This document shows, one piece after another, positions 1 to 64,000 of a stretch of DNA of 64,000 bases. How positions within the stretch are numbered: position 1 is the stretch's first letter; every line of letters begins with the position of its first letter. Origin of the DNA: Patescibacteria group bacterium (GTDB lineage: Bacteria > Patescibacteriota > Saccharimonadia > Saccharimonadales > JAUPVS01); contig JAUPVS010000003.1 in assembly GCA_030916945.1 (NCBI GenBank), positions 6,536 through 70,535 on the forward strand, in the 5' to 3' direction. Under the pieces are notes generated by a model, which was not told the origin of the DNA, searched no databases, and saw only the letters and a list, made by a program, of their open reading frames with translations. The translations under genes and the position numbers were made by a program.

Positions 1-145
1 AGCTGGCCAAGATGCCTAGAACGGCACCAACTAAGGCAAAAATCCAGGCGTACTGACCAATCCACTTCTTTAAGCCGTCGGGTAACTGAAATGGTGCATC
101 GGTAACGAGCAGTTTGTTTAGTTTAGTTTCGAGATTGTTAAGCAT
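1..145 (-). CDS. hypothetical membrane protein, N-terminal part only (gene runs off the left edge)
   Basis: The reverse strand reads TAAGGAGGAACC-ATG (ATG at 145..143). It then encodes MLNNLETKLNKLLVTDAPFQLPDGLKKWIGQYAWIFALVGAVLGILA and stays open to position 1. It has a strong SD and a hydrophobic segment. It is absent from the ORF track because it is truncated. Confidence 0.5.
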   Translation of the reverse strand, partial: MLNNLETKLNKLLVTDAPFQLPDGLKKWIGQYAWIFALVGAVLGILAS

Positions 146-242
146 GGTTCCTCCTTAAGGATGTTGTATATCTTCAGCATACCCCTGTGGTAACAGTTTA
201 GGCAAGTATTTTGTACAATGAGCGCTAACATCACAAAAGCAG

Positions 243-248
243 TACAAT
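243..248 (+). promoter_or_regulatory. -10 box TACAAT, 8 nt upstream of the helicase ATG (leaderless-type promoter)
   Basis: TACAAT at 243..248, ATG at 257, and no SD in the 8-nt spacer. Confidence 0.5.
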
Positions 249-256
249 AGACCTAC

Positions 257-3200
257 ATGGGAAGCTATAAAGAAGAACTGCACAAACTGAACGCCGCCCA
301 ACGTCAGGCGGTCGAACATATCGACGGCCCGTTGATGGTAATTGCCGGCCCGGGTACCGGTAAAACCCAGCTGCTAAGCATGCGCGTGGCGCAAATTCTG
401 CAAAAAACCGATGCCAACCCGGCTAATATTCTTTGTTTAACTTTTACCGAGGCCGCCGCCCGCAACATGCGCGACCGTTTGAGCCAGCTAATTGGCGAGG
501 CGGCCTACCACGTAGGCATCTATACATTCCATGGCTTTGGCAGCGAGATAATCCAGCGTTACCCCGAGTATTTCATTGAACAGCCTCTGCTTAAACCCGT
601 TGAGGAGCTGGGTTCTTATGAGCTTCTGGCTGATATTTTCCAACATTTACCGCACAGCAACCCCTTGCAAACCAAACTGGGCGATGAGTTCCTACACCTG
701 CGCGCCACCCAGACAACCATCAGTTGGCTCAAGCAGGCTGGCATTGAACCGGACGATTTAGCGTCCATCGTAAAAGGAAACCGCGCCTTTACCAGTTACG
801 CCCAAAACCTCTTACCGGAAACTTTTGCCGACCGGCCTCACCCCAAGCACCTACCGATATATGAGGCACTGCTGGCTCACTTGCGGGCTTTTCCGGCTAA
901 AGAAGCTGATAGCTCCTTGGCACAAATGTGTACCAATGAACTAGCTTCGGCCATCGACGCCATTCAACCAGACGGTCGCTTTGCGCCGTCTATCACCGCT
1001 TGGCGTAACCGCTGGCTGGTGCAGGACTCGTATAAACACTGGCGAATGGCCGATCAGCGACGCACCAGCTTTTTAGAAGCCTTGGGCGTTATTTACAAAC
1101 GCTACCAAAAAGCCCTGGCAGACCGCGGTTGGTACACCTACGACGACATGATCTTGCGCGCCATAAAAGCCCTCGAGCAAGAGCCAGAGTTACGCCTAAC
1201 CCTGCAAGAGCAGTTTCAGTACTTAATGGTCGACGAATACCAAGACACTAATGGAGCCCAGAACCGCCTTTTGGAATTGCTAGCCGACAACCCGGTGCAC
1301 GAAGGCCAGCCGAACCTGATGGTAGTGGGTGATGACGACCAAGCTATCTATCGGTTTCAAGGCGCTGAACTGTCGGTTATGTTGGACTTTTTGAAACGCT
1401 GGCAGAATGTCACTAACATTGTTCTAAACCAGAATTACCGGTCGGGAAGTGAGCTACTGCAGCTAGCTCGGTCGGTAATTGTGCACGGTACCGAACGCCT
1501 CGAAACAGCCGTAGAAGGGGTTAGCAAAGAACTCCAAAGCGGCCATGCCACGCCGCCGCCTGCTAAGGTTGTCCGCATCCAAGGAATGTCGGAGCTTGAC
1601 CAATACGCCTTTGTGGCCAAAGAGGTCGAAAGGCTTATCAAGCAGGGCAAGAAGCCCAGTGACATTGCCATACTGGCCCCCAAACACAGCTATTTACGCG
1701 AAATCGTACCCTTCCTACTAGATAAGCAACTGCCAGTTAGCTACGAACGTCGTGAGCACATTTTAACCCAACCCAAAATTATCGAACTACTTGATCTAGC
1801 CCGCCTTATACAATTAGGTGCCAGCGGTGACTGGGCCGAGGCCAACGCCTTGCTTCCGCAAGTTTTGAGTGCCGACTACTGGCAGTTCGAACCCCAAGTT
1901 TTATGGCAGATTTCACTCGACGCCTACAAACACAAACGCCTGTGGCTCGAAATCATGCTCGATCACCCCGACAAACGTCTGCGCCACTGCGCCGAAGCCA
2001 TCACCACACTGGCCTTTCAGACCAGCACCCGGTCGCTTGATGACGTACTCGACACGCTAATCGGCAATCAACCGGTTACCCTAGCCGATGGCAGCAGCTG
2101 GCAGGTGCCGTACCGCCGTTTCTACTTTAGTAACCAACGTCTGCAAAGCCAAACCCAAGATTACTTTACGTTATTAGGCCAGCTCACCACCTTGCGTGAA
2201 CGCTTGCGCGAGTATCGTCCCGGCCAACCCCTTAATTTAGCTAATCTGGTCGAATTCGTCAGCCTGTACCAGCGCAGCGCCTTAAACTTATTAGACACCA
2301 ACCCGCACACCACCACACCGGAAGCCGTCGAGCTAATGACCGCCTACAAAGCCAAAGGGTTAGAATGGGACACGGTTTTTGTGTTGTCGTGCCACAACGA
2401 CGTCTGGGGCAGCAAAACGCGCAGTGGTTCATTCAGTTTTGGCTTGCCCCACAACCTAGAGTCAATCAAACCTGCCCGGGACAGCCTAGATGACAAGCTT
2501 CGTCTTTTTTACGTTGCTCTAACCCGTGCCAAATCTAATCTGTACCTAACCAGCCATCAGAAGAATCTAAACGGTAAACCGACCGAGTCATTAATCTGGC
2601 TCAATGACCAACCCGCACCTAAGCCACTGCCGGCTGCCCAGACAAACGATCTAATCCACAATCAAGCTGTGTTGTGGGGTCTTACTCAGGTGCAAAAACG
2701 CAGCCTAAAAGATAGCTTGCAAACCTTTTTGACCACCTATCAACTGAGCGCCACCCATCTTAATAGTTTCTTTGACCTAACCCGCGGCGGTCCACAGCAC
2801 TTCTTCTTTAGGCATATTCTGCACTTTCCAGAAGCAATCACTCCTAGTTCGGTGTTTGGATCGGCCGTTCACGAAGCACTACACTATGTTCACACCCAAG
2901 TCATCAAACAAGGCAAGCCACCCAAACTTGCCCAGCTCCAGGCCATTCTTACTAAGTCGCTGCAGAACTCGGCGCTGCCAAACAGTGACAAACAACGCCT
3001 CATCGAACGCGGTTGCGCGGCCTTGGACCATGTTTACCAACAGATCATGCCAACCTTTACAGCCAGCGACAAAAGTGAATACAACTTTAAGAACGAGGGC
3101 GTGGTGCTAGGTGACGCCCGTTTAACTGGTAAGATCGACGTTCTTCGCCAAACCAGCAATAACCAACTTGCCGTGGTCGATTACAAAACCGGTAATGCGC

Positions 3201-3538
3201 TGCAGGAATGGCAAGCCAAGGGGGCTTACCCACAAATACGAGCCCATTTATACCAGCAACAACTAGCTTTTTATAAACTTATGGTCGAAGGGTCGGCCAG
3301 CTATAACAAGCAGCAAGTAACTGAGCTGGCTCTGCAGTTTGTCGAGCCCAACGAAGATGGACAACTGGTATATCTTCCATATCAGCCTAAACCCCAAGAT
3401 CTAGACCGTTTGCAGAAACTGGTTGCTGCCGTCTGGAAGCATGTTATGGAACTAGATTTTCCTGATACTAGCCAGTACAGTCTTGATCTTAAGGGTGTCA
3501 AGCAGTTCGAAGATGATGTTATTGACGGGAAGCTTTAA
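257..3538 (+). CDS. UvrD/PcrA-family superfamily-1 helicase fused to a C-terminal PD-(D/E)XK (RecB/AddB-type) nuclease domain
   Basis: 1093-aa ORF. Helicase motifs: Walker A AGPGTGKTQ, VDEYQDTN, VVGDDDQAIYRFQGA, NYRS, LFYVALTRAK. C-terminal nuclease signature: GKIDVL...LAVVDYKTG. Confidence 0.85.
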   Translation: MGSYKEELHKLNAAQRQAVEHIDGPLMVIAGPGTGKTQLLSMRVAQILQKTDANPANILCLTFTEAAARNMRDRLSQLIGEAAYHVGIYTFHGFGSEIIQRYPEYFIEQPLLKPVEELGSYELLADIFQHLPHSNPLQTKLGDEFLHLRATQTTISWLKQAGIEPDDLASIVKGNRAFTSYAQNLLPETFADRPHPKHLPIYEALLAHLRAFPAKEADSSLAQMCTNELASAIDAIQPDGRFAPSITAWRNRWLVQDSYKHWRMADQRRTSFLEALGVIYKRYQKALADRGWYTYDDMILRAIKALEQEPELRLTLQEQFQYLMVDEYQDTNGAQNRLLELLADNPVHEGQPNLMVVGDDDQAIYRFQGAELSVMLDFLKRWQNVTNIVLNQNYRSGSELLQLARSVIVHGTERLETAVEGVSKELQSGHATPPPAKVVRIQGMSELDQYAFVAKEVERLIKQGKKPSDIAILAPKHSYLREIVPFLLDKQLPVSYERREHILTQPKIIELLDLARLIQLGASGDWAEANALLPQVLSADYWQFEPQVLWQISLDAYKHKRLWLEIMLDHPDKRLRHCAEAITTLAFQTSTRSLDDVLDTLIGNQPVTLADGSSWQVPYRRFYFSNQRLQSQTQDYFTLLGQLTTLRERLREYRPGQPLNLANLVEFVSLYQRSALNLLDTNPHTTTPEAVELMTAYKAKGLEWDTVFVLSCHNDVWGSKTRSGSFSFGLPHNLESIKPARDSLDDKLRLFYVALTRAKSNLYLTSHQKNLNGKPTESLIWLNDQPAPKPLPAAQTNDLIHNQAVLWGLTQVQKRSLKDSLQTFLTTYQLSATHLNSFFDLTRGGPQHFFFRHILHFPEAITPSSVFGSAVHEALHYVHTQVIKQGKPPKLAQLQAILTKSLQNSALPNSDKQRLIERGCAALDHVYQQIMPTFTASDKSEYNFKNEGVVLGDARLTGKIDVLRQTSNNQLAVVDYKTGNALQEWQAKGAYPQIRAHLYQQQLAFYKLMVEGSASYNKQQVTELALQFVEPNEDGQLVYLPYQPKPQDLDRLQKLVAAVWKHVMELDFPDTSQYSLDLKGVKQFEDDVIDGKL

Positions 3539-3540
3539 AA

Positions 3541-4233
3541 CTATTTTTTGCGGCGTGGAGCAGGCTTTTTAACAGCTCGTTTAGCAGGCGCTTTAGCTAC
3601 CGCCATGGCGATTTCTTTACTAGAAGCGAAGAAGTACAAATACAAGTTAGTACCAACAATACCACCAACCAGTGGGCCGGCGACGTAAGCCCAGCTCCAG
3701 TTGCGAACACCAAGAGCCACGGCTGGGTTACCAATACCGTTAGAGCCCAAAGCAGCGATTAGCGTACCAATAAAGATGGCCAAGGCTACGGTAGCGGCGA
3801 ACTGCAGACCTTCGTACTCTTGGTAGATGGCTGATGCCACACCAAAGGCAATCACAAAGCCGGCAATCATTTCGGCCACCAGAATCCGCCAGGCAAAGAC
3901 CATTTCGGTCTTAGGCAATTCCTGCCCAGTTAGGTAGGTGTAAAGCCACCATGCAAAGGCACCACCAGCAAACTGGGCGGCAATATAGGCGACGCCACGT
4001 AGGGTTGAAACCTTACGACTCGACCACAGGCCAAGCGTAACGGCTGGGTTGAACTGCGCACCCGACACCCGTGCCAAAAACAAAGCTGAGCCCAAGAAGG
4101 CCAGGGCCACACCAGTACTCAAAAAGTATGAATAGCCGACACCGGACTTACCAACCGCTAATAGAACCAATGTCAGTGCCGCGACACCGGTAAATTCGGC
4201 CGCTACAGCGGCTAACTTCAATCTTGAAAACAT
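3541..4233 (-). CDS. MIP-family channel (aquaporin/glycerol facilitator type) with a polybasic C-terminal tail
   Basis: 230 aa with six hydrophobic segments and two NPA boxes (QFNPAVTLG and GNPAVALG). The tail is AKAPAKRAVKKPAPRRKK. AAGGAGGG lies 9 nt upstream of the ATG. Confidence 0.85.
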   Translation of the reverse strand: MFSRLKLAAVAAEFTGVAALTLVLLAVGKSGVGYSYFLSTGVALAFLGSALFLARVSGAQFNPAVTLGLWSSRKVSTLRGVAYIAAQFAGGAFAWWLYTYLTGQELPKTEMVFAWRILVAEMIAGFVIAFGVASAIYQEYEGLQFAATVALAIFIGTLIAALGSNGIGNPAVALGVRNWSWAYVAGPLVGGIVGTNLYLYFFASSKEIAMAVAKAPAKRAVKKPAPRRKK

Positions 4234-4308
4234 AGTATGGAACCCTCCTTATGTATATGACCATAGCATAGTACGAAAACCCTAAATTGCCAACTGTGGA
4301 ATCGCTTG

Positions 4309-4737
4309 TTAACGACGAGGGTGACGACGACGCAGACCAGCTACCTGCAAACGAACCGCGTGGCGGTCGATCAAACTCTGGGCTTTGTCGAGCGATACTT
4401 GATCTTTAGCTTCGGCACGCATAGCTTGGGCGCGCTCGTAGGCCTTTTGAACTTCTTGTTCATTAATCTCGTCGCTGCGGTCGGCTTCGTCCACTAGCAC
4501 CCGGACTTTTCCTTCGACAACTTCTATAACACCACCGTTAGTGGCAAACAGTTCAAACTTGGCCGGTGGATCACCAGCCCCACGTTTAACCGTAATAACG
4601 CCAGGCACGGCCACACTAACTAATGGTGCGTGATTGGTAAAAACGCCGATCTCGCCTTGTGGGGTGGGGAGGCGTACTTCGTAAACTTCTTCGGAAAGCT
4701 TGGTTCCGTCTAAGGTAACTAACTCAAATTGCAACAC
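4309..4737 (-). CDS. atpC: F1 ATP synthase epsilon subunit, detached from the rest of the atp operon
   Basis: 142 aa. The N-terminal beta-sandwich pattern is MLQFELVTLDG...GEIGVFTNHAPLVS...G and the C-terminus is helical. GTG start at 4737 with GAGGAGA upstream. A TATAAT on the minus strand lies at 4779..4774. Confidence 0.85.
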   Translation of the reverse strand: MLQFELVTLDGTKLSEEVYEVRLPTPQGEIGVFTNHAPLVSVAVPGVITVKRGAGDPPAKFELFATNGGVIEVVEGKVRVLVDEADRSDEINEQEVQKAYERAQAMRAEAKDQVSLDKAQSLIDRHAVRLQVAGLRRRHPRR

Positions 4738-4788
4738 TGTCTCTATCTCCTCGGAGGTAATTATGTAGTACTATTATAGCAGGACACG

Positions 4789-5748
4789 ATGGCTTATAAC
4801 AGTGTAGTAAGAAGCGAGGGCAGGATGTTACGTAATCCCAAACGATTGTATCCAGTTATGGCAGCGCTAACGGCTTGCTACGTTGTTGCCACGCTTTTGT
4901 TTGTGCCTTCTACCAGCACCCTCAATGCCCTCAATATCTCTAGAGATAAGGCCTATGCCATCATCATAACCTTTGACTTGTTAATGACTATCCTGTGGAG
5001 TGTTGCCGCCTACGGTTTAGTGCAATTGGTAACCTATTGGCGAACGATCAGGCATACCAAAGACGGCGAGGGTATTAAGTATTTAACTTTGGGCCTGGGT
5101 TTAATTGCCTTTAGAATGCCAATAACGTCAATCATTGCCGCCATCTTTGGCAACATGTTCATAACCCATCCCAGTTTGACATCTACGGCAGTCATTTTTA
5201 ACAACTATCTAAGTGTCATCGTGGCTGTAGCCGGGTTTTCATTAATTGGCTTTGGTAGCGAAAAGCTTGTTAACCTGACCAGCAAGCGGCCGCATAAGTT
5301 TGTTACTTTTGGATTGCCGCTACTGGCACTAGCGCTGGTGACAGCCTACACTTTTATGGCAATCGGTAGGGGTGGCTATCAGGTACCGCCACCAAAGAGC
5401 CGAGCAAGTTTTTATTTGCCTGGCTGGTTAATCGTATCGACCATTATCGTACCCTATGCCTACGCCTGGTACCGTGCTTTGACGGCGACCTATAACCTTA
5501 GGGCCTACAGCCTAGGAGTTAAGTGTGTGGTCTACCGCGAGTCCCTGCAATGGATGTCGCGTGGTATTGGCATGGTCGTAGTCAACTCTATTATCCTGCA
5601 ACTAATTGGAGCGCGCGGCGGCCAGCTCAACAAGTTACGCCTGGCGCCGTTGTTATTCATGGGTGTATTTCTGATTTGTAGCATTAGTGCCGGTTATGGC
5701 ATGATCGCGTATGGTGCCAAAAAACTCAAACGCATCGAGGAAGTATAG
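4789..5748 (+). CDS. polytopic membrane protein, unknown function
   Basis: 319 aa with about 8 hydrophobic segments and no recognisable catalytic motif. It is first in a co-oriented run with the PAS kinase. Confidence 0.55.
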   Translation: MAYNSVVRSEGRMLRNPKRLYPVMAALTACYVVATLLFVPSTSTLNALNISRDKAYAIIITFDLLMTILWSVAAYGLVQLVTYWRTIRHTKDGEGIKYLTLGLGLIAFRMPITSIIAAIFGNMFITHPSLTSTAVIFNNYLSVIVAVAGFSLIGFGSEKLVNLTSKRPHKFVTFGLPLLALALVTAYTFMAIGRGGYQVPPPKSRASFYLPGWLIVSTIIVPYAYAWYRALTATYNLRAYSLGVKCVVYRESLQWMSRGIGMVVVNSIILQLIGARGGQLNKLRLAPLLFMGVFLICSISAGYGMIAYGAKKLKRIEEV

Positions 5749-5751
5749 GCT

Positions 5752-6000
5752 ATGCCTACCGCTTGCTACCGGCAGTTGATCAACGCCACGAGCGAACTTT
5801 TAGGTCCGGCCAGCCAACGCTTTATTGATCGGCAAATTCGCAACCACCTAAGCATCGAACCAAGTGACCTAACTAAGGCGGATTTGAAAAAGCTGATACA
5901 ATGGCTACGTTTGTCGGTAGGGGTATTAACCGACGACGAAGCCTTGTTGTATAACTACGATTTAACTCTTAAAAAACTTTGCGACGAGGATAAGTCATGA
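5752..6000 (+). CDS. hypothetical protein (82 aa)
   Basis: The ORF starts 4 nt after the upstream stop. Its TGA overlaps the kinase ATG (ATGA at 5997..6000). Confidence 0.45.
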   Translation: MPTACYRQLINATSELLGPASQRFIDRQIRNHLSIEPSDLTKADLKKLIQWLRLSVGVLTDDEALLYNYDLTLKKLCDEDKS

Positions 6001-7127
6001 AGCCAAATACCAATAAAACCAGCAACCTGCGCCGGCGCATCATCCAACTGGCCCAGCAACAGGCCGAAAACGAAGCTTTATTTGATAGCATCGGCCAGGG
6101 CGCTCTAGCCACTGATCAAGATGGTAAAATTAGTCGCATTAACCAGGTGGCGCTGGAAATACTTGGACTCAAGCGTAGCCAGGCGATTGGTAAATGGTTC
6201 CCAGAAGTCATTATCGCAGAAGATGAAAACGGTCAGGAAATAGAGCTTCTGGATCGACCAATTACAACCGCGTTTTTGACCGGCGAACCAGTTACTACAT
6301 CGATGTATTATCGTCATAAAAAGGGCAGTGTCGTACCAGTCAGCGTAACAGTTTCGCCGATACTTATGAACGGCCACCCAATTGGAGCCGTTGAGGTTTT
6401 TCGTGACACTAGCCATGAGCAAGAAATTGACCGGATGAAGTCAGAGTTTATTTACTTAGCGTCACACCAGTTAAGAACACCTTTAACGGCAATTAAAACC
6501 TATACCCACATACTACAAAACGGCTATAGCGGGCAGTTGACGGCCGATCAAACTGGTTTTATGGACAATATTATAGAATCTGTTGACCGTATGAATGAAA
6601 TTATTAACACCCTCCTGAACATTAGTCGAATTGAGTCCGGAAAACTAGTGCTCGATAGTAAACCATTGCTGTTAGCTAATATCATCGATCGCTGCCTACT
6701 TGAGCTGAAGCCACAAATAAAAGCCAAAAATCTGCAAATACGAACCAATATTCAACATCAGAATACTGTGAATACCGATCCTAACTTTGTTCATGAGGTT
6801 TGCGCCAACTTATTATCTAATGCCGTCAAGTACACGCCGGACGGCGGCAAGGTGTCTGTATCGATTAGACGCAGTGGTAACGAACAAATTATCCGCATAC
6901 AGGATACTGGTTATGGCATACCAATTTCATCCAAGAACCACATCTTTAACAAGTTCTATCGATCACCCAACGTAAAACAAATCGTTAGTGAAGGCACCGG
7001 TTTGGGGCTGTATCTTTCTAGCGGAATCGTCAAAGCCCTGGGTGGACAGCTCTGGTTCGACAGTGAAGAAGGCAAGGGTTCAACCTTTTACTTTGCCTTA
7101 CCCAGCCCAACTCAAGCCAAAAGCTAG
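5997..7127 (+). CDS. cytoplasmic PAS-domain sensor histidine kinase
   Basis: 376 aa. PAS-like N-terminus (ATDQDGKISRINQVALEILG). H-box SHQLRTPLTAI, N-box LLSNAVKYT, G-boxes DTGYGI and GTGLGL. No TM segment. Confidence 0.85.
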   Translation: MKPNTNKTSNLRRRIIQLAQQQAENEALFDSIGQGALATDQDGKISRINQVALEILGLKRSQAIGKWFPEVIIAEDENGQEIELLDRPITTAFLTGEPVTTSMYYRHKKGSVVPVSVTVSPILMNGHPIGAVEVFRDTSHEQEIDRMKSEFIYLASHQLRTPLTAIKTYTHILQNGYSGQLTADQTGFMDNIIESVDRMNEIINTLLNISRIESGKLVLDSKPLLLANIIDRCLLELKPQIKAKNLQIRTNIQHQNTVNTDPNFVHEVCANLLSNAVKYTPDGGKVSVSIRRSGNEQIIRIQDTGYGIPISSKNHIFNKFYRSPNVKQIVSEGTGLGLYLSSGIVKALGGQLWFDSEEGKGSTFYFALPSPTQAKS

Positions 7128-7182
7128 TGGTGTGAATAATCTAATAGCCCGGTTTTGCCACTAGTGATAGTGTGGGGTTACC

Positions 7183-7551
7183 ATGGCTAGAATACTTATT
7201 ATCGAGGATGAGAAAATCTTAAACGCTGCCTATCGTTTAATTCTTGAAAAAGAAGGACACGCAGTGACGACAGCGCATGACGGCCTAGCCGGTCTAAAGT
7301 TAGCCCGCTCGTTTAAACCCGATATAATTTTACTAGACCTATTAATGCCAGTTATGGATGGTGTTGAATTCCTGAAAGCCTATCAGCCCAAACAAAAACA
7401 CCCGCATTGTCATATCATTATCCTGAGTAACATCGATCAAGACACCAATATACAAAAAGCCTACAAGCTTGGCGCCAGTCGCTATGTTCTAAAAGCCGTT
7501 ACATCACCCCAGCAACTTGCCGTACTGGTCAACCACATCGTCAAAAAGTAA
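7183..7551 (+). CDS. single-domain (CheY-like) response regulator
   Basis: 122 aa. Motifs ILIIEDE, DIILLDLLMPVMDG and the conserved Lys region YVLKAV. There is no output domain. Confidence 0.85.
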   Translation: MARILIIEDEKILNAAYRLILEKEGHAVTTAHDGLAGLKLARSFKPDIILLDLLMPVMDGVEFLKAYQPKQKHPHCHIIILSNIDQDTNIQKAYKLGASRYVLKAVTSPQQLAVLVNHIVKK

Positions 7552-7640
7552 CAACCAGGCGCTGTGAGAAAGTTAACAGCCAGCTAAACATAAGCTTGTT
7601 ACTATAGGGGTACAGTTAAGTAATGGGAAGGAGACGAATA

Positions 7641-7805
7641 ATGAAGAGCGCGCAAGCAACAATTAAACGTCTAAAAGGTCGCATCGATAGAGATTACGAT
7701 GCCGATGAGTTCTACGACGAGCTCATGCAAGACTGGCATCCCAAAGCTCAGCGTCTACTAAGCCGCCGCTGGCGCAAGCTGAACCGCAAGCTGGCCGAAT
7801 ACTAG
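7641..7805 (+). CDS. small basic hypothetical protein (54 aa)
   Basis: GGAAGGAGA lies 6 nt upstream of the ATG at 7641, so this start is preferred over the ORF-track start at 7623. The protein is Arg/Lys-rich. Confidence 0.4.
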   Translation: MKSAQATIKRLKGRIDRDYDADEFYDELMQDWHPKAQRLLSRRWRKLNRKLAEY

Positions 7806-8488
7806 AGTTTGGTAGTCTTATCGATTCGGCCTAGCCCATAGTCGATATCAAGCGCTTCGTTTAAACGATCGGTGAAAACGATAAACTGTTTTCGCCGATC
7901 TTGCTTTATTATTCCTTGTTTGATTAAACGGTTTAGCTCAAGACCGGTTGTTTCTCGGGTCAGACCCATGATGTTAGCCAGCTCCTGCTGAGTTAGAGGT
8001 ATGGTTATTTGCACAGTGTCGGCCTTAATCTCGCGGCCAAAACGTAGTGCTAAGTAATGCAGGGTATGTATTATTTTGTCGATGGCCTTGGACTGCTCAA
8101 GCGCGTTGACGCGCATCTGAAAGTATAAATAACTGTCGATGAAATCACGATAAATCTGAAAGTTGAGCTGCGGATTACTTTGGACAAAATCTATATAGTC
8201 CTGTCGCGGAACGCAATACAGTTCACAATCACTAAAAGCACCGTAGTAGTACTGCGACCACTTAATCTTGCTAAAGACCCAACCAATCGGGAATAGCTCA
8301 CCGACAGTATCAAACGAAATTGGCTTTTCAACTCCGTCGGCCGTCAGCGCATAACCTTTAACAATGCCTCGTTTAATTACGTAGGCACAGTTGGGCGCTT
8401 CTCCTTCTACCAATATAAGCTCGCCCTTTAGGCACTTTTTAACAGGGTATTTGGAGGCGAACTCAAGTACTGCAGAGGCCGACGACAT
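7802..8488 (-). CDS. Crp/Fnr-family transcriptional regulator
   Basis: It has a cNMP-binding-type barrel (GELILVEGEAPNCAYVIKRGIVK) and a C-terminal HTH (TQQELANIMGLTRETTGLELNRLIKQG). The start is set at ATG 8488 because a minus-strand TATAAT (8501..8496) lies 7 nt upstream. Confidence 0.8.
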   Translation of the reverse strand: MSSASAVLEFASKYPVKKCLKGELILVEGEAPNCAYVIKRGIVKGYALTADGVEKPISFDTVGELFPIGWVFSKIKWSQYYYGAFSDCELYCVPRQDYIDFVQSNPQLNFQIYRDFIDSYLYFQMRVNALEQSKAIDKIIHTLHYLALRFGREIKADTVQITIPLTQQELANIMGLTRETTGLELNRLIKQGIIKQDRRKQFIVFTDRLNEALDIDYGLGRIDKTTKL

Positions 8489-8523
8489 AACCCCCATTAT
8501 AAACCTTATCCGCCTGGATAGGG

Positions 8524-10823
<2,300 letters not shown>

Positions 10824-10831
<8 letters not shown>

Positions 10832-11108
10832 TCTGTCTTTCCTGGGCGTACAAGGCCTGCTGAGCGCCAACCAGTAAACCACCGTCAACTGCAATTAAAT
10901 CGGCCATTAAGGGGTCGCCGGCAATTTGAACGGCCAAATCGTGGGCGGCTTCGTCGCTTAAACCGGCGGCTCGGGCGCCGGCGAAAAGATCACCACCACG
11001 GGCGCGGCCATCAATATCGGCCAAAGCCTCTAGGGCTATAACATGAGCTCGTTGGTCGATTTCTGGTTTAACATCTGTTTCTAGGTCTGGATTGTGTTCG
11101 CGTAACAT
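10824..11108 (-). CDS. operon-embedded acidic Ala/Gly/Asp-rich hypothetical protein (94 aa) between atpA and atpG
   Basis: Its ATG lies 2 nt after the atpA TAG. AAGGAGA sits inside the last atpA codons, 8 nt upstream. Its TAG overlaps the atpG ATG (AATGGCTAG). No family was recognised. Confidence 0.55.
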
Positions 11109-11110
11109 GG

Positions 11111-12682
11111 CTATTTCTCCTTAGTTTCGCTAGGAACCTTAGTTTGTGCCTTGGTTTCAACATATCCTTTGGCAACCTGTTCGGCCACTTTAAGGATAGT
11201 TTTTTGCATATCGTCGGTTGGCTTATCACCCTTGTTTAGGGTGTCCATCAGCTTGCGGTGGTCGCTGTGCAAACGTTGCAACAAAGCCTTCTCGGCGTCT
11301 TTGATTTTTTCGACTGGTACGTGGTCAAAGGCACCGTTGGTGGCGGCCATTAGGGCAGCCGTTTGCTCCCAAACACTCAGCGGTGAGAACTGCGGTTGCT
11401 TAAGCAGCTCGGTCAGGCGTTGACCGCGGTTAATACGTTGTTTGGTTTCGGTATCAAGATCGGTCGAGAACTGGGCAAAGGCAGCTAGTTCGCGGAACTG
11501 AGCCAGGCTCAGACGCAAGTTACCGGCCACGCTCTTAACGGCTTTGGTTTGGGCCGAGCCACCGACGCGTGACACGCTCAAACCAACCGAGATAGCCGGG
11601 CGGATACCCTGGTAGAACAGGCTGGTTTCCATAAAGATCTGACCGTCGGTAATACTAATCACGTTAGTAGGAATATAAGCCGAGATGTCGCCGGCCTGGG
11701 TTTCGATAATTGGCAGGGCGGTTAGTGAACCGGAACCTTTTTCGTCGCTCAATTTAGCCGAACGCTCTAACAAACGCGAGTGCAGGTAGAAAACATCACC
11801 CGGGTAGGCTTCGCGGCCCGGTGGGCGGCGCAGCAACAGTGACATTTGGCGATAGGCGGCAGCGTGCTTAGTCAGGTCATCATAGATGATTAACGCGTGC
11901 TGGCCGTTGTCGCGGAAGTATTCGCCCATGGCGGTTCCGGCATAGGGGGCCAGGTACTGCAACGAAGCCGGGTCACTGGCGCTGGTGGCGATGACAATGG
12001 TTTGGTCCATGACACCTTCGCGCTTGAGGCGTTCGACCATGCGAGCTACCTTAGACAGCTTTTGACCAACGGCGACGTAAATGTTGATAACACCGGTACC
12101 TTGTTGGTGCTGGTTGATCATGGTGTCGATGGCAATGGCAGTTTTACCGGTTTGGCGGTCGCCAATAATTAACTCACGCTGACCGCGACCAATTGGCACC
12201 ATGCCGTCGATGGCCATAATACCGGTCATGAGTGGTTCGTGCACCGACTTGCGATCTAGCACACCAGGGGCAGTGCGTTCTACCAAACCAGTTAGTTTAG
12301 TTTTAACTGGGCCTTTGTCGTCTAGCGGGTTACCTAATGGGTCAACCACGCGACCAACTAGTTCGGGGCCAACCGGCACTTCGAGCACCTTACCAGTTAG
12401 GCGAGCTTTGGCACCAGCCTTAATGAGCGTGTCTTCGCCCAAAAGTACCGTACCAATTTCGTCTTCCATTAAGTTCAAGGCAAAGGCGGTTACTTTGGTA
12501 CCGTCGGTGGCCTCGATCTCGAGCATTTCGTTATAACCGGCGCTGCTTAGGCCGTAGATCCAGGCGATACCGTCACCAACGCGCGTTACCACACCAACGG
12601 TTTCAAAATCACCAGTTCGTTTAAGATCTTCAATGGCTGCCCGAATGTCGGCGCCGAGTTCCTTGATTGATATATCTGCCAT
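11111..12682 (-). CDS. atpA: F1 ATP synthase alpha subunit
   Basis: 523 aa with Walker [10 protein letters not shown] and an alpha-subunit pattern throughout. It has a short Lys/Glu/Thr-rich C-terminal extension. Confidence 0.95.
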
Positions 12683-12753
12683 GTTATTCCTTCCTATAAA
12701 CTCTAAACACGAATATCTAAATTCTAAACCGTTTAGGATTTAGAAATTATCAT

Positions 12754-13149
12754 TTAGAATTTCCTCGTTAATTTATCTAATTTAGCTTGGGCGGTTTGGT
12801 CGAGCTGCTTGTCGGCCGTCTGCACCTTAATGCCGCTCAACACCTGGGGTTCAACGGTTTCGTCTAAAACAAATTGCTTGGCGGCCGGGTACTCATTCTT
12901 TAGCAACTGCTTCACCTCGGCCTTAACACCGGCACTTAGCGGAAAGGCGGTGGTTAGGTTAGCCTCGATGACACCGTCGCGGGCCCGAGCCGTCAGGACA
13001 TCCCGCAAGATGAGGTCCAAGTCTTTGGTTTGATGTTCTTGGACTAAGTATGCCGCGATCTGGCGAGCCAACTGCTTAGAAGACGCTTGCTTCTGCATCA
13101 TAGTCGCGATTACGCGCGCTAATTCGGTTCGTTGGGTCGCCGTTGCCAT
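12754..13149 (-). CDS. atpH: F1 ATP synthase delta (OSCP) subunit, unusually short (131 aa)
   Basis: Its position between atpF and atpA supports the call. The C-terminal pattern VLSGIKVQTADKQLDQTAQAKL resembles the delta consensus. The start overlaps the atpF stop (TAATG). Confidence 0.7.
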   Translation of the reverse strand: MATATQRTELARVIATMMQKQASSKQLARQIAAYLVQEHQTKDLDLILRDVLTARARDGVIEANLTTAFPLSAGVKAEVKQLLKNEYPAAKQFVLDETVEPQVLSGIKVQTADKQLDQTAQAKLDKLTRKF

Positions 13150-13694
13150 TACTTAACTTCCTCGAGCATCCGTTCAATCAGCTGAGTATCCTTTTTGGCA
13201 TCAACCTTTTCGCGGATAATTGCCGCGGTGGCCATGCCAACCAATTCAACCATATCTTTTTTGAGTTCTTGTTTGGCCTTGTCGATATCTTCGGCAATGC
13301 GGTTGTGGGCGTCGGCTAGCAGGGCATCAGCTTTGTGCTGAGCCTGAGCTTCGGCCTCTTTGAGCATGCTACCGGCTTCTTCGTGTCCTTGGGCGATAAT
13401 GGTGTCGGCTTCTTTACGAGCCTTCTGCAAAAGGGCTTCGACGCGCTCATCAAGATCGGTCTTTTCCTTTTCCATTTCGATACCCAACATAACACCCTTG
13501 TCGATTGTCTTGCGGCGCTCTTCGAGCGTGCCGACAATCTTGGTTAATGCAAACTTCTTAATTAAGAAGAAGAGGACCAAAAAGGTGACAGCCTGCGCCA
13601 AAATGGCCCATGGGTCAATCCCCAAGGCGGCAATACCTTCTGGTTCGGCAGCTGCTTCAGCAGAAGCTATAAATATTGGAACAAATGCTATCAC
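13149..13694 (-). CDS. atpF: Fo ATP synthase b subunit
   Basis: 181 aa with one N-terminal TM (WAILAQAVTFLVLFFLI) followed by a long charged helix. GTG start. Its operon position supports the call. Confidence 0.8.
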   Translation of the reverse strand: MIAFVPIFIASAEAAAEPEGIAALGIDPWAILAQAVTFLVLFFLIKKFALTKIVGTLEERRKTIDKGVMLGIEMEKEKTDLDERVEALLQKARKEADTIIAQGHEEAGSMLKEAEAQAQHKADALLADAHNRIAEDIDKAKQELKKDMVELVGMATAAIIREKVDAKKDTQLIERMLEEVK

Positions 13695-13716
13695 CTTAAT
13701 GAATCCTTTCTAAATA

Positions 13717-13953
13717 TTAACCGAGTAAGAAGGCACCGAGTAGGAAGGCCAACAATGCAGTCACTTCGATCATCGCAGCGATGATGACGATCTGGCTAGC
13801 AGCCTTACCAGCTTCTGGGTTACGACCCAAAGCCTTCATGTAGTTCGCACCAACTAATGCCAAGCCTAATGCGGCTGAAGCAAAAGCGATACCGAGCATA
13901 ATGCCTTTAGAAATCGCTAATGCGCTTTCGGCGTCTGCAAATAATTGAACCAT
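13717..13953 (-). CDS. atpE: Fo ATP synthase c subunit
   Basis: 78-aa helical hairpin with loop GRNPEA and a carboxylate in helix 2 (AAMIEVTAL). No helix-1 Gln, so no obvious Na+ signature. Confidence 0.9.
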   Translation of the reverse strand: MVQLFADAESALAISKGIMLGIAFASAALGLALVGANYMKALGRNPEAGKAASQIVIIAAMIEVTALLAFLLGAFLLG

Positions 13954-14010
13954 GATTTTAACTCCTTAGTTTATCCCTTGTATTGTAACTTGTCCGTGGA
14001 CAAGATGGTT

Positions 14011-14853
14011 CTAACCACTGTTACCCGTTGTTTCGACCTTATTTAACGGTTCAGAGTGGTTATCGTGTGAATCGCCGTGGGCATGCGCAATGGCAAGCCC
14101 CAAATAGGTGCCGGCGAGCACCGTGAATACATAGGCTTGAATGAATGCCACCAAGCCCTCGAACAGAATAATCGGTAAAACGGCCAGCGGCGTGCGGCCA
14201 CCAGCTAACACCATAGAAGTAAAGACAGCAATCAGAATTTCGCCAACGGCGGTATTAAGGAACAAACGTAGGCTCAGGCTAATCACCCGAGTAAACTCAC
14301 CAAACACTTCTAGGACACCAATAAACAGGTTGATCGGATTCTTGGGCTTGTCACTAAAGTAGTGTTGCAGATGCTTTTTAGCGCCTTGTTCTTTAATACT
14401 GAGGTACTGCACCATCAGGATGGCAATTACGGCCAGGGCAATGGTACCGTTGAGGTCGGCCGTAAACGGGCGGAACAGCGGCGATTCACCAAACGTAATG
14501 GCTTCACCTACCACTGGTAGCGGGCCCAGCAGGTTGGAAAAGATAATAAAGAAGAAGTAGACGCCAAAGTAAGGGGCAAAACGAGCCGCCGTTTCGCGGT
14601 TGCCAAATGGTCCTTCTAGCAAGGTCACCACAAAATCGGCCACATAGTCGACCAGGTTACGGAAGAAGCCTTTTTGTGGTCGAACGGTAATTTTACGGGC
14701 GGCGGCGATCATCAATACCACAAGTAAGGCCGAACAGATAAAACCATACAGCATGGCGTTAGTTACTTCGAGCGGTCCAATATGAAACAATGGCTCGGCC
14801 TTAAGGCTAATGTGAATGCCGCTGTCTGATTCGGCAAAGTTTTGTAGCAGCAC
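14011..14853 (-). CDS. atpB: Fo ATP synthase a subunit
   Basis: 280 aa, polytopic. The conserved Arg region is SLSLRLFLNTAVGE. GTG start with AAGGAGGTAATCTCTA upstream. Confidence 0.9.
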   Translation of the reverse strand: MLLQNFAESDSGIHISLKAEPLFHIGPLEVTNAMLYGFICSALLVVLMIAAARKITVRPQKGFFRNLVDYVADFVVTLLEGPFGNRETAARFAPYFGVYFFFIIFSNLLGPLPVVGEAITFGESPLFRPFTADLNGTIALAVIAILMVQYLSIKEQGAKKHLQHYFSDKPKNPINLFIGVLEVFGEFTRVISLSLRLFLNTAVGEILIAVFTSMVLAGGRTPLAVLPIILFEGLVAFIQAYVFTVLAGTYLGLAIAHAHGDSHDNHSEPLNKVETTGNSG

Positions 14854-14866
14854 TAGAGATTACCTC

Positions 14867-14884
14867 CTTGCGATATACCGCAAG
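14867..14884 (-). promoter_or_regulatory. 6-bp hairpin abutting the atpB Shine-Dalgarno
   Basis: The mRNA sense reads CUUGCG-GUAUAU-CGCAAG, followed directly by GAGG. The 3' arm shares AAG with the SD AAGGAGG (14869..14863). Confidence 0.35.
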
Positions 14885-14986
14885 AAGATAGATGCGTCGT
14901 CTTGGCGGCGGCGAAATATCTCTTCATCTCCAAGTAGTATAACAGGAGTGGGGCAGAGGCTGCAAGCGTGATATAATAGATGTACT

Positions 14987-15244
14987 ATGAGTTCTTCTAG
15001 CGCTACCGACAAACCTACCGTCACTATATATAGTGCTACCTGGTGCGCCTTCTGTCATGCCGCCAAGGACTATCTAGATAAGAAAGGCGTCGCCTACACC
15101 GACCTCGACATCGAAAAAGACCCGGCCAATGCCCAAGCCGTTGTTCAGAAGTCCGGCCAGTTAGGCATACCGGTTTTAGACATAAATGGCACGATTATTG
15201 TTGGTTTTGACCGCCCTAAAATAGACGCCGCCCTGGGGGCCTAA
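14987..15244 (+). CDS. glutaredoxin-like / NrdH-type small redoxin
   Basis: 85 aa with a thioredoxin-fold pattern (TIYSATWCAFCHAAKDYLDKKGVAY...IPVL) and a CxxC of CAFC. TATAAT at 14972..14977 lies 9 nt upstream. Confidence 0.8.
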   Translation: MSSSSATDKPTVTIYSATWCAFCHAAKDYLDKKGVAYTDLDIEKDPANAQAVVQKSGQLGIPVLDINGTIIVGFDRPKIDAALGA

Positions 15245-15252
15245 CACCAACC

Positions 15253-15822
15253 ATGGCATTCGAAGATTTTAAACAAAAAGAGGCGGTGGTAATTGTTTAC
15301 ACCGGCGAGAGCAAGGGTAAAACCAGCGCCAGCATGGGTCTGATGACCCGAGCTTTGGGCACCGATTGGTCGGTGGCCTTCATTCAATTTATTAAGCACT
15401 GGGAAGTCGGCGAACATCGTTTTATCGCTAAGATTCAGCCGATTTTTAAAGACAAGCTTTATTTTTATAAGGGTGGCAAAGGCTTTTACAACGCCGGCGA
15501 ACTCAGCGCCGAAGGTGTTACGGAAGATCAGCACAAGCAAGCTGCCCGAGAAACCTATGACGAAGCCTACAAGGCCGCCACCAGCGGCAAGTTCCAACTG
15601 GTAATTTGCGACGAAATCAACAACGCCGTCAACAATGGTTTACTGACGGTTGATCAAATGAAAAAGCTTATCGAGGACCGCGCCAAGGGCACCAGCCTAT
15701 GCTTAACCGGCCGTAACTTTCCGGAAGAACTAATCCCGCTCACCGATATCGCCACCAATATGACCAAAATAAAGCACCACTTTGACGAAAAATACCTGGC
15801 CAACAAGGGTATCGACTACTAG
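15253..15822 (+). CDS. cob(I)yrinic acid a,c-diamide / corrinoid adenosyltransferase (CobO/BtuR family)
   Basis: 189 aa. Family-typical motifs are VYTGESKGKTSASMG, FIQFIK, VICDEINNAV, CLTGRNFPEEL and KIKHHFDEKYLANKGIDY. Confidence 0.85.
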   Translation: MAFEDFKQKEAVVIVYTGESKGKTSASMGLMTRALGTDWSVAFIQFIKHWEVGEHRFIAKIQPIFKDKLYFYKGGKGFYNAGELSAEGVTEDQHKQAARETYDEAYKAATSGKFQLVICDEINNAVNNGLLTVDQMKKLIEDRAKGTSLCLTGRNFPEELIPLTDIATNMTKIKHHFDEKYLANKGIDY

Positions 15823-15824
15823 CA

Positions 15825-16337
15825 ATGACAACGCTCTACCTAATGGTTGGCTATCCCGGAGCCGGTAAAACCACGGCCGCCCAAATACTGCACAATCTAA
15901 CTGGTGCCGAACACCTGTGGGCTGATCATATTCGCAAAGAACAGTTCCAGGCACCGACTTACAGCCAGCAAGAAAGCAATCAGCTATATGAGCAGATGAA
16001 TAAGCAAACCGAAGCTCTCCTGAAGCAAGGCAAGAGCGTCATCTTTGACACCAATTTTAACTTCTATAAAGATCGTCAAAAGCTGCGCCAGATTGCCGAA
16101 CTGGCCGCTGCCAAAACCGTACTTATCTGGGTGCAAGCCCCTCGCCAAGTTGCCAAACAACGCGCCACCACTAATGCCCACCAGCAGGATTCACGCGTCT
16201 TGGGCAATATGACCGATCAAGACTTCGACAGACTCAGCAACCACCTAGAAGAGCCCCAGCCCGATGAGCACGCCATCGTACTAGATGGCACCAATCTGAC
16301 CAAAGAACAAATAAGTTCAGCAGTTCTTAATAATTAG
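15825..16337 (+). CDS. P-loop kinase (AAA_33 / zeta-toxin-like ATPase family)
   Basis: 170 aa with Walker A GYPGAGKTT at the N-terminus. Its size and layout match small nucleotide or gluconate-type kinases. Confidence 0.65.
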   Translation: MTTLYLMVGYPGAGKTTAAQILHNLTGAEHLWADHIRKEQFQAPTYSQQESNQLYEQMNKQTEALLKQGKSVIFDTNFNFYKDRQKLRQIAELAAAKTVLIWVQAPRQVAKQRATTNAHQQDSRVLGNMTDQDFDRLSNHLEEPQPDEHAIVLDGTNLTKEQISSAVLNN

Positions 16338-16353
16338 GGCGTAGGCTAAAGCT

Positions 16354-16908
16354 ATGAAGAAGAAACTTATTGCTATTTTTGTGGCCTTAATTATCGCCGC
16401 TCTAAGCCCTTGGCTGGCTAAACATTTGCCGGATAGTCGGTTGCCGCCAGCACCGCCGGGTTATTATCATGTCGTCGAGTTTGCCGATGGCGACACCATA
16501 ACTGTTGATATGAATGGCACCAAAGAAAAGATCCGCTTTATTGGCGTTGATACGCCCGAAACACATGACCCGCGCAAGGCCGTTCAGTGTTTTGGAGCAG
16601 CCGCGGCCGCTTTTACCAAGCAGCGGATTGGCAATTCACCAGTTCGGCTCGAAGCCGACCCGACCAACACCAATCGCGACCGCTATAAACGCCTGCTCAG
16701 ATATGTCTATTTGCCAGACGGCACCTTAGTTAATGCCGAGATCATCAAGCAGGGCTACGGCTTTGCCTACACCAGCTTTCCGTTTACCAAGCTAGACGAG
16801 TTCAAACAGCTTCAAGCCGAAGCCCAGAACCAAAAACGCGGGCTGTGGGGCAGCTGTACACCACAAACCAATCAGTACGGCGGCTACACTTCTAACGACG
16901 CTCGTTAA
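16354..16908 (+). CDS. membrane-anchored or secreted thermonuclease (staphylococcal nuclease, SNase fold)
   Basis: It has an N-terminal signal or anchor (KKKLIAIFVALIIAALSPWL). SNase motifs are IRFIGVDTPETHDPRK, RDRYKRLLRYVY, NAEIIKQGYGFAY and GLWG. Confidence 0.85.
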   Translation: MKKKLIAIFVALIIAALSPWLAKHLPDSRLPPAPPGYYHVVEFADGDTITVDMNGTKEKIRFIGVDTPETHDPRKAVQCFGAAAAAFTKQRIGNSPVRLEADPTNTNRDRYKRLLRYVYLPDGTLVNAEIIKQGYGFAYTSFPFTKLDEFKQLQAEAQNQKRGLWGSCTPQTNQYGGYTSNDAR

Positions 16909-17716
16909 GCGGCGGACGACCACACCACACCGCAATCCGTTCGGCCGAACGCGGCACAAACTGCATGACATACAAAAAGCCGGCGCCAACATAACTCAAT
17001 GGCCAGCTCTTTTTGTTATGGGCTTGCAGGGTACGGGGCCACATCTTTAGGTAGGGCCACAGCGTGCCATCATGCTCAAAGACATGTGGCATACAAGCAC
17101 CCACTACCAAGGTGGACCAGTAGTGAATCTGGTAACCCTTTTTATGCAGAATAAAAGACAGATCAAGGTCTTCGTGAATATCGTTACGCATCGAGGTGTC
17201 ATTTTTAACAGACTGCCACAGTTTTTTGGGCACAGCCATGTTAGAACCCCACAAGATGTAATGACCCACCAGCAGTCGGTTCATCCTAAAAACAAACTGG
17301 CTAGTAATCCATTGGTCCAGGCGCGGCATCCGTACGTTATAAAAGGCACAGCCACCGGTTAGGGCTGTATTGGCGTGGGCGGGGTCGGCATAAAACCCTT
17401 TAACCCGTTCTACCCAGTCGGTGGGTAAGCGAGTATCGGCGTCAATCCGGCCGATAATCTGGCCTTTGGCGGCGTTAAAGCCGGCCGTGCGCGCCCAGGC
17501 CCGGCCCTGGTTCTTTTCTTCTATAATTCGAACAAATTTAAAGCTGCGGGCAACCTTAACAGTAGCGTCGGTGGAGTTGTTATTTACAACCAGGACTTCA
17601 TCGGGCATATCAGTCTGTTTGGCAATCGCATGCAGGCAGCGTTTAAGATGGTGTTCTTCGTTGTAAGCTGGTATAACTATAGATACCGTTAATGCTTTTT
17701 TTGTCATAAAACTCAT
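16892..17716 (-). CDS. family 2 glycosyltransferase
   Basis: VSIVIPAYNEEHHLKRCL and DxD-like RIDADT. The start is either ATG 17716 or, more likely, ATG 17707 (a minus-strand TATTAT lies 9 nt upstream). Confidence 0.85.
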   Translation of the reverse strand: MSFMTKKALTVSIVIPAYNEEHHLKRCLHAIAKQTDMPDEVLVVNNNSTDATVKVARSFKFVRIIEEKNQGRAWARTAGFNAAKGQIIGRIDADTRLPTDWVERVKGFYADPAHANTALTGGCAFYNVRMPRLDQWITSQFVFRMNRLLVGHYILWGSNMAVPKKLWQSVKNDTSMRNDIHEDLDLSFILHKKGYQIHYWSTLVVGACMPHVFEHDGTLWPYLKMWPRTLQAHNKKSWPLSYVGAGFLYVMQFVPRSAERIAVWCGRPPLNERR

Positions 17717-17721
17717 ATAAT
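17716..17721 (+). promoter_or_regulatory. -10 box TATAAT, 8 nt upstream of ATG 17730
   Basis: TATAAT is followed by AGTATCAA and then ATG, with no SD. It overlaps the minus-strand -10 of the divergent GT2 gene. Confidence 0.5.
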
Positions 17722-17729
17722 AGTATCAA

Positions 17730-18935
17730 ATGCCCCAAGCAAAGAAGAATCCAAAACGTACCACCAGCAAGAAGCGCCGTCCGCCGTTTTACAAACGGCA
17801 CTGGGGTAGTAACGAAGCTCGCCAGCGCACCCGGCTAATTCATCACCTCGAAAAGCTAAAACTCGAAAAGCCGCGCTACTGGTTCCGCGAACGCAAACTA
17901 TTCCATAAGATACTGATTATCCTGGCTGTACTGTTGATGCTTTGGGTTGGCACCATGTATGGCATCGCCCGTTGGTATATGGCCATCCACAGTAAAGAAC
18001 AGGTGCAGTTGGGCACGACCTTTATTTCGACCTATGCCGAGTATTACGGCTTAGACGCCAAAGAAACCTTTAAAGCTCTCAACTACGACATGGGTATGCG
18101 CCACTTTAGGCTGGTTAGCTATTGGGAAGAGATCGAAGAAACACCGGGCGTCTACGACTTTAGCGACCTGGACTGGCAGATGAAGATGGCCGAAGAAAGC
18201 GGTGCCAAGGTGTCGCTATCGCTCGGCTTGCGCCAGCCGCGTTGGCCAGAATGCCACATGCCTACTTGGGCGCGCTACGCACCCAAAGACAAATGGGAAC
18301 CCGCATTAATGACCTTCATTCAAAAAGTAGTTGAGCGCTACAAGGACAGTCCCGCCCTGCAAACCTACCAGCTCGAGAACGAGTTCTTCTTAAAGGCCTT
18401 TGGCGAATGTACCGACTTTGATCGTAACCGTCTCATTAAAGAATTCAACTTGGTTAAACAGCTCGACACCAACACTCCAGTCATCATTACGCGCAGTAAC
18501 AACGCCCTGGGCTTGCCAGTTGGGCAACCGACGCCCGATAAATTTGGTGTGTCGGTCTACAAGCGGGTTTGGGACAAGAACATTACCAAGCGTTATTTTG
18601 AATATCCATTCCCGGCCTGGTTTTACGGCTTTTTGGCTGGTGCTGGCCAGATTGTAACCGGTAAGGATATGATCATCCACGAACTCCAGGCTGAAGCTTG
18701 GCTGCCCGAAGGCTACCTAATGCCGACGGCGCCAATTGAAGAACAGAACAAGTCGATGAATGCCGAACGCCTGCGTGACCGGATTGAATACGGCAAGGCC
18801 ACCGGCATGAAGACAATCGACCTATGGGGCGCCGAATGGTGGTATTGGCGCAAAACCAAACTAAACGACCCCAGCCTGTGGGACACCGTCCGCCAAGAGA
18901 TTCAAGACACCCAGATAACAAACGCCTATCTGTAG
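17730..18935 (+). CDS. membrane-anchored glycoside hydrolase, clan GH-A (TIM-barrel, GH42/GH5-like)
   Basis: 401 aa with a basic N-terminus plus one TM. WEEIEETPGVYDFSDLDWQM and the acid/base-type motif YQLENEF are typical of clan GH-A. The exact family was not resolved. Confidence 0.55.
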   Translation: MPQAKKNPKRTTSKKRRPPFYKRHWGSNEARQRTRLIHHLEKLKLEKPRYWFRERKLFHKILIILAVLLMLWVGTMYGIARWYMAIHSKEQVQLGTTFISTYAEYYGLDAKETFKALNYDMGMRHFRLVSYWEEIEETPGVYDFSDLDWQMKMAEESGAKVSLSLGLRQPRWPECHMPTWARYAPKDKWEPALMTFIQKVVERYKDSPALQTYQLENEFFLKAFGECTDFDRNRLIKEFNLVKQLDTNTPVIITRSNNALGLPVGQPTPDKFGVSVYKRVWDKNITKRYFEYPFPAWFYGFLAGAGQIVTGKDMIIHELQAEAWLPEGYLMPTAPIEEQNKSMNAERLRDRIEYGKATGMKTIDLWGAEWWYWRKTKLNDPSLWDTVRQEIQDTQITNAYL

Positions 18936-18936
18936 G

Positions 18937-19908
18937 CTAGGCGGCTAAGCCTTCAAGCACAACAGCGGCTTGAACGTGAATATCGTTAGCTACGGCGTGA
19001 CCATGACCAACTAGTCGCAGGGTATTGCTACGCTGTCTATAGCCAGGTTTATCTAAGGTCGAACTGAGTATGTCGTCACTGGCTAATTCCGACTCGCTAC
19101 CCCATGCCACCGTGGCACTGGCATTATGGTTAGCCAACAAAGCTTGCCGATAATTAGCAAAGAAACGCCCCTGGCCAATATAGCGCGCAATCGCCAGGTT
19201 AGTTAGGCGAGCTAGTCCGATGTTGTAGCTCAGAGCACCCACCGAGTCTTCGCGGGCATCTTCAAAGGTTGGCAAGTTGCAAGCCTGCACATACTCTTCG
19301 AGCCGTCCGGCCGACTTAGCAAATGCCAAACCAAGCGAAACTAAGTTACGAGACTCCACCGAAGCCGGCTCCAATAGAATAAGACTTTTTACACTGGCAT
19401 GTCCCATGCTAGCAGCTAATGCTTTTTCGACACCATAGGAGTAGCCGTAGTGGTCAACCGTATCAATGCCAGCCTGGCTTAAATAGTGGTCGAGCGGCGC
19501 TACTAGTGGTCGCCCATTACCACGGACTACCTTGTGTCGCTCGGAGTGCATTAGCCAATTACCGTCGTAACCTGGGCCACTGGGGTTGGCAAAGGCAACA
19601 ACACGCTTATTTGGGTTGGTACCGGCGATGGTTGCAATGGCGTACAACTGATTTGCATCGAGCGGATTAGCCATGGGTAAGTGTATCGCCAGTGCTTCAG
19701 CCGGATCGTGTTCAGTTGGACGGATGTCGATGTAAGGCAACCCTTTCTGCTCAAGCATATCTTCGGTGATGCCTTGGCTGGCCAAAAATTCCTGGTAAGT
19801 CTTAAAGCTAGCTTGAAAGTCGGCAAATTCGGCCACCGCATCAACTGCGTCGGGCGAAAACACGCCGTAGCCTTCAAGTCGTTCGGCTGTAGAGTCGGCA
19901 ATATTCAT
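18937..19908 (-). CDS. alpha/beta-hydrolase-fold protein
   Basis: Nucleophile-elbow motif GYSYG, and a late His in GHGHAV. The start is set at ATG 19908 (a minus-strand TATAAT at 19922..19917 lies 8 nt upstream). Confidence 0.55.
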   Translation of the reverse strand: MNIADSTAERLEGYGVFSPDAVDAVAEFADFQASFKTYQEFLASQGITEDMLEQKGLPYIDIRPTEHDPAEALAIHLPMANPLDANQLYAIATIAGTNPNKRVVAFANPSGPGYDGNWLMHSERHKVVRGNGRPLVAPLDHYLSQAGIDTVDHYGYSYGVEKALAASMGHASVKSLILLEPASVESRNLVSLGLAFAKSAGRLEEYVQACNLPTFEDAREDSVGALSYNIGLARLTNLAIARYIGQGRFFANYRQALLANHNASATVAWGSESELASDDILSSTLDKPGYRQRSNTLRLVGHGHAVANDIHVQAAVVLEGLAA

Positions 19909-19973
19909 GATACGCAATTATAACACCAAATAAGGGCTATGTCTAACGAGCGTTATCCGTTACAATAGTGCTT

Positions 19974-20426
19974 ATGAAGAAGAAAAAGACCGCCAGCGGT
20001 AGTATTCAGAACCGTCGCGCCCGCTTCGATTACGATCTGGGCGATTCTTTGGTGGTCGGCATTCAACTTAATGGCCGCGAAACCAAAGCCCTACGCATGG
20101 GTCACGGCCACCTTAAAGGCGCCTACGTAGTGGCCAAAGACGGTGAGCTGTGGCTCTTAAACGCCACTATCACCAGTGTCCCCGGCGTAGCCCTAGAAGA
20201 GAACGAGCAAACGCGCAGCCGCAAGCTACTCGCCAAAAAGCGCGAGATCGCCGAGCTACTGGCCGCCAAAGACCAAGGCCAGAGCATTATTCCTTTAGAA
20301 ATCCTGACACACGGCCGTTACATCAAGCTACGCATCAGTGCCGGTAAGGGCAAAAAGCTGCACGACAAGCGCCAAACCATCAAAGCCCGCGACCAAGCCC
20401 GCGACATCCGCCAGCTCGGCCACTAG
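19974..20426 (+). CDS. smpB: SsrA-binding protein SmpB
   Basis: IQNRRARFDYDLGDSLVVGIQLNGRETKALR, and a basic C-terminal tail. TACAAT at 19961..19966 lies 7 nt before ATG 19974. Confidence 0.9.
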   Translation: MKKKKTASGSIQNRRARFDYDLGDSLVVGIQLNGRETKALRMGHGHLKGAYVVAKDGELWLLNATITSVPGVALEENEQTRSRKLLAKKREIAELLAAKDQGQSIIPLEILTHGRYIKLRISAGKGKKLHDKRQTIKARDQARDIRQLGH

Positions 20427-20507
20427 CCAACCAAGCTGACAAGCGGGGTTATTTACTTTTACAGAGTAAATCGGTAGAATAAGCAGGTTCTTTAACGGTT
20501 AAACTAT

Positions 20508-20582
20508 TCCCGGGTAGCTCAATGGTGGAGCAAGAAGCTGTTAACTTCGAGGTTGTCGGTTCGAGTCCGACCCCGGGAGCCA
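20508..20582 (+). tRNA. tRNA-Asn: tRNA-Asn (anticodon GTT), CCA encoded
   Basis: Manual cloverleaf: TCCCGGG TA GCTC AATGGTG GAGC A AGAAG CTGTTAA CTTCG AGGTT GTCGG TTCGAGT CCGAC CCCGGGA G CCA. It has a 7-bp acceptor stem, T33 and A37, the GGTTCGAGTCC T-arm, and discriminator G as in bacterial tRNA-Asn. Confidence 0.9.
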
Positions 20583-20623
20583 AAAAACCAGAACATAACC
20601 GAATGGTTGTGGCCTGGTTTTTT
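20583..20623. terminator. hairpin plus T-run after tRNA-Asn (A-run on the other side, possibly bidirectional)
   Basis: AAAAACCAG...AACC-GAAT-GGTT...CTGGTTTTTT. Confidence 0.5.
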
Positions 20624-20627
20624 ACTT

Positions 20628-20744
20628 TCTAGGGTAGGAGCAAGAACCGATAGGGCGCAGCCCCGGTTCGGTCAGCCAGCTTGCGCGCAGGAATCTTGCT
20701 CCGAGCACAAGCGCAGCTGCGTGGTTGCCCGACCCCGGGAGCCA
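20628..20744 (+). other. degenerate tRNA-Asn-derived element (pseudo-tRNA, att-like duplicate or structured RNA)
   Basis: The 5' end TCTAGGGTAG-GAGCAAGAA matches tRNA positions TCCCGGGTAG...GAGCAAGAA, with the D-loop deleted. The 3' end CCGACCCCGGGAGCCAA (20729..20745) is identical to tRNA 20567..20583. The 82-nt core is unrelated to the tRNA. It contains a 9-bp stem, GGAGCAAGA (20637..20645) pairing with TCTTGCTCC (20694..20702). Confidence 0.4.
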
Positions 20745-20813
20745 AGTTCTAAGCACGTCCGTTAGCGGCATTCAAAGCAGTCGAAAGGCTTCTTTTTTGT
20801 TATAATCCACAGC

Positions 20814-21203
20814 ATGAGTCAACACACAATGTTTATCGAGTACTTCGTTGATGACATGGATTATTACAAAAAGCTTTTTTGCGATGTACTTGGCTTTAGC
20901 GTCGACAGGGATGATGGTACTTTCGTCCAACTGACACGCGGAAACGATAAGATTCTACTGGATGGCGAAGCCAAAAGCCAGAAGCCGGACTACCATTTTT
21001 ATAACAAAATAGATAAGAACACTAATGGTATCGGTATCGAATCATGCTTTGTGGTTGACGATCTTGACGAGACCTACACCAAAGCTAAAAATTTCCCTGG
21101 TCTTAAATTAACACCAATCAAACACAAGTCATGGGGTGTTAGGGATTTTCGCATTGTTGTACCAGACAACTACTACCTTCGCATCACCGAAATGATCAAC
21201 TAG
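20814..21203 (+). CDS. VOC-family (glyoxalase/bleomycin-resistance fold) protein
   Basis: 129 aa with FCDVLGFSV...WGVRDFRIVVPDNYYLRITE, typical of the VOC family. TATAAT at 20801..20806 lies 7 nt before the ATG. Confidence 0.7.
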   Translation: MSQHTMFIEYFVDDMDYYKKLFCDVLGFSVDRDDGTFVQLTRGNDKILLDGEAKSQKPDYHFYNKIDKNTNGIGIESCFVVDDLDETYTKAKNFPGLKLTPIKHKSWGVRDFRIVVPDNYYLRITEMIN

Positions 21204-21735
21204 CTACTGTGTGCTTATTCACGAAGTCTACGAGCTCGTGACTAAATCGATCTACACGCTCAATAATGTTGTTGTCGGTGATCTCGAACTGCTCATTATA
21301 ATCGCTTTCATCCGTGCAAATGCGAGTCGGTATAGTCACTAACCCTTGTGAACGCGCAACAATCATTAATTGATCGACTGCTTGCGGGCTACGATGGCCA
21401 CCATTACTAGCCAGCCCAACAACCTTGCCCGGAAACTTGGTACTGTGATGCCAGTCTAAGGCGTTCTTAAGCATCGAACTAAAGCTGTTGTGATAGATGG
21501 GGGTAAGCCAGACAAAGGCATCCATCTCGAGACTCTTTTGCAGAAATACTTTAGTTGTTTCGTCCTGTGATTCAGCGCGCTCAATTCGGCGATCATATAG
21601 GGGCAAACCATACTCAACCAGATTAATAAACTCGACAGTAGCTCCAAGTGCTTTAAGCTTTGCCTCAATTGCTTTTCCTAAACCGAGTGAGTGGGACGTA
21701 GCGTCGGCCGAACCGACTAAAATCATAACTTTCAT
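21196..21735 (-). CDS. NADPH-dependent FMN reductase family flavoprotein
   Basis: 179 aa from MKVMILVGSADATSHSLG (flavodoxin-like). The ATG at 21735 lies 4 nt after the MFS stop. The upstream extension in the ORF track is rejected. Confidence 0.75.
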   Translation of the reverse strand: MKVMILVGSADATSHSLGLGKAIEAKLKALGATVEFINLVEYGLPLYDRRIERAESQDETTKVFLQKSLEMDAFVWLTPIYHNSFSSMLKNALDWHHSTKFPGKVVGLASNGGHRSPQAVDQLMIVARSQGLVTIPTRICTDESDYNEQFEITDNNIIERVDRFSHELVDFVNKHTVAS

Positions 21736-21739
21736 AGTA

Positions 21740-22978
21740 TTAATTTGCCAGCTGGGCGGTAACCGCCGGACTGGTATTCTCCTTATGTTTAATCTTGTAT
21801 ATACAGCCGCAACTCCGTATGTACCATACACCAATAATGCCACCAAGGATGAGATAAATACCTTGGGCTATGTAGGTATGTCCCAGACCTATGGCACCAA
21901 TCGAGATACCCAGCAGTACGCGTGCTATAACTTGACCCATGTTCTGCACAAAAGAAATGGCTGAGAGGGTCGTGCTGCGCCGACCCGATTCGATTTGCTG
22001 GTTTACATAGTCGGATATAATCGGCTGTTGTGTGTTTAGCAATCCCTGAATCAACATAAATACTACGACAACAGCCCAGGCCGAACGAGAAAAACCAAGC
22101 AGTACATAGGCCACACCTAAAGCTAGGGTAATCAAAAGTAACAGCTTGTCGACGGTGAAGTACTTCTCGAGTCTGTGCACGTTGCGCATAGTTATAAAGT
22201 TAAGCAAGTTACCAGCCGATAAGGCGAGTCCCAGGAATATTGCCGGTACTGCCGCCTGCTCAAACTGAGGTTGATATGTCTGTCGAAGAAAATATTCACC
22301 ACTCAGTGTTAATAATCCAAAGATCGTCAGCGCTTTAATAGTATGGTTTGTCTTTACAACCTTCATACCTGACTTTATTTGATCTAGAAATTTTGCCTTG
22401 CTGGGATGCTCAGTGTGATGTTTGCAAACACGAAGTGTAAAGCCTAGCAGCATGCTGACGAAGGTCGCAAGAGCAGTGACGAGAATAAGCGGAATATATG
22501 AGCTGGCGCCAAAGAACTGCACGCCAAAACCGGCAACCGCTGTTGCAATCACAAAACCAAGTGTGTCATTAGACAGCATTTTGCCAAAAGCGCGATTATA
22601 GCCTTTACTCGTCCCGTTTTCTTCTACATAACTGTCATAGAGAAGCGCTTCGTCGGCACCGTCACGGGCACCAATAGCCACCCCGCGCACAGCAAAAAAA
22701 GCCAGGAGGGCAGTTGGTGAGCGAAACACAGCAAGGGCAATTATCGGCAACATATCGAGTAGCATACCGAGTAAAATAACTCGCTTTTGACCCCAGCGAT
22801 CGGCCAAAATACCCGTTGGGACCGTGCTGACTAACATACCCACTGTAAAGAGGGTTTGCGCCGCCACAATAAAACCGAGCTGCATGTTCTGTTGCAACAA
22901 AAAGAGCGTAAAGATTGGCGTGTAGAACGTCATACCGCCAATCAGACGAATCGTTTGTAGCTTTTTGACATTTCCCAT
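21740..22978 (-). CDS. MFS transporter
   Basis: 412 aa with about 12 hydrophobic segments and the MFS motif-A-like sequence GILADRWGQKRV. Confidence 0.85.
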   Translation of the reverse strand: MGNVKKLQTIRLIGGMTFYTPIFTLFLLQQNMQLGFIVAAQTLFTVGMLVSTVPTGILADRWGQKRVILLGMLLDMLPIIALAVFRSPTALLAFFAVRGVAIGARDGADEALLYDSYVEENGTSKGYNRAFGKMLSNDTLGFVIATAVAGFGVQFFGASSYIPLILVTALATFVSMLLGFTLRVCKHHTEHPSKAKFLDQIKSGMKVVKTNHTIKALTIFGLLTLSGEYFLRQTYQPQFEQAAVPAIFLGLALSAGNLLNFITMRNVHRLEKYFTVDKLLLLITLALGVAYVLLGFSRSAWAVVVVFMLIQGLLNTQQPIISDYVNQQIESGRRSTTLSAISFVQNMGQVIARVLLGISIGAIGLGHTYIAQGIYLILGGIIGVWYIRSCGCIYKIKHKENTSPAVTAQLAN

Positions 22979-22980
22979 AG

Positions 22981-23298
22981 CTAGTACGGATTCCTGTGAG
23001 CCTGGTCGTAAATATACTTGGTTTGGTCAAGCAAGTACGTGGCGGCGTCTTTGGTTACGTAATGATAACAACGCGTACCAACACTAGTAGATTTAACCAA
23101 ACCAACTTTTTTCAGAGCCTTAACGTGGTTTGAGGCAGTTGGTTGCGGGATACCGACAGTCCGGGAGATTTCAGAAATGCAGCTTTCTTCTTTAGTGGTT
23201 GGAGCAAAGCCGGCCGACTTATCGGCAATATGCATAAACACCCGTAGACGTACGGGATTAGATAACACCCTATAATACTGTGCTAACTTGTCATCCAT
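22981..23298 (-). CDS. ArsR/SmtB-family transcriptional repressor
   Basis: YRVLSNPVRLRVFMHI and ISEISRTVGIPQPTASNHVKALKKVGLV (winged HTH). It is first in a three-gene minus-strand operon with gaps of 2 and 4 nt. Confidence 0.85.
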   Translation of the reverse strand: MDDKLAQYYRVLSNPVRLRVFMHIADKSAGFAPTTKEESCISEISRTVGIPQPTASNHVKALKKVGLVKSTSVGTRCYHYVTKDAATYLLDQTKYIYDQAHRNPY

Positions 23299-23329
23299 GT
23301 AAAATATTGTACAGTATACATTCTAAAAG

Positions 23330-23341
23330 TCAAATATTTGA
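23330..23341. promoter_or_regulatory. perfect 12-bp palindrome TCAAATATTTGA upstream of the ArsR-family operon (candidate operator)
   Basis: It lies 32-43 nt upstream of ATG 23298, in the -35 region of the leaderless-type promoter (minus-strand TACAAT 23311..23306). Confidence 0.4.
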
Positions 23342-23454
23342 TTAACGAAATATCGCAAACCAAACGTGAAGATTCGTCGCTAAAGTTCCGCAAACCAGTC
23401 AAATAGGAGGAGCCAAGTATTTACAAATAATCTATTTTGTGTTATTATACTATC

Positions 23455-24732
23455 ATGAATATCGTGTCTAGTCCGGATAACATTGAGGTTCTACCCGTTG
23501 ATTACTTCAGGAAGCCCCGTGACTTAGTAGCAAATCCACGACTCAGCGAAAGCCAAGTTGAATCCCTGTATCGTCTGGAAACGCTAGACAGCATAACCAG
23601 TGGATCACCGAACGAACCCGCAATTGATCTAATAGATCTTACCGATCAACCCCGTTACTCTTCAGAGGACGCTCTACAAGGACCCGCACTGATTGGTATC
23701 GCCTCGGACGAACAAGGAATTCAATTTAGCTTTTGGGAAAGATTAGGCCATGCAACTATTCACGGACAACACTCCGACCGTATTGACGCGAAAGGTGGCA
23801 GCCACGGCATGTTGGGCGCAATTAAAGGGGCAGAAACAGCAGGGCTCCTCAGGGTAGTTGCCGACACAGACGAACCATGTCTCGTTAAAGTTTCAGGGCA
23901 ATATGATGATTTTTTACTGCAGTGGAACGGCAATAAGCCTCATTATAGTGATCTTCTTGATCTTGGCCCGCTGTTTAGATCAGTCCGAACTCCTGGATCG
24001 AACTTCGTTAGCGAAGCTATTGCGCGTAACTCGGTTTTTGGCAAGCTAGGCACCGTCCTGGCAGGCCCAGTTAGCGATCACCCAGAAAAAGCTCTTTTTG
24101 CTGAAGTACCCGGGTTATTGAGCTATGAACTGGGTAGTTTCAGCATAAGGAACATTGTCCTAAAACGTGAGCTTACCACTGCAGAATTTAACGATGGTAA
24201 GCCATTGTTTTCAAAACTCGATGCACTCGGCAACTCTAGTGAACGACTCAGTAAACTCGAATCAATTAATGGAATTTCGATCGCCGAACTCGAAGAAAGA
24301 ATGCGTCCATCAAGCTTATCAATTGCCGGGTTCCTTGGTGCCAATGAATCACTGGTCGATCGACTAGTAGAGGACAACGATACGGTAGCTAATGCTGGGC
24401 TAACTCACGAGATGGTGGCGGAACCATTACAGAAACTATGCGTCCTAGTAGACCAAGGATTGATCGGTGAAGGGGTTAGCCCGGTTACAATGGCTGGCAA
24501 AACCTACCTAATAGACGTCACACGTTGGATGGGCTCCCAAACAAGTCCGTTCGGCGATGAAGGTCACGGTGCTTCTTACGATGTATGCGCGCAAAGATTA
24601 ACCGACGGAAAGACGCTCTCATTCTCCGCGTTGATCCCCAAAATGATTGCCGCCTATGGCTTTTACGAAGGCGATACTTCATACCGGGTTAGCCCGACCA
24701 GCATCATAGACTTCTTTGGACTCAAAAAATAG
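23455..24732 (+). CDS. hypothetical protein (425 aa), no recognised family
   Basis: A long clean ORF. The start is set at ATG 23455 (TATTAT/TATACT immediately upstream). No TM and no recognisable motif. Confidence 0.5.
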   Translation: MNIVSSPDNIEVLPVDYFRKPRDLVANPRLSESQVESLYRLETLDSITSGSPNEPAIDLIDLTDQPRYSSEDALQGPALIGIASDEQGIQFSFWERLGHATIHGQHSDRIDAKGGSHGMLGAIKGAETAGLLRVVADTDEPCLVKVSGQYDDFLLQWNGNKPHYSDLLDLGPLFRSVRTPGSNFVSEAIARNSVFGKLGTVLAGPVSDHPEKALFAEVPGLLSYELGSFSIRNIVLKRELTTAEFNDGKPLFSKLDALGNSSERLSKLESINGISIAELEERMRPSSLSIAGFLGANESLVDRLVEDNDTVANAGLTHEMVAEPLQKLCVLVDQGLIGEGVSPVTMAGKTYLIDVTRWMGSQTSPFGDEGHGASYDVCAQRLTDGKTLSFSALIPKMIAAYGFYEGDTSYRVSPTSIIDFFGLKK

Positions 24733-24878
24733 AAAGCTAAGCCGTAATATGGTTCCAAATTACGTCCACTAGTGGGAGCCAAATTATCCATTTGACGATG
24801 TATCCAGTAGCTATTAGAGTCATTGGATTTATTATTTTGTGAGCATATAATTAAGCCTATAGATCATTAAAACTATTC

Positions 24879-25373
24879 ATGGGAGTGGTCATGCACGAAT
24901 GGATATTGTGGGTTTTGGTAGCGGCTAGTGCTTTACATGTAATGGAAGAACATGCGCTTGGATGGCAGGGTTGGGCAACATCTGTGATGGGTAAAAAGTT
25001 AGGCGTCAGTTTCTATTGGCAAGATTTTTACGTAACCAATGCGGCACTTTTTATAGTTGGCATATCGACAGCTATGGTGGGTTGGCAATTTGTGGCCTTT
25101 GGCTTATCATTTGCAGCTCTTAATATAATAGATGCGACTCTATTTCATATTCTTCCATCAATACTCGCGAAACGCCTCAATCCTGGGTGCATCACCGCAA
25201 CCGTTATCTACCTTCCGGTTGGCTTTCTGTGTTACTGGGCAGCCAGCACAGATCAAGTCTTAACTGCAGGTACGTTATGGCTGAGTATCCTCATAGGCGC
25301 ATTCTTTATGGCCAGCGCATTGGTTGGACCAAAGCTACGTAACTCACTTGGCTACCCAGACGAATCAAATTAA
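24879..25373 (+). CDS. HXXEE-domain membrane protein
   Basis: 164 aa with 4-5 TM segments and an N-terminal ALHVMEEHALGW that matches the HXXEE motif. Confidence 0.6.
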   Translation: MGVVMHEWILWVLVAASALHVMEEHALGWQGWATSVMGKKLGVSFYWQDFYVTNAALFIVGISTAMVGWQFVAFGLSFAALNIIDATLFHILPSILAKRLNPGCITATVIYLPVGFLCYWAASTDQVLTAGTLWLSILIGAFFMASALVGPKLRNSLGYPDESN

Positions 25374-25458
25374 TTCATACACAAGTCTATGACACTTAGC
25401 CGTTTAGGCGCTAGACCGTTGGCGGGATTTGCTCTACACTTATGCTTAGGTAACTTTA

Positions 25459-26859
25459 ATGGTGGATAAAAGTACAATAGCTTGGTTAAAGAGGGTGCCC
25501 CTGCTGCTAATAGCGGGTGTACTACTACTTGCCCTTGCAGCAGTACGAGCACCACAAGCCCAAGCCAGCACCTTTCCGGGAGCAAACGGAAAAGTCTATT
25601 ATTCTGACGAGTTTGGCATTATTAAAAAGGCTAATCTAGATGGTAGTAATGCCCAGACCGTACTAACTAGCGCTACCGACCACCTCAGTCCATCTCCAAA
25701 TGGCACAAAGTTGGTTTTTGACAACTTTAACGGTGCCGACTTTGATTTGCATATAGCTAACATTGACGGCACCAATAACGTCAAGATACTAGGCGGAAGC
25801 AGTAGTGATTCCCACCCCTCCTGGTCGCCCGACGGCAGCAAAGTGGTCTACGTCTGTAATAGCGGCAGCCAGCAGATCTGTACCGTCAACGCCGATGGCA
25901 GCGGCAGGGTACAGCTAACCAATGAGGCGTTAGACAACGAAAACCCCTCCTGGTCGCCCGACGGCACTAAGATTGTCTACCAAAAAACCGCCGGTGGTAA
26001 CGGCGTCGATATTTACGTGATGAATCCGGACGGCAGCAACAAAACCGCTCTGGCTAATACCTCGGCTCACGAGCAAGAACCCCGCTGGTCACCAGACGGC
26101 AGCAAGATTGTTTACTCACGCTTTATAGACAATACCTACTTGTACGAAGTGTACCGCATGAATGCTGACGGCAGTAGCCAGACCAGAATGACTACCCACA
26201 CCGAATACGACGTTTCGCCAACCTACTCACCAGACGGCACCAAGATATATTACCTAAGCGAGAGTAACGGTTTTGGCCTATACAAGCTGTACCGAATGGA
26301 CAGTGATGGCTCGAACCCTACCAAATTAATCGACTCTCAGACAATCGGCTTTGCTGAACTACAAAGCCTTACCTTAGGCCCTACATCTAGCAACACCAAT
26401 CCCACCGTTCAGCTCGTCAACAAAGTAGCCACCATTGATGTACCCGCCATGTTTTCGGACCCTTACGGCGCCGGCATCGACAACAGTACCGTCACCGTCA
26501 CCAGTACGCCCAGCAGCGGCACCACAGCTGTCAATTTAACGACTGGCGTAATCACCTACAATTACACGGCCGTCAGCGTCAGCCGCAACTGGTTGAGCAC
26601 CATCGGCAATATATTCTTTCCCAAAGTCTCGGCGGCCACCACCGACAGTTTTAATTACCAAGTCTGTTCGCAAAGCAGTGCCAGCCTCTGCTCCAGCGGA
26701 ACCGTAACGGTAAGTTTGATTGGCGTATCGAGTAGTGGTTACGGTTCTAGCGGTAGTCTACTAGCTCCAGTCTTCTTGACCGGCGGTCTGATACTTACTT
26801 TTGTAGGCGGTAGCTTGCTCGTAAAAAACCGCAAAGTCGGCTCCAAACCCCAGGCCTAA
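25459..26859 (+). CDS. secreted PD40/TolB-like beta-propeller protein with Ig-like C-terminal region and C-terminal membrane anchor
   Basis: Signal peptide LLLALAAVRAPQAQAS. Repeats PSWSPDGSKVVY, PSWSPDGTKIVY, PRWSPDGSKIVY and PTYSPDGTKIYY. The C-terminal hydrophobic stretch is followed by KNRK. Confidence 0.8.
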   Translation: MVDKSTIAWLKRVPLLLIAGVLLLALAAVRAPQAQASTFPGANGKVYYSDEFGIIKKANLDGSNAQTVLTSATDHLSPSPNGTKLVFDNFNGADFDLHIANIDGTNNVKILGGSSSDSHPSWSPDGSKVVYVCNSGSQQICTVNADGSGRVQLTNEALDNENPSWSPDGTKIVYQKTAGGNGVDIYVMNPDGSNKTALANTSAHEQEPRWSPDGSKIVYSRFIDNTYLYEVYRMNADGSSQTRMTTHTEYDVSPTYSPDGTKIYYLSESNGFGLYKLYRMDSDGSNPTKLIDSQTIGFAELQSLTLGPTSSNTNPTVQLVNKVATIDVPAMFSDPYGAGIDNSTVTVTSTPSSGTTAVNLTTGVITYNYTAVSVSRNWLSTIGNIFFPKVSAATTDSFNYQVCSQSSASLCSSGTVTVSLIGVSSSGYGSSGSLLAPVFLTGGLILTFVGGSLLVKNRKVGSKPQA

Positions 26860-26861
26860 AT

Positions 26862-27539
26862 TTAGTATTGTTCGGCGAATATGACCACTCGCTTATCAAA
26901 TTCGTGGCTGCCTTTTATCAGCTTGCCCGTGCAGGTGATCAAATTAAGCCCCGGCTTGTCGCTATTTATCGGGCGTAGCACTTTGAGCATGTCCACCTTA
27001 TCGTAGTCGTAGGTCACCTTTTCTTTTACCAAAAAACTATGCCGGCTTCCGTCGCCTTGTTCGACATATACTTTGTCGCCAATCTTAAGGTTTTTTAAGT
27101 CATAAAAAACGCCGGGAGTAGACGAACTGCTAACATGACCATTCATAACCATTACACCGAGCTGCCCCGGCTTACTACTCTGATTAAACCAACCAACATC
27201 GTGGACATTGATTGGCGATGCAATTCGATTTAGTTTATCTGTTCCAACCGCCATGACACGGGCATTAACATTGTTGCTGGGGATCGCAATAATCCGCGGC
27301 AAATCGGCGGCAACCTGGTGGTCAGCGACTTCGTTAGAGCTGGGCTTGGCTGTTTCTGGAGCCGCCGTCGCGGCAGTAAAATTTTGTGGTGTAGCTGTAT
27401 TGTTTTCGCTTGTAAACAAAATTAGTCCACTTATGAGCAAACAGATTCCGACCATAAAGAGCACGAGGGGTACCTTTGGGGGCAGTTTTAGCCTTGGTTG
27501 GGGTATGGATTTTTGAACCACGCTTTCATTATAAATCAA
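26862..27539 (-). CDS. sortase-family transpeptidase
   Basis: N-terminal TM, catalytic-type His (VMVMNGHV), the Cys motif LNLITCTG, and a late Arg (DKRVVIFAEQ). The start is TTG 27539 or GTG 27521 (a TATAAT lies 6 nt upstream of the GTG). Confidence 0.8.
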   Translation of the reverse strand: MIYNESVVQKSIPQPRLKLPPKVPLVLFMVGICLLISGLILFTSENNTATPQNFTAATAAPETAKPSSNEVADHQVAADLPRIIAIPSNNVNARVMAVGTDKLNRIASPINVHDVGWFNQSSKPGQLGVMVMNGHVSSSSTPGVFYDLKNLKIGDKVYVEQGDGSRHSFLVKEKVTYDYDKVDMLKVLRPINSDKPGLNLITCTGKLIKGSHEFDKRVVIFAEQY

Positions 27540-27662
27540 CCTGGTGTCGAGACATCAGGAGCTGTTGGCTGCATTATGGCTTTAGAAAAGTCAGCGCCAA
27601 ACCCCGCCATACTATCAGTGGGAAGTTGTCGAGCGGCTAAAGTTTAATGTAAAGTAACGACT

Positions 27663-27935
27663 ATGGGCAAAACACATAAAGAACAGCTTGAACTTGCTAA
27701 AGAAATCGAAGCGGCTAGGTCAAAGATTACGGTTGGCGCAAAATACTGGCACCACAAGAGTAAAGACAAAGTCTATCTGGTTGTTGGGCTGGGTTTTATT
27801 GAAGCCAACGAAGAACTTTGTGTAATTTATCAAGCGCAATACGGCGAAAAACTGACGTTTATACGACCTTTGCGTGTCTGGCTAGAAAACGTAGAATGGG
27901 AAGGTAAAACCGTCCCGCGCTTTAACAAAATCTAA
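27663..27935 (+). CDS. DUF1653-like small protein
   Basis: KYWHHKSKDKVYLVVG...VIYQAQYGEKLTFIRPLRVW matches the DUF1653 pattern as I remember it. Confidence 0.6.
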   Translation: MGKTHKEQLELAKEIEAARSKITVGAKYWHHKSKDKVYLVVGLGFIEANEELCVIYQAQYGEKLTFIRPLRVWLENVEWEGKTVPRFNKI

Positions 27936-27948
27936 TTCAGGAACACCC

Positions 27949-28329
27949 ATGAAGAAATATAAGTACACCGCCAAGGAAGCCGATAAGTTCAATAAGCATG
28001 GCATCGACCTAACTATTTACGGCCAAAGTGAGCCGTCGGCAAACGTCTGCCATGTTTCGGTCAAGAAAGGCCACTTCCAAGAGTTTTACGACACCAAGAG
28101 TGCCTTTACCTACTACATCATCAAAGGACATGGAACTTTTTATCTTGATGACGAGCCAGTAGAAGTTGAGGCCACCGATTTAGTGGTCATCCCACCCAAC
28201 ACGCGGATTCACTATTTTGGAACCATGGAAATGGTCCTCACCGTATCGCCAGCCTGGAAAGAAGAGAATGAGCGTCACGTCCGCTTTGTCGAAGAAAACG
28301 AAAGCCCCTACGCAAAGGGTCAAAAATAG
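27949..28329 (+). CDS. cupin-fold protein
   Basis: 126 aa. GHFQEFYDTKSAFTYYIIKGHGTFYLDDEPVEVEATDLVVIPPNTRIHY is a two-motif cupin barrel pattern. Confidence 0.6.
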   Translation: MKKYKYTAKEADKFNKHGIDLTIYGQSEPSANVCHVSVKKGHFQEFYDTKSAFTYYIIKGHGTFYLDDEPVEVEATDLVVIPPNTRIHYFGTMEMVLTVSPAWKEENERHVRFVEENESPYAKGQK

Positions 28330-28331
28330 CG

Positions 28332-28991
28332 ATGAACCAGCTTATTACTTACATCGAAAGCCTAGACCCGCTTTTTACTCATATACAGATAGCCAACGGC
28401 TACGACTGGCAAAACTCTATAAAGCTTGACTTAGCCGAGCTGAAATCCCAAGATAACCCACATCTAGACCTGTCAGCTCAAACTGATGTAGCAATTGAGT
28501 TCTTTTTTAACTTTGCAGAAGATCATCAATTCTTTATTGGCTTTAAATATGACCCCGATCAACTAAAAGGTTTGTCGGCACCCGAATTCGTTCAAAAATT
28601 ACTCCGCCTTGCTGCCAAAACCAAGGGGCCGGAGGAACTATTGCGGAAGGCTGGTAAAGCGCTGTTTGACAATCCCAATATGTACCTAGACAGAAATATC
28701 GATCGAGCCGTTGAGCTTGTCGTAAATTACTGGGACGAAGCAGGCACAGCGGTCATCTGGAAACAGGGCGAGAAGCCTCTTGATAGAACCGGCTTACAAC
28801 ATAAACTAGCTGCCAATCGCGAGCTCACCAAGACAAAGAAAAACTCGATAGCCATCGAGATAGATTACGGGGCACCAGCGATGTGGATCGGCATTGATGT
28901 GTCACGAAAAGTTGGTCATGATTTCATTCTACAAAGCGACATCGTTCTGGCCATACTTCAGATTGCCCAACAACAAAGCCAGTGCAAATAG
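28332..28991 (+). CDS. hypothetical protein (219 aa)
   Basis: It starts 3 nt after the upstream stop. No recognised motif. Confidence 0.45.
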   Translation: MNQLITYIESLDPLFTHIQIANGYDWQNSIKLDLAELKSQDNPHLDLSAQTDVAIEFFFNFAEDHQFFIGFKYDPDQLKGLSAPEFVQKLLRLAAKTKGPEELLRKAGKALFDNPNMYLDRNIDRAVELVVNYWDEAGTAVIWKQGEKPLDRTGLQHKLAANRELTKTKKNSIAIEIDYGAPAMWIGIDVSRKVGHDFILQSDIVLAILQIAQQQSQCK

Positions 28992-28998
28992 AAAAATT

Positions 28999-29769
28999 AT
29001 GCAACAGCTAACTGAATACAACGATGTCAACAAAGTCCTAGACTTGTTATCTACCGGGCTGCAAAGCCTGCTTGGAGATAACTTAGTCGGGCTTTATCTT
29101 ACAGGATCACTTACCTATGGGGGCTTTAACAGTGGCAGTAGTGATATAGATTTTCTAGCGGTTCTGAATAGCCAACTCACTGACGAACAATTTACCAAGA
29201 TCGAGGTTCTGCATTCAAAAATAGCCGAGCAAGTTCCTCACTGGGCTAAAAGCCTCGAGGGTTCATACATAACAAAGGCAATGCTGTCGAGTACTGATAA
29301 TCCAAAAGCTGAACGACCTTATGTTAATGGTGGCCGGGTTGTGCGCTGTGCATACGGTAATGAGTGGGTGATTAATCTGTACGCTCTTCAGGAGTGCGGG
29401 AAACTTATACTTGGAGAACCTCTCGATACTATTCTGCCTAGAGTCACTATTGATAAGGTTCGCCAAGCTTCCAAGAAAGACATGCTCGAGGACTGGACAC
29501 CTAAAATCGAAGACCCTAAGGCCTTTAAGCAACCACTTTATGACAGCGAGCACCTTAAGAACTATGCCGTGCTAACCATGTGTCGAATACTTCACAGGGC
29601 CAAGAACGACAATATGGCATCCAAGAAGGCTGCATCCCAATGGACCAAAGAAGCATACCCCCAATGGAAAGATTTGATTGAGCGCGCCGAACAATGGGAA
29701 CATGGCAAGCAGATGGGCGACGAAAGAGAAGTCAAAAACTTCATGAAGTTTACGTTAGCAGAGTTATAG
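28999..29769 (+). CDS. nucleotidyltransferase-domain protein (aminoglycoside adenylyltransferase ANT(3'')-like plus DUF4111-like C-terminus)
   Basis: 256 aa from MQQLTEYNDV. The pol-beta-type NTase motif is GSLTYGGFNSGSSDIDFLAV. The upstream extension in the ORF track overlaps the previous gene and is rejected. Confidence 0.65.
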   Translation: MQQLTEYNDVNKVLDLLSTGLQSLLGDNLVGLYLTGSLTYGGFNSGSSDIDFLAVLNSQLTDEQFTKIEVLHSKIAEQVPHWAKSLEGSYITKAMLSSTDNPKAERPYVNGGRVVRCAYGNEWVINLYALQECGKLILGEPLDTILPRVTIDKVRQASKKDMLEDWTPKIEDPKAFKQPLYDSEHLKNYAVLTMCRILHRAKNDNMASKKAASQWTKEAYPQWKDLIERAEQWEHGKQMGDEREVKNFMKFTLAEL

Positions 29770-29864
29770 CTAAAGCCTGTTTATCTGGCTGTATGTTCGC
29801 ACCACATTTACACTTTATGGATTGCCGAAAAGATAGAGCATTCCAGTGTCTGAAAGTTTGTTAT

Positions 29865-30371
29865 CTATAACTCCTTCTCTTTGTACTTTTGCCACTTGTC
29901 TGACTCGGCTCTTATCTCGCTCTCTAGCTCTTCTTGGCTTAGTCCATTTTCTGAAACGATAAAACTAATGTCATAGTCATCACCAAATATCTTTTGGCAG
30001 ATATATCGCTGTCTTTCGATTTGAAATTTTCCTGTGACAAACAATAATTTACGCCAGTGATTTTTATCGACGATTAGCTTTGAATATTCTGCATTCTCTT
30101 CGGTATCTCTGGCTCGTTCTTCCAATATTATTGCCGCTTCGGGTACGCCACTTTGTATTGCTATATCCGACATTGATTTTGCTTCCGTAATTATGGGCTG
30201 GTAGTTATGCGAATAAGAGACCTTGCCCGTAAAAATAATTTGTTCGGCGTTTTCGGATTTATAAAGCTCAGCTGCTTTTTTAGCACGGTTTATAGATTCT
30301 TTAGGGAGACTTCCATCTTGATAAACATCCCACCCCAACACAATAATCACGTCATACTTTGGCTGTTTCAT
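29865..30371 (-). CDS. DUF218 (YdcF/ElyC/SanA-like) domain protein
   Basis: 168 aa. DVIIVLGWDV...IIFTGK...EENAEYSK...LLFVTGKFQ matches the DUF218 layout. The gene is visibly AT-rich. Confidence 0.65.
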   Translation of the reverse strand: MKQPKYDVIIVLGWDVYQDGSLPKESINRAKKAAELYKSENAEQIIFTGKVSYSHNYQPIITEAKSMSDIAIQSGVPEAAIILEERARDTEENAEYSKLIVDKNHWRKLLFVTGKFQIERQRYICQKIFGDDYDISFIVSENGLSQEELESEIRAESDKWQKYKEKEL

Positions 30372-30491
30372 TAACGGTTATCGTATTTGTGTTTAGTCAT
30401 ATTAGCTACATTCTACTACACAGTTTCGTGATAATGGCACGAACTTCTGACCACTCCTATTCTTTTATATCTCGTAAGCTATACTTAACCT

Positions 30492-31211
30492 ATGACCATC
30501 GAAGAAAAAATTGAACGCTCGAAAAGCCAGGAAAGAATTGATTTTTCAAAATACCAATCCGCTGGGCAAGATGATCCGTTAGTAAAGCTTGAGGACAGTG
30601 AAAAAATTCTTGTTGAACCTTGCTGGACGGTTGATGGGGACTGGGAAGGCGAGCGCTACCGCGACTATATTGCCGATCACCCAGAGTACGACGGCGTTTA
30701 TGTGCGCACAGAGCTAGCAACCAGACTCCAAACAGCCGCCCAATCTCTTCCAAATAATTATCGTCTGGTCGTTCGAGCCGGACATCGCCCAATTGAAGTT
30801 CAAAGAAGAATCTTGATCGACTGTGCCGACGACTATAAAATCGACTACCCCGGAGCTTCTGATAAAGAAGCCCTGGAACACGCCCGAACATTCGTAAGTG
30901 ACCCCGACCTGACACTGCCACCACACGTTTGTGGAGCGGCCGTTGATGTTGAAGTGATGGACACCAAAGAAGGCAAGTTACTCGACTTTGGCAGCACGCT
31001 CAATGACGATAGCGAAAAATCATTCTTGTACTATCCGGACCTAACCAAGGAACAAAAAGACAATCGCCTCATGCTGGTAGCCGCCATGCTCAACGCCGGC
31101 TTGGCTAGCTGCAAACCTGAGTGGTGGCATTTTTCGTACGGCGATCAAGTCTGGGCCTGGTTTTATGAGTATGACCAGAGTCTGTATAGCCCAGTAGACG
31201 TTTTGTTATGA
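30492..31211 (+). CDS. D-alanyl-D-alanine dipeptidase (VanX/DdpX-type, peptidase M15D)
   Basis: The zinc and catalytic motifs are AGHRPIEVQ, PPHVCGAAVDV (H-x-x-G-x-A-x-D) and EWWHFSYGD. TATACT at 30480..30485 lies 6 nt before the ATG. Confidence 0.8.
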   Translation: MTIEEKIERSKSQERIDFSKYQSAGQDDPLVKLEDSEKILVEPCWTVDGDWEGERYRDYIADHPEYDGVYVRTELATRLQTAAQSLPNNYRLVVRAGHRPIEVQRRILIDCADDYKIDYPGASDKEALEHARTFVSDPDLTLPPHVCGAAVDVEVMDTKEGKLLDFGSTLNDDSEKSFLYYPDLTKEQKDNRLMLVAAMLNAGLASCKPEWWHFSYGDQVWAWFYEYDQSLYSPVDVLL

Positions 31212-31218
31212 TATAGCC

Positions 31219-31725
31219 ATGAATGTCCAAGTTATCCAATTGCATATTAGCGCCTATAGATTCGATGGCTCGACCAATCCATATACAGAGCCTCACGGCA
31301 AGGCACCAATTACTCTCAAAGACTTAGCTCAAATTATTTCAAACAAAATTAGTGAGTTAAAGGGTCCAAAAACAATGCTGGTTCGTGGCGTGCAGTCAGG
31401 TAAGCACAGCATCACCAAGTCCGAGCTAATTGCGCTTATAAAAGAAAACGGCAGTGAATACAGCAACTCGGACGAGCCAAATACTATTTTTGCGGCTCCC
31501 TATGACCAACACGCAGTTGAGCATATACTGGAAGGTTTTCATAAATATAAACCTAAGAGCGATGAAAGCCCGCAGCAGTCAATTGACTTATGGTTGATAT
31601 ATAATGCCCGGGCGTACAAAAATGTTCCATACCAACACCCCCGTCACAATGTAGAGGCCAAAGATAAATGGCAAAGGCTATCGCCACAAGAATCTGGTTT
31701 AATTGCGCTAATCGTTCTCAATTAA
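31219..31725 (+). CDS. hypothetical protein (168 aa)
   Basis: Clean ORF. TATGAT at 31207..31212 lies 6 nt before the ATG. No family recognised. Confidence 0.45.
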   Translation: MNVQVIQLHISAYRFDGSTNPYTEPHGKAPITLKDLAQIISNKISELKGPKTMLVRGVQSGKHSITKSELIALIKENGSEYSNSDEPNTIFAAPYDQHAVEHILEGFHKYKPKSDESPQQSIDLWLIYNARAYKNVPYQHPRHNVEAKDKWQRLSPQESGLIALIVLN

Positions 31726-31788
31726 TTGGCTCTGCGACAGCAACAACGTCAATTTACTTTTCTTCTTTTTTATTATATTATTAGCTTT

Positions 31789-32295
31789 ATGTCAGAGCTC
31801 ATAAGTGACCTACATCTATCACGAAGCCAGGCGACGGTTCTGGATAACGAGAACGTACAACGCTTCACGACCTTCATGCGTGCCAAGTGCAGTCAAGCTC
31901 TTGGTAAGGCCTGTGGACTAGAAGTTACTGCCTCACAAACAGACCAAACCGCCTGTGTTAGTTGCGCCGGGTGTGCAGCTCCAGCAGCACATTCTTTGTC
32001 AGCGCGCGAGCTCCCTAATTTTGCCAATGCTTTAATATTGAACTCAGACCTGGTTGAAGAACCCGACCCCAGCGTCAATCTGTCTCAACTAAAAATGGTT
32101 GAAGCGCTTGATTCTGCCATTAACGAAGAGCATCGTGGAGCAGTTATGCTTGGCCGCGCAGCCACCGTTATCGAGCCAACAGGTTACGTTCGTGTGCTAG
32201 CTGATAGCCGAATACTGTTTCCCGTTACGAACCTAGAATGCCAGGGTGGATCAATCGATCCTGGCGTGCCAGTACTAATTGATTTTCCCGCCTAG
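31789..32295 (+). CDS. hypothetical protein (168 aa) with a Cys cluster
   Basis: The start is set at ATG 31789 (TATTAT at 31776..31781, 7 nt upstream). Cys cluster: CSQALGKACGLEVTASQTDQTACVSCAGC. Confidence 0.4.
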   Translation: MSELISDLHLSRSQATVLDNENVQRFTTFMRAKCSQALGKACGLEVTASQTDQTACVSCAGCAAPAAHSLSARELPNFANALILNSDLVEEPDPSVNLSQLKMVEALDSAINEEHRGAVMLGRAATVIEPTGYVRVLADSRILFPVTNLECQGGSIDPGVPVLIDFPA

Positions 32296-32320
32296 ACAGC
32301 GTATTTGTTATACTGCCCGA

Positions 32321-32905
32321 ATGCGCAAGCTAAAAGAACCGTCTACACCACTACCAGCCCTAATCATAGATAGCCCACGTGACATAAAGGTCGATCTAGA
32401 AGGAGTGGTTGACGTTATGGCCTCGCTTGGCCTTTCAGAAAAAACCATTGCCAATACAACACTCTACATAGACAATCATCGCCACATCACCATTCTCGGT
32501 TCGGTTTGGCCAAAATACTTGTCGCGGCTGCGCTACCCACGCTTAAAGCCAACTGGTAGTGTTATTCGCTTGAGCCGCCGGCTCTACTTTACTGGCCCGA
32601 CCTACAAAACCATCAATCACACCCTGGTCCACGAAATTGAACATGCTGCCCAAATCCAACGTAAAGATCCGCGCCTGTTAATCGGCTATCTAACTCAAGT
32701 TGTTGGCGTTGGCGCTGGTATCGCGCTGGGCCTTACCAACCAGTCTGATGTGATCGTATTCAAAGTTATGATACTTTTCATAACCGCACTGTTTGGGTTG
32801 TATGCCGGCTACATGTTTTCGCTGCACGAGATGCAAGCCCGCAAACGATCCATCGGCTACAAACTCAAACAACCACTTATTCAGAAAATTGACTCTGTTA
32901 TCTAA
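32321..32905 (+). CDS. HExxH-motif membrane protein (putative zinc metalloprotease-like)
   Basis: 194 aa from MRKLKEPS (TATACT at 32309..32314, 6 nt upstream). HTLVHEIEHAAQ contains HEIEH. Two C-terminal TM segments. Confidence 0.45.
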   Translation: MRKLKEPSTPLPALIIDSPRDIKVDLEGVVDVMASLGLSEKTIANTTLYIDNHRHITILGSVWPKYLSRLRYPRLKPTGSVIRLSRRLYFTGPTYKTINHTLVHEIEHAAQIQRKDPRLLIGYLTQVVGVGAGIALGLTNQSDVIVFKVMILFITALFGLYAGYMFSLHEMQARKRSIGYKLKQPLIQKIDSVI

Positions 32906-32924
32906 ATGTTTTATTATATCGTTT

Positions 32925-33668
32925 ATGTCTACTCCTTTTTCTGATCAGTTAAATTGTATGGAAAGAATTCGAACGCAAGAGCTCGCAGAGCCTTTTGATA
33001 GAGATGATGTGATCCAAGCATTTGTGTCTCTTACCGATCAGCTTCTGAATAGGTTCATCGACTATGATTTTGTATTAGTCGAGGACACCTCTGGGCGTAT
33101 CCCTGGCTTGGTAATAGGAAAAGTTGCCGCCAACACTAGGGAAGAGTTGGGCCTTGAAAGACCGCAAGTAAAATTTGTTGGCGGGTCTAAGCTTAGCGAC
33201 ACAATTACCTTGCCCACGAATTTTATACCGCCCCAAACGGTGCCAAGCGCGCGAGCACTAATCGTCACTGAAGGGGTATTTACCGGTAAGCAAGCCAGTA
33301 AATTAGCAAACCTTTTTGCCGGCAATCGTGCATCAGAATTTGTCGATATAGCCGCTTTAGGTTCATACTCAGAATTTGCCGACATTCCTGCAGGAGTCAG
33401 CCTCTACAAAGGCGCAAGAGAGAAGGAAGGCGGCAGAGCCGTGGCTGATGCGTTTTACTATAATCGAGCCATCAAAGGCGTAACAAAACACTCAGTTAAT
33501 CGTACGCCATTTGCCACTCCTGACAGGTCTGGTTCAAGCGCAAAACGTCGTGTAAGACACGATGCTTCTGTGGTGGCCGCCCAACTTACTGAACTCGTGT
33601 TAGACGGGCTCATGGCACCGCCGCCCTATCCAGAAGTTACACCAGAAGTATCAAAAGTACTCGTGTAA
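32925..33668 (+). CDS. hypothetical protein with phosphoribosyltransferase-like motifs
   Basis: 247 aa from MSTPFSDQ (TATTAT at 32912..32917, 7 nt upstream). FVLVEDTSGRIPGLVIG and ARALIVTEGVFTGKQA resemble type-I PRTase loops. The assignment is weak. Confidence 0.4.
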   Translation: MSTPFSDQLNCMERIRTQELAEPFDRDDVIQAFVSLTDQLLNRFIDYDFVLVEDTSGRIPGLVIGKVAANTREELGLERPQVKFVGGSKLSDTITLPTNFIPPQTVPSARALIVTEGVFTGKQASKLANLFAGNRASEFVDIAALGSYSEFADIPAGVSLYKGAREKEGGRAVADAFYYNRAIKGVTKHSVNRTPFATPDRSGSSAKRRVRHDASVVAAQLTELVLDGLMAPPPYPEVTPEVSKVLV

Positions 33669-33716
33669 CCCAAAATCGGCACAGTACACTAAGAGTAGTT
33701 TTGCTATACTTCCCGC

Positions 33717-34193
33717 ATGAGCGACGCTATAAACATTGAGGAACTAAAAGCTTTTCTAATTCGCGCCAATGTGCCGCATGCCACTGGCACGGCGCAAACT
33801 AAAACGGAGGCCGACAAATCCCGCACCATCGAATTTGCCGAAGGCGATTATCGTATGCACGACAATTTCTTTGGTGGCGAACCTTACGGCGGCCGCCTGG
33901 TCATATTCCATAAAGAACAGCCTGTGTTTATGGAAGTCTACTATGGCCAAACCACCAAACCAGCCGACAAGGTCTATGGCTTCTTGCGCGAAGCCCTGCA
34001 ACATCCCGGACCTAACAACCCTTACCGCGGTCCGGCCGAATACACCAAAGGCGAGTTAACATACAAAAGCACCGTAAGCGGCGACATGGCTAGTCACACT
34101 GTTAAGGAGTGGATCTACAAGAATAACCAAGAAATCTATTGGGCCGTTGTTGTAGGCGGACTGGTCGACCAGAATGCCCAAGGGGCCATGTAG
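33717..34193 (+). CDS. hypothetical protein (DUF5680-like pattern)
   Basis: 158 aa with FAEGDYRMHDNFFGGEPYGGRLVIFHKEQPVFMEVYYGQ. The family assignment is from memory only. TATACT at 33705..33710 lies 6 nt upstream. Confidence 0.45.
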   Translation: MSDAINIEELKAFLIRANVPHATGTAQTKTEADKSRTIEFAEGDYRMHDNFFGGEPYGGRLVIFHKEQPVFMEVYYGQTTKPADKVYGFLREALQHPGPNNPYRGPAEYTKGELTYKSTVSGDMASHTVKEWIYKNNQEIYWAVVVGGLVDQNAQGAM

Positions 34194-34199
34194 CTCTGT

Positions 34200-34631
34200 T
34201 TACTTAGTCTCGGCCAGTTCTTTGATTCGTTCCATGGCCTTAGGGTAGTTGGCTGTAAAGTAGTCTTCCTGTTCGGGCGGAACATCAAAGGCTACCGTCA
34301 ATGTGGTGCTGCCGGTTTGCTCGGTTAGAGTGTAGCTTTCGGCTCCGCCAGTCCATTCTTTGGCTCGTTCTTGTTTCCCTTTATCTTGAGTGTCGGCACT
34401 GTGTCGCAACTGCAAAAATTCACCAGTCACAAGTTTTTCGACCAGGCTGGTGACGCCATAGCCGTTACCAGAGATAAACTGAACTTCATTTCCTTCTTTC
34501 AGCTCACCAACCATATATGTCCCCGGATCAATCATGCCGGCCCAGTCACGCAAGGTTGCATCTTGCCATAAAGTGTCCCAAACTTTTTGCTTGGCGGCTT
34601 TTATTTGGGTAGTGAAGTGCAATTCTTTCAT
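34200..34631 (-). CDS. SRPBCC/AHSA1-family protein
   Basis: 143 aa with FTTQIKAAKQKVWDTLWQDATLRDWAG, typical of the family. A minus-strand TAGAAT (34643..34638) lies 6 nt before the ATG. Confidence 0.7.
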   Translation of the reverse strand: MKELHFTTQIKAAKQKVWDTLWQDATLRDWAGMIDPGTYMVGELKEGNEVQFISGNGYGVTSLVEKLVTGEFLQLRHSADTQDKGKQERAKEWTGGAESYTLTEQTGSTTLTVAFDVPPEQEDYFTANYPKAMERIKELAETK

Positions 34632-34755
34632 GGCTTTATTCTAACATCCTAAGGAATACTTTATGTACCGGCAGACTACTAGAAATTTTCAGCTTGTAGT
34701 ACCGCCTTAGCCACAAGCATTTTCCTAATTTACTTAGTTATTGTATGATCACGCT

Positions 34756-34962
34756 ATGAAGTTTGAAAACTTATTGTCTAGAATTGATGCCACTATAACC
34801 CCCCGTGAAATTAGGGTTAGCAAAGACCTGGCCGAAGTGGTTGATTTGTCTTCCGAATTAACCGTTGAACAAATCCAGGAGGCATTTAGTGAGGCCTACG
34901 ACGATCCCACCAAAGACAGCATCGTCGACCCCTCGTCTCCATACTATGTTCCAGAGCCGTAA
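34756..34962 (+). CDS. small acidic hypothetical protein (68 aa)
   Basis: ATG 34756 is preferred over TTG 34741 (TATGAT at 34744..34749, 6 nt upstream). Confidence 0.35.
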   Translation: MKFENLLSRIDATITPREIRVSKDLAEVVDLSSELTVEQIQEAFSEAYDDPTKDSIVDPSSPYYVPEP

Positions 34963-35007
34963 TCGCTTGAGCTTGCTTTTAACAATAATCAATGTCTATT
35001 ATTAACC

Positions 35008-35496
35008 ATGCCTATAGTTGAACCACCGATTTATGGATTTTACGATGGTCGCCTAGAGCCACCTTCCAACGAAGATTTTCAGGAGTTCTGTACACTTAGA
35101 ATGCGGGCGGAACGGTTCTGCGACCTTGCCGGCCAAGTTCTAGAACAAGCTGAAGAGGGCCGTACAACCGGCATTACTTTTAACTTTTCGGCTTCTGTCC
35201 TGAGTGGTCTGCGTTTTGCCTTTATGTATCATGACTCGTTTAATAAGCTGGGTCTACCTTATGAAATGTCACCGGACGGTGGTCGCGACGCTTGGGAGCA
35301 AAGAACACTACCCAGTGGTCATGGCTTGCCGCTAGACGAATTGGCGGTCACGGTACGCGGCGATAAGGATTACGATATCAAGGGTCACGGCGAACTTGAC
35401 GGCGGCTTAGTAATGGTAGATTTTGAAAGCCTTACAGACATGTACTCAAAAGTAGCTCTAACGCTAAGACATTTTGACCCGCTGGATTCTAACTAG
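35008..35496 (+). CDS. hypothetical protein (162 aa)
   Basis: Clean ORF with TATTAT at 34997..35002 just upstream. No family recognised. Confidence 0.45.
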   Translation: MPIVEPPIYGFYDGRLEPPSNEDFQEFCTLRMRAERFCDLAGQVLEQAEEGRTTGITFNFSASVLSGLRFAFMYHDSFNKLGLPYEMSPDGGRDAWEQRTLPSGHGLPLDELAVTVRGDKDYDIKGHGELDGGLVMVDFESLTDMYSKVALTLRHFDPLDSN

Positions 35497-35499
35497 TTT

Positions 35500-36126
35500 A
35501 TGACGAAGTACGACTTGGTACGTGAAGATTACGACAACGTCGACACTGGCTTTCATAATAGCTACGATTCTACCCAAGAATTTTCCAGCGCGATTAACAG
35601 TTTCTGTAGCCGGCTCTCGGCCGACGCCAACATCCTTAACGTTGGCGGCACCACTTCGGAATGCAATTACTTTCTGCAACAACACCTAAACGTCACAAAC
35701 ATTGATATCAGCCAGGCCATGCTTGACCAGATCAGCAATAACGTAAACCAGGTTAAGCTCGTAAACGGTAACATCAAAGACTATGTTTCACCCGTATTCG
35801 ACGGTGTTTGGGCCTGCCGATCGCTTATTCATATTCCACCCCCAGACATCAATGAGGTACTTAAGAATATTTGCAGACTAACAAAACCGGGTGGCGTTTT
35901 TGGCGCCGTCTTCTTTGTTTCTTCAACCAACCAAATTGTTGAAGAAGAGCAACCCGAACGGCACACCACTAAAGCAGGCATAAAGTTTTACCGTGCTCTA
36001 TATCCACCAACAGTAATTAAATCAAAAATCGAACAAGCTGGTTTTTCGATCCTAAGAGTAGATAGTTACCTAGACCGCGACAAAGAGGGTGTTATCTATA
36101 TAGAAGCCGTACCGCGCCCACTTTGA
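35500..36126 (+). CDS. class I SAM-dependent methyltransferase
   Basis: Motif I-like ILNVGGTTS, and post-I/II and motif III-like LKNICRLTKPGGVFGAVFF. It starts 4 nt after the upstream stop. Confidence 0.7.
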   Translation: MTKYDLVREDYDNVDTGFHNSYDSTQEFSSAINSFCSRLSADANILNVGGTTSECNYFLQQHLNVTNIDISQAMLDQISNNVNQVKLVNGNIKDYVSPVFDGVWACRSLIHIPPPDINEVLKNICRLTKPGGVFGAVFFVSSTNQIVEEEQPERHTTKAGIKFYRALYPPTVIKSKIEQAGFSILRVDSYLDRDKEGVIYIEAVPRPL

Positions 36127-36131
36127 TATTA

Positions 36132-37556
36132 CTAAACGCCAATTATATGGCGGCATGCAATAGTAGCTACTGTGCCCGGCACTTGAGCCATAATTCCAGG
36201 AATAACCGCCGCATTAGGGTTTCGGCGGCTGGCAGCAACTGCACCGATTGCAAAAACATTAGAGAGGTAGCCTTCATTAAGGGTAGCCACCGCTCCATCG
36301 CAGGGTCGTATAGCCGGCTCGCCACTCTTTTTACCAATCAGCGCATCAATTTCATTAAATAACCGTCCGTCGCGTTGGTAACCAATTAAAGCAAACAGGT
36401 GTGGTTGCTGGAGCTTTATATTTATTCTTGTGCCGCCAATATTCAGAGTATGATCAGCCTCATCATAAATCAAAGTTCGTGCGTCGGTGACAACCAGTTC
36501 TTGCGCCAGCATACGCGAGTAGGTTTGAGCATCACGATCGATATCACCACTAATTCCCGTTAAATAGCTCTTGGCTGGATTCCTAAATAGCGGCCTATCA
36601 CCATCAACCGAGCGAGTCGGATTCTTAACGGCCTGTCTAGAATGGTGAGTGACTACCACGTAGGGAACTGTTTGTAGAGTTCGGTCTTCAAACTCATGGA
36701 TCTGCCGCAACATGGCAATAGTACTATTGCCTAACCCAAGCAGCACAATCGGACGCCCGTTGGACAATTCTTCTTCGGACAAACTACGTTGGTGACGTTC
36801 TATAATTAGTTCGTCGGAAGACAACTCGCCAAGATCGTCTAGGTTTGATCACATGCGTGTGCCATCAATAGGGCGTGGTTCGGTCGCTCCCTGAGCAAAA
36901 ACTAAATAATCACTCTTTAGCTTGGTGCCTTCCTTTGTAATTGCACGCCAGCTACCCTGTGGCTTCCGTTTAGCAGTAGCCAACTCGTCTGCAAGAACAC
37001 GCACATTAGATAGATGGACCGCGGCCACGCCTTGAAGAAAAGTTTCCATACGCCAACCCTCACGATCAGAAATTCCCAATTTACCCTTGCGCCCAAACTT
37101 TAATGCCCGTGGGTTATTAAATCCACCGCTCTGGGCCCACTGCTCGCGCCACATACCGCCTAGGCTTCCTCTTGGATCGACCATTGTAATATTATCAGGT
37201 GATGCGCCACGAATTTTAAGATAGCTGGCCAGTAAAATCGAGGCGGCACCAGCACCGGCAAACACAAACCGACGGTTGGCGAGACCTTCATAATATTCAT
37301 CTGTATCATATGGCATGTCTAGTAAACTAGCGCGAGGTGTCGGTACATCATTATTTGGTGGTAGCACATCATCGCGAAGTGCGTTATTAACGTACCAACG
37401 CTGAATCAGAGCATCCCTGCCAATTGCCAAACCTATATCGGCGCCTAGGGCATCAACATCATTGTCTCTAAGCGAGTAGGCACTGGGGTAATAAGCTGCC
37501 TCGGCCAAGCGCCAGGCTACTTCATAATCTTCTTGTTGATACGGGGAATACGCCAT
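36132..37556 (-). pseudogene. two-dinucleotide-binding-domain flavoprotein (FMO / N-hydroxylating monooxygenase-like) interrupted by a single in-frame TGA (36851..36849)
   Basis: The N-terminal ORF (36849..37556) has the FAD motif FVFAGAGAAS. The C-terminal ORF (36132..36824) has a second Rossmann motif, IVLLGLGNST, and VFAIGAV. I translated the junction by hand as ...GTRM-TGA-SNLDDLGELSSDE, all in one frame. Confidence 0.55.
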
Positions 37557-37735
37557 GATTGCGACAGTATATTACAATCAATAGCTATTTACAATTGTTT
37601 GCTTCTATTGTGTTGGTATCGTGAGATGCTTCCGGCAGCCCATTAGCCAACGTCTTGCTATAATACATTCATGCAGACCGTCCTTCAACAGGTGCCACCC
37701 GGCGTACGTTTATTTAAGAAACTGGGGTATTAGCT

Positions 37736-38278
37736 GTGGAGCTTAGAATATTAGGCCCAATTGGTTTCTTGATTGGCTGGATTGCCATATCGTTATTATT
37801 ACTTATCTGGGAGGTCGACAAGGCCAAGTCAATCAGCCATCATGCCGCCGCCCAAAAATCGTCTTATGTGATGATGGCCATTTTCGAAACAATTTCGATG
37901 ACATTGTTTGCCTTATTCACCATTGGCTGGTTGGCAAACCAGTATGACCTTTCACCTTTATTTGCCTTCTGCAGCCTACTCGTTACTATTGGCCTAACGG
38001 CTGCTGCCTGGATACCGGTCACCGGTAAAAATGGCAAGCTCCACGACTTATTTGCCTGGACGGCCGCCTTGCTATTCATGCCAATGCTACTAATACTAAC
38101 GGCATCTAGCAACGTTCCGTCAAAGGCTAGATTAGTTAATGCCGGATGTTTAACGATTTTATTTATCCTCTTTACGCTCTCTAAAATAAGTAAGTCTGTG
38201 CAACGCCATCACCTTTACGCACAAAGCACCTACATACTAGTTTTTGATATCGGTATTTTAGCAGCTGCCTACTTATAG
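37736..38278 (+). CDS. polytopic membrane protein, unknown function
   Basis: 180 aa with 5-6 hydrophobic segments. GTG start, 2 nt after the stop of a 20-codon upstream micro-ORF. Confidence 0.5.
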   Translation: MELRILGPIGFLIGWIAISLLLLIWEVDKAKSISHHAAAQKSSYVMMAIFETISMTLFALFTIGWLANQYDLSPLFAFCSLLVTIGLTAAAWIPVTGKNGKLHDLFAWTAALLFMPMLLILTASSNVPSKARLVNAGCLTILFILFTLSKISKSVQRHHLYAQSTYILVFDIGILAAAYL

Positions 38279-38530
38279 CTTTTGGCGATGCATGCAGCCG
38301 ACCCAGCAGCAGGGGCGGCGTTTGCCTTCTAGCAGCTCGGTAACAGTTCGCTTGATGTGGTCTTGGCGGGTTTCCGATTTTTTGCAGGTAATACTCCAGC
38401 AAATCCACTCGTTGCGAGCCAGTGGCGTCAAGTCTTGCCAACGCTCCAAGGCCGATTGGTCGGCCAGCAGAGCTTTGCGTAAGTCGGCTGGCACGGTGTG
38501 CACCACCCCGGATGCGATTTTTGTAGTCAT
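38273..38530 (-). CDS. YdeI/OmpD-associated (OmdA) domain protein
   Basis: 85 aa from MTTKIASG with LTPLARNEWICWSITCKKSETRQDHIKRTVTELLEGKRRPCCWVGCMH, typical of the family. The upstream extension in the ORF track is rejected. Confidence 0.7.
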   Translation of the reverse strand: MTTKIASGVVHTVPADLRKALLADQSALERWQDLTPLARNEWICWSITCKKSETRQDHIKRTVTELLEGKRRPCCWVGCMHRQKL

Positions 38531-38534
38531 AGCG

Positions 38535-38921
38535 TTAAAGCCGCACCAGTTCGCCGCGGCGTTTACGAATGTTCTTATAGTCCCATTGAATGGTTTGCGA
38601 TTTCTCGAGCCAACGCTGAAGGCTATCGCTATCGATCTGATCGGCTTGAGTATAGCGGGCTTCGGCCGCCTTAAAACTACCCTCGGCACTTAAACCGGGC
38701 TCGTCAAATGACTGGCCACTCCAAAACAACAGGCGAACGCAGTCTTTGAGGACGTCGTAGCCAACAATTGGGTTATCGTTTATAAACCAAACTGGCGCAC
38801 CATGCCAAATTTTATTCTTAGCAGTGGGCATGGCAGACATAATTTGCGCGGCCAGCTGCTGGCAGATGGCCTTGTTTGGTTCGGTTTGCTGATCGTTATA
38901 GGCGGTGATGTCTTTGTTCAT
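38535..38921 (-). CDS. DUF1801 (YdhG-like) domain protein
   Basis: 128 aa with KIWHGAPVWFINDNPIVGY...CVRLLFWSGQSF. A minus-strand TATACT (38934..38929) lies 7 nt before the ATG. Confidence 0.7.
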   Translation of the reverse strand: MNKDITAYNDQQTEPNKAICQQLAAQIMSAMPTAKNKIWHGAPVWFINDNPIVGYDVLKDCVRLLFWSGQSFDEPGLSAEGSFKAAEARYTQADQIDSDSLQRWLEKSQTIQWDYKNIRKRRGELVRL

Positions 38922-39026
38922 ACCTACCAGTATAACGAACCGATGCCAACGGTCTAGCCTTCTTTAATCTTTTGACTATCTACTCATACCCCTATATCAT
39001 AAGCGTAATAATAAGTAGGGGCGAGA

Positions 39027-39764
39027 ATGGCTAGATTGCCAATTCCAGGATCAGATAAAGGTACGTGGGGTTCGGTACTTAACGACTTCTTGTCGGTTGA
39101 ACTTAATAGCGACGGAACGCTAAAGTCTTCTGGTTCATTAAGTACTAAAGAAAATACTGGCGTCGCGGCCGACCGAACACGAGTAGGTACCCTCGCGGCT
39201 CGCCCGTCGGCGGCTTCATTAAGCAACGGGGTTCGCTATTTTGCCACCGATGACCAAGGTGGAACGGTATATGTAGTATCTTCCGGCGCCTGGGTGGCGG
39301 CTGCCCCAGCTGTATCGGGCATTTCTGGTCAGATTCTGGCATCGGCTTGGCCGAGTGGCACAATTCCCGCTCTTTCGGTTGGCGTCAGCAGCCAAGTTAG
39401 AGTACCGGAACTTACCACTGCTCAGTTTACCGTACCAAATCGTCCAGTTAGGTTTATGGTTCCACAGTTAACAGGAACAATCCCGACCGGTTCAGACACC
39501 GTGTTGTTAGTAAAATGGGACCGTAATGGTGCTGGCACCTATGCGGCCGGCTATACTTCACTTGGTATCCAGATAACCGCCAATAGCGTAGCTAGTGCGC
39601 GCTGGCTAGGTCTACACGGTATGCTTCCAACCGTCTTTACGGCTGGCGATACTGCTCAAGCTGCCATATTTATATCTAGGTCGGGTGTCGCCGCCGACGT
39701 AACCATAAACAACTTCCCAACACTCTTCGGGGTAGCAGCAGGGATTGACGTAGTGGCTCTCTGA
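39027..39764 (+). CDS. phage tail-fibre-like / minor-tail-like protein
   Basis: The N-terminus is MARLPIPGSDKGTWGSVLNDFL, followed by LAARPSAASLSNGVRYFATDDQGGTVYVVSSGAWV. I recognise both as recurring motifs of actinobacteriophage tail fibre or minor tail proteins. This is from memory with no search. Confidence 0.45.
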   Translation: MARLPIPGSDKGTWGSVLNDFLSVELNSDGTLKSSGSLSTKENTGVAADRTRVGTLAARPSAASLSNGVRYFATDDQGGTVYVVSSGAWVAAAPAVSGISGQILASAWPSGTIPALSVGVSSQVRVPELTTAQFTVPNRPVRFMVPQLTGTIPTGSDTVLLVKWDRNGAGTYAAGYTSLGIQITANSVASARWLGLHGMLPTVFTAGDTAQAAIFISRSGVAADVTINNFPTLFGVAAGIDVVAL

Positions 39765-40594
39765 TGCCCACGCTATACACCGCTCACACACCGCTTTACA
39801 CTGCTACCGGTGGTCAGGGTTCAACCCGACTAGTAGCGGCCTGGGGCAGAACCCAGAATAAAAGCTTACCACCAGTTATTGAGTGCGGGGGCTGGCCGGG
39901 CACGGGAGCCTGGAACCCAGCCATTGGCGTATGGTCACGTAAGGCTCTAACGGCCGCTGGCTACACCGTAATTACGGTTTGGACCGGGGCAAACTGGGGC
40001 CACCCAACTGGCTCATCGGCGCCGTCGTCGGGACCAACTGGCACTGGCACTACCGCCATATCTGACGCCCGTACCTGGGCTGGCAGCATCCTTGGCCTGC
40101 AAAACAGCGTAGTACATATTTACGGCACAAGCATGGGTGGCACCAACGCCGCCGCCTGGGCGGCCGCCAACCCATCATTAGTCGGCGGAGTTTATATGAT
40201 GTCACCGGCACTGTCATTGCTGCACATTTGGGACTTATCAGGCACAGCCATTCCTGGGGGTGGCACCTATCCCAACTACGCGTCTTCTATGGCGTCAGCC
40301 TACGGCACAACACCAGGCGATCGGGCGGCTTTTTCAACCGCCAGTCAATCGATTGACCCCGTCCGCAACACAGCCAGCTTTAGTGGAATCGGTAGCCACA
40401 TCTCGATTTTTGCGGCCCGCGACGATGATGTCATCGGCTGGTCCAACTGCGCTAGTTTCGCTAGCGCTACCGGCGCTACTTTGACCGCCTCAGCGCCAGA
40501 AGGTGAACCCGGTGGTGGTCACATAACACCAAACCTGCAAGCCGCTTACAACGAGTTTGATGCCCTCCAACTTTTCGATTCGTTCAATCCATAG
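39764..40594 (+). CDS. alpha/beta-hydrolase (esterase/lipase-like), translationally coupled to the tail-fibre-like gene
   Basis: TGATG overlap at 39762..39766. Nucleophile elbow IYGTSMGG, and a late Asp/His in ARDDDV...GGGHI. Confidence 0.55.
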   Translation: MPTLYTAHTPLYTATGGQGSTRLVAAWGRTQNKSLPPVIECGGWPGTGAWNPAIGVWSRKALTAAGYTVITVWTGANWGHPTGSSAPSSGPTGTGTTAISDARTWAGSILGLQNSVVHIYGTSMGGTNAAAWAAANPSLVGGVYMMSPALSLLHIWDLSGTAIPGGGTYPNYASSMASAYGTTPGDRAAFSTASQSIDPVRNTASFSGIGSHISIFAARDDDVIGWSNCASFASATGATLTASAPEGEPGGGHITPNLQAAYNEFDALQLFDSFNP

Positions 40595-40631
40595 ACTTGA
40601 TTAGTACCGGATATTATTGCATACTTACTTA

Positions 40632-41363
40632 ATGCCCCTAGACAGAACAGCCGAACTTTCGTTTGAAGCAGTTGATGACACAGCCGTTAGCACATTGCTT
40701 TCGGTAGGCGTAGTAGTTATGAAGAATGTCGTCTCGCCGGAAGGCCTAAACGGTATTGCCTGCGCCTACAAGCGTTCTCGACGCCTAGCTTTGCCCCGAC
40801 GCGCCTTAGCCCGAGGCCTGGCCCTAGCTGGAGCCAGCGATAGTACACTACATAACACTGTTAAGGCCAAGCCGGTTGAATCGCGCCTGCCGGGCTTTCC
40901 GGTTCACATGCGCACTGCCAAGCAGGCCTTTACAGAAGTTAACCGGCTGCATGGACAATTCTTTGAACACCCGGCCATTCGACAGCGCTACCCCGGTGCA
41001 GTTGACCTTAACCAGGCGGCTTTCCCCATTAATGTCGGTAGCGAAGCTTTTCCGTTGCATCAAGATACCCAAGGTGTCAGCGGGTTGGGCTTTGCTGTTC
41101 AACCCACCCGTACACGCTGGCAAATCCACCAAGTCATCGACCGTTCGCCCGGACCGGTGGAGTTTACATTTGACACCGAGCCCGGTGACACCACCGTACT
41201 ACTGGAACGTCAGGGGCCGGAGCCAAAACAGATGTGGTCCGAGCAAGGCTACTACGACATGGCACCTGACGGCAGTCTGCCTCACAGCGGCATCAACTTA
41301 GAGGATCGCCACCGCTACGGCATGGGGCTGTTCCACCTCGACTACATCGAAGAAATGCTCTAA
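40632..41363 (+). CDS. hypothetical protein, possibly an Fe(II)/2-oxoglutarate (PhyH-like) dioxygenase
   Basis: 243 aa from MPLDRTAE (CATACT at 40620..40625, 6 nt upstream). It has an HxD-type FPLHQDTQG and a later His in LPHSG. The assignment is weak. Confidence 0.4.
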   Translation: MPLDRTAELSFEAVDDTAVSTLLSVGVVVMKNVVSPEGLNGIACAYKRSRRLALPRRALARGLALAGASDSTLHNTVKAKPVESRLPGFPVHMRTAKQAFTEVNRLHGQFFEHPAIRQRYPGAVDLNQAAFPINVGSEAFPLHQDTQGVSGLGFAVQPTRTRWQIHQVIDRSPGPVEFTFDTEPGDTTVLLERQGPEPKQMWSEQGYYDMAPDGSLPHSGINLEDRHRYGMGLFHLDYIEEML

Positions 41364-41409
41364 GTACTTATGTGCTAACATATACCTAAGTTAAGAAGGG
41401 GAAGAGACG

Positions 41410-41598
41410 ATGGACGGACAACCTAAGAGCGAAGGACTGAGCGAAAAACGGATTGAGGCAATGAGAGATTTTTTTGCCACAATTAACGTAGTAGTGGAGG
41501 CTGGCATTGAAACCGGTGAAACCGAAACTCCAGCCGTTCAGTTATCTGACGAAGCTTTGGACATTGCTCGCCAAAACTACCGCGGAACAGAAGCTTAG
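41410..41598 (+). CDS. small acidic hypothetical protein (62 aa)
   Basis: AGAAGGGGAAGAGACG lies upstream of the ATG. No family recognised. Confidence 0.35.
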   Translation: MDGQPKSEGLSEKRIEAMRDFFATINVVVEAGIETGETETPAVQLSDEALDIARQNYRGTEA

Positions 41599-41660
41599 CA
41601 AGTTAAGATCCCCATTATCTCTGTTTACAATTCCTATTATTGTGTTAAAGTAAGTTCATT

Positions 41661-42179
41661 ATGGGATACCTGCTCAAACACGAAAGAGTGGCTCTGCATG
41701 AACGTCTTGCCGAATATGAGCAACGACAGAAAGCACTCGCCCTAGACAAAGAAGCTGCAGTCGCCGAAGGTGGTGATGGCTGGCACGACAACTCGGCCTT
41801 TGACGCTGTCATTTCGGACTCTAAGCAACTGGCCGAACGAGGACGGCACGTTCTTAGGTTGCTCGAAGAGTCAGAGGACATCGACTATCCTGATCCTTCA
41901 TCTCGTGTAGCTAGTGTAGGAAGCCGCCTGCACATTGATATGTTTGGTGACCTTGTTGTGCTTGATTTAGTTGGTGCCCTCGAAGCCTACCGTGAAATTC
42001 CTGAAATGATTGATGATGCCGAGTATATCTGCACCAGCTATAAGTCACCCCTAGGAGAAGCTGTTTTAGGCTGCATGCCCGACCAGCAGGCAACTTACAG
42101 TGTAGAGGATGGACGAAGCTTTAGCGTTACGATAATCGAGATTGATCAAAATGCCATCCGCGAAGCATTCCAATCCTAG
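41661..42179 (+). CDS. GreA/GreB-family-like protein
   Basis: 172 aa. N-terminal coiled coil with GDGWHDNSAFDAV (compare the Gre acidic-tip region). C-terminal domain VGSRLHIDMFGD...YKSPLGEAVLGCMPDQQATYSVEDGRSFSVTIIEID (compare S.SPLG.ALLGK..GD). Confidence 0.65.
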   Translation: MGYLLKHERVALHERLAEYEQRQKALALDKEAAVAEGGDGWHDNSAFDAVISDSKQLAERGRHVLRLLEESEDIDYPDPSSRVASVGSRLHIDMFGDLVVLDLVGALEAYREIPEMIDDAEYICTSYKSPLGEAVLGCMPDQQATYSVEDGRSFSVTIIEIDQNAIREAFQS

Positions 42180-42732
42180 CGATTTGCTAGTGCCTGAGCT
42201 GGTTGGTATTTGTGGTAGGATTGCGAGCGGTAAAGACACTGGCGCCGCTATACTGGTGGAGGAGTATGGCTATACTCACGTGTCACTTAGTACAGAAGTA
42301 CACCAAGCTGTAGATTACTTTGGCCTTGGCGAGCATAGTCGTGAAAACCTAAAGACAGCTGGCACGCTCATCAGAATGCAGCACGGTGTCTACCATTTAG
42401 TTAACCGCGCCCTCCTTACGCCTGAACGTCCACTTGTTGTAAGTGGAATCTATGCTGTGGAAGAAGCTGAGCGCATCAAACAAGCCGGCGGTTTAGTTGT
42501 TGCCATTGTAGCCGAGCAAACAACTCGTCTGCAAAGAGCAACCGAACGCGCCAGAAGTGGTGCTCAACAGGACACTAACGATTTTGTACGCGCCGACCTA
42601 ATCGACGATTCTGGCAACTATTTGTCGTTGTCTCGTGTAATTGAGTTTGCCGACGTAACAGTAGACTCGAGCACCATGGAATCGCTTCAAGCCGGTATTC
42701 AAGCTCTTACCAGTCAAGGAAGTCCAGAATGA
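42142..42732 (+). CDS. P-loop nucleotide kinase (dNMP-kinase / dephospho-CoA-kinase-like)
   Basis: Walker A GICGRIASGKDT. The start is uncertain: TTG 42142, ATG 42151 or GTG 42190, and only the last avoids overlap with the Gre-like gene. The stop overlaps the next ATG (ATGA). Confidence 0.6.
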   Translation: MIKMPSAKHSNPSDLLVPELVGICGRIASGKDTGAAILVEEYGYTHVSLSTEVHQAVDYFGLGEHSRENLKTAGTLIRMQHGVYHLVNRALLTPERPLVVSGIYAVEEAERIKQAGGLVVAIVAEQTTRLQRATERARSGAQQDTNDFVRADLIDDSGNYLSLSRVIEFADVTVDSSTMESLQAGIQALTSQGSPE

Positions 42733-44108
42733 TAGACCCGAACTACGAACAGCTTTCTCTTGATACAATGCCGCGTGAGCTTGATAACTACGACCAGGTC
42801 TACCGCCTAGAGCGTATCAGTCGTGCCTTAAATCATATCGAAGCGCTCTATTCTCCACCGGACGTCGAGGCCGGAGAATTGCAAATTCAAACGCTACGCG
42901 GTCAACGCCATAGTGCCGAGAGAATTGGCAACCAGTTTGGCGCTCGAGTCGTTCGGGCGTTCTTGCTAGATGACCCCGAAGCAGCCTACGATAGACTCAA
43001 GGGTCTACGCCCAACAACACCTGGGCAAGAAATGGTTACCCTTATCAACCAAGATGAGTTCGCGGCGGCCCACGACACCCTACATACAATTCTTCGACTA
43101 GAAGACCCCGATGTCGCCAGTACTGTTGCCGATCGCCTAGCCATCGGCGGCGCTTTTGCACGAGCCGACCACCACCAGTTTCACGGCCCTGCCACGGCCA
43201 CCATCGATACAATCCGGACAGATGGCGTCACGCTAAAGCTGCCCGCAAAGTCAGTCGGTGATGTAGTTAAACAGGCGCGTATTGCTAACGACGGACCACT
43301 CCCAATTATAGAATTCTTAAAGAATCACAAAACAGCTCATATTAGCGGCTTTGACTCATCAAAAATATCGTTAATGGTACATGATACTGTCGACCATATG
43401 TGGACTTTTGACCTGATAGATAGACTTGGTTACCTTGATAAATTTGCTGAATTATTTAGAAGCGTAGGAAACCCCCAAGATCGTAATATATTCCACCGCG
43501 AGAGTGAAATGGTTGCCAGCATAGCGTTTGGCGTCCGCTACTTTAAAGAAATGGAGCCTGGCCTAATTCCTGTAATTAGTTCCGAGCGGTTACTTAAACT
43601 ATTTGAGGCCCGCCAACAAGCCGGTCAAGTAGAGGAGCGCCATCAGGCAGCTTTAGCAATTTTACGAGATATGCACTATAACCAGTATGGTCAGCTCAAA
43701 CCAACGCTTGAGGCCCGTAGTTTAAGTTTTGTTTTTAGCAACTACGTCTGTGAGCTTAATGAACAGCGAAGAAAGCACGGTAAGATTAAACAGATAGATG
43801 AGGAAGGAGTGGTCGTTGCCGAGTTGTCGCCATTTAACCTTGACTACTTGGCCTTCTTTGTAGAAACTCATCACGAACTATTAGACTCAAAGAACAAACA
43901 TCGCGACTTCCTTGCTAAGTCACATATTCTTATCGAAGAATTTTTTGTTCGCCTACTGGGCGAAAAAATACAGTCGCCATACCAGTTAAATCTGACTCTT
44001 GATAAGGTTCATGCCTACGACCCCGCCACGTCGATTCTGCCGCGTCAACGAATCCATTGGATGCTCAGCAACTACGGATTTACGGCTAACCAAAAAATTA
44101 CAATTTAA
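42729..44108 (+). CDS. hypothetical protein (459 aa), no recognised family
   Basis: A long clean ORF coupled to the kinase. It is His-rich in places (AAHDTLHT, MVHDTVDHMW). Its 3' end overlaps the convergent CYTH gene by 11 nt. Confidence 0.5.
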   Translation: MIDPNYEQLSLDTMPRELDNYDQVYRLERISRALNHIEALYSPPDVEAGELQIQTLRGQRHSAERIGNQFGARVVRAFLLDDPEAAYDRLKGLRPTTPGQEMVTLINQDEFAAAHDTLHTILRLEDPDVASTVADRLAIGGAFARADHHQFHGPATATIDTIRTDGVTLKLPAKSVGDVVKQARIANDGPLPIIEFLKNHKTAHISGFDSSKISLMVHDTVDHMWTFDLIDRLGYLDKFAELFRSVGNPQDRNIFHRESEMVASIAFGVRYFKEMEPGLIPVISSERLLKLFEARQQAGQVEERHQAALAILRDMHYNQYGQLKPTLEARSLSFVFSNYVCELNEQRRKHGKIKQIDEEGVVVAELSPFNLDYLAFFVETHHELLDSKNKHRDFLAKSHILIEEFFVRLLGEKIQSPYQLNLTLDKVHAYDPATSILPRQRIHWMLSNYGFTANQKITI

Positions 44109-44637
44109 AAGACAGCTCCGATTCATTAGCTAAGTCAATGCCACGGTCTTTATATAGTTGGTCAATGTTTTTGCCCGTAAAATCATCAGGATTAAGATCA
44201 AGTTTGTTTATGGCCGTCACAACGCCCTCGGCCGAGTCAGCCTCTACCTCCAGAATAACAGGTAGTTTGGGCCATTGGTCAATGGTTATCGACGCTTCGC
44301 CTAAACGAAATTCCTTGCGGCTGTTCTCTTGGTAGCCGCGCGAAATCAGGCCCATTTTTTCTAGTATTAGCTTTGTTGTGTCAAAATCATCGACCACGGT
44401 TTCCCATTCCTTAGTACCGCTAACCGTTTCATCAACAACTTCTTTAACAGCCAGGGTAGTTTGGCTGCCATCTGTCCGCAGTCTAACCCATCGGTTATTA
44501 TTAACAGGAATGGTGTCAAACACGTGGCGCCTAAGCTTATGATCGGCCACAAAAGTAGCGCCGGCCTTAATGAGTTTCTCTTCAAGCTGCGTCGGGTCTA
44601 TATCTACTAAGCGTAATTCGTGTTCTGTGTCCGACAA
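44098..44637 (-). CDS. CYTH-domain protein (class IV adenylate cyclase / triphosphatase fold)
   Basis: 179 aa. N-terminal EHELRL (ExExK-like), RLRTDG...LAVKE, and ITIDQWPKLPVILEVE. TTG start. Confidence 0.7.
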   Translation of the reverse strand: MSDTEHELRLVDIDPTQLEEKLIKAGATFVADHKLRRHVFDTIPVNNNRWVRLRTDGSQTTLAVKEVVDETVSGTKEWETVVDDFDTTKLILEKMGLISRGYQENSRKEFRLGEASITIDQWPKLPVILEVEADSAEGVVTAINKLDLNPDDFTGKNIDQLYKDRGIDLANESELSFKL

Positions 44638-44711
44638 GTTAGTATCCTTTTACCGTATCTGGAATTGTGTTCTTGTATACGATATAATACTATCATAACT
44701 TTGTCTAATTT

Positions 44712-45305
44712 ATGAGCAAGCCAGAAATACAATTAACCAATCCTCAGACTGCCGATTTTTTATGGTTTGATCTGGAATTTTCTGGTTTATCACTACAGAA
44801 TGACGTCATAATCGAAGTCGGCGCTATAGCTACCCAAGGGCTGTTCGACGAACAGTTTGAGTACCATTCTTTTGTTCAACACGAGCCAAATAACCTCAGA
44901 CGGCTCATGTTAAACAACCCCTGGTGGCGCGCCCAATCAACGAGCTATCGCGAAGATATGATTGAGCGATCACACCAAGAGGGTATAGACCTTGTAGCAA
45001 TTGACGCTAATCTGGCCACACTTGTAAGAGAACATTGCGCTACACCTGTACACCTAGCGGGTAACTCCATTCATAATGACCGCAAATGGGTCGAGCGCTA
45101 CATGCCTCAAACCGAAGGCGTTCTACACTACCGCATGCTAGATGTCAGCAGCTTAAAGTTGGTTGCTAATCAGCTTGGAATAGCCGAATACCGTAAATCA
45201 AATGAGCACCGCAGCCTGGCTGATATTCAGGAGTCAATTTCTGAATTTAGATATTTACTAGCTGGTGGCGGACTGATGCTAACAGATACAATCCCTAAAC
45301 ACTAA
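44712..45305 (+). CDS. orn: oligoribonuclease (DEDDh 3'-5' exonuclease)
   Basis: LWFDLEFSGL, IIEVGAI, LAGNSIHNDRKWV, YRMLDVSS and EHRSLADIQESI (H-x4-D). Confidence 0.8.
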   Translation: MSKPEIQLTNPQTADFLWFDLEFSGLSLQNDVIIEVGAIATQGLFDEQFEYHSFVQHEPNNLRRLMLNNPWWRAQSTSYREDMIERSHQEGIDLVAIDANLATLVREHCATPVHLAGNSIHNDRKWVERYMPQTEGVLHYRMLDVSSLKLVANQLGIAEYRKSNEHRSLADIQESISEFRYLLAGGGLMLTDTIPKH

Positions 45306-45359
45306 CCCTAGCTAACCGATACTTGCATTTTTTGCTGTTTTATAGTACAGTAATCTTTT

Positions 45360-46106
45360 ATGTATGAACGCATCGACCAAGACCCCTTTATAGCCCCACT
45401 GGAACATGTTTCAGCAGGGGCCGTTTCGGAATTCCAAGCCTTTGCTGATAACGACCGTTTTATTGTGCGGGTAAGTTCGCAGATTCCACCGCAAGACTGT
45501 ACTAAAAATGAGCACGCTCTAGAGGTTTTTAAAACCAACAGCGGTCTTGATGTCGTGCCGCACTATAACGTGTACGGCAAAACTCGGCATACCGACAATA
45601 GCCAGGTTGATTTGCACGAAATTGAAGAGGATAGGTTTTATCGGACAATCTTTCATGTAACAGAGCGTATCACCGGCGTAGATTTTGGCGACAGGCATGA
45701 GGTCCCAAACACAGAAATTCCACCAGAACTGGTCGAAACCATGCTATCTGGCATAGTTAGGTCGGCTGTTACTGCCTATGATCTGTTCCAGCCTTATAGC
45801 TACGAGATACGCCCTTACCAATTTATGTACGGTCACACCGCGTTGGACCCAGAAGACAAAATTTACCTGGTTGACGTTGATTATTCATACCTGCCGTCAC
45901 TTTCGACCGACGATGTCGTGGATAGCTTGGAACATGTTGTCAACTTCCTGACAAAGTACCCTGTCAACCACTGTTTCATTCCAACCATAGAAGAAACCCT
46001 AAGTTTTTTGCGACGTCCGGTTTGCCAAGATCTTGGTTGGGATTTGGTAGGACAACTCGAAACAAAGCTACTCGATTACCTGGCCACGCTAGATCACACT
46101 TTGTGA
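45360..46106 (+). CDS. hypothetical protein (248 aa), possibly a kinase-like fold
   Basis: Clean ORF. IRPYQFMYG and IYLVDVDYS vaguely resemble APH/ChoK catalytic and DFG-type segments. The assignment is weak. Confidence 0.4.
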   Translation: MYERIDQDPFIAPLEHVSAGAVSEFQAFADNDRFIVRVSSQIPPQDCTKNEHALEVFKTNSGLDVVPHYNVYGKTRHTDNSQVDLHEIEEDRFYRTIFHVTERITGVDFGDRHEVPNTEIPPELVETMLSGIVRSAVTAYDLFQPYSYEIRPYQFMYGHTALDPEDKIYLVDVDYSYLPSLSTDDVVDSLEHVVNFLTKYPVNHCFIPTIEETLSFLRRPVCQDLGWDLVGQLETKLLDYLATLDHTL

Positions 46107-46176
46107 CGCATATCACACCCATATCGACCCAATCAGGCCTATACTAAGGGCGTAGCAGTTAAAGGGGGATAATACT

Positions 46177-46368
46177 ATGGGAAAATCAAATGACTGGGGT
46201 GGAAGCCGCGGTGGTGGCGATGCCGTCTATGCACTCGGCCTAATTGGCGCCATTGTCTACTACTTTCAGGTGGCCACCAGCTTTTGGCTGGTTGTGCTGG
46301 GCTTCTTTAAGGCGCTGGTCTGGCCGGCCTTTTTAGTCCACGCCTTGCTCAAGTGGCTGCAGATGTAG
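46177..46368 (+). CDS. small membrane protein (63 aa, two TM)
   Basis: AAAGGGGGA lies 9 nt upstream. Two hydrophobic helices. Confidence 0.45.
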   Translation: MGKSNDWGGSRGGGDAVYALGLIGAIVYYFQVATSFWLVVLGFFKALVWPAFLVHALLKWLQM

Positions 46369-46369
46369 G

Positions 46370-47065
46370 TTAATTACCGTTTGCCCGCGCCTTAGGCAGG
46401 TAGTCGGAAACCATTTCAAGAACGTGACGAGCCACACTCAAAGCATGTGTCTTGTCGGCCAGACGGTCGTAGAAACCAAAGGGGACAACAGCCCGGTTTT
46501 CCACCCCTTGGCCGTCTTCTAGAGGATAGGTATAGGTGATAATCCCGGGTTGTGTACGTTTCATCTGCTCCTTAGGCGCCATGTATAAGTTACCATTCTT
46601 GACATAAAAGAATGGCACAGAAGGGTTTCCGGGGTCTCTGCTGACATCACTACGATCTGAATCATCGTCTTTATCAGCCATAGCTGCTTCTTTCGTAATT
46701 GGTCCAACCATGCAAATAGCATCATCTTCGTAATCTACCGTTACATCAGTTGTAAGGAAGACTGCGACACCGTCTACCGCATACTCTTCTGAGCTTAGTA
46801 TTCGTATATGAGACGGCACCTCTCTATCTGGTTCATCGGGTAAGCTAACCCTTGCATGCCACAGACAGACATCAGTCAAAACACCTGCCGGCCAATCAGA
46901 TTCATCGAGCTCAAAGTACGCCCAGCCTGCGTCGTCCGCTTGGCCTAGGGAGGCCATCTTCTCATAATACGAATCCCTAAACTTGGCAACGTCCTCAAGA
47001 TACTGCGCCAGCTGCTCTTCAGTTTCGCCAAAGCCAAATTCACGGGTAAACTCTGCATCAGCCAT
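46370..47065 (-). CDS. hypothetical acidic protein (231 aa)
   Basis: Clean ORF with no recognised motif. Confidence 0.45.
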   Translation of the reverse strand: MADAEFTREFGFGETEEQLAQYLEDVAKFRDSYYEKMASLGQADDAGWAYFELDESDWPAGVLTDVCLWHARVSLPDEPDREVPSHIRILSSEEYAVDGVAVFLTTDVTVDYEDDAICMVGPITKEAAMADKDDDSDRSDVSRDPGNPSVPFFYVKNGNLYMAPKEQMKRTQPGIITYTYPLEDGQGVENRAVVPFGFYDRLADKTHALSVARHVLEMVSDYLPKARANGN

Positions 47066-47188
47066 GAAGCCTATTTAACTACCGAAAGGAAAATATTGCA
47101 AACCACAAACGCTATTGACATAAGCGTTTCATTATGTTAATATTAAGACAACCTAGGGAGGTCCTAGGGTGGAAATAAGGAGATAATT

Positions 47189-47839
47189 ATGAAGATTCGC
47201 AATATGATTAGCGCTGCCGTACTTGTTGTAAGTACTGTCGCCGTTATCGGTGCTGGTCAGGTAAACAAGGTAAGTGCTGCCGAATGTAACGTTGGCGCAT
47301 TAGCCGGTGACCACACTCAAAAGAACATTACTGTTAATGGTACCCAGGCAACCGTTAAGTTCGCTGTTAAGGGCGATCAGGGTTGTACCCAAAACGTAAC
47401 CTTTGCTTCTTGGGAAGCCCCAAGCAAGACTGGTTTACCACTAAGTGGCCAAAAGTTGTATGACTTTAAGACTGGTTCATTCGGTGTTGGTATCCACAGC
47501 CTAACTGTTAACTTGCCAGTTTGTGCAAGTAACCCGAACATTGTTCGTTACTACCAAGCTGACTTGCTACGTGGTAGCAGCCCGACGACCGCTCAAGGTA
47601 CATCTGACTACGCTAAGGCTGGTGAAGCCGGTCGTTTGATCGACTGGAAAGTTGGCGGAGAAGTATGTCCTACACCTGTTACTCCAGTAACTCCTGTAAC
47701 TCCTGCCTCTACCACTCCTGCTAAGACCTTACCTGCAACTGGTCCAGAAGGCGTCATCGCCGTATCAGCTGCCATCGCCATCGCTGCCGCTGCTGCACAC
47801 AACGTGTACCTGCGACGCCGCGCTCTTGGCAACCTTTAA
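47189..47839 (+). CDS. LPXTG-anchored cell-surface protein
   Basis: AGGAGATAATT lies upstream of the ATG. It has a signal peptide (VVSTVAVIGAGQVNKVSA), a PVT repeat linker, and a canonical sorting signal: LPATG, then a hydrophobic stretch, then RRR. Confidence 0.8.
   Translation: MKIRNMISAAVLVVSTVAVIGAGQVNKVSAAECNVGALAGDHTQKNITVNGTQATVKFAVKGDQGCTQNVTFASWEAPSKTGLPLSGQKLYDFKTGSFGVGIHSLTVNLPVCASNPNIVRYYQADLLRGSSPTTAQGTSDYAKAGEAGRLIDWKVGGEVCPTPVTPVTPVTPASTTPAKTLPATGPEGVIAVSAAIAIAAAAAHNVYLRRRALGNL
47675..47701 (+). repeat. 3 x 9-bp tandem coding repeat (Pro-Val-Thr)3
   Basis: CCTGTTACT CCAGTAACT CCTGTAACT, in the stalk of the LPATG protein. Confidence 0.7.
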
Positions 47840-47860
47840 CAAACATTAGTTAAAAAAACG

Positions 47861-47888
47861 AACACCCCGTGCAAGCGGGGTGTTTTTA
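47861..47888 (+). terminator. rho-independent terminator
   Basis: AACACCCCG-TGCAAG-CGGGGTGTT followed by a T-run. Confidence 0.7.
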
Positions 47889-47909
47889 TTGTGTGGTATA
47901 GTGGATGCC

Positions 47910-48413
47910 ATGCCCGAAATATGTATCACACCACTTTACCCCGAATTGGCCGAAGAACACCGTCGCCTGCAACGCCAAATGATCCTAACCGACCCAACGC
48001 TTAATAGCACCCTGGCTAATGAGTTGACTAGTCGCCTGGACGGCATTAATCCAGCCAGGCTTATAGCCGGTGCTCATCATTACATTGCTAATGTTGATAA
48101 CAATATAACTGGTGGTGTTACGCTTCGTCCCGGTGTCGAAAACGCGTTAATTAGCGGTCTATTCGTAGAAGAACCCTACCGCCGACGCGGTATTGCCAGT
48201 GCCCTAATGAGTCATGTTCTAGAAGTCGCTACGCAAACCGGCCAAAGACAAGCCACTTTATGGGTAGCCGACCACAACCAGGTAGCCTATAGTTGGTATC
48301 TAAGACTAGGTTTTGGTTCAACCGAACCGCCCACTCTACGTTTATCCTCCCTTGGGCAAGACGGTTTTGATGAGCTACTAGTAAAACCACTAGGTGAGAC
48401 GCCCGATGCCTGA
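47910..48413 (+). CDS. GNAT-family N-acetyltransferase
   Basis: 167 aa from MPEICITP (TATAGT at 47897..47902, 7 nt upstream). The acetyl-CoA motif is VEEPYRRRGIASALMSHV. Confidence 0.8.
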   Translation: MPEICITPLYPELAEEHRRLQRQMILTDPTLNSTLANELTSRLDGINPARLIAGAHHYIANVDNNITGGVTLRPGVENALISGLFVEEPYRRRGIASALMSHVLEVATQTGQRQATLWVADHNQVAYSWYLRLGFGSTEPPTLRLSSLGQDGFDELLVKPLGETPDA

Positions 48414-48867
48414 ACTGCAACCAGTCCGCGGCGTCATTGTCGAAGATTGCCAAGAAAAGTTTGACGCCTTAAACGCAGCCTTTCAAGAAGCCGGCGGACA
48501 ACTAGTTGCCTGGGCCACCAGCTACGATGCCGCCATTGAACTAATCAACAACCGGGTTCTGTCGCCGCAAAAAACTGATGTTGCCTTTATTGATGCCGAC
48601 CTGGGATTGCGCCGCTCCGAAGGCCGCCAGCTTCACCTCCAATTGTGCCAGCTCGGCCACATTGCAACTAGCCCCCAGACGCCTGACCCAAGAAGTATAG
48701 TTACAGTCGGTGCTAGCTCAGTACCATACATGGCTCAGGAAATTGGCACACCCGCTATACAGGACGGCCAGCCGCTAATCGTAGAGTGGGAATATGTTCC
48801 TTTAGTGGCCGTTAACTTGCCAGAAATCTTACAAGAAGTCCGCTTGCTCAAGCCAGCCCTAAGCTAG
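48394..48867 (+). CDS. hypothetical protein with receiver (CheY)-like N-terminal pattern
   Basis: GVIVEDCQEKFDALNAAFQEAGGQLVAW...DVAFIDADLGL resembles a REC domain. The start is uncertain (48394 or ATG 48406). Confidence 0.4.
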   Translation: MRRPMPELQPVRGVIVEDCQEKFDALNAAFQEAGGQLVAWATSYDAAIELINNRVLSPQKTDVAFIDADLGLRRSEGRQLHLQLCQLGHIATSPQTPDPRSIVTVGASSVPYMAQEIGTPAIQDGQPLIVEWEYVPLVAVNLPEILQEVRLLKPALS

Positions 48868-48987
48868 TCAGCTATTTCTCAACTTGGCCAGTTATTGTAG
48901 TGATGTTGCCTGGCATCCCCCGCCAGCAACCGGTTCATTAACTAAAGAAGGGAGGATATTATTGCTAATACATTAAAGAAAGCTCTT

Positions 48988-49452
48988 ATGGTGGGCGGAG
49001 TGGTTAGCGCCGTTGGCTTAGGAAGTTTGGCCAGCGCCAGCGCCGTCTCGGCCGCCACCAGCCCAAACAACGATACCATCGTTGATAAACTGGCCTCTAA
49101 GTTCAACTTAAATAAAGAGGAGGTTAAACAGGTTTTTGAAGACGAGCGTAAAGCTCACATGGCCGAACGCGAGGCCCGGGTAGCCGACAAGCTCCAGGCC
49201 CTGGTTGATAACAAAACCATTACGGCCGAGCAAAAAACGGCTATCGAAGCCAAGCTAACGGAGCTTAAGTCTAAGCACCAAGCTAACCGTGACGCTATGA
49301 AAGACATGACTCCAGAAGAGCGTAAAGCCAAGTTCGACGCCGAACGCAGTGCGCTCGAAGCCTGGGCTAAAGATCAAGGTTTAGACCTATCTAAGCTTAA
49401 AGGGATATTTATGAGTGAGCGTGGCCATGGTCGCGAGCACGGCAAACACTAG
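48988..49452 (+). CDS. secreted coiled-coil Lys/Glu-rich protein; the true start may be a non-canonical ATT at 48961
   Basis: Signal-peptide-like VGGVVSAVGLGSLASASAVSA, followed by a charged helical region. The only SD (AAGGGAGG ending at 48955) is 32 nt from the ATG but 5 nt from an in-frame ATT. Confidence 0.6.
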   Translation: MVGGVVSAVGLGSLASASAVSAATSPNNDTIVDKLASKFNLNKEEVKQVFEDERKAHMAEREARVADKLQALVDNKTITAEQKTAIEAKLTELKSKHQANRDAMKDMTPEERKAKFDAERSALEAWAKDQGLDLSKLKGIFMSERGHGREHGKH

Positions 49453-49476
49453 AAGGGAGGAGCCTATACAAATTAG

Positions 49477-49506
49477 CCACCGGCCACCATGGTCGGTGGT
49501 TTTTTG
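49477..49506. terminator. bidirectional rho-independent terminator between convergent genes
   Basis: CCACCGGCCACCATGGTCGGTGG followed by TTTTTT. Confidence 0.7.
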
Positions 49507-49515
49507 TGTCTAAAG

Positions 49516-50520
49516 CTAGGCTTTGGGTAGGGAAATTGTAACAGTCGTGCCTTTGCCAAGGCTGCTCTCGGCTGTAATTGAACCGCCGTGCAGCTGGACG
49601 ATGTTCTGGGCAATCGCCAGACCTAAGCCGTAGCCGTCGGTGGTGCCTTTGGTGCGCGACGAGTCAGCCCGGTAAAAACGCTCAAAGATGTGCGGTAATT
49701 CTTCTTCACTAATTCCAGGGCCTTGATCGGTTACGGTAATTATAACGTCACCTCGGCCAGGCTTGGCTACAACCGTAACCTGGGACTTTTTAGGACTATA
49801 TTTAACAGCGTTGTCCAACACCGTTACCAAGGCCTCGGTTAAACCGGCTTGGTCACCCAAAACTTGGGCATCAGCCGGAACAGACTGGCTAACTAAATTG
49901 TGTTTGGGTTCGGCCAGTGGTAAAACCCGGTCAACCGCAGCTTGCACCAAAGTGTGAACCGACACGGCTTCTTTAGGTAAGTCAGAGGCTTCTAGTTGAG
50001 CCAGGCGCAGCAAGCCTTCCGACAGCGCCGTTAGTTTATCTAATTCTTCTAAATTACTCTGCAGCTGATCTTTGGCGTCAGCCAGCTTTAGCTTAGGGTC
50101 GCTCAACGTAACCTCAATTTCGGTGCGCATGGCGGTGATCGGCGTGCGCAATTCGTGGCTGGCATCGGCCGTAAAGCGGCTTTGGGCTTGGTGGGCTTCT
50201 TCTATCGGCTTAAGGGTCCGGCGCGCCAGGTAGTAACTTAAAAAGCCGGCCCCAACCATAATTAGCAGGTTAATAAAGATTAGCTGGGCAATGACGTGGC
50301 CGCGAATGTCGTTATAGATGTCTTCGCGCTGCTGAATATAAGATTGCTGGCGAAACGGGCCGGAACCGAACACGCGCTGGACAACTTCGGTCTGGCGATC
50401 AAAACCACGGTCGACCTCATGCATCGACAGATTGTACAAGGCCACACTAAAGAAGATGCTGATGGCCATAATAATACCCAGATACAAACCAGTCAGACGC
50501 AGCGATGTCTGGTGAAACAC
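49516..50520 (-). CDS. membrane sensor histidine kinase
   Basis: 334 aa with two TM segments flanking a short loop. H-box ASHELRTPIT, N-box LDNAVKYSP, G-boxes DQGPGI and GYGLGLAIA. Confidence 0.85.
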   Translation of the reverse strand: MFHQTSLRLTGLYLGIIMAISIFFSVALYNLSMHEVDRGFDRQTEVVQRVFGSGPFRQQSYIQQREDIYNDIRGHVIAQLIFINLLIMVGAGFLSYYLARRTLKPIEEAHQAQSRFTADASHELRTPITAMRTEIEVTLSDPKLKLADAKDQLQSNLEELDKLTALSEGLLRLAQLEASDLPKEAVSVHTLVQAAVDRVLPLAEPKHNLVSQSVPADAQVLGDQAGLTEALVTVLDNAVKYSPKKSQVTVVAKPGRGDVIITVTDQGPGISEEELPHIFERFYRADSSRTKGTTDGYGLGLAIAQNIVQLHGGSITAESSLGKGTTVTISLPKA

Positions 50521-51200
50521 TAGGGTTGCTCCCCAAACACATAACCAAAACCACGCCGCGTATGGATTAGGTCGGGCGAATCAAACGGCTTGTCGATTTT
50601 ATTACGTAGGTAGCCAATATACACCTCGACGGTGTTGGGCAAGATGTCGGCATCGTAGTTCCAAACATTCTGAATCAGCTGGTCACGGGTGATGACGCGA
50701 CCGGGATTGCGCATTAAATATTCTAGTAAAGAAAATTCCAACGCGGTTAGGGTAATCGGGCTACCTGAGCGGGTGACCACAAAGTTTTCGGGATCAAGCG
50801 TGACGTCACCGTGCACCAACACCGTTCCTAAAGCCTGTTGCGGGCGACGCAACAACGCACGTACCCGGGCAATTAGCTCCACAAAAGCGAACGGTTTAAC
50901 CAAGTAGTCGTCGGCACCGGCGTTGAGCCCTTCGGCCCGGTTGAGTACGTGGTCTTTGGCAGTTAACAGTAGGACCGGTGTGTGGTTGTCGGCCTGACGC
51001 AAGGCTTTAAGAATTCCCATGCCATCTACGGCGCCGGGTAACATTCTATCTAAAATAACCAGGTCATATGGTTCGTTTAAGGCCAGTTCTAAACCCTTGT
51101 CACCGTCGTGAGCCATATCAACGGCATACGACTGGCGCTCTAAGCCGCGCTTAACAGCGGCGGCAATTTTGTGATCATCTTCGACAATAAGTATTCGCAT
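50520..51200 (-). CDS. OmpR-family response regulator
   Basis: MRILIVEDD, DLVILDRMLPG, and a winged-helix C-terminus (LTALEFSLLEYL...RGFGYVF). Its stop overlaps the kinase start. Confidence 0.9.
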   Translation of the reverse strand: MRILIVEDDHKIAAAVKRGLERQSYAVDMAHDGDKGLELALNEPYDLVILDRMLPGAVDGMGILKALRQADNHTPVLLLTAKDHVLNRAEGLNAGADDYLVKPFAFVELIARVRALLRRPQQALGTVLVHGDVTLDPENFVVTRSGSPITLTALEFSLLEYLMRNPGRVITRDQLIQNVWNYDADILPNTVEVYIGYLRNKIDKPFDSPDLIHTRRGFGYVFGEQP

Positions 51201-51283
51201 ATCCTACCAATAGTATACAGCCTGCCTGAGAAACCTCTGATAGTTATTGACTCACTGGCTTATAGGTTGTATAAATAAATCAA

Positions 51284-51754
51284 ATGACGACTCTAGAGGA
51301 GCCCCCGTCCGGGCCCGAATTTCCCGAACCACTGTTAGCACCCCAAGGCTATCTAGCACTTGACGACTGTCAACTGGGACGAATCTATCACGCTGCCGAT
51401 GCCGATAACGATCGGTTTGGCTACCTAACCGTTAATACCCATGAGGTGCCGGTATTTACTACCGTTCACTTGCGTGGCGCCGAAGTAATTACCCACCAGG
51501 AATACCATGCCGACATAGCTGGCTCGTTTAGACCAAGCCGGGCCGTAGAAGTCGACCTAGACGGGCTGGACGAAACCAGCGTCCTGGTACTACTGGCTGT
51601 TTGCGGCTTACATACTGCCCGGCAGCGACTGCGCGAACTCGAAGCCACTGGTAACGGCTGGCAAACACCAGATGAAGCCTTAACTTATGAAGAAGCCGCC
51701 ATGCGTGTTAACTATTACGAGCGACTTTTGAGTGGGCTAACCGAAGCCGATTAG
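51284..51754 (+). CDS. hypothetical acidic protein (156 aa)
   Basis: Clean ORF (TATAAA lies 8 nt before the ATG). No family recognised. Confidence 0.45.
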   Translation: MTTLEEPPSGPEFPEPLLAPQGYLALDDCQLGRIYHAADADNDRFGYLTVNTHEVPVFTTVHLRGAEVITHQEYHADIAGSFRPSRAVEVDLDGLDETSVLVLLAVCGLHTARQRLRELEATGNGWQTPDEALTYEEAAMRVNYYERLLSGLTEAD

Positions 51755-51771
51755 TCTATACTGTAGGGCAG

Positions 51772-54276
51772 ATGATTTGGTACCAGCAAACCCCTCAGGC
51801 AATTCTTAAAGAACTCGAAACCAGCGAGGCCGGCCTAAGCAGCAGTGAGGCTCAAGCCCGCCTAAAAACCTATGGTCCTAACGAGCTGTCTTTAAAGAAA
51901 GAGCCGCTCTGGAAGGTAATTGTCGAGCCGTTCCGCGGAGTCTTTGTAGCCGTCTTGGTGGCGGCCGCCTTTGTCAGCCTAATCAGCCATGAACCACTCG
52001 AAGCCGTTATTATTAGCGTTATCATCTTGGTGGGGGCGGTTATCTTTTACGTTCAACAGTACGCCACCAACCGCGTCTTGCGCAGCCTTAAAAAAACCAG
52101 TGTTCAACAGGTGGCTGTCCAGCGCGACGGTAGCCTGCAGACAATTTCGGCGCTCGACCTCGTGCCGGGCGACATCTTACTGCTGGCCGAAGGCGAACGG
52201 GTACCAGCCGATGCTCGTATCGTTCAGGCCGAAGGCCTCCAGGTCGACGAGTCGGCCTTAACCGGCGAGTCGGTACCGGTTCATAAACACAACTCGGTAC
52301 TTACTAATAAGAAACAGATGTACGAACAAGACAACATGGTCTTTCAGGGCACCTACGTCGTTAGTGGCGGCGGCCAGGCTGTTGTTGTCGAAACTGGCAG
52401 CAAGACAGCTTTTGGTAAGATCGCCCAGTTAGCCGGTGGCGACAAAACCGTTAGCCCGGTCCAAGTTAAAATTGATCACTTAATTTCGTTGATGGTTAAG
52501 GCCATTGGCGTGCTGGCGCTGGTGGTGTTTGCCTTGTCGCTGGCCCGCGGCATTCCGACTTCTGAAGCTCTACGCTTTGTGCTGTCGTTAAGTGTGTCGG
52601 CCGTACCAGAAGGCTTGCCAGTGGCCCTGACCGTTATTATCGTCCTAGGCATGCGCCGTATGGCCAAACACAAGGCACTGGTTCATTCTTTTAAAGCCAT
52701 CGAGGATATTGGTCTAGTTACTACCATTGCCACCGACAAGACCGGCACCCTAACCAAGAACAAGCTAACTATTGTTGACAGCTGGTCCATAGGCAAAGAA
52801 CAGGTGACTACTATTGCCGGTATGACGCTAGACGTTAGCCAGCGCGTCACTGACCCACTCGACCAAGCCATCATCGACAGTATGAAGGCCGAGTCGCACA
52901 CCACCGTTAATCAGGTCTATCCCTTCGACAACGCCCTGCGCATGAGTGGCGCCTACAGCCAGTCACGCCAGACCATCTTCTTTAAGGGTGCGCCAGAGCA
53001 CATTCTGTCGCATTCGACCTTGAGTGATGCTAAGCGCAGCCAAGCCGAGTCAGCCTTGCACAGTTTCGCTTCTAAAGGTTACCGTGTTATTGCCGTCGCC
53101 AAACATAAATTTGCCGGTAAGCCACCTAAGAACCTGACCGGTTTAAAGAATCAGAAGCTCGACTTTATTGGCTTTTTAGCCCTGGCCGATGAGCTACGCG
53201 AAGAGTCCAGTGACGCTATTAAGGCCGCCCAAGCCGCCGGCATTAGTGTCCGGATGATCACCGGCGACCATTACGAAACGGCCTTTAATATTGGTAAAAA
53301 GCTGGGCCTGGCGACACACCCCGACCAAGTAATCCAGGGGACCGAACTGCCTAAAGAAGTTCACGCCCTAGCCCAGACAATTAAAACCAAGACAGTGTTT
53401 GCGCGCATCCTGCCCGAAGATAAGTTCCGCGTCCTGCAGGCGTTAAAACAAACCGAAATCACCGCCATGACGGGCGATGGTGTTAACGATGTACCAGCCC
53501 TAACCAATGCCCATGTTGGCATTGCCATGGGGTCGGGCAGTGACATCGCGCGCGACGCCGGTGGCATCGTCTTGCTCGATGACAACTTTGCCACCATCGT
53601 TAATGCTATCGCCGAAGGGCGCAAAATCTTTGCCAATATCCGGCGCATGCTGTTCTACTTATTAGCCACCTCGATGGGTGAAATGCTAACCATGATCGGT
53701 GCCTTGCTACTGGGCTTTCCACTGCCAATTACCGCTATTCAAATCCTTTGGATCAACCTGGTAACCGATACGGCTTTGGTGCTGCCACTAGGCTTGGAAC
53801 AGGCCGAAGACGGCACTATGCAAAAGCCGCCGCGCCGCCCTAACGAACCGCTACTTAACCGCATCCTACTGAGCCGCCTGGCATTAGTGGCACTGACCAT
53901 GGCAATTGTTACGCTAAGCATCGTGGCCGTCTTAAAAGGGCAGGGGCAGACTACCGAGTACATCCAGACGGTGGCTTTTATGGCCCTGGTTGTCGCCCAG
54001 TGGACCAACGCCTTTAACGCCCGCAGCGAGTACGGTTCGCTCTTAAGCGGCTGGCGCCGACTTAACATCGGTATGCTGGTTGGCTTACTAGTGGGCTTTA
54101 GCCTGCAGATGCTAGTTATGTTTGGGCCGCTGCAAACTGTTTTTGCAATCGCCGATGTACCGCTTGAGGTCTTACTGACCACCTCGGGAATCATGCTTGT
54201 GGCGATAGCCGGTGTGGCCGAAGTTCACAAGTTTGTTAGCCGACTTATTCGCGACGCAGGGCATCAATCGGGTTAA
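51772..54276 (+). CDS. P2-type cation-transporting ATPase (Ca2+/Mg2+-ATPase-like)
   Basis: 834 aa. TGES, the TM4 motif AVPEGLP, the phosphorylation site DKTGTLT, and the hinge TGDGVNDVPAL. Confidence 0.9.
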   Translation: MIWYQQTPQAILKELETSEAGLSSSEAQARLKTYGPNELSLKKEPLWKVIVEPFRGVFVAVLVAAAFVSLISHEPLEAVIISVIILVGAVIFYVQQYATNRVLRSLKKTSVQQVAVQRDGSLQTISALDLVPGDILLLAEGERVPADARIVQAEGLQVDESALTGESVPVHKHNSVLTNKKQMYEQDNMVFQGTYVVSGGGQAVVVETGSKTAFGKIAQLAGGDKTVSPVQVKIDHLISLMVKAIGVLALVVFALSLARGIPTSEALRFVLSLSVSAVPEGLPVALTVIIVLGMRRMAKHKALVHSFKAIEDIGLVTTIATDKTGTLTKNKLTIVDSWSIGKEQVTTIAGMTLDVSQRVTDPLDQAIIDSMKAESHTTVNQVYPFDNALRMSGAYSQSRQTIFFKGAPEHILSHSTLSDAKRSQAESALHSFASKGYRVIAVAKHKFAGKPPKNLTGLKNQKLDFIGFLALADELREESSDAIKAAQAAGISVRMITGDHYETAFNIGKKLGLATHPDQVIQGTELPKEVHALAQTIKTKTVFARILPEDKFRVLQALKQTEITAMTGDGVNDVPALTNAHVGIAMGSGSDIARDAGGIVLLDDNFATIVNAIAEGRKIFANIRRMLFYLLATSMGEMLTMIGALLLGFPLPITAIQILWINLVTDTALVLPLGLEQAEDGTMQKPPRRPNEPLLNRILLSRLALVALTMAIVTLSIVAVLKGQGQTTEYIQTVAFMALVVAQWTNAFNARSEYGSLLSGWRRLNIGMLVGLLVGFSLQMLVMFGPLQTVFAIADVPLEVLLTTSGIMLVAIAGVAEVHKFVSRLIRDAGHQSG

Positions 54277-55483
54277 TCTTGTGGGCACGTTTAGCCGGGA
54301 AGAAAGCTACCAGTAAGCCGACTACCGTCATAAAGCCCACCAAGGCGGCGATCAGCCAGAATGGGGTCGAGAACAGGACAAAACTCTCTTTGACGCCACG
54401 GTTGCGCGCAAAGTTGTTCATTAGCACGTTAACAATCTGACCAGTAGTTACTGCCAAGGTTATACCAATGACAGCGCCAGCTACCGATAGCAAAACGGCT
54501 TCTAATACAAACAACTTGCTCATATCACGGTTACGGCCGCCCAGGGCCATCATCAAACCAATTTCGCGGGTTCTTTCTAGCAATGAGATAGTTAGGGTGT
54601 TAAACATGCCTAGTACGGCCACAATCATGCCAATGGCGCCAAAACCAACCAGTATGACGTTAAAGAACTTGAAGATCTGATTGATCTGTTCGATTGTGTC
54701 GCTCGGTGAACTGGTTTCAAAACCTTGGCTTTGAATTTGCGAACGCAAACCGGCCACATTTTTGGAATTATCAGAAATTAGTTTCATCTGGGTGTAGCTG
54801 GTGACACCAATGTCTGTAAAGATAAAGCTCGGTACATAGACTTCACTGCCGGCCCCTGACTTAACCACGCCAATTACCGTGAACTCATCCTTAACCTCGG
54901 CCTTTTTAGCCTTAGGATCTTTCATTGGTATAACCAGGGTGATCTTTTTATTGATAATCTCACTATTAGACTTGTAGCCGACCGCTTTAACGGCCGCTTC
55001 GTTAAGCATTACGACGCGGTTATCTTCTTTTTTAAGACTGCGACCACCACCCAGCGAAAAGTCAGTTAGCTCCAGATAGCCCTGATCAACACCATAAACA
55101 ATCGTATCAACCGAGCTGCCACGCTGGTTCATGCTACCGGGAAACGAATACTGCAGGCCGTACTTTTCGACATGGGGCAGATTCTTAATTTTATCGACCT
55201 GTTCGTTATTTAGCTGCACCACCTTCGAGTTAGCCGAACTGATGTCAATCGACTTAACCGAACTGTTGCCAACAATTTCTTTGGTAACCAGATTCTGGAT
55301 GCCTAAACCAAACGATAGCAAAAAGAAGATGGCACCGATACCAATAATGACACCGAATATGGTCAAGAAGGTTCGAAGCTTTTTACTTACCAAGTTACGC
55401 CAGGCAATATAGATGACCATGCGCAACGGAATGGCCGTGTAGTGTTTCTTAACGCCGTGGTTATTGGTCTTTTCGGACGGCAT
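54245..55483 (-). CDS. MacB/FtsX-type ABC transporter permease
   Basis: 412 aa. It has an N-terminal TM, a large extracytoplasmic domain of about 230 aa, and a C-terminal FtsX module (LERTREIGLMMALGGRNRDM). Its start overlaps the ATPase gene by 23 nt. Confidence 0.85.
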   Translation of the reverse strand: MPSEKTNNHGVKKHYTAIPLRMVIYIAWRNLVSKKLRTFLTIFGVIIGIGAIFFLLSFGLGIQNLVTKEIVGNSSVKSIDISSANSKVVQLNNEQVDKIKNLPHVEKYGLQYSFPGSMNQRGSSVDTIVYGVDQGYLELTDFSLGGGRSLKKEDNRVVMLNEAAVKAVGYKSNSEIINKKITLVIPMKDPKAKKAEVKDEFTVIGVVKSGAGSEVYVPSFIFTDIGVTSYTQMKLISDNSKNVAGLRSQIQSQGFETSSPSDTIEQINQIFKFFNVILVGFGAIGMIVAVLGMFNTLTISLLERTREIGLMMALGGRNRDMSKLFVLEAVLLSVAGAVIGITLAVTTGQIVNVLMNNFARNRGVKESFVLFSTPFWLIAALVGFMTVVGLLVAFFPAKRAHKINPIDALRRE

Positions 55484-56276
55484 CCATCATCTCCTCGGTT
55501 TTTTTATGCTCCAGGTGCTTGGATCGCGACAGATTATTCAGACGCTGCTTCATGTTATCCAGCAGTTCTTCGGCCGTTTTGGTAATTGAACCGTCGCGCA
55601 TTTCTTGAATCTGGCCATCTTCTATATGGATAAGGTGATCGGCCAGCGGTAAGTATTCCATGTTATGGGTCACCAAAATAATCGTGCGCTTAAACTGGGT
55701 CTGACATTCGCGCAGCAAGTTCATGATCATGTCGCCATTCTTACTATCCAAGCTACCAGTTGGTTCGTCGGCAATAATAAATAGCGGGTCATTAACCAAG
55801 GCTCGGGCTGTGGCGATACGTTGTTGCTCACCACCCGACAGCAGCGACGGGTACTTCTTGGCATACTGACCCATGCTGACGCGGTCTAGGGCGGTCATGG
55901 CAATCTTGGCGGCCTGCGACTTGTTGTAACCCAAAAAGTACAGTGGCATCGACACGTTTTCGATCACACTCAAGCTCTTCACCCAATAGTTAGTCTGGTA
56001 GACAATGCCGATTCGGTTAGCTCTAAAATGAGCTAGTTCGTCGGGCTTAAGCGCGTAGACGTCCTTGCCTTCAAAAAGAACCTGACCCTTGGTGGGCCGC
56101 TGCAAGCCGGTTAAGACGTTCAAGAGGGTAGACTTACCACTACCAGACGGACCATAGATGATGTTAAAACTGTTCTCGGTCAGTTCAAAACTAACTTTCT
56201 GCAAAGGCTTAATGACCTCGTCACCAACCGTAAACTCTTGTTCAATATTAGTAGCTTTAACCAAGATATTTGCCAT
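55461..56276 (-). CDS. ABC transporter ATP-binding protein (MacB/LolD/FtsE-like)
   Basis: [26 protein letters not shown] and [11 protein letters not shown]. It has a C-terminal charged extension of about 45 aa. Its ATG lies 2 nt after the stop of the giant gene. Confidence 0.9.
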
Positions 56277-56278
56277 AG

Positions 56279-59200
56279 CTAGAAACCAAACACTTTCTTG
56301 AGGGTATTAAGTATGATCGTCAAAACGCTGTCCGAGGCCCGGCCAACAATGGCCGACTGAATTTCGCCGGTTCCTGAGTTGCCAGAACGGTCTTTGGACA
56401 CCGGCTGCATACTGTAAACGCGTGAGGTTGGCAGGTCGGATACAATTACGACGTGCTCGGTACTCAGAGCCGAATCTTCGGCCGTCTTGCTGTTAAACAC
56501 GGTGACACCAGCGCCGTCAGCAAAGGCAACCTGGCTGGTCGATGGCTCGTCGGTTCGCCACGACACTACCACTTGGCCGCGAGCTTCGGCGCCAACCCCA
56601 CGGATGGCTGGTTCAATGCTAATATTGCTGATCTTGGGCGGACGAGTATCAAGCGCGGTTCTAAAGGTTTGACGGTCTGACACCGCCAAGTTACCGTCTT
56701 TGTCGCGCGACTGAGCAATTAGGGTGTACTCGCTGTCATCTTCTAGAGCCCTGATCACAATTTCGTGCGACGTAACCTGTTCCGACAACTGAGCGTCAGT
56801 GGTACCACCGCCAACTTTTCCGTATGTAATTAAGGTAGAGGACGGCACGTTGGTATCCCAGGTTATCTTTTGGGTACTGGTCGGTTCGCCGCTAACTGGC
56901 TGGAAGCGCAGATTATTAATCCGCGGGCGAGGTGGGGTAGTAAAGGCAGCTACGCTACCATCGTAGGAGTTGCCTTCGCTGTCCGACGATACCAATTTAT
57001 AGAAGTACTTGCTACCATCGTCCAAGCCCTCGAGCGATACATTATAGACCGACTCACTGAGCGATGTATTAACTGTTTTAAGACCACCGTAACCTTCGTT
57101 CTTGCCGTAATAAACAGCTACCTTGGTAGCGTCCTTAGAAGTAAATTGAATGGTGGCATCGGTTAAACCAACGCGCACGGCTGACACCTCTTTAAGACTT
57201 GGCGCCGGGGAGGTTGTAAAGGTATATTCTTGGCTGGTTCCAGTGTTACCGTCTTCGTCGGTCCACTTAGCCACAAAGTAGTAGGTGGTTCCAGCACTAA
57301 GATTGTCCAGCTCAATGGTGTGGGCGCTAACCTGGGTCGAGTTACCCACTTCCGAAGAAGCGTACTGACCACTGGCCGTACCAATCGCCACCTTGGAGTC
57401 ACTAGCCCGGTCGGTACTCCAACTTATCTTAGCTTTTTTGGTAGTCACGTTGCTAACAGTTGGCTCGGCCACAATCACGGCTGGCGTCGTGAACTTACCA
57501 GTAGGAATCTGGTCGACGTTGCTACTAACCGAACCGCAATTATTAGTGCTGTCACAAGCCTTTACATGGTAGTAGTAGCGTTGCGCCGATAAGCCGGCAT
57601 CGATGTAGGTCGTGCTAGTACTACTACCAACAAAGCTAAAGGTGACATTGTTGGTCGAGCGGTAAACCTTGTAGCTGGCAATTCCAGCACCAGTGTAAGA
57701 CGGCGCGTCCCAGGTTAGCGCTAAGCGCCAGTTACTGGTGGACTTGATTGAAACATCTACGATATCAACGTTCAACGGTATGCCCGGCGACGGCGTATTA
57801 GTCGTAAAGTCGGTTTGGGCGTAGTTAGAGTAGTTAATGTTACCAGACTCGTCCTTGGCCACTAGGTACATCGTGTTCAGGCCGGGCTGCGTACCATAAG
57901 CACCGGTTCCCAGGCTAAGCGCCCCGGCGTTGGTATAAGAGCAGGTGACATCGCTTGGCAGGGTATTAAAGGTGTAGCAGTAAGTCAGGTTGTTGGCGTC
58001 GCCAATAAAGGTATTGGGCGCGAACCAGCTAAACGAGAAGGCGTTGACGGTATTGGTAGAAGGGCTAGGCGCCAAACCTTGCGGTGCGCTGGGTGCCCCC
58101 GAGGTATTAACTTTTAGAGCGGCCGTGACATAACTAGTTGTCACGTTGCCGGCCTGGTCCCAGGTTCGAAACGATACCGTATTGACACCCTCGGCGATGT
58201 TGGCAAAATCGGGCGTGTTTTGGGTGGTATAGCTACCGTCGTTCGCTAGCAAGTCGCTGGAGTCGCCAGTACCACTATGGCTGTCACCGTACCAGGTAGT
58301 ATTACCAATCTTATACTGCAAGCCAGCAATACCACTGTTACTATCGGCCGGCGCGGCAACGCCGCTGGTCGGCCAAGTCAGGCTAGCTGTTTTGGTATTA
58401 ATAAAGCCCGACGGCGCCGTCACATAGCCCGGGTTAGCTGGAGCGGTGTTGTCAAAACGGAAGTAGAACTGGGCACCAGTGTCGGCCACGTTGCCAGCGT
58501 TATCAATTGCCTTAACCGTTAGGTAATAGGCCGAATCACTAGTCGTCAGGGCAGTGCCCAAGTAACTGGCTGTAGCCGTGTCGATGTTTGTTCCAGCAAC
58601 AATAAACTGACAGTTATTACCAGTAGCGACCGGGCTGGTTCCCAATAATCCCTTAGTCGTTACCGGGTCGGCCGTGTTGTCGGTTCCCAAATACAAACAG
58701 TAGCCCTTAATGCCAGAATCAGCATCTGTGCCGGCCGTCCAGCTAAAGTAGGGCGAGGAGCCGTTGGTCCAAGCATTCTGCGCCAGTGACGAGCCACCGG
58801 CGGCTTTAAGAGCCGTCACATTACTGGCGTTAACCGACGGGTCAACACTATCCGAGGTTGACGCCAGGGCCACACCGTCCAGCGTCACTTGCTGAGTGCC
58901 ATCGCCGGTCATAACCGCCTGCCAGGTAATACCACCAAAGGTGACGGGGAATTCATCGATATTGGCGTCGATTGTGGCAATAGCATTAGACATTGACGTA
59001 TCGGTCGACTCTACCCAGGCGCTGCCATTCCAGTGTCGCCAGCTCGAACCACCGTCGTTGGACAGCCGATAGGCAATGGTGCCGCCATTGGCTGTTTCGT
59101 TACTAGTCATATTGTCATAACTTTTAACCCCGGCAGTTCTGACCGCCGATGCCAAAGTTACAGTTTGAGCACTAGCACTATACGGTTTGGTCGTAAGAGT

Positions 59201-62200
59201 CGACCGATAATTATTACTGACGCGAACCTCATCTAAGCGGGCGTCAATGTAGCCAGCGTCTTTAGAAGCGCCGCCACTACCATAGCCACTACCAATGTAG
59301 AGTTTGCTGGTACTGTCGGGCATACTCAAGGTCTTGGTCGCCGAACCGGTAACCGTACCATCAACCACAATCTCCATGGTCGTGCCGTTGTAGCGACCAG
59401 CCACATGATGCCAGTTGGTATCTTGGGTGGTAGCCGAGGCTTGTACAAAACCGTTGTCGCCATAAGACCAAACCATGGCGTCGGTGTTGGCGGTATCACC
59501 CATACCGGCGTAGAGTTTGCCCTGGAAAACTGTCATGGTACCAACGTTTTCAATAATGTTGTTAGTCCAACCAACACCATCACCACCAATTGCCGTCCAA
59601 GTCGTACCGTTGTACTTATAAATCTCACCGTCACCCGTGCTTAGGCCAAGCGAAGCGTAAAGATCGCCGTTATAGACCACCATGCTACGGACTCGTTCGT
59701 AGCCAACGCTTTCTAACCAACCCAAGTTATCGGTCGGCGGGTCAGAACTATCACCACCGATCTTGGTCCAAGACGGCGTCGCATCGCAGGTAGTACATTG
59801 CCAGACTTCGGCATCACTGTTACCAACACCGGCACCGGTTAAGCCAAGTCCGGCCACCAGTTTGTCGTTGTAGACGGCTAGGGAAGCGACTTCTTCATAG
59901 CTGGTGTTCCAACTCGAGTACAAGCCACTACCACCAACTTGTGTCCAAGCTGTGCCGCTGCCGCTGTAGCGATACACCCGGCCTTGGTTGGCGCCGTGTC
60001 CAATACCGGCGTACAGCGTTCCTTTATAAGTAACCAGCGCACCAACGCGAGTGTGCGCCGTGCCCCAGTTGCCAGAAGCGGTGCCACCAATTTGCGTCCA
60101 AGTCGGCGTGCCATCACAGCTGGTACATTCATAGACCCGGGCGTCGCCACCGGCGCTATTGCCAATACCGGCGTAAAGCTTACCGTTGGCAACAGCCAAT
60201 GATTCTACCGTCTCTATGGTAGTGTTCCAGCTCGAACCGGTGCCATCGCCACCAACTTTGGTCCAGGCCGAACCATCGTAACGCCAAACCTCCGAATCGT
60301 TGGTATTGGAGCCAATCCCAACGTAAAGTTTATTCTTATAATTAACCATCGACAGAACTGCCTCGTAGGTATCGGCCGCCCAACCACTATTGATACCTTG
60401 GCCGCCGATCATCGTCCAAACGCTGGTGGCTGGGTCGTATTCCCAAACCGTAGCATTACCGGCGGTGGTATTACCGGTACCAGCGTACAGCTTGCCGCCA
60501 ACCGTAGTCGTAGACTCGACGCTCTGAAAACCAGCTTGACCCCAGCTCTTGTTACGGTACTGACCACCAATTCGGGCACCGCCCCAGGCCGGACTAGTGT
60601 CGCAACTGGTGCAACGCCAAACATGTCCAAGCGTGGCGTTCGACAGCCCAGCGTACAGCGTCGTGCCATCGACTAGCAAGGACTGGACCTGGGTGTGAGT
60701 AGAGTTCCAGCCACTGTTCACGCCATCACCACCAACCTTGGTCCAGGTTGGACTGGTTGAGCAACTAGTACAACGCCAGACTTCATCTTCGTTGGTAGTA
60801 TTGCCTAAGCCAACATAAACCGTCGTGCCATTGGCCACAATATCCCATACTTGGTCGTGGGTGGTACCCCAGTAGGTAACGGTGCTTTCGGCAATCTTGG
60901 TCCAGCCAGCCGTGGCCGTACAAGACGAACTAATATCGCAGCGCCAAACTTGAGCATCGGTCGCGCTGTTTCCAGTTCCGACATATAAGAAGTTACCACT
61001 GGCCGCTAAACCTGTAACGTACTCAAAGGCCGACGCCCAGCTCTGGCCGCCACTGCCGCTGCCGTCGCCACCGCGCTTGGTCCAAACTGGCGTGCCACTG
61101 GCACAGTTGGTAGTACATTGCCAGACTTCGCCATCGCCAGCCGTTAAGCCCAAGCCCACCACTGGGTTGCCGCCAATTAGGGTCATGCTAGAAACAGTTT
61201 CGTAAGTAGTGTTTGCCCAGCTACTATTTACACCATCGCCGCCAATGCGGGCACTACCCCAGTCGGGGGCCGTGTCACAGCTGGTACAGCGCCAGACCTC
61301 AGCCTCGCCGGCGGCGTTCAAGCCTAAACCAACCCATACTGTACTACCGCTAACAGCCATCGAGGCAACCGCCTCGTAACCGCCGGCCGCCGACCAACTA
61401 TTATTTACACTATCACCACCAATCTTGGTCCAGCTAGTGCCATTGAAACGCCACACCTCGGAGTCGGCCCCCGAGTTTTTACCTAAACCAGCATATAGGT
61501 AGGTCGTGCCGTCGGTAGCCATAGACGCCACCGACTCAAAAGCATTGGCTGTTACCTGGTTGGTCCAACTGCCATTAATGCCATCACCAGCGACTTGCTC
61601 CCAGGTACCACCACTGGTGTCATAGCGCCAGATTTCGGCATCGTTACTACTACCACCTAAGGCGGCGTAGACATATGAACCAAGTTTAACCTGCTTGGTA
61701 ACGTTTTGTTTGCCGTTAGTATCCCAGCTACGCTTAATCTTGGCGCCGTTGGCGTTTAATAAATCACCACCGGCTTGCTGGGTCCAGTTCATGCCGCCTG
61801 AGTTTTCTAATTCGTAGGTAACCTTACCAGTTTCGTTATCGTAGTAAAGCTGATACTTACCCTTGTCAATAACGCCCTGCTTATAGGGGTGGCTACCAGC
61901 ACTAAAGGCATTATTAAACTTAACCCAGCCCTCGACGGTATGACTTCCGGTTAGCGACAGCGAGGCCGAGTCGTCGGCGCTGGCATTCTGACTGGAACCG
62001 TTCAGCGCCAGCCCATTATTTAAGTTACCAGTGACAAAACTAGGCGTTCCACTGGTCGTACCGTTGTTACTATTACTACTAGAATCGGTCGCCGTCGTGC
62101 CGCTAGATGAGTCAAGGTGATACAGAGCGGCCGTATTGCCATCATTATCATAATTCTGGGCTTTTAAGCGGGCACTGCTGCCACTGGTCTCGACACCACT

Positions 62201-62683
62201 ACTTAAGTTATATGGAGCAGCGCTAGAAAAGTTCCAAGTATCGTTTAAGTCAGACAGGGCATAGGCTTTTTGGTAAACCCTAAACACTAAAAAGCCAACA
62301 AACAAAATGTAAATCGCTATCAGCGCATAGTGGACTTGTGGATGCTTTTCGTAGTTATGCCAGCGATCGTACCAGGCCACTTTTCGTCTTAAGTGTTCAT
62401 GTGGACGAACTGCCACATGGTGATGGACGACTTTGCTGCCGCGGCGCACGCCCACCGCTGTTACAACGGCGATTTTTTTGGAATGACGACCGGCCGTCGC
62501 GACACCCTTTTTGGCGTGATGAGCCGTTGTCTTGGCTGACCTGACAGCTACTGGCTTGACTACTCGATGTGTGTTTTTAAGGGCTTTTACAGATGAGTTC
62601 TTGGCTACGCGTAACCCAGAACCGGCTTTTTTGGTTGCTTTTTTGACAAAAAGCAAGCTAGCTGTCTGCTTGTTTTTCCCCAT
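56279..62683 (-). CDS. giant membrane-anchored surface protein (2134 aa): basic cytoplasmic tail, one TM, a split LamG-type domain enclosing a 14-blade repeat array, then Ig-like and FN3-like arrays
   Basis: The start is set at ATG 62683 (MGKNKQ). The TM is ALIAIYILFVGFLVFRVY. The Laminin_G_3-type halves are GNLNNGLALNGS...HTVEGWVKFN and TNWHHVAGRYNGTTMEIVVDG...LYIGS...IDARLDEVRVSN. The repeats and C-terminal modules are listed as separate features. Confidence 0.85.
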   Translation of the reverse strand: MGKNKQTASLLFVKKATKKAGSGLRVAKNSSVKALKNTHRVVKPVAVRSAKTTAHHAKKGVATAGRHSKKIAVVTAVGVRRGSKVVHHHVAVRPHEHLRRKVAWYDRWHNYEKHPQVHYALIAIYILFVGFLVFRVYQKAYALSDLNDTWNFSSAAPYNLSSGVETSGSSARLKAQNYDNDGNTAALYHLDSSSGTTATDSSSNSNNGTTSGTPSFVTGNLNNGLALNGSSQNASADDSASLSLTGSHTVEGWVKFNNAFSAGSHPYKQGVIDKGKYQLYYDNETGKVTYELENSGGMNWTQQAGGDLLNANGAKIKRSWDTNGKQNVTKQVKLGSYVYAALGGSSNDAEIWRYDTSGGTWEQVAGDGINGSWTNQVTANAFESVASMATDGTTYLYAGLGKNSGADSEVWRFNGTSWTKIGGDSVNNSWSAAGGYEAVASMAVSGSTVWVGLGLNAAGEAEVWRCTSCDTAPDWGSARIGGDGVNSSWANTTYETVSSMTLIGGNPVVGLGLTAGDGEVWQCTTNCASGTPVWTKRGGDGSGSGGQSWASAFEYVTGLAASGNFLYVGTGNSATDAQVWRCDISSSCTATAGWTKIAESTVTYWGTTHDQVWDIVANGTTVYVGLGNTTNEDEVWRCTSCSTSPTWTKVGGDGVNSGWNSTHTQVQSLLVDGTTLYAGLSNATLGHVWRCTSCDTSPAWGGARIGGQYRNKSWGQAGFQSVESTTTVGGKLYAGTGNTTAGNATVWEYDPATSVWTMIGGQGINSGWAADTYEAVLSMVNYKNKLYVGIGSNTNDSEVWRYDGSAWTKVGGDGTGSSWNTTIETVESLAVANGKLYAGIGNSAGGDARVYECTSCDGTPTWTQIGGTASGNWGTAHTRVGALVTYKGTLYAGIGHGANQGRVYRYSGSGTAWTQVGGSGLYSSWNTSYEEVASLAVYNDKLVAGLGLTGAGVGNSDAEVWQCTTCDATPSWTKIGGDSSDPPTDNLGWLESVGYERVRSMVVYNGDLYASLGLSTGDGEIYKYNGTTWTAIGGDGVGWTNNIIENVGTMTVFQGKLYAGMGDTANTDAMVWSYGDNGFVQASATTQDTNWHHVAGRYNGTTMEIVVDGTVTGSATKTLSMPDSTSKLYIGSGYGSGGASKDAGYIDARLDEVRVSNNYRSTLTTKPYSASAQTVTLASAVRTAGVKSYDNMTSNETANGGTIAYRLSNDGGSSWRHWNGSAWVESTDTSMSNAIATIDANIDEFPVTFGGITWQAVMTGDGTQQVTLDGVALASTSDSVDPSVNASNVTALKAAGGSSLAQNAWTNGSSPYFSWTAGTDADSGIKGYCLYLGTDNTADPVTTKGLLGTSPVATGNNCQFIVAGTNIDTATASYLGTALTTSDSAYYLTVKAIDNAGNVADTGAQFYFRFDNTAPANPGYVTAPSGFINTKTASLTWPTSGVAAPADSNSGIAGLQYKIGNTTWYGDSHSGTGDSSDLLANDGSYTTQNTPDFANIAEGVNTVSFRTWDQAGNVTTSYVTAALKVNTSGAPSAPQGLAPSPSTNTVNAFSFSWFAPNTFIGDANNLTYCYTFNTLPSDVTCSYTNAGALSLGTGAYGTQPGLNTMYLVAKDESGNINYSNYAQTDFTTNTPSPGIPLNVDIVDVSIKSTSNWRLALTWDAPSYTGAGIASYKVYRSTNNVTFSFVGSSTSTTYIDAGLSAQRYYYHVKACDSTNNCGSVSSNVDQIPTGKFTTPAVIVAEPTVSNVTTKKAKISWSTDRASDSKVAIGTASGQYASSEVGNSTQVSAHTIELDNLSAGTTYYFVAKWTDEDGNTGTSQEYTFTTSPAPSLKEVSAVRVGLTDATIQFTSKDATKVAVYYGKNEGYGGLKTVNTSLSESVYNVSLEGLDDGSKYFYKLVSSDSEGNSYDGSVAAFTTPPRPRINNLRFQPVSGEPTSTQKITWDTNVPSSTLITYGKVGGGTTDAQLSEQVTSHEIVIRALEDDSEYTLIAQSRDKDGNLAVSDRQTFRTALDTRPPKISNISIEPAIRGVGAEARGQVVVSWRTDEPSTSQVAFADGAGVTVFNSKTAEDSALSTEHVVIVSDLPTSRVYSMQPVSKDRSGNSGTGEIQSAIVGRASDSVLTIILNTLKKVFGF
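56357..57769 (-). repeat. tandem FN3-like modules of about 95 aa at the C-terminus of the giant protein
   Basis: The recurring pattern is x(I/V)xW(x)TDxxSxSxVxYG...T(H)x(I/V)xLxxLxxxTxYY(F)...D..GN...S....F(T/R)T. At least four copies were seen (KISWSTDRASDSKVAIG, IQFTSKDATKVAVYYG, ITWDTNVPSSTLITYG, VVSWRTDEPSTSQVAFA), preceded by a classic FN3 (ALTWDAPSYTGAGIASYKVYRS). Confidence 0.65.
59456..61795 (-). repeat. 14 tandem protein-level repeats of about 45-65 aa (propeller-blade-like) inside the giant gene
   Basis: Consensus: W(T)x(I/V)GGDG(V/I)NxSW...(V/A)xS(L/M)...G.LYAG(L/I)G......(A/S)EVW(R/Q)(Y/C). It is seen 14 times between ORF-track residues about 313 and 1092. Confidence 0.75.
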
Positions 62684-62841
62684 AATGTTACCTTGTTTAA
62701 TATAGCATAAAAGCAATGAATTTGAATACATTTTTTACACAGTTGCAAGACGATTCAATTTTGCAAATTTTACAATTCTGTTGTCAAATTAACTTTACCT
62801 AGCCCCGCCTGGCAGGCTATACTTAGGTCAAAGGGGGATCT

Positions 62842-63234
62842 ATGACAGAAAAAGATAATTCAGTTCCAGTACCAACTTACTTAACCATCGGGAAGGTAAT
62901 CTCTTACGCCCTGTATGCCTGGGTGATTTTTGGCATCATCGTGCTTGGTTTGCGGGTTTTCTTGTTGGCGTTCTCGGCCAACAGCACAACGCCGTTTGTG
63001 GAGTTTATCTATAATACTTCGGCCAGCTTCTTACAGCCTTTCCGGGGAATCTTTCCACCTAAGCCCATCGGCCAAACTGGCTACCTGGATGTCGCTGCCT
63101 TGTTTGCGATGATTATATACAGTCTACTGGCCTGGGGCTTCTCGGCACTGATCGAGTACATCAAATACAAGATTAACAAGTTCAAACTAGCCAACGAACC
63201 TACCAAACCAGTCAGGAGCCGTAATGCCAACTAA
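62842..63234 (+). CDS. YggT-family-like membrane protein
   Basis: 130 aa. LQPFRGIFPPKPIGQTGYLDVAALFAMIIY resembles the YggT signature. AAAGGGGGA lies upstream. Confidence 0.55.
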   Translation: MTEKDNSVPVPTYLTIGKVISYALYAWVIFGIIVLGLRVFLLAFSANSTTPFVEFIYNTSASFLQPFRGIFPPKPIGQTGYLDVAALFAMIIYSLLAWGFSALIEYIKYKINKFKLANEPTKPVRSRNAN

Positions 63235-63448
63235 TTTCAGCGCCACCATCTTAGGCCAAAGTACCGCTAGCTTTATGCTGGTTTTAGGAATCGTCATTTG
63301 GATATTCATCGCCTTGTGGCCAGCTCGCGTGGCCTACCGCAAAGGTCACAGCTTCTTACTATTCTTTGTCTTTAGCTTGTTCTTCTTTCCGGCGGCCGTT
63401 ATTACCGCCTACGTCGTAAAAGACCGGTCGCACCCAGTCGAAGACTAA
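63224..63448 (+). CDS. small membrane protein (74 aa, two TM)
   Basis: It overlaps the upstream gene by 11 nt. Two hydrophobic helices flank RVAYRKGHS. Confidence 0.45.
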   Translation: MPTNFSATILGQSTASFMLVLGIVIWIFIALWPARVAYRKGHSFLLFFVFSLFFFPAAVITAYVVKDRSHPVED

Positions 63449-63453
63449 ACAGC

Positions 63454-63996
63454 ATGACTGTGGCTATCGCATATGGCTGGTCAGAAGGTCCGTGGCATGG
63501 CAAAAAATTACGCCAGGCCTTGCGGCAAGCTGGCTATACCACGACCAAGAATCTCGCCCAAGCTGACTTAATAATTGCCCACTCCGGTGGCTGTTTTATG
63601 GTTCCCGACGATGTTGACGCCCAACTAATTATGCTGGTAGGCGTACCATACTGGCCCAGTCGCCATCCACTTAAAAGTCTTATCCATAAGGTATCCAAAG
63701 AAAGGAAGGACTGGCGCTGGTTTAAAAAAACCTCGTTTAACACTTTCTACCAACTGGCTCACACTTGGCGCTGGGTGCAAATGTACAAGGCATGGAAGCG
63801 CCTAAAATTGCCCCTGAGCAGTAGTGCTAGTGTGGTGGCCATTCGCAATAGTCATGATGTTTTTTCACACCCTCAAGCTTTAAACGACCTGGCCAACCAG
63901 CATGGCTGGGAACTGATTGGCTTTGACGGTACCCACGATGACATCTGGCTAAATCCTCAGCCCTATGTAAACTTTCTGCTAAACTTACAATTATGA
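63454..63996 (+). CDS. small serine-hydrolase-like protein (RBBP9/YdeN-like alpha/beta fold)
   Basis: 180 aa. LIIAHSGGC resembles the HSxG nucleophile region of the YdeN family, and there is a late GTHDD. The assignment is weak. Confidence 0.45.
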   Translation: MTVAIAYGWSEGPWHGKKLRQALRQAGYTTTKNLAQADLIIAHSGGCFMVPDDVDAQLIMLVGVPYWPSRHPLKSLIHKVSKERKDWRWFKKTSFNTFYQLAHTWRWVQMYKAWKRLKLPLSSSASVVAIRNSHDVFSHPQALNDLANQHGWELIGFDGTHDDIWLNPQPYVNFLLNLQL

Positions 63997-64000
63997 AGAA

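What the first reader, a model, noticed from the sequence alone, without database searches (positions are those of the whole stretch)
30480..34758. Pervasive leaderless-type gene starts: TAnnnT box 5-9 nt before the start codon, no Shine-Dalgarno
I located many cases by hand. Each entry gives the hexamer coordinates, the start codon and the spacer in nt.

Plus strand:
- TACAAT 243-248 > ATG 257 (8)
- TATAAT 14972-14977 > 14987 (9)
- TATAAT 17716-17721 > 17730 (8)
- TACAAT 19961-19966 > 19974 (7)
- TATAAT 20801-20806 > 20814 (7)
- TATACT 30480-30485 > 30492 (6)
- TATGAT 31207-31212 > 31219 (6)
- TATTAT 31776-31781 > 31789 (7)
- TATACT 32309-32314 > 32321 (6)
- TATTAT 32912-32917 > 32925 (7)
- TATACT 33705-33710 > 33717 (6)
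- TATGAT 34744-34749 > 34756 (6)
- CATACT 40620-40625 > 40632 (6)
- TATAGT 47897-47902 > 47910 (7)

Minus strand:
- TATAAT 8501-8496 > 8488 (7)
- TATAAT 19922-19917 > 19908 (8)
- TACAAT 23311-23306 > 23298 (7)
- TAGAAT 34643-34638 > 34631 (6)
- TATACT 38934-38929 > 38921 (7)

Transcription normally starts about 6-8 nt after the -10 box, so these mRNAs would begin at or next to the start codon. In contrast, the atp genes, the aquaporin, 46177 and 62842 have strong AAGGAGG-type SDs. The genome therefore appears to use two initiation modes, with leaderless starts concentrated in single-gene accessory units. The pattern also corrects about 12 ORF-track start sites.
Basis: seen in the sequence. Interest (0 to 1): 0.6.

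Follow-up and report, generated by a model that had tools for sequence, protein, structure and literature searches.

The report
Leaderless-type gene starts in a Saccharibacteria genome
In this Saccharibacteria (CPR) genome about a third of genes, and about half of those that must carry their own promoter, have a promoter -10 box 6-9 bases before the ATG, so their mRNAs probably start at the start codon with no ribosome-binding leader; this mode is well known in Actinobacteria and Deinococcus, and I found no report of it for this lineage.

Summary
All 19 hexamer/ATG coordinates check out. I took the first ATG of each self-called gene without reference to the motif. Under that rule 26 of 72 window genes have TAnnnT 6-9 nt upstream. 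Dinucleotide shuffles give about 10, and 63 control loci from other phyla give 10%. Near-consensus boxes (at least 5/6 of TATAAT) number 18 against 1.8 expected.

The window is a Candidatus Saccharibacteria MAG. The same peak, with a mode at spacer 6, appears in 59 metagenomic loci of at least 4 kb (of 80 fetched) from relatives (220/634 genes).

The box behaves as a sigma-70 promoter element, not an mRNA signal:
- Its free positions spell TATAAT.
- It carries an extended -10 TGn and a weak -35 T.
- It sits before 48% of divergently transcribed genes but only 8% of overlapping operon-internal genes.
- It is tied to ATG 90% of the time.
- It is kept in 34 of 41 smpB orthologues.

AAGGAG-type Shine-Dalgarno sites are the second enriched motif, so two initiation modes coexist.

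This is the known "group C" leaderless architecture, here in a lineage where I found no report of it. One sub-claim fails: the boxes mark first genes of transcription units in general, not mainly accessory genes. No 5'-end data exist for this organism, so leaderless transcription remains an inference.

The parts
243..259 (+). TACAAT, 8 nt, ATG 257; AddA/UvrD-type helicase-nuclease, 1093 aa
   Evidence: The UvrD domain starts at residue 11. Orthologues in L094/L096 have TGcGATAAT 6-8 nt before the start.
7168..7185 (+).
   Evidence: The Response_reg domain starts at residue 4, which fixes the start.
8486..8501 (-). TATAAT, 7 nt, ATG 8488; Crp-family regulator; ambiguous
   Evidence: The alternative ATG 8497 lies inside the box and is the start used in public calls (231 aa).
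14972..14989 (+). TGaTATAAT, 9 nt, ATG 14987; glutaredoxin, first gene of a 4-gene operon
   Evidence: L007 keeps gcaagcgTGaTATAAT with 8 nt before the ATG. Seven of 15 orthologues have a box.
17705..17732 (.). Bidirectional core: TATAAT 17716-17721 (+), 8 nt, ATG 17730 (401-aa GH-like protein); TATTAT 17722-17717 (-), 9 nt, ATG 17707 (GT2). The two ATGs are 22 nt apart.
   Evidence: The same divergent pair has 18-27 nt between CAT and ATG in relatives. Public calls for the GT2 gene are split between 17707 and 17716.
19906..19922 (-). TGtTATAAT, 8 nt, ATG 19908; 323-aa protein
   Evidence: Public call is 323 aa.
19961..19976 (+). TACAAT, 7 nt, ATG 19974; SmpB
   Evidence: TAnnnT lies 5-10 nt upstream in 34 of 41 orthologues, and five of the other seven have CATACT/CATAAT.
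20801..20816 (+). TGtTATAAT, 7 nt, ATG 20814; glyoxalase-family protein
   Evidence: The domain starts at residue 8.
23296..23311 (-). TACAAT, 7 nt, ATG 23298; ArsR-type regulator, first gene of an ArsR-MFS pair
23443..23457 (+).
   Evidence: The public annotation uses this start.
30369..30385 (-).
   Evidence: The DUF218 domain starts at residue 7.
30480..30494 (+). TATACT, 6 nt, ATG 30492; M15 D-Ala-D-Ala dipeptidase
   Evidence: Public call is 239 aa.
31207..31221 (+). TGtTATGAT, 6 nt, ATG 31219. The box overlaps the TGA stop (31209-31211) of the upstream gene.
   Evidence: Public call is 168 aa.
31753..31791 (+). TTTACT, 17 nt, TATTAT, 7 nt, ATG 31789
   Evidence: Public call is 168 aa.
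32309..32323 (+). TGtTATACT, 6 nt, ATG 32321; HExxH membrane protein, 194 aa
   Evidence: Homologues of 186-189 aa align to this Met, not to the SD-like alternative at 32417. The L167 orthologue has TATAAT, 8 nt, ATG.
32889..32927 (+). TTGACT, 17 nt, TATTAT, 7 nt, ATG 32925. The -35 lies inside the 3' end of the upstream gene.
   Evidence: Public call is 247 aa.
33705..33719 (+). TGcTATACT, 6 nt, ATG 33717; DUF5680 protein
34629..34643 (-). TGtTAGAAT, 6 nt, ATG 34631; 143-aa protein
34744..34758 (+). TATGAT, 6 nt, ATG 34756; 68-aa protein
34997..35010 (+).
37554..37594 (-).
38919..38956 (-). TAGACC, 16 nt, TATACT, 7 nt, ATG 38921; DUF1801 protein
40620..40634 (+). CATACT, 6 nt, ATG 40632; weak box (C at position 1)
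   Evidence: The public annotation uses this start. C-initial boxes occur before smpB in relatives.
41624..41663 (+).
47864..47912 (+). Terminator-like hairpin plus T-run, then TGgTATAGT, 7 nt, ATG 47910; GNAT acetyltransferase
   Evidence: The public annotation uses this start.
51198..51217 (-).
   Evidence: The Response_reg domain starts at residue 3.
51757..51774 (+).
   Evidence: The Cation_ATPase_N domain starts at residue 3.
8524..14875 (-). atp operon (atpB-E-F-H-A-G-D): the contrasting SD-led mode (AAGGAGGT, AAGGAG, AAGGA; includes GTG starts)
   Evidence: Orthologues have SD and no box.

Best explanation
The hexamers are -10 elements of housekeeping (sigma-70-type) promoters. Many are of the extended -10 class (TGnTAnnnT) with only a weak -35. 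They sit so that RNA polymerase starts at, or within 1-3 nt of, the A of the ATG. The resulting mRNA has no 5' leader and no Shine-Dalgarno site. By analogy with Actinobacteria, Deinococcus and E. coli model leaderless mRNAs, ribosomes then load directly on the 5'-terminal AUG.

This is the default arrangement for first genes of transcription units in this Saccharibacteria lineage, at about half of them. Because promoter and translation signal collapse into about 15-40 bp, promoters abut or overlap the stop codon of the preceding gene, and divergent genes can share an intergenic region of about 20 bp.

Genes inside operons, and a minority of first genes such as the atp operon, the aquaporin and 47189, use canonical AAGGAG-type SD sites or tight coupling.

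Shown: the sequence architecture, its statistics and its conservation. Inferred: the transcription start position and the translation mechanism.
For: 1. Position. Under a motif-blind start rule, TAnnnT peaks sharply at spacer 6-9. The window counts are 8, 9, 5, 7 against about 1.8 per position further upstream. Relatives give 89, 50, 51, 39 against about 18. The mode at spacer 6 puts the A of ATG at the 7th base after the hexamer, which is the usual TSS distance across bacteria (PMC12641261).

2. Excess over chance. The z-scores against dinucleotide shuffles are 5.4 for the window, 18 for relatives and 3.7 for controls from other phyla. Near-consensus boxes: 18/71 against 1.8 expected in the window, 148/654 against 23 in relatives, and 16/910 against 23 in controls.

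3. Promoter identity, from 256 aligned boxes. The unconstrained hexamer positions are T 48%, A 68%, A 59%, which spells TATAAT. G at -2 is 52% and T at -3 is 48%, giving TGn. T is 52% at the position 17 bp upstream where a -35 begins. The base before the ATG is a pyrimidine in 72% and G in 9%.

4. Distribution. Boxes precede 48% of divergently oriented genes, 54% of genes at same-strand gaps of 11-30 nt, and only 8% of overlapping operon-internal genes. SD of at least 5 nt is essentially absent from box genes.

5. Start codon. ATG accounts for 90% of box-associated starts against 70% of SD-associated starts (p 2e-6).

6. Starts are real. Pfam domains begin at residues 3-11 for 7183, 51200, 51772, 30371, 20814 and 257. 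Homologue N-termini fix 32321. Independent public gene calls agree.

7. Conservation. smpB keeps the box at 5-10 nt in 34 of 41 relatives while the flanks diverge. The atp and MIP orthologues keep SD instead.

8. De novo k-mers in -20..-4. AAGGAG is 43 against 2.2 expected, TATAAT 76 against 8.2, and TACAAT 32 against 4.8. Controls show only SD-like words.
Against: - There are no transcript 5'-end or N-terminal peptide data for this organism or, in the library I could search, for any Saccharibacteria at single-base resolution. The only TSS set I found cited, for N. lyticus, was inferred from RNA-seq coverage and shows unusually variable -10-to-TSS distances.
- Spacers of 8-9 nt could give 1-3 nt leaders rather than strictly leaderless mRNAs.
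- In the tandem focal array there is no room for terminators, and none are enriched (17 found against 15 expected). Read-through from upstream promoters must therefore also produce leadered, SD-less copies of these genes.
- About 10 of the 26 TAnnnT hits in the window are expected by chance, so individual weak boxes (TAGGCT 16354, TAAAGT 27663, CATACT 40632) are uncertain.
- Some orthologues lack the box, for example the L008 401-aa gene and the L169 HExxH gene.
Confidence: 0.85

Rival explanations
1. The A/T-rich box is an mRNA-level, non-SD translation-initiation signal within a leader, as in Bacteroidota ('group B' genomes), and not a promoter. Transcripts would start further upstream.
For: - The motif lies where an RBS would lie.
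- Bacteroidota control loci also show some TAnnnT excess at spacer 6.
- Tandem genes with 7-25 nt gaps and no terminators must be co-transcribed at least in part.
Against: - A group-B signal should occur before internal operon genes too. Here overlapping internal genes are at background (8%) against 48% for divergent genes.
- The logo has features read on DNA by RNA polymerase: TGn directly upstream, a -35 T at 17 bp, and TATAAT at the free positions.
- A canonical SD (AAGGAG) is strongly enriched in the same genomes, so the anti-SD is in use.
Confidence: 0.05
2. The boxes are real promoters, but translation starts at downstream in-frame codons, so the mRNAs have ordinary leaders and the listed ATGs are not start codons.
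For: One automatic call for 32321 chose a downstream ATG (32417) with AAGGAG 11 nt upstream. Calls differ between identical contigs (L170 against L171-L173).
Against: - Pfam domains begin 3-11 residues after the listed ATG in at least six genes.
- Homologues of the 32321 protein extend to that Met with conserved residues.
- Orthologue alignments begin at residues 1-3 for smpB, Grx and the 401-aa protein.
- Box-associated starts are 90% ATG.
Confidence: 0.04
3. The pattern is a compositional or selection artefact: AT-rich intergenic DNA plus hand-picking of ATGs that happen to follow TAnnnT.
For: TAnnnT is a loose pattern. 10% of all ATGs have one at spacer 5-9, and about 10 of 71 gene starts are expected to have one at spacer 6-9 by shuffling.
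Against: - A motif-blind start rule still gives z 5.4 for the window and z 18 for relatives.
- Other offsets in the same sequences are at background.
- Near-consensus boxes are ten-fold enriched.
- Control phyla run through the same pipeline show none of this.
Confidence: 0.01

Closest known systems
Leaderless transcription in 'group C' bacterial genomes (GeneMarkS-2 classification; Mycobacterium tuberculosis, Streptomyces, Corynebacterium, Deinococcus deserti)
   Same: - A Pribnow-type box lies 6-8 nt from the start codon of first genes in operons.
- SD sites serve the remaining genes.
- An estimated 25-50% of transcription units are leaderless (PMC6028130).
- Here the TAnnnT mode is at spacer 6-7, 48% of divergent first genes carry a box, and AAGGAG is enriched elsewhere.
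   Different: - The lineage differs. Group C was described as mostly Actinobacteria and Deinococcus-Thermus. I found no paper reporting it for Saccharibacteria or CPR.
- This genome is tiny and moderate in GC (49%), not GC-rich.
- Extended -10 TGn is prominent.
- Promoters are packed against the preceding stop codon.
Extended -10 (TGnTATAAT) promoters
   Same: TG lies one base upstream of the hexamer in 33% of boxes (G 52%, T 48%), with only a weak -35.
   Different: This is a promoter sub-class, not an initiation mode. It explains how such short upstream regions can suffice.
Bidirectional promoters with overlapping -10 elements on opposite strands (described for E. coli and other bacteria; recalled from my own knowledge, not checked in the library)
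   Same: At 17707(-)/17730(+) the two -10 hexamers overlap in 5 of 6 positions. The same divergent pair in relatives has 18-27 nt between start codons.
   Different: Here both divergent transcripts would be leaderless, so the whole intergenic region is the shared core promoter. This was not tested beyond sequence.
Non-SD upstream motif of Bacteroidota ('group B')
   Same: An A/T-rich motif lies about 6-12 nt before the start, with no SD.
   Different: The group B motif occurs before internal operon genes as well and is not a promoter (PMC6028130). Here internal genes lack the motif and SD is used.

Membership tests
Group C / leaderless-rich bacterial genome | -10 (Pribnow) motif localised about 6-10 nt upstream of the start codons of first genes in operons | tested here: met
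   There is a peak at spacer 6-9 in the window and in 59 related loci. Boxes precede 48% of divergent genes against 8% of overlapping internal genes.
Group C / leaderless-rich bacterial genome | The motif is a promoter element and not an RBS (sigma-70 -10 consensus, upstream promoter features) | tested here: met
   The free positions spell TATAAT, with TGn and a -35 T at 17 bp. TATAAT and TACAAT are the top non-SD k-mers.
Group C / leaderless-rich bacterial genome | SD-type RBS used by internal and leadered genes | tested here: met
   AAGGAG is 43 against 2.2 expected in -20..-4. The atp operon, MIP and 47189 use SD, and their orthologues keep SD.
Group C / leaderless-rich bacterial genome | Start codon at the mRNA 5' end is AUG (or GUG) | tested here: met
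   ATG is 90% of box-associated starts against 70% of SD-associated starts.
Group C / leaderless-rich bacterial genome | Mapped transcription start coincides with the start codon (5' UTR of 0-5 nt) | not testable with these tools
   No 5'-end data are available. This is inferred from the 7-nt rule.
Group C / leaderless-rich bacterial genome | Leaderless mRNAs are translated (protein N-terminus at the listed Met) | tested here: inconclusive
   Domain boundaries and homologue N-termini support the starts, but there is no proteomic evidence.
Bidirectional overlapping -10 promoter | -10 hexamers on opposite strands overlap, with divergent starts about 18-25 bp apart | tested here: met
   17716-17721 (+) and 17722-17717 (-), with ATGs 22 nt apart; 18-27 nt in relatives. 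Activity was not tested.

The most novel reading that the evidence does not exclude
Saccharibacteria, and possibly more of the CPR/Patescibacteria, would be a further major bacterial lineage, beside Actinobacteria and Deinococcus-Thermus, in which leaderless mRNAs are the default for about half of transcription units. In this reading promoters are ultra-compact, overlap upstream stop codons, and are sometimes shared by two divergent leaderless genes in about 20 bp. This has not been described, it would fit the Terrabacteria affinity of CPR, and it matches the leaderless-rich Actinobacteria on which cultivated members live.
Probability: 0.45. Interest if true: 0.55.

Novelty: new member of a known kind. 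Interest (0 to 1): 0.4.

Why it matters
- **Annotation.** Gene starts in CPR MAGs are called by tools tuned to SD. Identical DNA here received different starts in different public assemblies (162 or 194 aa; 271 or 274 aa; 116 or 168 aa). A leaderless model would fix that.
- **Genetics.** Genetic systems for Saccharibacteria are just appearing. Knowing that TGnTATAAT plus 6-7 nt plus ATG is a native expression signal gives a minimal cassette design.
- **Biology.** The arrangement shows how a roughly 1-Mb genome saves intergenic space. It also adds a data point on how widely 5'-AUG initiation is used outside Actinobacteria and Deinococcus. The mechanism itself is not new.

Tried and rejected
- **Intrinsic terminators between the tandem focal genes.** These were not enriched (17 found against 15.0 +/- 3.7 in shuffles), so I cannot show that the focal genes are separate transcription units.
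- **Generic two-hexamer promoter scan.** It was only modestly enriched (33 against 19.3 +/- 4.5) because -35 elements are weak. It did recover 31789, 32925, 37556, 38921 and 41661.
- **Orthologues of the focal-region genes in about 750 kb of related loci.** None were found by tblastn. Conservation of those particular promoters could be tested only for 32321, through a database search (box kept in L167/L168, not in L169).
- **My motif-guided start picker.** It chose several wrong starts (22765, 50424, 7264, 32417), so I did not use it for any statistic.
- **Rfam.** It found only tRNA-Asn, so no leader RNAs or riboswitches compete for these upstream regions.
- **Literature.** Six full-text searches found no paper on leaderless genes or SD usage in Saccharibacteria/CPR beyond the loss of anti-SD in some Parcubacteria. 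The GeneMarkS-2 supplementary tables and the TM7x transcriptome paper (PMID 35975994) are not held, so an existing group-C assignment cannot be excluded.
- **Scope beyond Saccharibacteria.** Only one Gracilibacteria locus and one short Paceibacterota locus were in hand, which is too little to judge.

Full report
**What the window is.**
The window has about 49% GC.
- Its SmpB is 83%, 66% and 52% identical to SmpB of three Candidatus Saccharibacteria MAGs. All other phyla are at 47% or less.
- Exact protein look-ups place the window in an NCBI MAG labelled 'Patescibacteria group bacterium', with locus tags QG553_194 to QG553_241.
- Near-identical contigs occur in a series of Logan assemblies.

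**Check of the observation.**

To avoid circularity I called genes with a self-trained codon model and took the first ATG of each, without looking at upstream motifs.
- 26 of 72 genes then have TAnnnT at spacer 6-9. The per-position counts are 8, 9, 5 and 7, against about 1.8 further upstream.
- Dinucleotide shuffles of the upstream 40 nt give 10.0 +/- 2.8 against 25/71 observed, z 5.4. Other offsets in the same sequences give 5-15 of 71.
- Boxes matching at least 5/6 of TATAAT number 18, against 1.8 +/- 1.3 expected and 2-4 at other offsets.
- The identical pipeline on 63 loci from other phyla, fetched by the same SmpB scan, gives 89/889 = 10%. Those loci show no excess of strong boxes: 16/910 against 23 expected.

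The pattern is therefore real and is not a by-product of AT-rich intergenic DNA.

**It is a property of the lineage.**
- The three Saccharibacteria genome loci give 20/57.
- A metagenome scan used an alignment of the 401-aa protein encoded at 17730 and returned 80 loci. In the 59 loci of at least 4 kb (668 kb), 220/634 genes carry the box.
- The histogram there is 89, 50, 51 and 39 at spacers 6-9, on a flank of about 18, with z 18 against shuffles.
- In the 36 loci whose SmpB is at least 50% identical to the window's, the fraction is 131/348.

**What the box is.**
I aligned 256 boxes.
- The three unconstrained hexamer positions are T 48%, A 68% and A 59%, which spells TATAAT.
- G is 52% and T 48% at the two positions that make an extended -10 TGn.
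- T is 52% at the position 17 bp upstream where a -35 hexamer would begin.
- The base just before the ATG is a pyrimidine in 72% and G in only 9%. This fits a pyrimidine-purine start site with the A of ATG as +1.

The modal spacer of 6 puts that A at the seventh base after the hexamer. That is where transcription starts across bacteria (PMC12641261). It is also the spacing reported for leaderless genes of M. tuberculosis (PMC6028130).

The box follows promoter logic, not RBS logic:

| Upstream context | Genes with box |
|---|---|
| Divergently oriented | 48% |
| Same strand, gap 11-30 nt | 54% |
| Same strand, gap 31-80 nt | 40% |
| Same strand, overlapping (operon-internal) | 8% |

Strong SD is essentially never present together with a box. 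Box-associated candidate starts are ATG in 90% of cases, against 70% for SD-associated ones (p 2e-6). That is expected if a 5'-terminal AUG is the recognition signal.

A motif-free k-mer comparison of -20..-4 against -60..-27 returns exactly two signals:
- AAGGAG: 43 against 2.2 expected.
- TATAAT and TACAAT: 76 against 8.2, and 32 against 4.8.

Control phyla return only SD-like words.

**Are the ATGs the real starts?**
Pfam domains begin within a few residues of the listed Met:

| Gene start | Domain | First residue matched |
|---|---|---|
| 7183 | Response_reg | 4 |
| 51200 | Response_reg | 3 |
| 51772 | Cation_ATPase_N | 3 |
| 30371 | DUF218 | 7 |
| 20814 | Glyoxalase | 8 |
| 257 | UvrD | 11 |

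One focal gene has a competing downstream ATG with an SD-like AAGGAG (32417, used by one public call of 162 aa). For it, three homologues of 186-189 aa align with conserved residues back to the Met at 32321.

Public gene calls on independent contigs give 239, 168, 168, 194, 247, 158, 143, 68 and 162 aa across the focal array. They also match 85, 401, 323 and 150 aa at 14987, 17730, 19908 and 19974, and 167, 243 and 425 aa at 47910, 40632 and 23455.

Two cases stay ambiguous: 8488 against 8497, and 17707 against 17716. Nine of the 19 listed starts differ from the naive longest ORF. The 'corrections' are thus real relative to that track but mostly not new relative to public annotation.

**Conservation.**
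- For smpB, 34 of 41 orthologues have TAnnnT 5-10 nt before the orthologous ATG. Five of the other seven have CATACT or CATAAT at a similar distance. The flanks are unalignable.
- The close relative L007 keeps gcaagcgTGaTATAAT-8-ATG before glutaredoxin and TGtTATAAT-7-ATG before smpB.
- AddA orthologues at 31-43% identity have TGcGATAAT 6-8 nt before the start.
- Orthologues of SD-led genes (MIP, atpD, atpE, atpA, atpB) have SD and no box.
- The state is not fixed gene by gene. CobA is operon-internal in the window but has a box in 18 of 25 relatives.

**The flagged interval, 30480-34758.**
It holds eight small genes: an M15 D-Ala-D-Ala dipeptidase, an HExxH membrane protein, a DUF5680 protein and five without Pfam matches.
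- Seven are on the + strand with gaps of 7-63 nt. Each has its own box 6-7 nt before the ATG.
- The box of 31219 overlaps the TGA stop of the preceding gene.
- The -35 of 32925 lies inside the preceding coding region.
- The genes have no homologues in about 750 kb of related loci, and GC dips to 44.5% here. 'Accessory' is therefore fair for this stretch.

Elsewhere the same architecture heads core genes and operons: smpB, addA, the P-type ATPase, RR-HK, ArsR-MFS and Grx-CobA-kinase-nuclease.

No terminators are detectable between the tandem genes. Read-through transcripts must also exist, and how SD-less internal copies are translated from them is open.

**Mechanism.**
- Shown: the DNA architecture, its statistics and its conservation.
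- Inferred: RNA polymerase holoenzyme uses TGn/-10 contacts, initiates at the A of ATG, and the 5'-AUG mRNA is bound directly by ribosomes, as established for leaderless mRNAs in other bacteria.

I put 0.85 on this. The main uncertainty is the lack of 5'-end data and the share of 8-9-nt spacers, which may give 1-3-nt leaders.

**Comparison with what is known.**
This is the 'group C' pattern of GeneMarkS-2: a Pribnow box 6-8 nt from the start of first genes, SD elsewhere, and 25-50% leaderless units. It was described as typical of Actinobacteria (90%) and Deinococcus-Thermus (97%) and rare elsewhere. Every sequence-level defining feature tested here is met. The experimental ones could not be tested.

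Six full-text searches found no report of leaderless initiation in Saccharibacteria or CPR.
- The nearest item is the loss of the anti-SD in some Parcubacteria.
- One study used 188 RNA-seq-inferred TSSs of N. lyticus and noted unusually variable -10-to-TSS distances.
- The GeneMarkS-2 supplementary tables are not held, so a prior silent classification cannot be excluded.

**Verdict.**
I rate it a new member of a known kind. It is a solid and useful finding for CPR annotation and genetics, but not surprising in mechanism. Interest 0.4.

Noticed in passing
window 36849-36851 (minus strand), within 36132-37556: A TGA stop splits a 474-aa ORF into 235-aa and 230-aa pieces. Three otherwise identical public contigs (L170, L171, L173) have CGA (Arg) there, a single-base difference over 1425 nt. 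It could be a strain-specific pseudogene or a sequence error.
   Followed up: partly
window 17705-17732; L112 9943-9962, L094 9948-9968 and others: The divergent GT2 and 401-aa genes have start codons only 22 nt apart, with -10 boxes overlapping on opposite strands. The same pair in relatives has 18-27 nt between CAT and ATG. This looks like a conserved bidirectional promoter serving two leaderless genes.
   Followed up: partly
window 47864-47912: A GC-rich hairpin (CACCCCGtgcaaGCGGGGTG) with a T-run is followed within 8 nt by TGgTATAGT and then ATG 47910. Terminator, promoter and start codon fit in 49 nt.
   Followed up: no
window 15253, 15825, 28332, 35500, 39764, 63454: Operon-internal genes with gaps of -1 to 8 nt have neither SD nor -10 box.
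   Followed up: no
L170 vs L171-L173 (window 31219-33668): Public automatic gene calls for the same genes differ between assemblies: 116/168/162/236 aa against 168/168/194/247 aa. I confirmed sequence identity to the window only for L171 and did not compare L170 over this stretch. The GT2 gene is likewise called at 271 or 274 aa. Start calling appears unstable at SD-less genes.
   Followed up: partly
window 28000-35000: GC dips to 44.5% (28-32 kb). The eight focal genes have no homologues in about 750 kb of related Saccharibacteria-like loci. This is likely a variable or accessory island.
   Followed up: partly
window 56279-62731 (minus): A giant 2150-aa protein with Laminin_G, fn3, Kelch and purple-acid-phosphatase-N domains. 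No box or SD was found at the first ATG (62731). A second ATG at 62683 has a weak AAGG.
   Followed up: no
control loci L021, L040, L067 (Bacteroidota): The control set shows a small TAnnnT spike at spacer 6 (39 against about 15). The control loci with the highest fraction of box-carrying genes are Bacteroidota, along with AT-rich Prochlorococcus and Acholeplasmataceae loci. This is consistent with the known non-SD upstream motif of Bacteroidota.
   Followed up: no
window 15253 vs 25 orthologues: The CobA/BtuR-like gene is operon-internal and box-less in the window but has a box 5-10 nt upstream in 18 of 25 relatives. Leaderless status changes with operon rearrangement.
   Followed up: partly

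What the first reader, a model, noticed from the sequence alone, without database searches (positions are those of the whole stretch)
39027..40594. Actinophage-tail-fibre-like gene translationally coupled to an esterase, with no other phage genes nearby
The 245-aa product begins MARLPIPGSDKGTWGSVLNDFL and contains LAARPSAASLSNGVRYFATDDQGGTVYVVSSGAWV. I recognise both as recurrent motifs of tail fibre or minor tail proteins from phages of Actinobacteria; this is memory only, not a search. Its TGA overlaps the ATG of a 276-aa GxSxG hydrolase (GTSMG). That pairing recalls phage receptor-binding plus cell-wall esterase (LysB-like) pairings. No capsid, terminase, portal or integrase gene is nearby. 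Saccharibacteria-type epibionts live on Actinobacteria. A captured phage receptor-binding module plus an envelope esterase would be a plausible host-recognition or penetration device. That is speculative.
Basis: partly seen in the sequence, partly recalled or inferred. Interest (0 to 1): 0.6.

Follow-up and report, generated by a model that had tools for sequence, protein, structure and literature searches.

The report
Phage-derived fibre-plus-esterase cassette in Saccharibacteria
A tiny epibiotic bacterium (Saccharibacteria) keeps, under selection and away from any prophage, a two-gene cassette whose receptor-binding tip and coupled esterase match tail genes of phages that infect Actinobacteria, so it may reuse phage parts to recognise or work on its host's surface.

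Summary
ORF A (39027-39764, 245 aa) and ORF B (39764-40594, 276 aa) exist, share one base (TGATG), and have no phage gene in the parts of the 64 kb window that were scanned.

A is a chimera:
- Residues 1-45 are a 'MARLP' module found at 462 loci in species-representative genomes. The 80 best-scoring loci, the only ones listed, are almost all Saccharibacteria, with several copies per genome and unrelated C-termini.
- Residues ~50-245 are a repeat unit plus a beta-sandwich knob. Their closest relatives sit at the tail-fibre position of uncultured 68-72% GC phages with actinophage-like capsid, endolysin and minor-tail genes.

B is an alpha/beta hydrolase with an invariant Ser123/Asp221/His253. 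In three such phage lineages its homologue follows the fibre gene with the same T(G/A)ATG overlap. B is not LysB.

Two further Saccharibacteria-type contigs carry the pair; one has demonstrably different flanks, the other a different downstream gene. Synonymous sites are saturated (pS ~0.8, pN ~0.18) and a promoter is conserved, so this is not decaying debris.

Best reading: a domesticated phage tip-plus-esterase module on a lineage-specific fibre scaffold, conceptually like Bdellovibrio MAT fibres. Export, binding target and substrate are unshown, and neither protein has a signal peptide. In passing, MARLP genes are often linked to tatC and a small Tat-signal protein.

The parts
38972..39000 (+). 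Sigma-70-like promoter, TTGACT-17 nt-TATCAT
   Evidence: Best site in the scan, 10 of 12 matches. The same TTGACY-17-TAYCAT, followed by CATAAGCGYAATA, is conserved upstream of the orthologue in L001 and L002. Similarity between the loci starts here, and downstream of B it is lost.
39016..39026 (+). Purine-rich Shine-Dalgarno-like stretch (TAGGGGCGAGA) before the ATG of A
   Evidence: Read directly from the sequence. Inference only.
39027..39764 (+). ORF A, a 245-aa chimeric fibre-like protein
   Evidence: ORF. Orthologues (P0002 72%, P0003 90%). pN 0.195 against pS 0.786. No Pfam, NCBIfam or PADLOC family.
39027..39161 (+). A residues 1-45: the 'MARLP' N-terminal adaptor module (MARLPxPGSDxGTWGxILNDFLSVEHNxDGTLK)
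   Evidence: About 80 proteins share only this part and have unrelated C-termini carrying BppL_N, DUF5907, PTR, Phage_tail_C, collagen, beta-helix or CBM5/12. 462 loci in GTDB species genomes. The best 80 are nearly all Saccharibacteria, with up to four listed loci in one genome. Also present on Streptomyces phage proteins BRock and GiJojo gp34.
39174..39311 (+). A residues 50-95: the 'LAxRPxA...G..YFATDDxGGTxY...G.W' unit
   Evidence: Invariant A/T/D/G/W columns. The unit occurs one to seven times in fibre-like proteins. It occurs twice in P0093, which is encoded right after Baseplate_J and Mu gp48 in a myovirus-like contig.
39312..39761 (+). A residues 96-245: all-beta C-terminal knob, a TNF/C1q-like jelly-roll by prediction
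   Evidence: AlphaFold2 predicts beta strands throughout, with pLDDT 70-86 over most of it. Foldseek hits include Bdellovibrio MAT tip Bd2734 (8okw, TMt 0.55), TNF-like lectins PLTL and BC2L-C, C1q, the phi812 spike knob and phage minor tail or tail-fibre models. Nearest sequence relatives lack the MARLP module and include the fibre-position genes of L003, L007 and L008.
39762..39766 (+). TGATG stop/start overlap, implying translational coupling of A and B
   Evidence: The same T(G/A)ATG junction is present in L001, L094, L003, L007 and L008.
39764..40594 (+). ORF B, a 276-aa alpha/beta-fold serine hydrolase (putative esterase)
   Evidence: Abhydrolase_1 at E 1.1e-7. AlphaFold2 pTM 0.78 with a generic alpha/beta hydrolase fold. 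Homologues in phage contigs at 49%, 34% and 27% identity. Remote homologue Arthrobacter phage Faja gp32 'esterase'. pN 0.166 against pS 0.802.
40130..40132 (+). Codon of Ser123, the nucleophile in G-T-S-M-G-G
   Evidence: G121, S123, M124, G125 and G126 are invariant across Saccharibacteria and phage homologues, including Faja gp32.
40424..40426 (+). Codon of Asp221, the putative catalytic acid in AARDDD
   Evidence: Invariant. Its position after a late beta strand is typical of the fold, for example as in BphD-type hydrolases (own knowledge).
40520..40522 (+). Codon of His253, the putative catalytic base in GGGH
   Evidence: G252 and H253 are invariant.

Best explanation
This is a self-contained two-gene operon of phage origin that Saccharibacteria have kept as cellular genes.

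ORF A is a chimeric fibre protein. Its first ~45 residues are the lineage's own 'MARLP' adaptor, shared by hundreds of chromosomal fibre-like genes. That module presumably docks all of them to one common partner, either an anchor or an export route. The rest of A is a short fibre repeat plus a TNF/C1q-like knob.

This distal part of A was acquired together with the downstream hydrolase from the tail-fibre/esterase pair of phages that infect high-GC Actinobacteria. Actinobacteria are the known hosts of cultivated Saccharibacteria.

The proposed mechanism is inferred, not shown. A, probably as a trimer, binds a cell-wall glycopolymer on the actinobacterial host. B is made in step with A through the overlapping stop and start codons. 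B removes an ester-linked group such as acetyl or acyl from that envelope, aiding attachment or access.
For: Phage origin and homology:
- A residues 56-226 are 41% identical to the 324-aa gene of L003, 47% to L008 and 44% to L007.
- B is 49%, 34% and 27% identical to the gene that follows each of them.
- Those contigs have 68-72% GC and carry the following. L007: S78 protease, tail tube and tape measure. L003: Amidase_2 endolysin and Mu Gam. L008: Amidase_2 endolysin.
- The L007 capsid matches only Mycobacterium phages. The L003 endolysin matches Arthrobacter phages (26 of 27 records). The N-terminus of the L003 fibre matches Streptomyces phage minor tail proteins.
- P0093 sits after the baseplate genes of a myovirus-like contig.
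- A profile of residues 50-245 finds 492 representative proteins.
- One cluster of knob-family proteins (P0099) includes a protein from a Phycicoccus (Actinobacteria) MAG.

Chimerism:
- The nearest relatives of the knob lack the MARLP module.
- MARLP paralogues share only residues 1-45, or that plus the repeat.

Retention as functional genes:
- A full-length pair lies between truB and an ABC-F gene in GCA_018001115.1, and a partial, 5'-truncated copy of A with B in L094 has yet another downstream gene.
- pS is 0.79-0.80 against pN 0.17-0.20.
- The promoter and the T(G/A)ATG junction are conserved.
- The Ser/Asp/His triad is invariant.
- GC3 has ameliorated to 0.44 and 0.57, within the window range of 0.40-0.64. 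Amino-acid composition is still high-GC-like: GARP 0.34 and 0.37 against 0.257 +/- 0.044.

No endolysin or holin was retained with the pair. This ties B to the fibre rather than to lysis (inference).

Fold: a TNF-like knob as in the Bdellovibrio prey-recognition fibre tip Bd2734 and in trimeric lectins (PMC10769870).

Concept: in S. epibionticum, essential envelope proteins with glycan-binding or glycan-degrading domains are proposed to target host glycans (PMC10633639).
Against: - Neither A nor B has a Sec or Tat signal peptide or a membrane segment (read from the sequences). Surface exposure is therefore unexplained.
- No binding, localisation or activity data exist.
- The A model is only moderate (pLDDT 65, pTM 0.49). 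It is a monomer, and the TM-scores are modest.
- B's fold match is generic and the substrate is unknown.
- The full pair is rare: about four or five lineages in 5.8 billion proteins. It is not a core epibiosis function.
- In L094 the 3' end of B is frameshifted. This is either decay in one lineage or an assembly error.
- The direction of transfer rests on distribution and composition. No rooted phylogeny was built.
- The host of this Saccharibacterium is unknown.
Confidence: 0.55

Rival explanations
1. Prophage debris: the last two surviving genes of a degraded prophage or a hitch-hiking moron, with no present function.
For: Homologues lie in phage tail modules. The pair is rare among Saccharibacteria. 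The local neighbourhood is a mix of accessory genes. One copy (L094) has a frameshifted 3' end in B.
Against: Synonymous sites are saturated while pN is only 0.17-0.20 between two copies. The promoter, junction and catalytic triad are conserved. The copies have different flanks: different on both sides in L001, and a different downstream gene in L094. No other phage gene, integrase or att-like repeat is present. GC3 is fully ameliorated. The N-terminus was swapped for a cellular-family module, which implies integration into a host system.
Confidence: 0.1
2. Fibre for a phage-like particle: MARLP proteins, including A, are interchangeable receptor-binding fibres that dock by their N-module onto a tailocin, GTA-like particle or resident phage encoded elsewhere. 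B would be a particle-associated enzyme.
For: Conserved N-termini with swapped distal parts are how phage fibres attach to baseplates (established phage biology). The N-module occurs on Streptomyces phage proteins, one of which carries a tailspike-like beta-helix. Family members carry BppL_N, PTR and Phage_tail_C domains. The lack of signal peptides fits release by lysis.
Against: Clustering of 951 ORFs flanking 83 MARLP loci found no recurrent phage structural family. The top neighbours were TatC and a small Tat-signal protein. In three complete or large genomes the flanks are housekeeping genes. No report of such particles in Saccharibacteria was met in the four literature searches run, none of which targeted tailocins or GTAs.
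Confidence: 0.12
3. Host-shielding or anti-phage role: the epibiont releases a phage-type receptor binder plus a receptor-modifying esterase. These mask or destroy the actinophage receptor on its host, protecting the host it depends on.
For: The knob and esterase are homologous to those of actinophages, so they may target the same receptor. Receptor-destroying esterases are known in phages (own knowledge). TM7x has been shown to alter host susceptibility to phage, although through changes in host gene expression (PMC11032452, abstract seen).
Against: There is no direct evidence. No PADLOC family matches. The published TM7x effect works by a different mechanism. The export problem is the same as for the main model.
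Confidence: 0.08
4. LysB-like lysis or penetration enzyme pair: B is a mycolyl-arabinogalactan esterase of the LysB kind, targeted by A.
For: B has a GxSxG Ser/Asp/His alpha/beta hydrolase fold. Antigen 85C appears among about 1,500 structural matches at TM ~0.64. In the phage contigs, B lies two to five genes upstream of an Amidase_2 endolysin.
Against: B has no tblastn hit in 50,697 phage genomes, although that collection holds many mycobacteriophage genomes (61 matched the capsid query). There is no cutinase or LysB Pfam hit. The PHROGs 'esterase/lipase' match has E 0.06. Coupling is to the fibre gene, not to the endolysin. Relatives occur in Arthrobacter-type phages, whose hosts lack mycolic acids (host biology is own knowledge).
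Confidence: 0.05

Closest known systems
Tail-fibre gene plus coupled esterase of actinophages (uncultured contigs L003-L008; cultured remote relative: Arthrobacter phage Faja gp32 'esterase')
   Same: Sequence homology covers A residues ~50-245 and all of B. Gene order is the same and so is the T(G/A)ATG overlap. The Ser/Asp/His triad is shared.
   Different: The window pair lies in a bacterial chromosome with no tail, capsid or lysis genes. The phage N-terminal attachment domain and collagen-like stalk are replaced by the 45-residue MARLP module. GC3 is ameliorated. The function of the phage esterase has not been characterised either. In Faja the upstream gene is not an A homologue.
Bdellovibrio bacteriovorus MAT (mosaic adhesive trimer) fibres (Caulton et al. 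2024, PMC10769870)
   Same: A bacterium that lives off other bacteria carries a multi-copy family with a conserved N-terminal part and swapped, phage-like tips. The tips include TNF-like knobs. The predicted A knob matches the Bd2734 tip (8okw, TMt 0.55).
   Different: There is no sequence relationship. MAT proteins have a signal peptide and a ~130-aa beta-rich N-domain. MARLP proteins have a 33-45-aa module and no signal peptide. MAT fibres are much longer. No coupled esterase is described for MAT. Surface display has been shown for MAT and not here.
Mycobacteriophage LysB (mycolylarabinogalactan esterase)
   Same: A phage-encoded serine esterase of the alpha/beta fold that acts on the actinobacterial envelope.
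   Different: No detectable sequence similarity. LysB is encoded with lysin A in the lysis cassette, whereas B is coupled to a fibre gene. The substrate of B is unknown.
Receptor-modifying tail-spike esterases of phages, for example O-antigen deacetylases of the SGNH type (own knowledge)
   Same: The concept of a receptor binder working with an esterase on a surface glycan.
   Different: The fold is different (SGNH against alpha/beta hydrolase). Those enzymes are usually fused into the spike rather than encoded by a separate coupled gene. No homology was tested or found.

Membership tests
Phage tail fibre / receptor-binding protein | Sequence homology to proteins encoded at the tail-fibre position, after the tape measure, distal tail or baseplate genes | tested here: met
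   A is 41-47% identical to the genes after TMP_2 and the 844-aa protein in L007, and after the 868- and 769-aa proteins in L004. The motif is shared with P0093, which lies after Baseplate_J and Mu gp48.
Phage tail fibre / receptor-binding protein | The gene lies inside a phage or prophage tail module | tested here: not met
   No phage Pfam hit in 30 window ORFs scanned. The flanks are housekeeping or accessory genes. The same is true of L001.
Phage tail fibre / receptor-binding protein | Trimeric fibre with a distal receptor-binding knob | tested here: inconclusive
   The monomer AlphaFold2 model has pLDDT 65. It shows a beta-sandwich knob resembling TNF/C1q-like trimeric lectins and fibre tips at TMt 0.55-0.60. 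Oligomeric state was not modelled.
LysB (phage mycolylarabinogalactan esterase) | Sequence membership in the LysB/cutinase-like family | tested here: not met
   No tblastn hit in 50,697 phage records. Pfam gives only Abhydrolase_1, Hydrolase_4 and Esterase, all weakly. PHROGs E 0.06.
LysB (phage mycolylarabinogalactan esterase) | Encoded next to lysin A and holin | tested here: not met
   No endolysin is present among the scanned ORFs. In the phage relatives two to five genes separate B from Amidase_2, and B overlaps the fibre gene instead.
LysB (phage mycolylarabinogalactan esterase) | Hydrolyses the mycolyl-arabinogalactan ester bond | not testable with these tools
   Needs an enzyme assay.
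Alpha/beta-hydrolase fold serine hydrolases | The fold plus a GxSxG nucleophile elbow and a Ser-Asp-His triad | tested here: met
   Abhydrolase_1 at E 1.1e-7, above its cut-off. AlphaFold2 pTM 0.78, with more than 1,500 alpha/beta-hydrolase matches. S123, D221 and H253 are invariant.
Bdellovibrio MAT-type chimeric fibre adhesins | Multi-copy family with a conserved N-terminal part and variable phage-like tips | tested here: met
   462 MARLP loci, with up to four listed loci in one genome, lengths of 97-1260 aa and varied phage-fibre domains.
Bdellovibrio MAT-type chimeric fibre adhesins | A signal peptide followed by the ~130-aa MAT N-domain, that is homology to MAT | tested here: not met
   No hydrophobic signal in A. 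The N-module is 33-45 aa and unrelated. The only similarity is at the fold level, in the knob (PMC10769870).
Bdellovibrio MAT-type chimeric fibre adhesins | Displayed on the cell surface and contributing to prey or host handling | not testable with these tools
   Needs localisation experiments and genetics.
Prophage remnant | Neighbouring phage hallmark genes, an integrase, att repeats, or signs of decay | tested here: not met
   Searches find none. Purifying selection is shown. The only hint of decay is the frameshifted 3' end of B in L094.
Tat-exported proteins | A twin-arginine signal peptide on the protein itself | tested here: not met
   A starts MARLPIPGSD with no hydrophobic region, and B starts MPTLYTAHTP. 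The link to Tat is genomic only, and concerns other family members.

The most novel reading that the evidence does not exclude
Saccharibacteria may own a large, previously undescribed family of chimeric surface fibres. Each would combine a 33-aa 'MARLP' adaptor with swappable phage receptor-binding modules. They may be exported or anchored by piggy-backing on a small twin-arginine signal-anchor protein encoded beside tatC.

On this reading the present locus is the member that stole both the receptor-binding knob and its partner esterase from phages of the epibiont's own actinobacterial host. The parasite would then find and open its host with the host's phages' keys.
Probability: 0.3. Interest if true: 0.85.

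Novelty: new variant of a known kind. Interest (0 to 1): 0.62.

Why it matters
How Saccharibacteria and other Patescibacteria choose and attach to their hosts is largely unknown beyond type IV pili and a few glycan-binding proteins.

This locus gives a concrete, testable candidate: a small two-protein module whose nearest relatives are the host-recognition end of actinophage tails. If it binds host cells, the identity of the knob's phage relatives could predict the hosts of uncultured epibionts.

The MARLP family would also be a second, independent case, after Bdellovibrio MAT fibres, of bacteria that live on other bacteria re-using phage fibre parts.

The work also defines a fibre-plus-esterase pair in actinophages that no one has characterised.

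Tried and rejected
- Pfam, PHROGs, NCBIfam and PADLOC on A gave nothing significant. The cytochrome b559 hits at E ~0.04-0.3 are chance.
- PDB sequence searches for A and B found no relatives.
- tblastn of B and of the L008 hydrolase against phage isolates found no match.
- Only the L007 hydrolase reached Faja and Gordonia 'esterases'.
- Faja gp31, which lies upstream of its esterase, was tested as an A homologue and rejected: hhalign probability 0.1%.
- Foldseek of B was not discriminating. Prolyl oligopeptidases, PET46, Ag85C and cinnamoyl esterases all score TM ~0.6-0.68, so I do not assign a substrate.
- A compositional island was considered. Raw GC is higher (0.54-0.56 against 0.47-0.49), but GC3 is ordinary. 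The excess comes from amino-acid composition.
- Flanking direct or inverted repeats and a terminator after B: none convincing.
- A first 40-sequence alignment of A (A3) was too heterogeneous. I replaced it with A4 for structure prediction.
- dS could not be estimated because pS exceeds 0.75, so I report pN and pS instead.
- Literature searches for Saccharibacteria or Patescibacteria together with tail fibre or receptor-binding protein found nothing relevant.
Full report
**1. Observation**

ORF A (39027-39764, +, 245 aa) and ORF B (39764-40594, +, 276 aa) are as described. The junction reads ctcTGATGccc, so the stop of A and the start of B share base 39764. The quoted peptides and GTSMG are present.

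The window belongs to a Patescibacteria/Saccharibacteria MAG. A is 100% identical to 'QG553_239'. It is seen on 19 contigs from several samples, and the six places shown share the same context.

Pfam scans covered the 20 ORFs from 33.7 to 48.9 kb and the ten largest other ORFs. They show only cellular genes:
- near the pair: methyltransferase, OmdA, DUF1801, GreA-like, kinase, CYTH, RNase T and GNAT;
- further out: AddA-type helicase-nuclease, ATP synthase alpha and beta, P-type ATPase, MacB/FtsX ABC transporter and a 2150-aa Laminin_G/fn3 protein.

No phage hallmark gene and no flanking repeats were found.

**2. Anatomy of A: a three-part chimera**

*Residues 1-45 (the MARLP module).* About 80 proteins in a 5.8-billion-protein collection share only this segment, MARLPxPGSDxGTWGxILNDFLSVEHNxDGTLK. 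The rest of each protein is unrelated. Those other parts carry phage-fibre-type domains: BppL_N, DUF5907, PTR, Phage_tail_C, collagen, beta-helix, CBM5/12 and Gly_rich_2.

A pattern scan of 185,579 species-representative genomes found 462 loci. The 80 best-scoring loci (the only ones listed) are almost all Saccharibacteria or Saccharimonadales, with up to four listed loci in one genome and lengths of 97-1260 aa.

Among 50,697 phage isolates the module occurs in only six Streptomyces phage records. In BRock it sits on a 245-aa beta-rich protein and in GiJojo gp34 on a beta-helix protein. In these two inspected records the gene lies in the tRNA-rich region rather than the tail module.

*Residues ~50-95.* This is a unit, LAxRPxA...G..YFATDDxGGTxY...G.W. 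It occurs one to seven times in many fibre-like proteins.

*Residues 96-245.* This is an all-beta knob. AlphaFold2 gives mean pLDDT 65 and pTM 0.49, with 70-86 over most of the knob. Foldseek matches include:
- phage minor tail, tail-fibre and C1q-domain models;
- in the PDB, the TNF-like tip of Bdellovibrio fibre Bd2734 (8okw, TMt 0.55);
- the TNF-like lectins PLTL and BC2L-C, C1q domains and the phi812 spike knob.

These scores are modest. I take them as fold-level evidence for a TNF/C1q-like jelly-roll, a fold that is typically trimeric and glycan-binding.

**3. Anatomy of B**

B is an alpha/beta hydrolase. Abhydrolase_1 scores E 1.1e-7, above its cut-off, and the AlphaFold2 model has pTM 0.78.

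The structural matches are generic: prolyl oligopeptidase catalytic domains, PET46, antigen 85C and cinnamoyl esterases, all at TM 0.6-0.68 among more than 1,500 hits. No substrate can be read from them.

An alignment with all homologues shows an invariant G121-x-S123-M-G-G, D221 and G252-H253. W78-G79 and D198-P199 are also invariant. This is a complete Ser/Asp/His triad.

**4. Where the relatives live**

The distal part of A and all of B have their nearest non-orthologous relatives in phage contigs, as a pair.

| Contig | Gene order around the pair | Identity to window |
|---|---|---|
| L003-L006 | 868 aa, 769 aa, fibre-position gene (324 aa), hydrolase (275 aa), small genes, Amidase_2 endolysin, DUF932, Mu Gam | A 41%, B 49% |
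| L007 | S78 protease, capsid, tail tube, tape measure, 844 aa, 347-aa gene, 255-aa hydrolase | A 44% over the repeat, same C-terminus; B 34%, E 3e-33 |
| L008 | 219-aa gene, 249-aa hydrolase, then Amidase_2 | A 47%, B 27% |

All have the same T(G/A)ATG overlap. These contigs have 68-72% GC.

Three results mark them as actinophages:
- The L007 capsid matches 61 phage records, all of them Mycobacterium phages.
- The L003 endolysin matches Arthrobacter phages in 26 of 27 records.
- The N-terminal domain of the L003 fibre matches Streptomyces phage 'minor tail' or 'tail fiber' proteins.

Further support comes from other relatives:
- P0093, which has two copies of the repeat, is encoded directly after Baseplate_J and Mu gp48 in a myovirus-like contig.
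- A profile of A residues 50-245 finds 492 representative proteins at E <= 1e-3.
- One cluster of these knob-family proteins (P0099) includes a protein from a Phycicoccus elongatus MAG.
- The L007 hydrolase reaches Arthrobacter phage Faja gp32 and Gordonia phage genes annotated 'esterase'.
- Faja gp32 aligns to the B profile with 95% probability.

The pair is therefore a recurrent but uncharacterised module at the distal end of actinophage tail gene clusters.

**5. Status in Saccharibacteria**

A second full copy (A 72%, B 77%) lies between truB and an ABC-F gene in GCA_018001115.1. A third, partial copy is on a 52% GC contig, L094, with yet another downstream gene.

Between the window and L001, pS is 0.79-0.80, which is saturated, while pN is 0.17-0.20 in both genes. 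That is strong purifying selection over a long divergence.

Similarity between the loci begins at a sigma-70-like promoter: TTGACT-17-TATCAT at 38972-39000, with 10 of 12 matches. It ends at the stop codon of B. The conserved unit is therefore promoter plus A plus B.

GC3 of the pair (0.44 and 0.57) lies within the window's range of 0.40-0.64. Amino-acid composition is still high-GC-like, with GARP 0.34 and 0.37 against 0.257 +/- 0.044 for 35 other window proteins.

The knob's closest relatives lack the MARLP module, and MARLP paralogues share at most the repeat. The simplest history is an old capture of the phage knob plus esterase, joined downstream of a resident MARLP 5' segment. The direction of transfer is inferred from distribution and composition, not from a rooted tree.

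**6. How it most likely works**

Shown:
- a two-gene operon with its own promoter;
- coupled translation;
- a fibre-type protein with a lectin-like knob;
- an intact serine hydrolase;
- selection on both genes.

Inferred:
- A, probably trimeric, binds a cell-envelope glycopolymer of an actinobacterial host, as its phage relatives presumably do.
- B removes an ester-linked substituent there.
- The MARLP module plugs A into a common cellular partner.

B was retained with the fibre gene and without any endolysin or holin. That argues B works with the fibre rather than in lysis.

The main weakness is export, because neither protein has a signal peptide.

**7. A lead on export, noticed in passing**

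I clustered 951 ORFs flanking 83 MARLP loci. No recurrent phage family appeared. The top neighbours were:
- TatC, in 19 loci (Pfam E 9e-55);
- a 61-86-aa protein, in 13 loci, with a twin-arginine-like motif ([STND]-R-[RK]-x-F-[LI]), one hydrophobic helix and a conserved GYG..YGG tail;
- TatA, in three loci.

In L038, L063 and L091 the small gene lies immediately upstream of the MARLP gene. A gene within 6 kb of a single-copy tatC would be expected about 1% of the time in a ~1 Mb genome. The observed 19 of 83 includes shared synteny, so it is not a clean statistic.

Tat exports folded proteins and oligomers and allows 'hitch-hiking' (established knowledge). A signal-anchor partner for signal-less fibres is therefore a testable idea. 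The window itself has no tatC.

Most MARLP genes are followed closely by a same-strand partner gene. These partners are often glycan-related: Laminin_G_3, F5/8C, DUF4082/DMFA2_C, beta-helix, and a BD-FAE esterase domain in a 926-aa protein two genes downstream in L059.

**8. Comparison with known systems**

By descent, the closest relative is the actinophage fibre-plus-esterase pair.

By concept, the closest is the Bdellovibrio MAT family. It has 21 paralogous chimeric fibres, a conserved N-domain, phage-like shafts and tips that include TNF-like folds. These fibres are surface displayed, and deletion of Bd2734 or Bd2740 slightly slowed predation on E. coli (PMC10769870). The two families share no sequence homology, and the N-terminal architecture differs.

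B is not LysB.

The papers held here do not link Saccharibacteria or Patescibacteria with tail-fibre-like adhesins. The S. epibionticum Tn-seq study proposes that essential envelope proteins with glycan-binding or glycan-degrading domains target host glycans (PMC10633639). That is compatible with the present model.

**9. Verdict**

It is a new variant of a known kind, namely phage receptor-binding parts re-used by a bacterium that lives on other bacteria. Interest is moderate to high, mainly because it offers a small, testable handle on host recognition by epibionts and exposes the MARLP family.

Noticed in passing
L038 30-3922; L063 4720-8286; L091 1126-1980; 19 of 83 MARLP loci in all: MARLP fibre genes are often linked to tatC (Pfam E 9e-55). 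They are also linked to a 61-86-aa protein with a twin-arginine-like signal, one hydrophobic helix and a conserved GYG..YGG tail, sometimes encoded directly upstream of the fibre gene. This may be an export or anchoring route for these signal-less proteins.
   Followed up: partly
L015-L093 (79 loci from the genome scan): The 33-aa MARLP N-terminus is conserved from Met1 across proteins of 97-1260 aa. Most are followed within -34 to +170 nt by a same-strand partner gene. Partners include Laminin_G_3, F5/8C, DUF4082/DMFA2_C and beta-helix proteins. Tandem MARLP genes occur in L023, L085, L086 and L090.
   Followed up: partly
window 36851 (genes 36132-36824 and 36849-37556, minus strand): The window differs from contig L095, the same organism in another sample, by one base in 20.7 kb. 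A at 36851 replaces G and turns an Arg codon (CGA) into TGA. This splits a 474-aa FAD/NAD-binding-like gene into two ORFs.
   Followed up: yes
window 40632-41363 (+): A 243-aa ORF of unknown function starts 38 nt after B, with no terminator-like site between them. Its GC is similarly raised (0.55). It has no Pfam, NCBIfam or PADLOC match, and it is absent downstream of the orthologous pair in L001 and L094. It may be co-transcribed with the pair.
   Followed up: partly
window 56279-62731 (-): A giant 2150-aa protein with Laminin_G_3, fn3 and purple-acid-phosphatase N domains lies next to a MacB/FtsX-type ABC transporter (54245-56276). It is a candidate surface or host-interaction protein.
   Followed up: no
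L094 638-1408: In a third Saccharibacteria-type copy of the pair, the reading frame of B changes after 'AARDDDVIG' and the His-bearing C-terminus is lost. This is either decay in that lineage or an assembly error.
   Followed up: no
L012 5791-6738 (Streptomyces phage BRock gp186): The annotated start of the 'collagen triple helix repeat-containing protein' overlaps a tRNA-Lys gene. The MARLP-like start (MTRLPIPDSD) at locus position 6001 gives a 245-aa protein and looks like the true start.
   Followed up: partly
P0100, P0102, P0105, P0108 and other hits: The ~45-aa 'RPxA...YFATDDxGGTxY...G.W' unit is repeated up to seven times in long fibre-like proteins. In A it matched no Pfam model.
   Followed up: no

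Follow-up and report, generated by a model that had tools for sequence, protein, structure and literature searches.

Conserved linkage of a giant, probably secreted protein gene to a MacB-type ABC transporter pair in Patescibacteria

A gene for a 2,134-aa protein and the 2 genes of a MacB-type ABC transporter are kept together, usually translationally coupled, in Saccharimonadia and other classes of Patescibacteria, and their neighbors change. The linkage outlasts changes of gene order, tandem duplication, and the exchange of the large protein's N-terminal half. We consider it likely that the giant protein and the ABC pair are functionally dedicated to each other, and we lean slightly toward the transporter acting directly on the giant protein. 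An FtsEX-like action, in which the transporter tethers and actuates the protein through its C-terminal helix, is put forward tentatively.

The three-gene unit and its conservation

The window, the whole stretch of 64,000 nucleotides that was analyzed, carries the following features of the unit:

56279..62683, minus strand: giant gene, 2,134 aa plus a TAG stop (ORF list and translation)
55461..56276, minus strand: ABC ATPase gene, 271 aa, Pfam ABC_tran
54245..55483, minus strand: MacB-type permease gene, 412 aa with 4 transmembrane (TM) helices, Pfam MacB_PCD and FtsX
62758..62787, minus strand: promoter-like site TTGACA-18-CAAAAT upstream of the giant gene, a consensus match only, in a region where the count of such sites is not above that of shuffled sequence

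All coordinates of a first-pass annotation of this DNA agreed with ours, and the 3 minus-strand ORFs were recovered. The longest possible ORF of the giant gene starts at 62731, and the start at 62683 is the gene-caller choice for database protein P0001 (100% identical, 2,134 aa). The giant gene stops with TAG at 56281-56279, and the ATPase ATG lies at 56276-56274, with 2 nt (CT) between them and no AGGAGG-like sequence upstream of the ATG, as the annotation had described. The 23-nt overlap of permease and ATPase ORFs was likewise reproduced from the permease ATG at 55483; because the first 20 residues of the permease are poorly conserved, translation may instead start at Met22 (55420). The unit lies between a P-type ATPase gene (51772..54276) that is convergent with it and a YGGT gene (62842..63234) that is divergent. 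The further claim that the unit leaves no room for internal promoters was overstated, since promoters may sit within coding sequence. A consensus scan of the region was uninformative because the counts of promoter-like and terminator-like sites were neither above nor below those of shuffled sequence.

Synteny across Patescibacteria, a group that the annotation had guessed correctly, was its proposed check on the claim, and it is conserved. All 75 genome loci and all 61 metagenome loci with enough downstream sequence have the ATPase and permease genes directly downstream of the giant gene and on its strand, and in the reverse direction 2 permease homologues led back to a giant gene. At most 5 nt separate the giant stop from the ATPase start in 71 of 76 loci, and the overlap of ATPase and permease was mostly 4 nt. 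Giant homologues with 43-50% identity over ~2,000 aa were identified in genomes labelled Moranbacteria, Woesebacteria, Pacebacteria, and Microgenomates; the standard gene order is kept in L086-L088, the ATPase gene is relocated upstream on the opposite strand in L089, and the ABC pair lies upstream of the giant gene in L090. Two tandem modules, each with its own ABC pair, are present in L006, and L122 encodes 2 tail-bearing proteins with different heads followed by 1 ABC pair. In 45 metagenome loci the match was limited to the stalk and the tail of the giant protein, and the ABC pair was present nonetheless. The commonest flanking family within 4 kb occurred in 11 of 44 loci, with none above 25%, and paralogous MacB pairs in the same loci were only 25-45% identical to the module pair. 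This synteny strongly supports the earlier proposal of a functional tie between transporter and giant protein, as opposed to generic drug export.

Two loci of a single sequence type (L128 and L134) encode 2 tandem tail-bearing genes with no ABC gene within ~1.8 kb. The ORF-less 1.9 kb of L128 gave no match in Rfam, and the intact reading of the adjacent 1,610-aa ORF under table 11 makes an alternative genetic code unlikely there. The published annotation of the cultivated oral bacterium Southlakia epibionticum contains no LamG (PF13385) or Pur_ac_phosph_N (PF16656) protein; its "fibronectin III" protein SEML1_0890, essential by Tn-seq, is 195 aa long and was rejected as a homologue. Natural competence is documented in Saccharibacteria (PMC10633639).

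Architecture of the giant protein and its transporter

More than 120 clusters of full-length giant homologues were found in the database search. The following parts were delimited in the giant protein and the permease:

62258..62683, minus strand: giant residues 1-142, extended signal-peptide-like N-terminus with a basic variable region, His/Trp-rich motif, hydrophobic helix, and AYA
62327..62425, minus strand: giant residues 87-119, motif HHHxAxRPHxxLxxRxxWYxxWHxWxxHxHVH (alignment consensus), immediately before the hydrophobic helix
61694..62236, minus strand: giant residues 150-330, predicted jelly-roll (LamG-like) domain, all-beta in AF2 (pLDDT 80-95, model m23dbef2d2d04)
59459..61693, minus strand: giant residues 331-1075, ~14 predicted four-stranded blades (AF2 pLDDT 83, pTM 0.73)
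59189..59458, minus strand: giant residues 1076-1165, Laminin_G_3/concanavalin-like segment (Pfam PF13385, E 1.6e-10, residues 1056-1161)
56345..59188, minus strand: giant residues 1166-2113, about nine predicted Ig/FN3-type beta-sandwich domains, the "stalk" (AF2 pLDDT 83, model m7f68904ca8d3)
56282..56344, minus strand: giant residues 2114-2134, conserved tail GRASDSVLTIILNTLKKVFGF, an amphipathic helix ending FG[FL]
54668..55300, minus strand: permease residues 62-272, extracytoplasmic domain in the TM1-TM2 loop (MacB_PCD covers 38-229)

The sole hydrophobic segment of the giant protein is the helix at residues 118-138, which is followed by AYA and then LSD. Across 42 aligned homologues, the AxA motif has Ala at -1 and a small or aliphatic residue at -3 in nearly all, and distant homologues begin with short ordinary signal peptides that have the same ending. 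With this conserved motif, and with short signal peptides in other lineages, the helix is probably a cleaved signal peptide and not a membrane anchor, so that the mature protein probably lacks an anchor at its N-terminus; the "juxtamembrane part" that the annotation had assigned to the giant protein is thus unlikely. No lipobox Cys was found in the giant protein, where the AxA site is in place, and AF2 pLDDT is below 50 at residues 141-147. The His/Trp-rich motif was absent from non-Saccharimonadia homologues.

The jelly-roll region is 53% conserved. In the AF2 model, residues 331-1075 can be read as 2 tandem seven-bladed beta-propellers, and the top Foldseek matches in the PDB were double-propeller proteins, namely the GH74 xyloglucanases 6mgl and 3a0f, Elp2, and the BT4663 sensor. 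This region has a median identity of 42% and weak Pfam Kelch matches; the GH74 fold matches (6mgl, 3a0f, 7kn8) reached only 12-14% identity and TM-scores of 0.27-0.38, and the giant protein had no Pfam GH74 or BNR match. The AF2 model of the stalk is extended (pTM 0.41), with Foldseek matches to titin/MyBP-C, contactin, and gp130, and Pfam matches to fn3 and Pur_ac_phosph_N. Residues 1281-2110 have a median identity of 67%, versus 64% for the ATPase domain, indels in the stalk are few, and the family is full-length across classes. The LamG, propeller, and FN3 domains would suit binding to glycans or proteins, and "adhesin-like" had been a guess from this domain composition; the label is a poor fit, since the Ig/FN3 stalk matches the ATPase in conservation, a pattern unlike that of a host-specific adhesin. 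A search with the N-terminal half, against a library that carries neither taxonomy nor context, collapsed the family to 148 representatives at E <= 1e-30, which fits slow evolution. A study of P. danicum reports that full-length homologues of its very large FhaB-type proteins (>5,000 aa) could not be detected in the phylum (PMC11809585). A polymorphic toxin with an immunity pump was rejected because a toxin domain is absent and the C-terminus is the most conserved, not a variable, part.

All 76 loci examined have the tail, as do 224 of 232 large homologues from the various lineages, and its positions I-23, [RK]-20, L-14, L-7, F-3, and G-2 are each conserved at 90% or more. AF2 places an isolated helix at residues 2118-2132 (pLDDT ~56), outside the folded domains; its hydrophobic moment is 0.40, and the tail contains no hydrophobic run of TM length. 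Its conservation is 75%, versus 43% for the extracytoplasmic domain of the permease. Searches of NCBIfam at E up to 10 with the last 150 aa of the giant protein and with 2 distant tails gave no match, including none to a sorting-signal model, and among the ORFs of the window and 170 loci the tail was found only on the large proteins and their tandem paralogues. This near-invariant C-terminal helix, at the opposite end from the signal peptide, is the best candidate for contact with the transporter.

The annotation was right to call the transporter MacB-type: the permease has 4 TM segments by hydropathy (35-67, 269-303, 321-355, and 367-399) and matched Pfam MacB_PCD (E 2e-21) and FtsX (E 1e-19), each exceeding its gathering score. 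It was also right about an extracytoplasmic domain, whose size of about 230 aa comes down slightly to ~210 aa. This domain has a median identity of 43%, versus 68-75% for the TM parts. The closest solved relatives of the permease are Bacillus subtilis YtrF (9o9x, E 1.5e-26), MacB, and Streptococcus pneumoniae 5xu1. The ATPase matched ABC_tran (E 5e-30), and its nearest NCBIfam models were LolD, FtsE, and the MacB NBD, all below cut-off; it also scored well against bacteriocin-export and DevA-type models, yet again below cut-offs. Across 73 orthologues there is no variation in the Walker A Lys, Q-loop, signature, Walker B Asp, catalytic Glu, or H-loop His, with the sole exception of 1 Ser for 1 signature Gly, and the ATPase is predicted to be active with all catalytic residues kept. 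A four-TM permease with a TM1-TM2 domain and an ATPase with intact motifs place the pair in type VII (MacB/FtsX-family).

Proposed mode of action and alternatives

Transporters of the MacB family lack a channel across the membrane; they work on partners outside the cytoplasm, such as the hydrolase activators of FtsEX, the lipoproteins of LolCDE, and the periplasmic substrates of MacB. A role as protein translocase was rejected because the giant protein carries its own Sec-type signal and MacB-type permeases are channel-less. We propose that the 3 genes form one module, a large secreted envelope protein with its own type VII ABC complex. The giant protein would be exported by Sec and its signal sequence cut after the AxA motif, leaving a mature protein of ~2,000 aa with a jelly-roll and double-propeller "head", nine Ig/FN3 domains, and a C-terminal helix, and lacking its own anchor. 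A dimer of the permease would grip this helix at the outer face of the membrane and so tether the protein to the cell, and ATP binding and hydrolysis in the cytoplasm would be relayed by the permease, which would move the tethered protein or switch it. This actuation is modelled on FtsEX and its secreted, otherwise unanchored partners EnvC, PcsB, CwlO, and RipC. Mechanotransmission to an extracytoplasmic partner, as opposed to transport across the membrane, is suggested by the gene linkage.

Several observations count against the tether. A conserved interface might be expected on both sides, yet the extracytoplasmic domain is less conserved than the tail; L128 and L134 have tail-bearing genes with no ABC gene close by; and an amphipathic helix could rest on the membrane surface unaided. 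In addition, the partners of FtsEX use N-terminal coiled coils for binding and not one C-terminal helix, and their genes usually lie away from ftsEX.

The linkage evidence serves equally well an unlikely explanation in which the transporter extracts and releases the protein, as LolCDE or Aat do. After Sec export the helix would be stuck in the outer leaflet or the permease cavity, and ATP would be used to expel the protein into the cell wall, a surface layer, or the medium, so that the transporter is a turnover machine and not a tether. The hydrophobic, amphipathic tail suits such a role, as does L122, where 1 pair after 2 tail-bearing genes resembles an enzyme-like handler, and there is precedent: LolCDE extracts lipoprotein anchors, and the MacB-like Aat system exports one dedicated lipidated protein. 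However, no acceptor or carrier gene for a LolA-like role and no wall-binding domain was found with the module in any locus examined, shedding a 2,000-aa protein would be costly for a cell with a ~1-Mb genome, and the tandem modules of L006 with their own pairs fit a stable pairing better.

Contact between the partners is dispensed with if the pair moves a small molecule (lipid, glycan precursor, peptide, or antimicrobial) that the giant protein needs, binds, or provokes, the genes being co-transcribed for co-regulation. Most annotated MacB-type pairs are indeed named peptide or drug exporters, the ATPase scores on bacteriocin-export and DevA-type models point the same way, and the moderate conservation of the extracytoplasmic domain demands no protein partner. 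We nevertheless rate such indirect coupling as rather improbable, for it leaves unexplained an invariant, non-structural tail that is kept with the pair while heads are swapped, the tandem modules with cognate pairs, and the near-universal translational coupling. A giant adhesin gene that merely came to lie beside a common transporter pair by chance and was inherited there is by far the least credible account, and the comparative data come close to refuting it. These genomes are rich in MacB-type pairs, with second, unrelated pairs in several loci, but the linkage holds across classes at 40-50% protein identity and in 3 different gene orders, and flanking genes are common to 25% of loci at most.

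Comparison with known systems and significance

The module and FtsEX share an FtsX-family permease, a separate ATPase, and occurrence in monoderm envelopes; under the proposed tether they would also share the lack of a transported solute, an anchorless Sec-secreted partner, a helical element held by the extracytoplasmic domain, and control by the ATPase cycle. The permease, however, is not an FtsX orthologue (30-38 bits in NCBIfam FtsX models, versus cut-offs of 225-255), the ATPase scores 174 on the FtsE model (cut-off 265), and the extracytoplasmic domain is of the larger MacB_PCD type. The partner also differs, being ~2,000 aa long with no hydrolase domain, with a single C-terminal helix as candidate contact, and encoded in the operon. 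With MacB of MacAB-TolC, the permease shares TM1, MacB_PCD, and FtsX TM2-4, and MacB structures are among its best solved matches (5lil, 5gko, 5nik), whereas the module ATPase is a separate polypeptide and scores 100 bits on the MacB equivalog (cut-off 966). No gene for a membrane-fusion protein (MacA/HlyD) or outer-membrane channel was found in the window unit or the annotated neighborhoods examined, and the source organism is described as monoderm.

LolCDE and the Aat (AatPABCD) dispersin exporter are also MacB-type and act on a membrane-embedded protein element, and Aat serves one dedicated protein encoded nearby. Their clients, in contrast, are N-terminally lipidated and handed to a carrier or outer-membrane channel, whereas the module has no lipobox, acyltransferase, or acceptor and scores far below the cut-off for lolCE (51 versus 362) and below that for LolD (206 versus 308). 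For B. subtilis YtrEF we know of no description of a large secreted partner. It is a monoderm MacB-type pair that includes the closest solved permease by sequence, although the match to YtrF is limited to module permease residues 175-412, and the pair is linked to cell-wall properties (PMC8060467). Type 1 secretion of giant RTX adhesins (LapA/LapBCE, SiiE) likewise combines a repeat-rich giant, a C-terminal signal, and an adjacent dedicated ABC transporter. Its exporter is HlyB-type and needs a fusion protein and TolC, and its clients have no N-terminal signal peptide, whereas the module has a Sec-type signal and a MacB-type permease, and no RTX or HlyD match was found in Pfam or NCBIfam.

No description of the module was found in the searchable literature on Saccharibacteria and Patescibacteria, and our results suggest that Patescibacteria retain or release large surface proteins by a route not described before, which works through a conserved C-terminal helix. 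The Patescibacteria account for much of bacterial diversity and live attached to other cells, and to our knowledge almost nothing is known of how their surfaces are built. The module takes up ~8.4 kb of a ~1-Mb genome, and its conservation across classes matches that of housekeeping proteins; it is therefore likely to be central to the envelope or to host contact. If the proposed action is true, giant secreted proteins recognized by a C-terminal tag would be a new class of partner for the ABC mechanotransmission family; partner and machine are encoded together, so the pairing can be tested directly. The conserved tail is a simple sequence handle with which all clients can be sought in any genome.

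A short C-terminal tag on varied proteins, served by a dedicated membrane machine, is also the principle of sortase/LPXTG, exosortase/PEP-CTERM, archaeosortase/PGF-CTERM, and T9SS CTD sorting. The tag of the module differs in having no TM helix with basic tail and no match to a curated model, its machine is an ABC complex and not a transpeptidase, and the genes are usually paired one to one. It is a doubtful but conceivable reading that the FG[FL]-ended helix and the MacB-type pair make up an unrecognized, ATP-driven sorting and anchoring system that would keep large Sec-exported surface proteins of Patescibacteria at the membrane and drive them mechanically from there. These proteins, with exchangeable heads on a shared stalk, might make up the regular surface layer of ultrasmall groundwater bacteria. 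The heads would be the double propeller, Kelch, DUF2341/LamG, and others, and the shared Ig/FN3 stalk evolves slowly.

Linkage of the giant gene and the ABC pair

We identified a three-gene module in the window, in which a giant gene is followed by genes for an ABC ATPase and a MacB-type permease. These and other annotated features are as follows:

56279..62683, minus strand: giant protein ORF, 2,134 aa
55461..56276, minus strand: ABC ATPase ORF, 271 aa
54245..55483, minus strand: permease ORF, 412 aa
257..3538: AddA-like helicase-nuclease gene
8524..12682: F-type ATP synthase alpha and beta subunit genes
20508..20582: one tRNA-Asn
25459..26859: PD40 propeller protein gene
49516..51200: histidine kinase and response regulator pair

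The giant gene stops at TAG (56281-56279), the ATPase ATG lies two bases on at 56276, and the permease starts 23 nt within the ATPase ORF; the coordinates, strand, 2-nt gap, and 23-nt overlap of the first-pass annotation were all reproduced from the ORFs. The unit is flanked by a P-type ATPase gene in convergent orientation on one side and by a divergently oriented YGGT gene on the other. The 3' ends of the permease and P-type ATPase (51772..54276) genes overlap by 32 nt (54245..54276), leaving no intergenic terminator between them. Internal promoters had been claimed to be absent; a promoter and terminator consensus scan of the region gave overall counts equal to those of shuffled sequence, so that internal starts are neither supported nor excluded, and the one promoter-like site notable by position lay upstream of the giant gene. 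No second MacB-type pair was identified within the 64 kb.

More than 120 full-length homologue clusters of the giant protein were identified at 50-80% identity, the named ones labelled Saccharibacteria or Saccharimonadales. A genome scan with one genome per species recovered relatives in 143 species, of which 80 loci were kept. Downstream sequence of 2.1 kb or more was available for 75 loci (including two places sampled twice); in all of them the ATPase and MacB-type permease lay directly downstream on the same strand, and shorter contigs agreed with this order. The pair was also present in 61 of 61 loci with sufficient downstream sequence among 80 further loci from metagenomes, and the conserved synteny on which the earlier reading had been made to depend was thus found in both scans. 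The giant stop and ATPase start were at most 5 nt apart in 71 of 76 loci, where the ATPase and permease usually overlapped by 4 nt. A reverse search from two permease homologues led again to the giant gene, and further MacB-type pairs present at these loci shared only 25-45% identity with the linked pair, marking it as a separate orthologous group. The most frequent flanking gene family (within 4 kb) occurred in 11 of 44 loci, and conserved linkage amid changing flanks argues that selection, not recent common ancestry, keeps the trio together.

A locus at 39% identity (L077) led to a second homologue search, which identified full-length relatives (43-50% identity) labelled Moranbacteria, Woesebacteria, Pacebacteria, and Microgenomates. 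Gene order was standard in three of these neighbourhoods; in one, the permease followed the giant gene and the ATPase was shifted upstream on the opposite strand, and another had the order ATPase, permease, giant. In 45 metagenome loci, the match was limited to the C-terminal half of the giant protein, although the contig extended upstream, and the N-terminal halves differed (Kelch repeats, DUF2341 with LamG, and others). The C-terminal stalk and tail, rather than the head, travel with the pair. Locus L006 contained two modules in tandem, each of which had a pair of its own, and L122 had two tail-bearing proteins with unlike heads followed by one pair. The sole exception among the loci examined was one sequence type (L128 and L134), in which two tail-bearing genes lie in tandem and no ABC gene was seen over approximately 1.8 kb; the stretch of approximately 1.9 kb after these genes (L128 6600..8485, also in L134) had no ORF above 81 aa, ABC similarity, or Rfam match.

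On a Woesebacteria contig (L087 1..5899), a 3,760-aa Peptidase_M23 protein is encoded on the strand opposite to the module, its gene lying upstream at a distance of approximately 1 kb. Module contigs labelled 'Bacillota bacterium' (126 kb) and 'Thiothrix sp.' (9.8 kb), represented by locus L039 and database protein P0303, probably reflect binning or labelling errors rather than occurrences outside Patescibacteria. The module appears to be missing from the cultivated oral Southlakia epibionticum, and existing Tn-seq data thus have no bearing on it.

Domains and conservation of the module proteins

The giant protein has a single hydrophobic segment (residues 118-138) followed by AYA and then LSD. 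Ala occupies position -1 in 42 homologues, with a small or aliphatic residue at -3 in nearly all, and homologues of other classes have a short ordinary signal peptide with the same ending; on these grounds, residues 1-142 are probably an extended, cleaved signal peptide. A His/Trp-rich motif, HHHxAxRPHxxLxxRxxWYxxWHxWxxHxHVH (residues 87-119, window 62327..62425), lies on the cytoplasmic side immediately ahead of the hydrophobic core and is kept in Saccharimonadia and missing from the other-class homologues.

AlphaFold2 predicted a head with a jelly roll and approximately 14 blades (pLDDT 83, pTM 0.73), best matched at low identity by proteins with two 7-bladed propellers, among them GH74 enzymes and Elp2. 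The twenty cysteines of the protein are closely paired, and six of these are invariant, a pattern consistent with a location outside the cytoplasm. Seven blades (window 59783..61288) carry close, mostly CTSC-like Cys pairs with at most 5 intervening residues; these are not conserved in most homologues and are probably lineage-specific disulfide staples.

The C-terminal half was predicted as an extended chain of approximately nine Ig/FN3 sandwiches, with few indels in residues 1281-2113 (window 56345..58843) across 59 species. Residues 1631-1731 (window 57491..57793; DIVDVSIK...ACDSTNNCG), assigned to Pfam fn3, are among the most conserved stretches (approximately 75% identity) and the only poorly predicted part of the stalk (pLDDT 31-63). 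The tail (residues 2114-2134) was predicted at low confidence as an isolated helix; it is amphipathic, and its consensus is I-x-[GP]-[RK]-A-[ST]-[DE]-x-[VA]-L-x-[IL]-[VI]-[LIF]-x-x-L-x-x-[VI]-F-G-[FL]. Of 232 large homologues, 224 carried the tail, and six of its positions were conserved at 90% or above. The tail matched no curated sorting-signal model and was found on no other ORF among 171 sequences searched.

The permease had MacB_PCD and FtsX domains, both over Pfam thresholds, upholding the MacB-type assignment at the level of architecture, and four hydrophobic segments. The extracytoplasmic domain described earlier is present between the first and second of these, at approximately 210 aa rather than 230 aa. 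Pfam identified the 271-aa protein as an ABC ATPase, with catalytic residues invariant among 73 orthologues save one Ser replacing one signature Gly. Curated MacB, LolC/E/D, and FtsE/X models all scored far under their cut-offs, which places the pair, by sequence, in the MacB/FtsX architectural class outside these named families. The nearest solved permeases were B. subtilis YtrF, MacB, and S. pneumoniae Spr0695. Permeases outside Saccharimonadia were 683-784 aa; they are extended at the N-terminus and have approximately 320 aa inserted in the extracytoplasmic domain. Most ATPases examined there also had N-terminal extensions. In a genome labelled Microgenomates (L088 13752..16053), the permease was called as MacB_PCD (574 aa) and FtsX (197 aa) ORFs sharing 17 nt, which reflects a genuine split of the gene or else a frameshift.

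Median identity relative to the window sequence, 52 loci
Giant C-terminal tail: 75%
Permease TM parts: 68-75%
Giant Ig/FN3 stalk: 67%
ATPase domain: 64%
Permease extracytoplasmic domain: 43%
Giant propellers: 42%
Giant cytoplasmic N-terminus: 16%

Judged by these identities, the surface stalk evolves at an unusually slow, ATPase-like rate (67% versus 64%), which argues against the original adhesin label in the sense of a host-specific adhesin.

Possible coupling and relation to known systems

Once its signal peptide was cleaved, the giant protein would be without an anchor. MacB-family machines lack a channel and work with partners outside the membrane, and FtsEX tethers and switches secreted partners that lack their own anchor. 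With FtsEX as the nearest working monoderm analogy, we tentatively propose that the permease dimer would grip the C-terminal helix, tethering the giant protein, and pass the ATPase cycle on to it. The main weak points of this tethering proposal are that the extracytoplasmic domain is modestly conserved (43%) and that the L128/L134 sequence type is an exception. Its main rival, in which the helix would be extracted and the giant protein released in a Lol/Aat-like manner, is doubtful, and indirect coupling via a small substrate seems unlikely. Chance adjacency of the giant gene and the pair is close to excluded. None of these explanations covers the constraint along the whole stalk.

In architecture, the module belongs to the type VII ABC class. 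MacAB-TolC, FtsEX, LolCDE, and type 1 secretion each fail on a defining feature tested, placing the module outside these four systems. It resembles C-terminal sorting-signal systems in logic but differs in that the machine is an ABC complex and the genes are usually paired one to one. Full-text literature searches gave no description of the module. According to PMC11809585, the very large proteins of Patescibacterium danicum itself (>5,000 aa, FhaB-type) are without detectable full-length homologues in the phylum, a contrast against which the full-length conservation of the giant family stands out.
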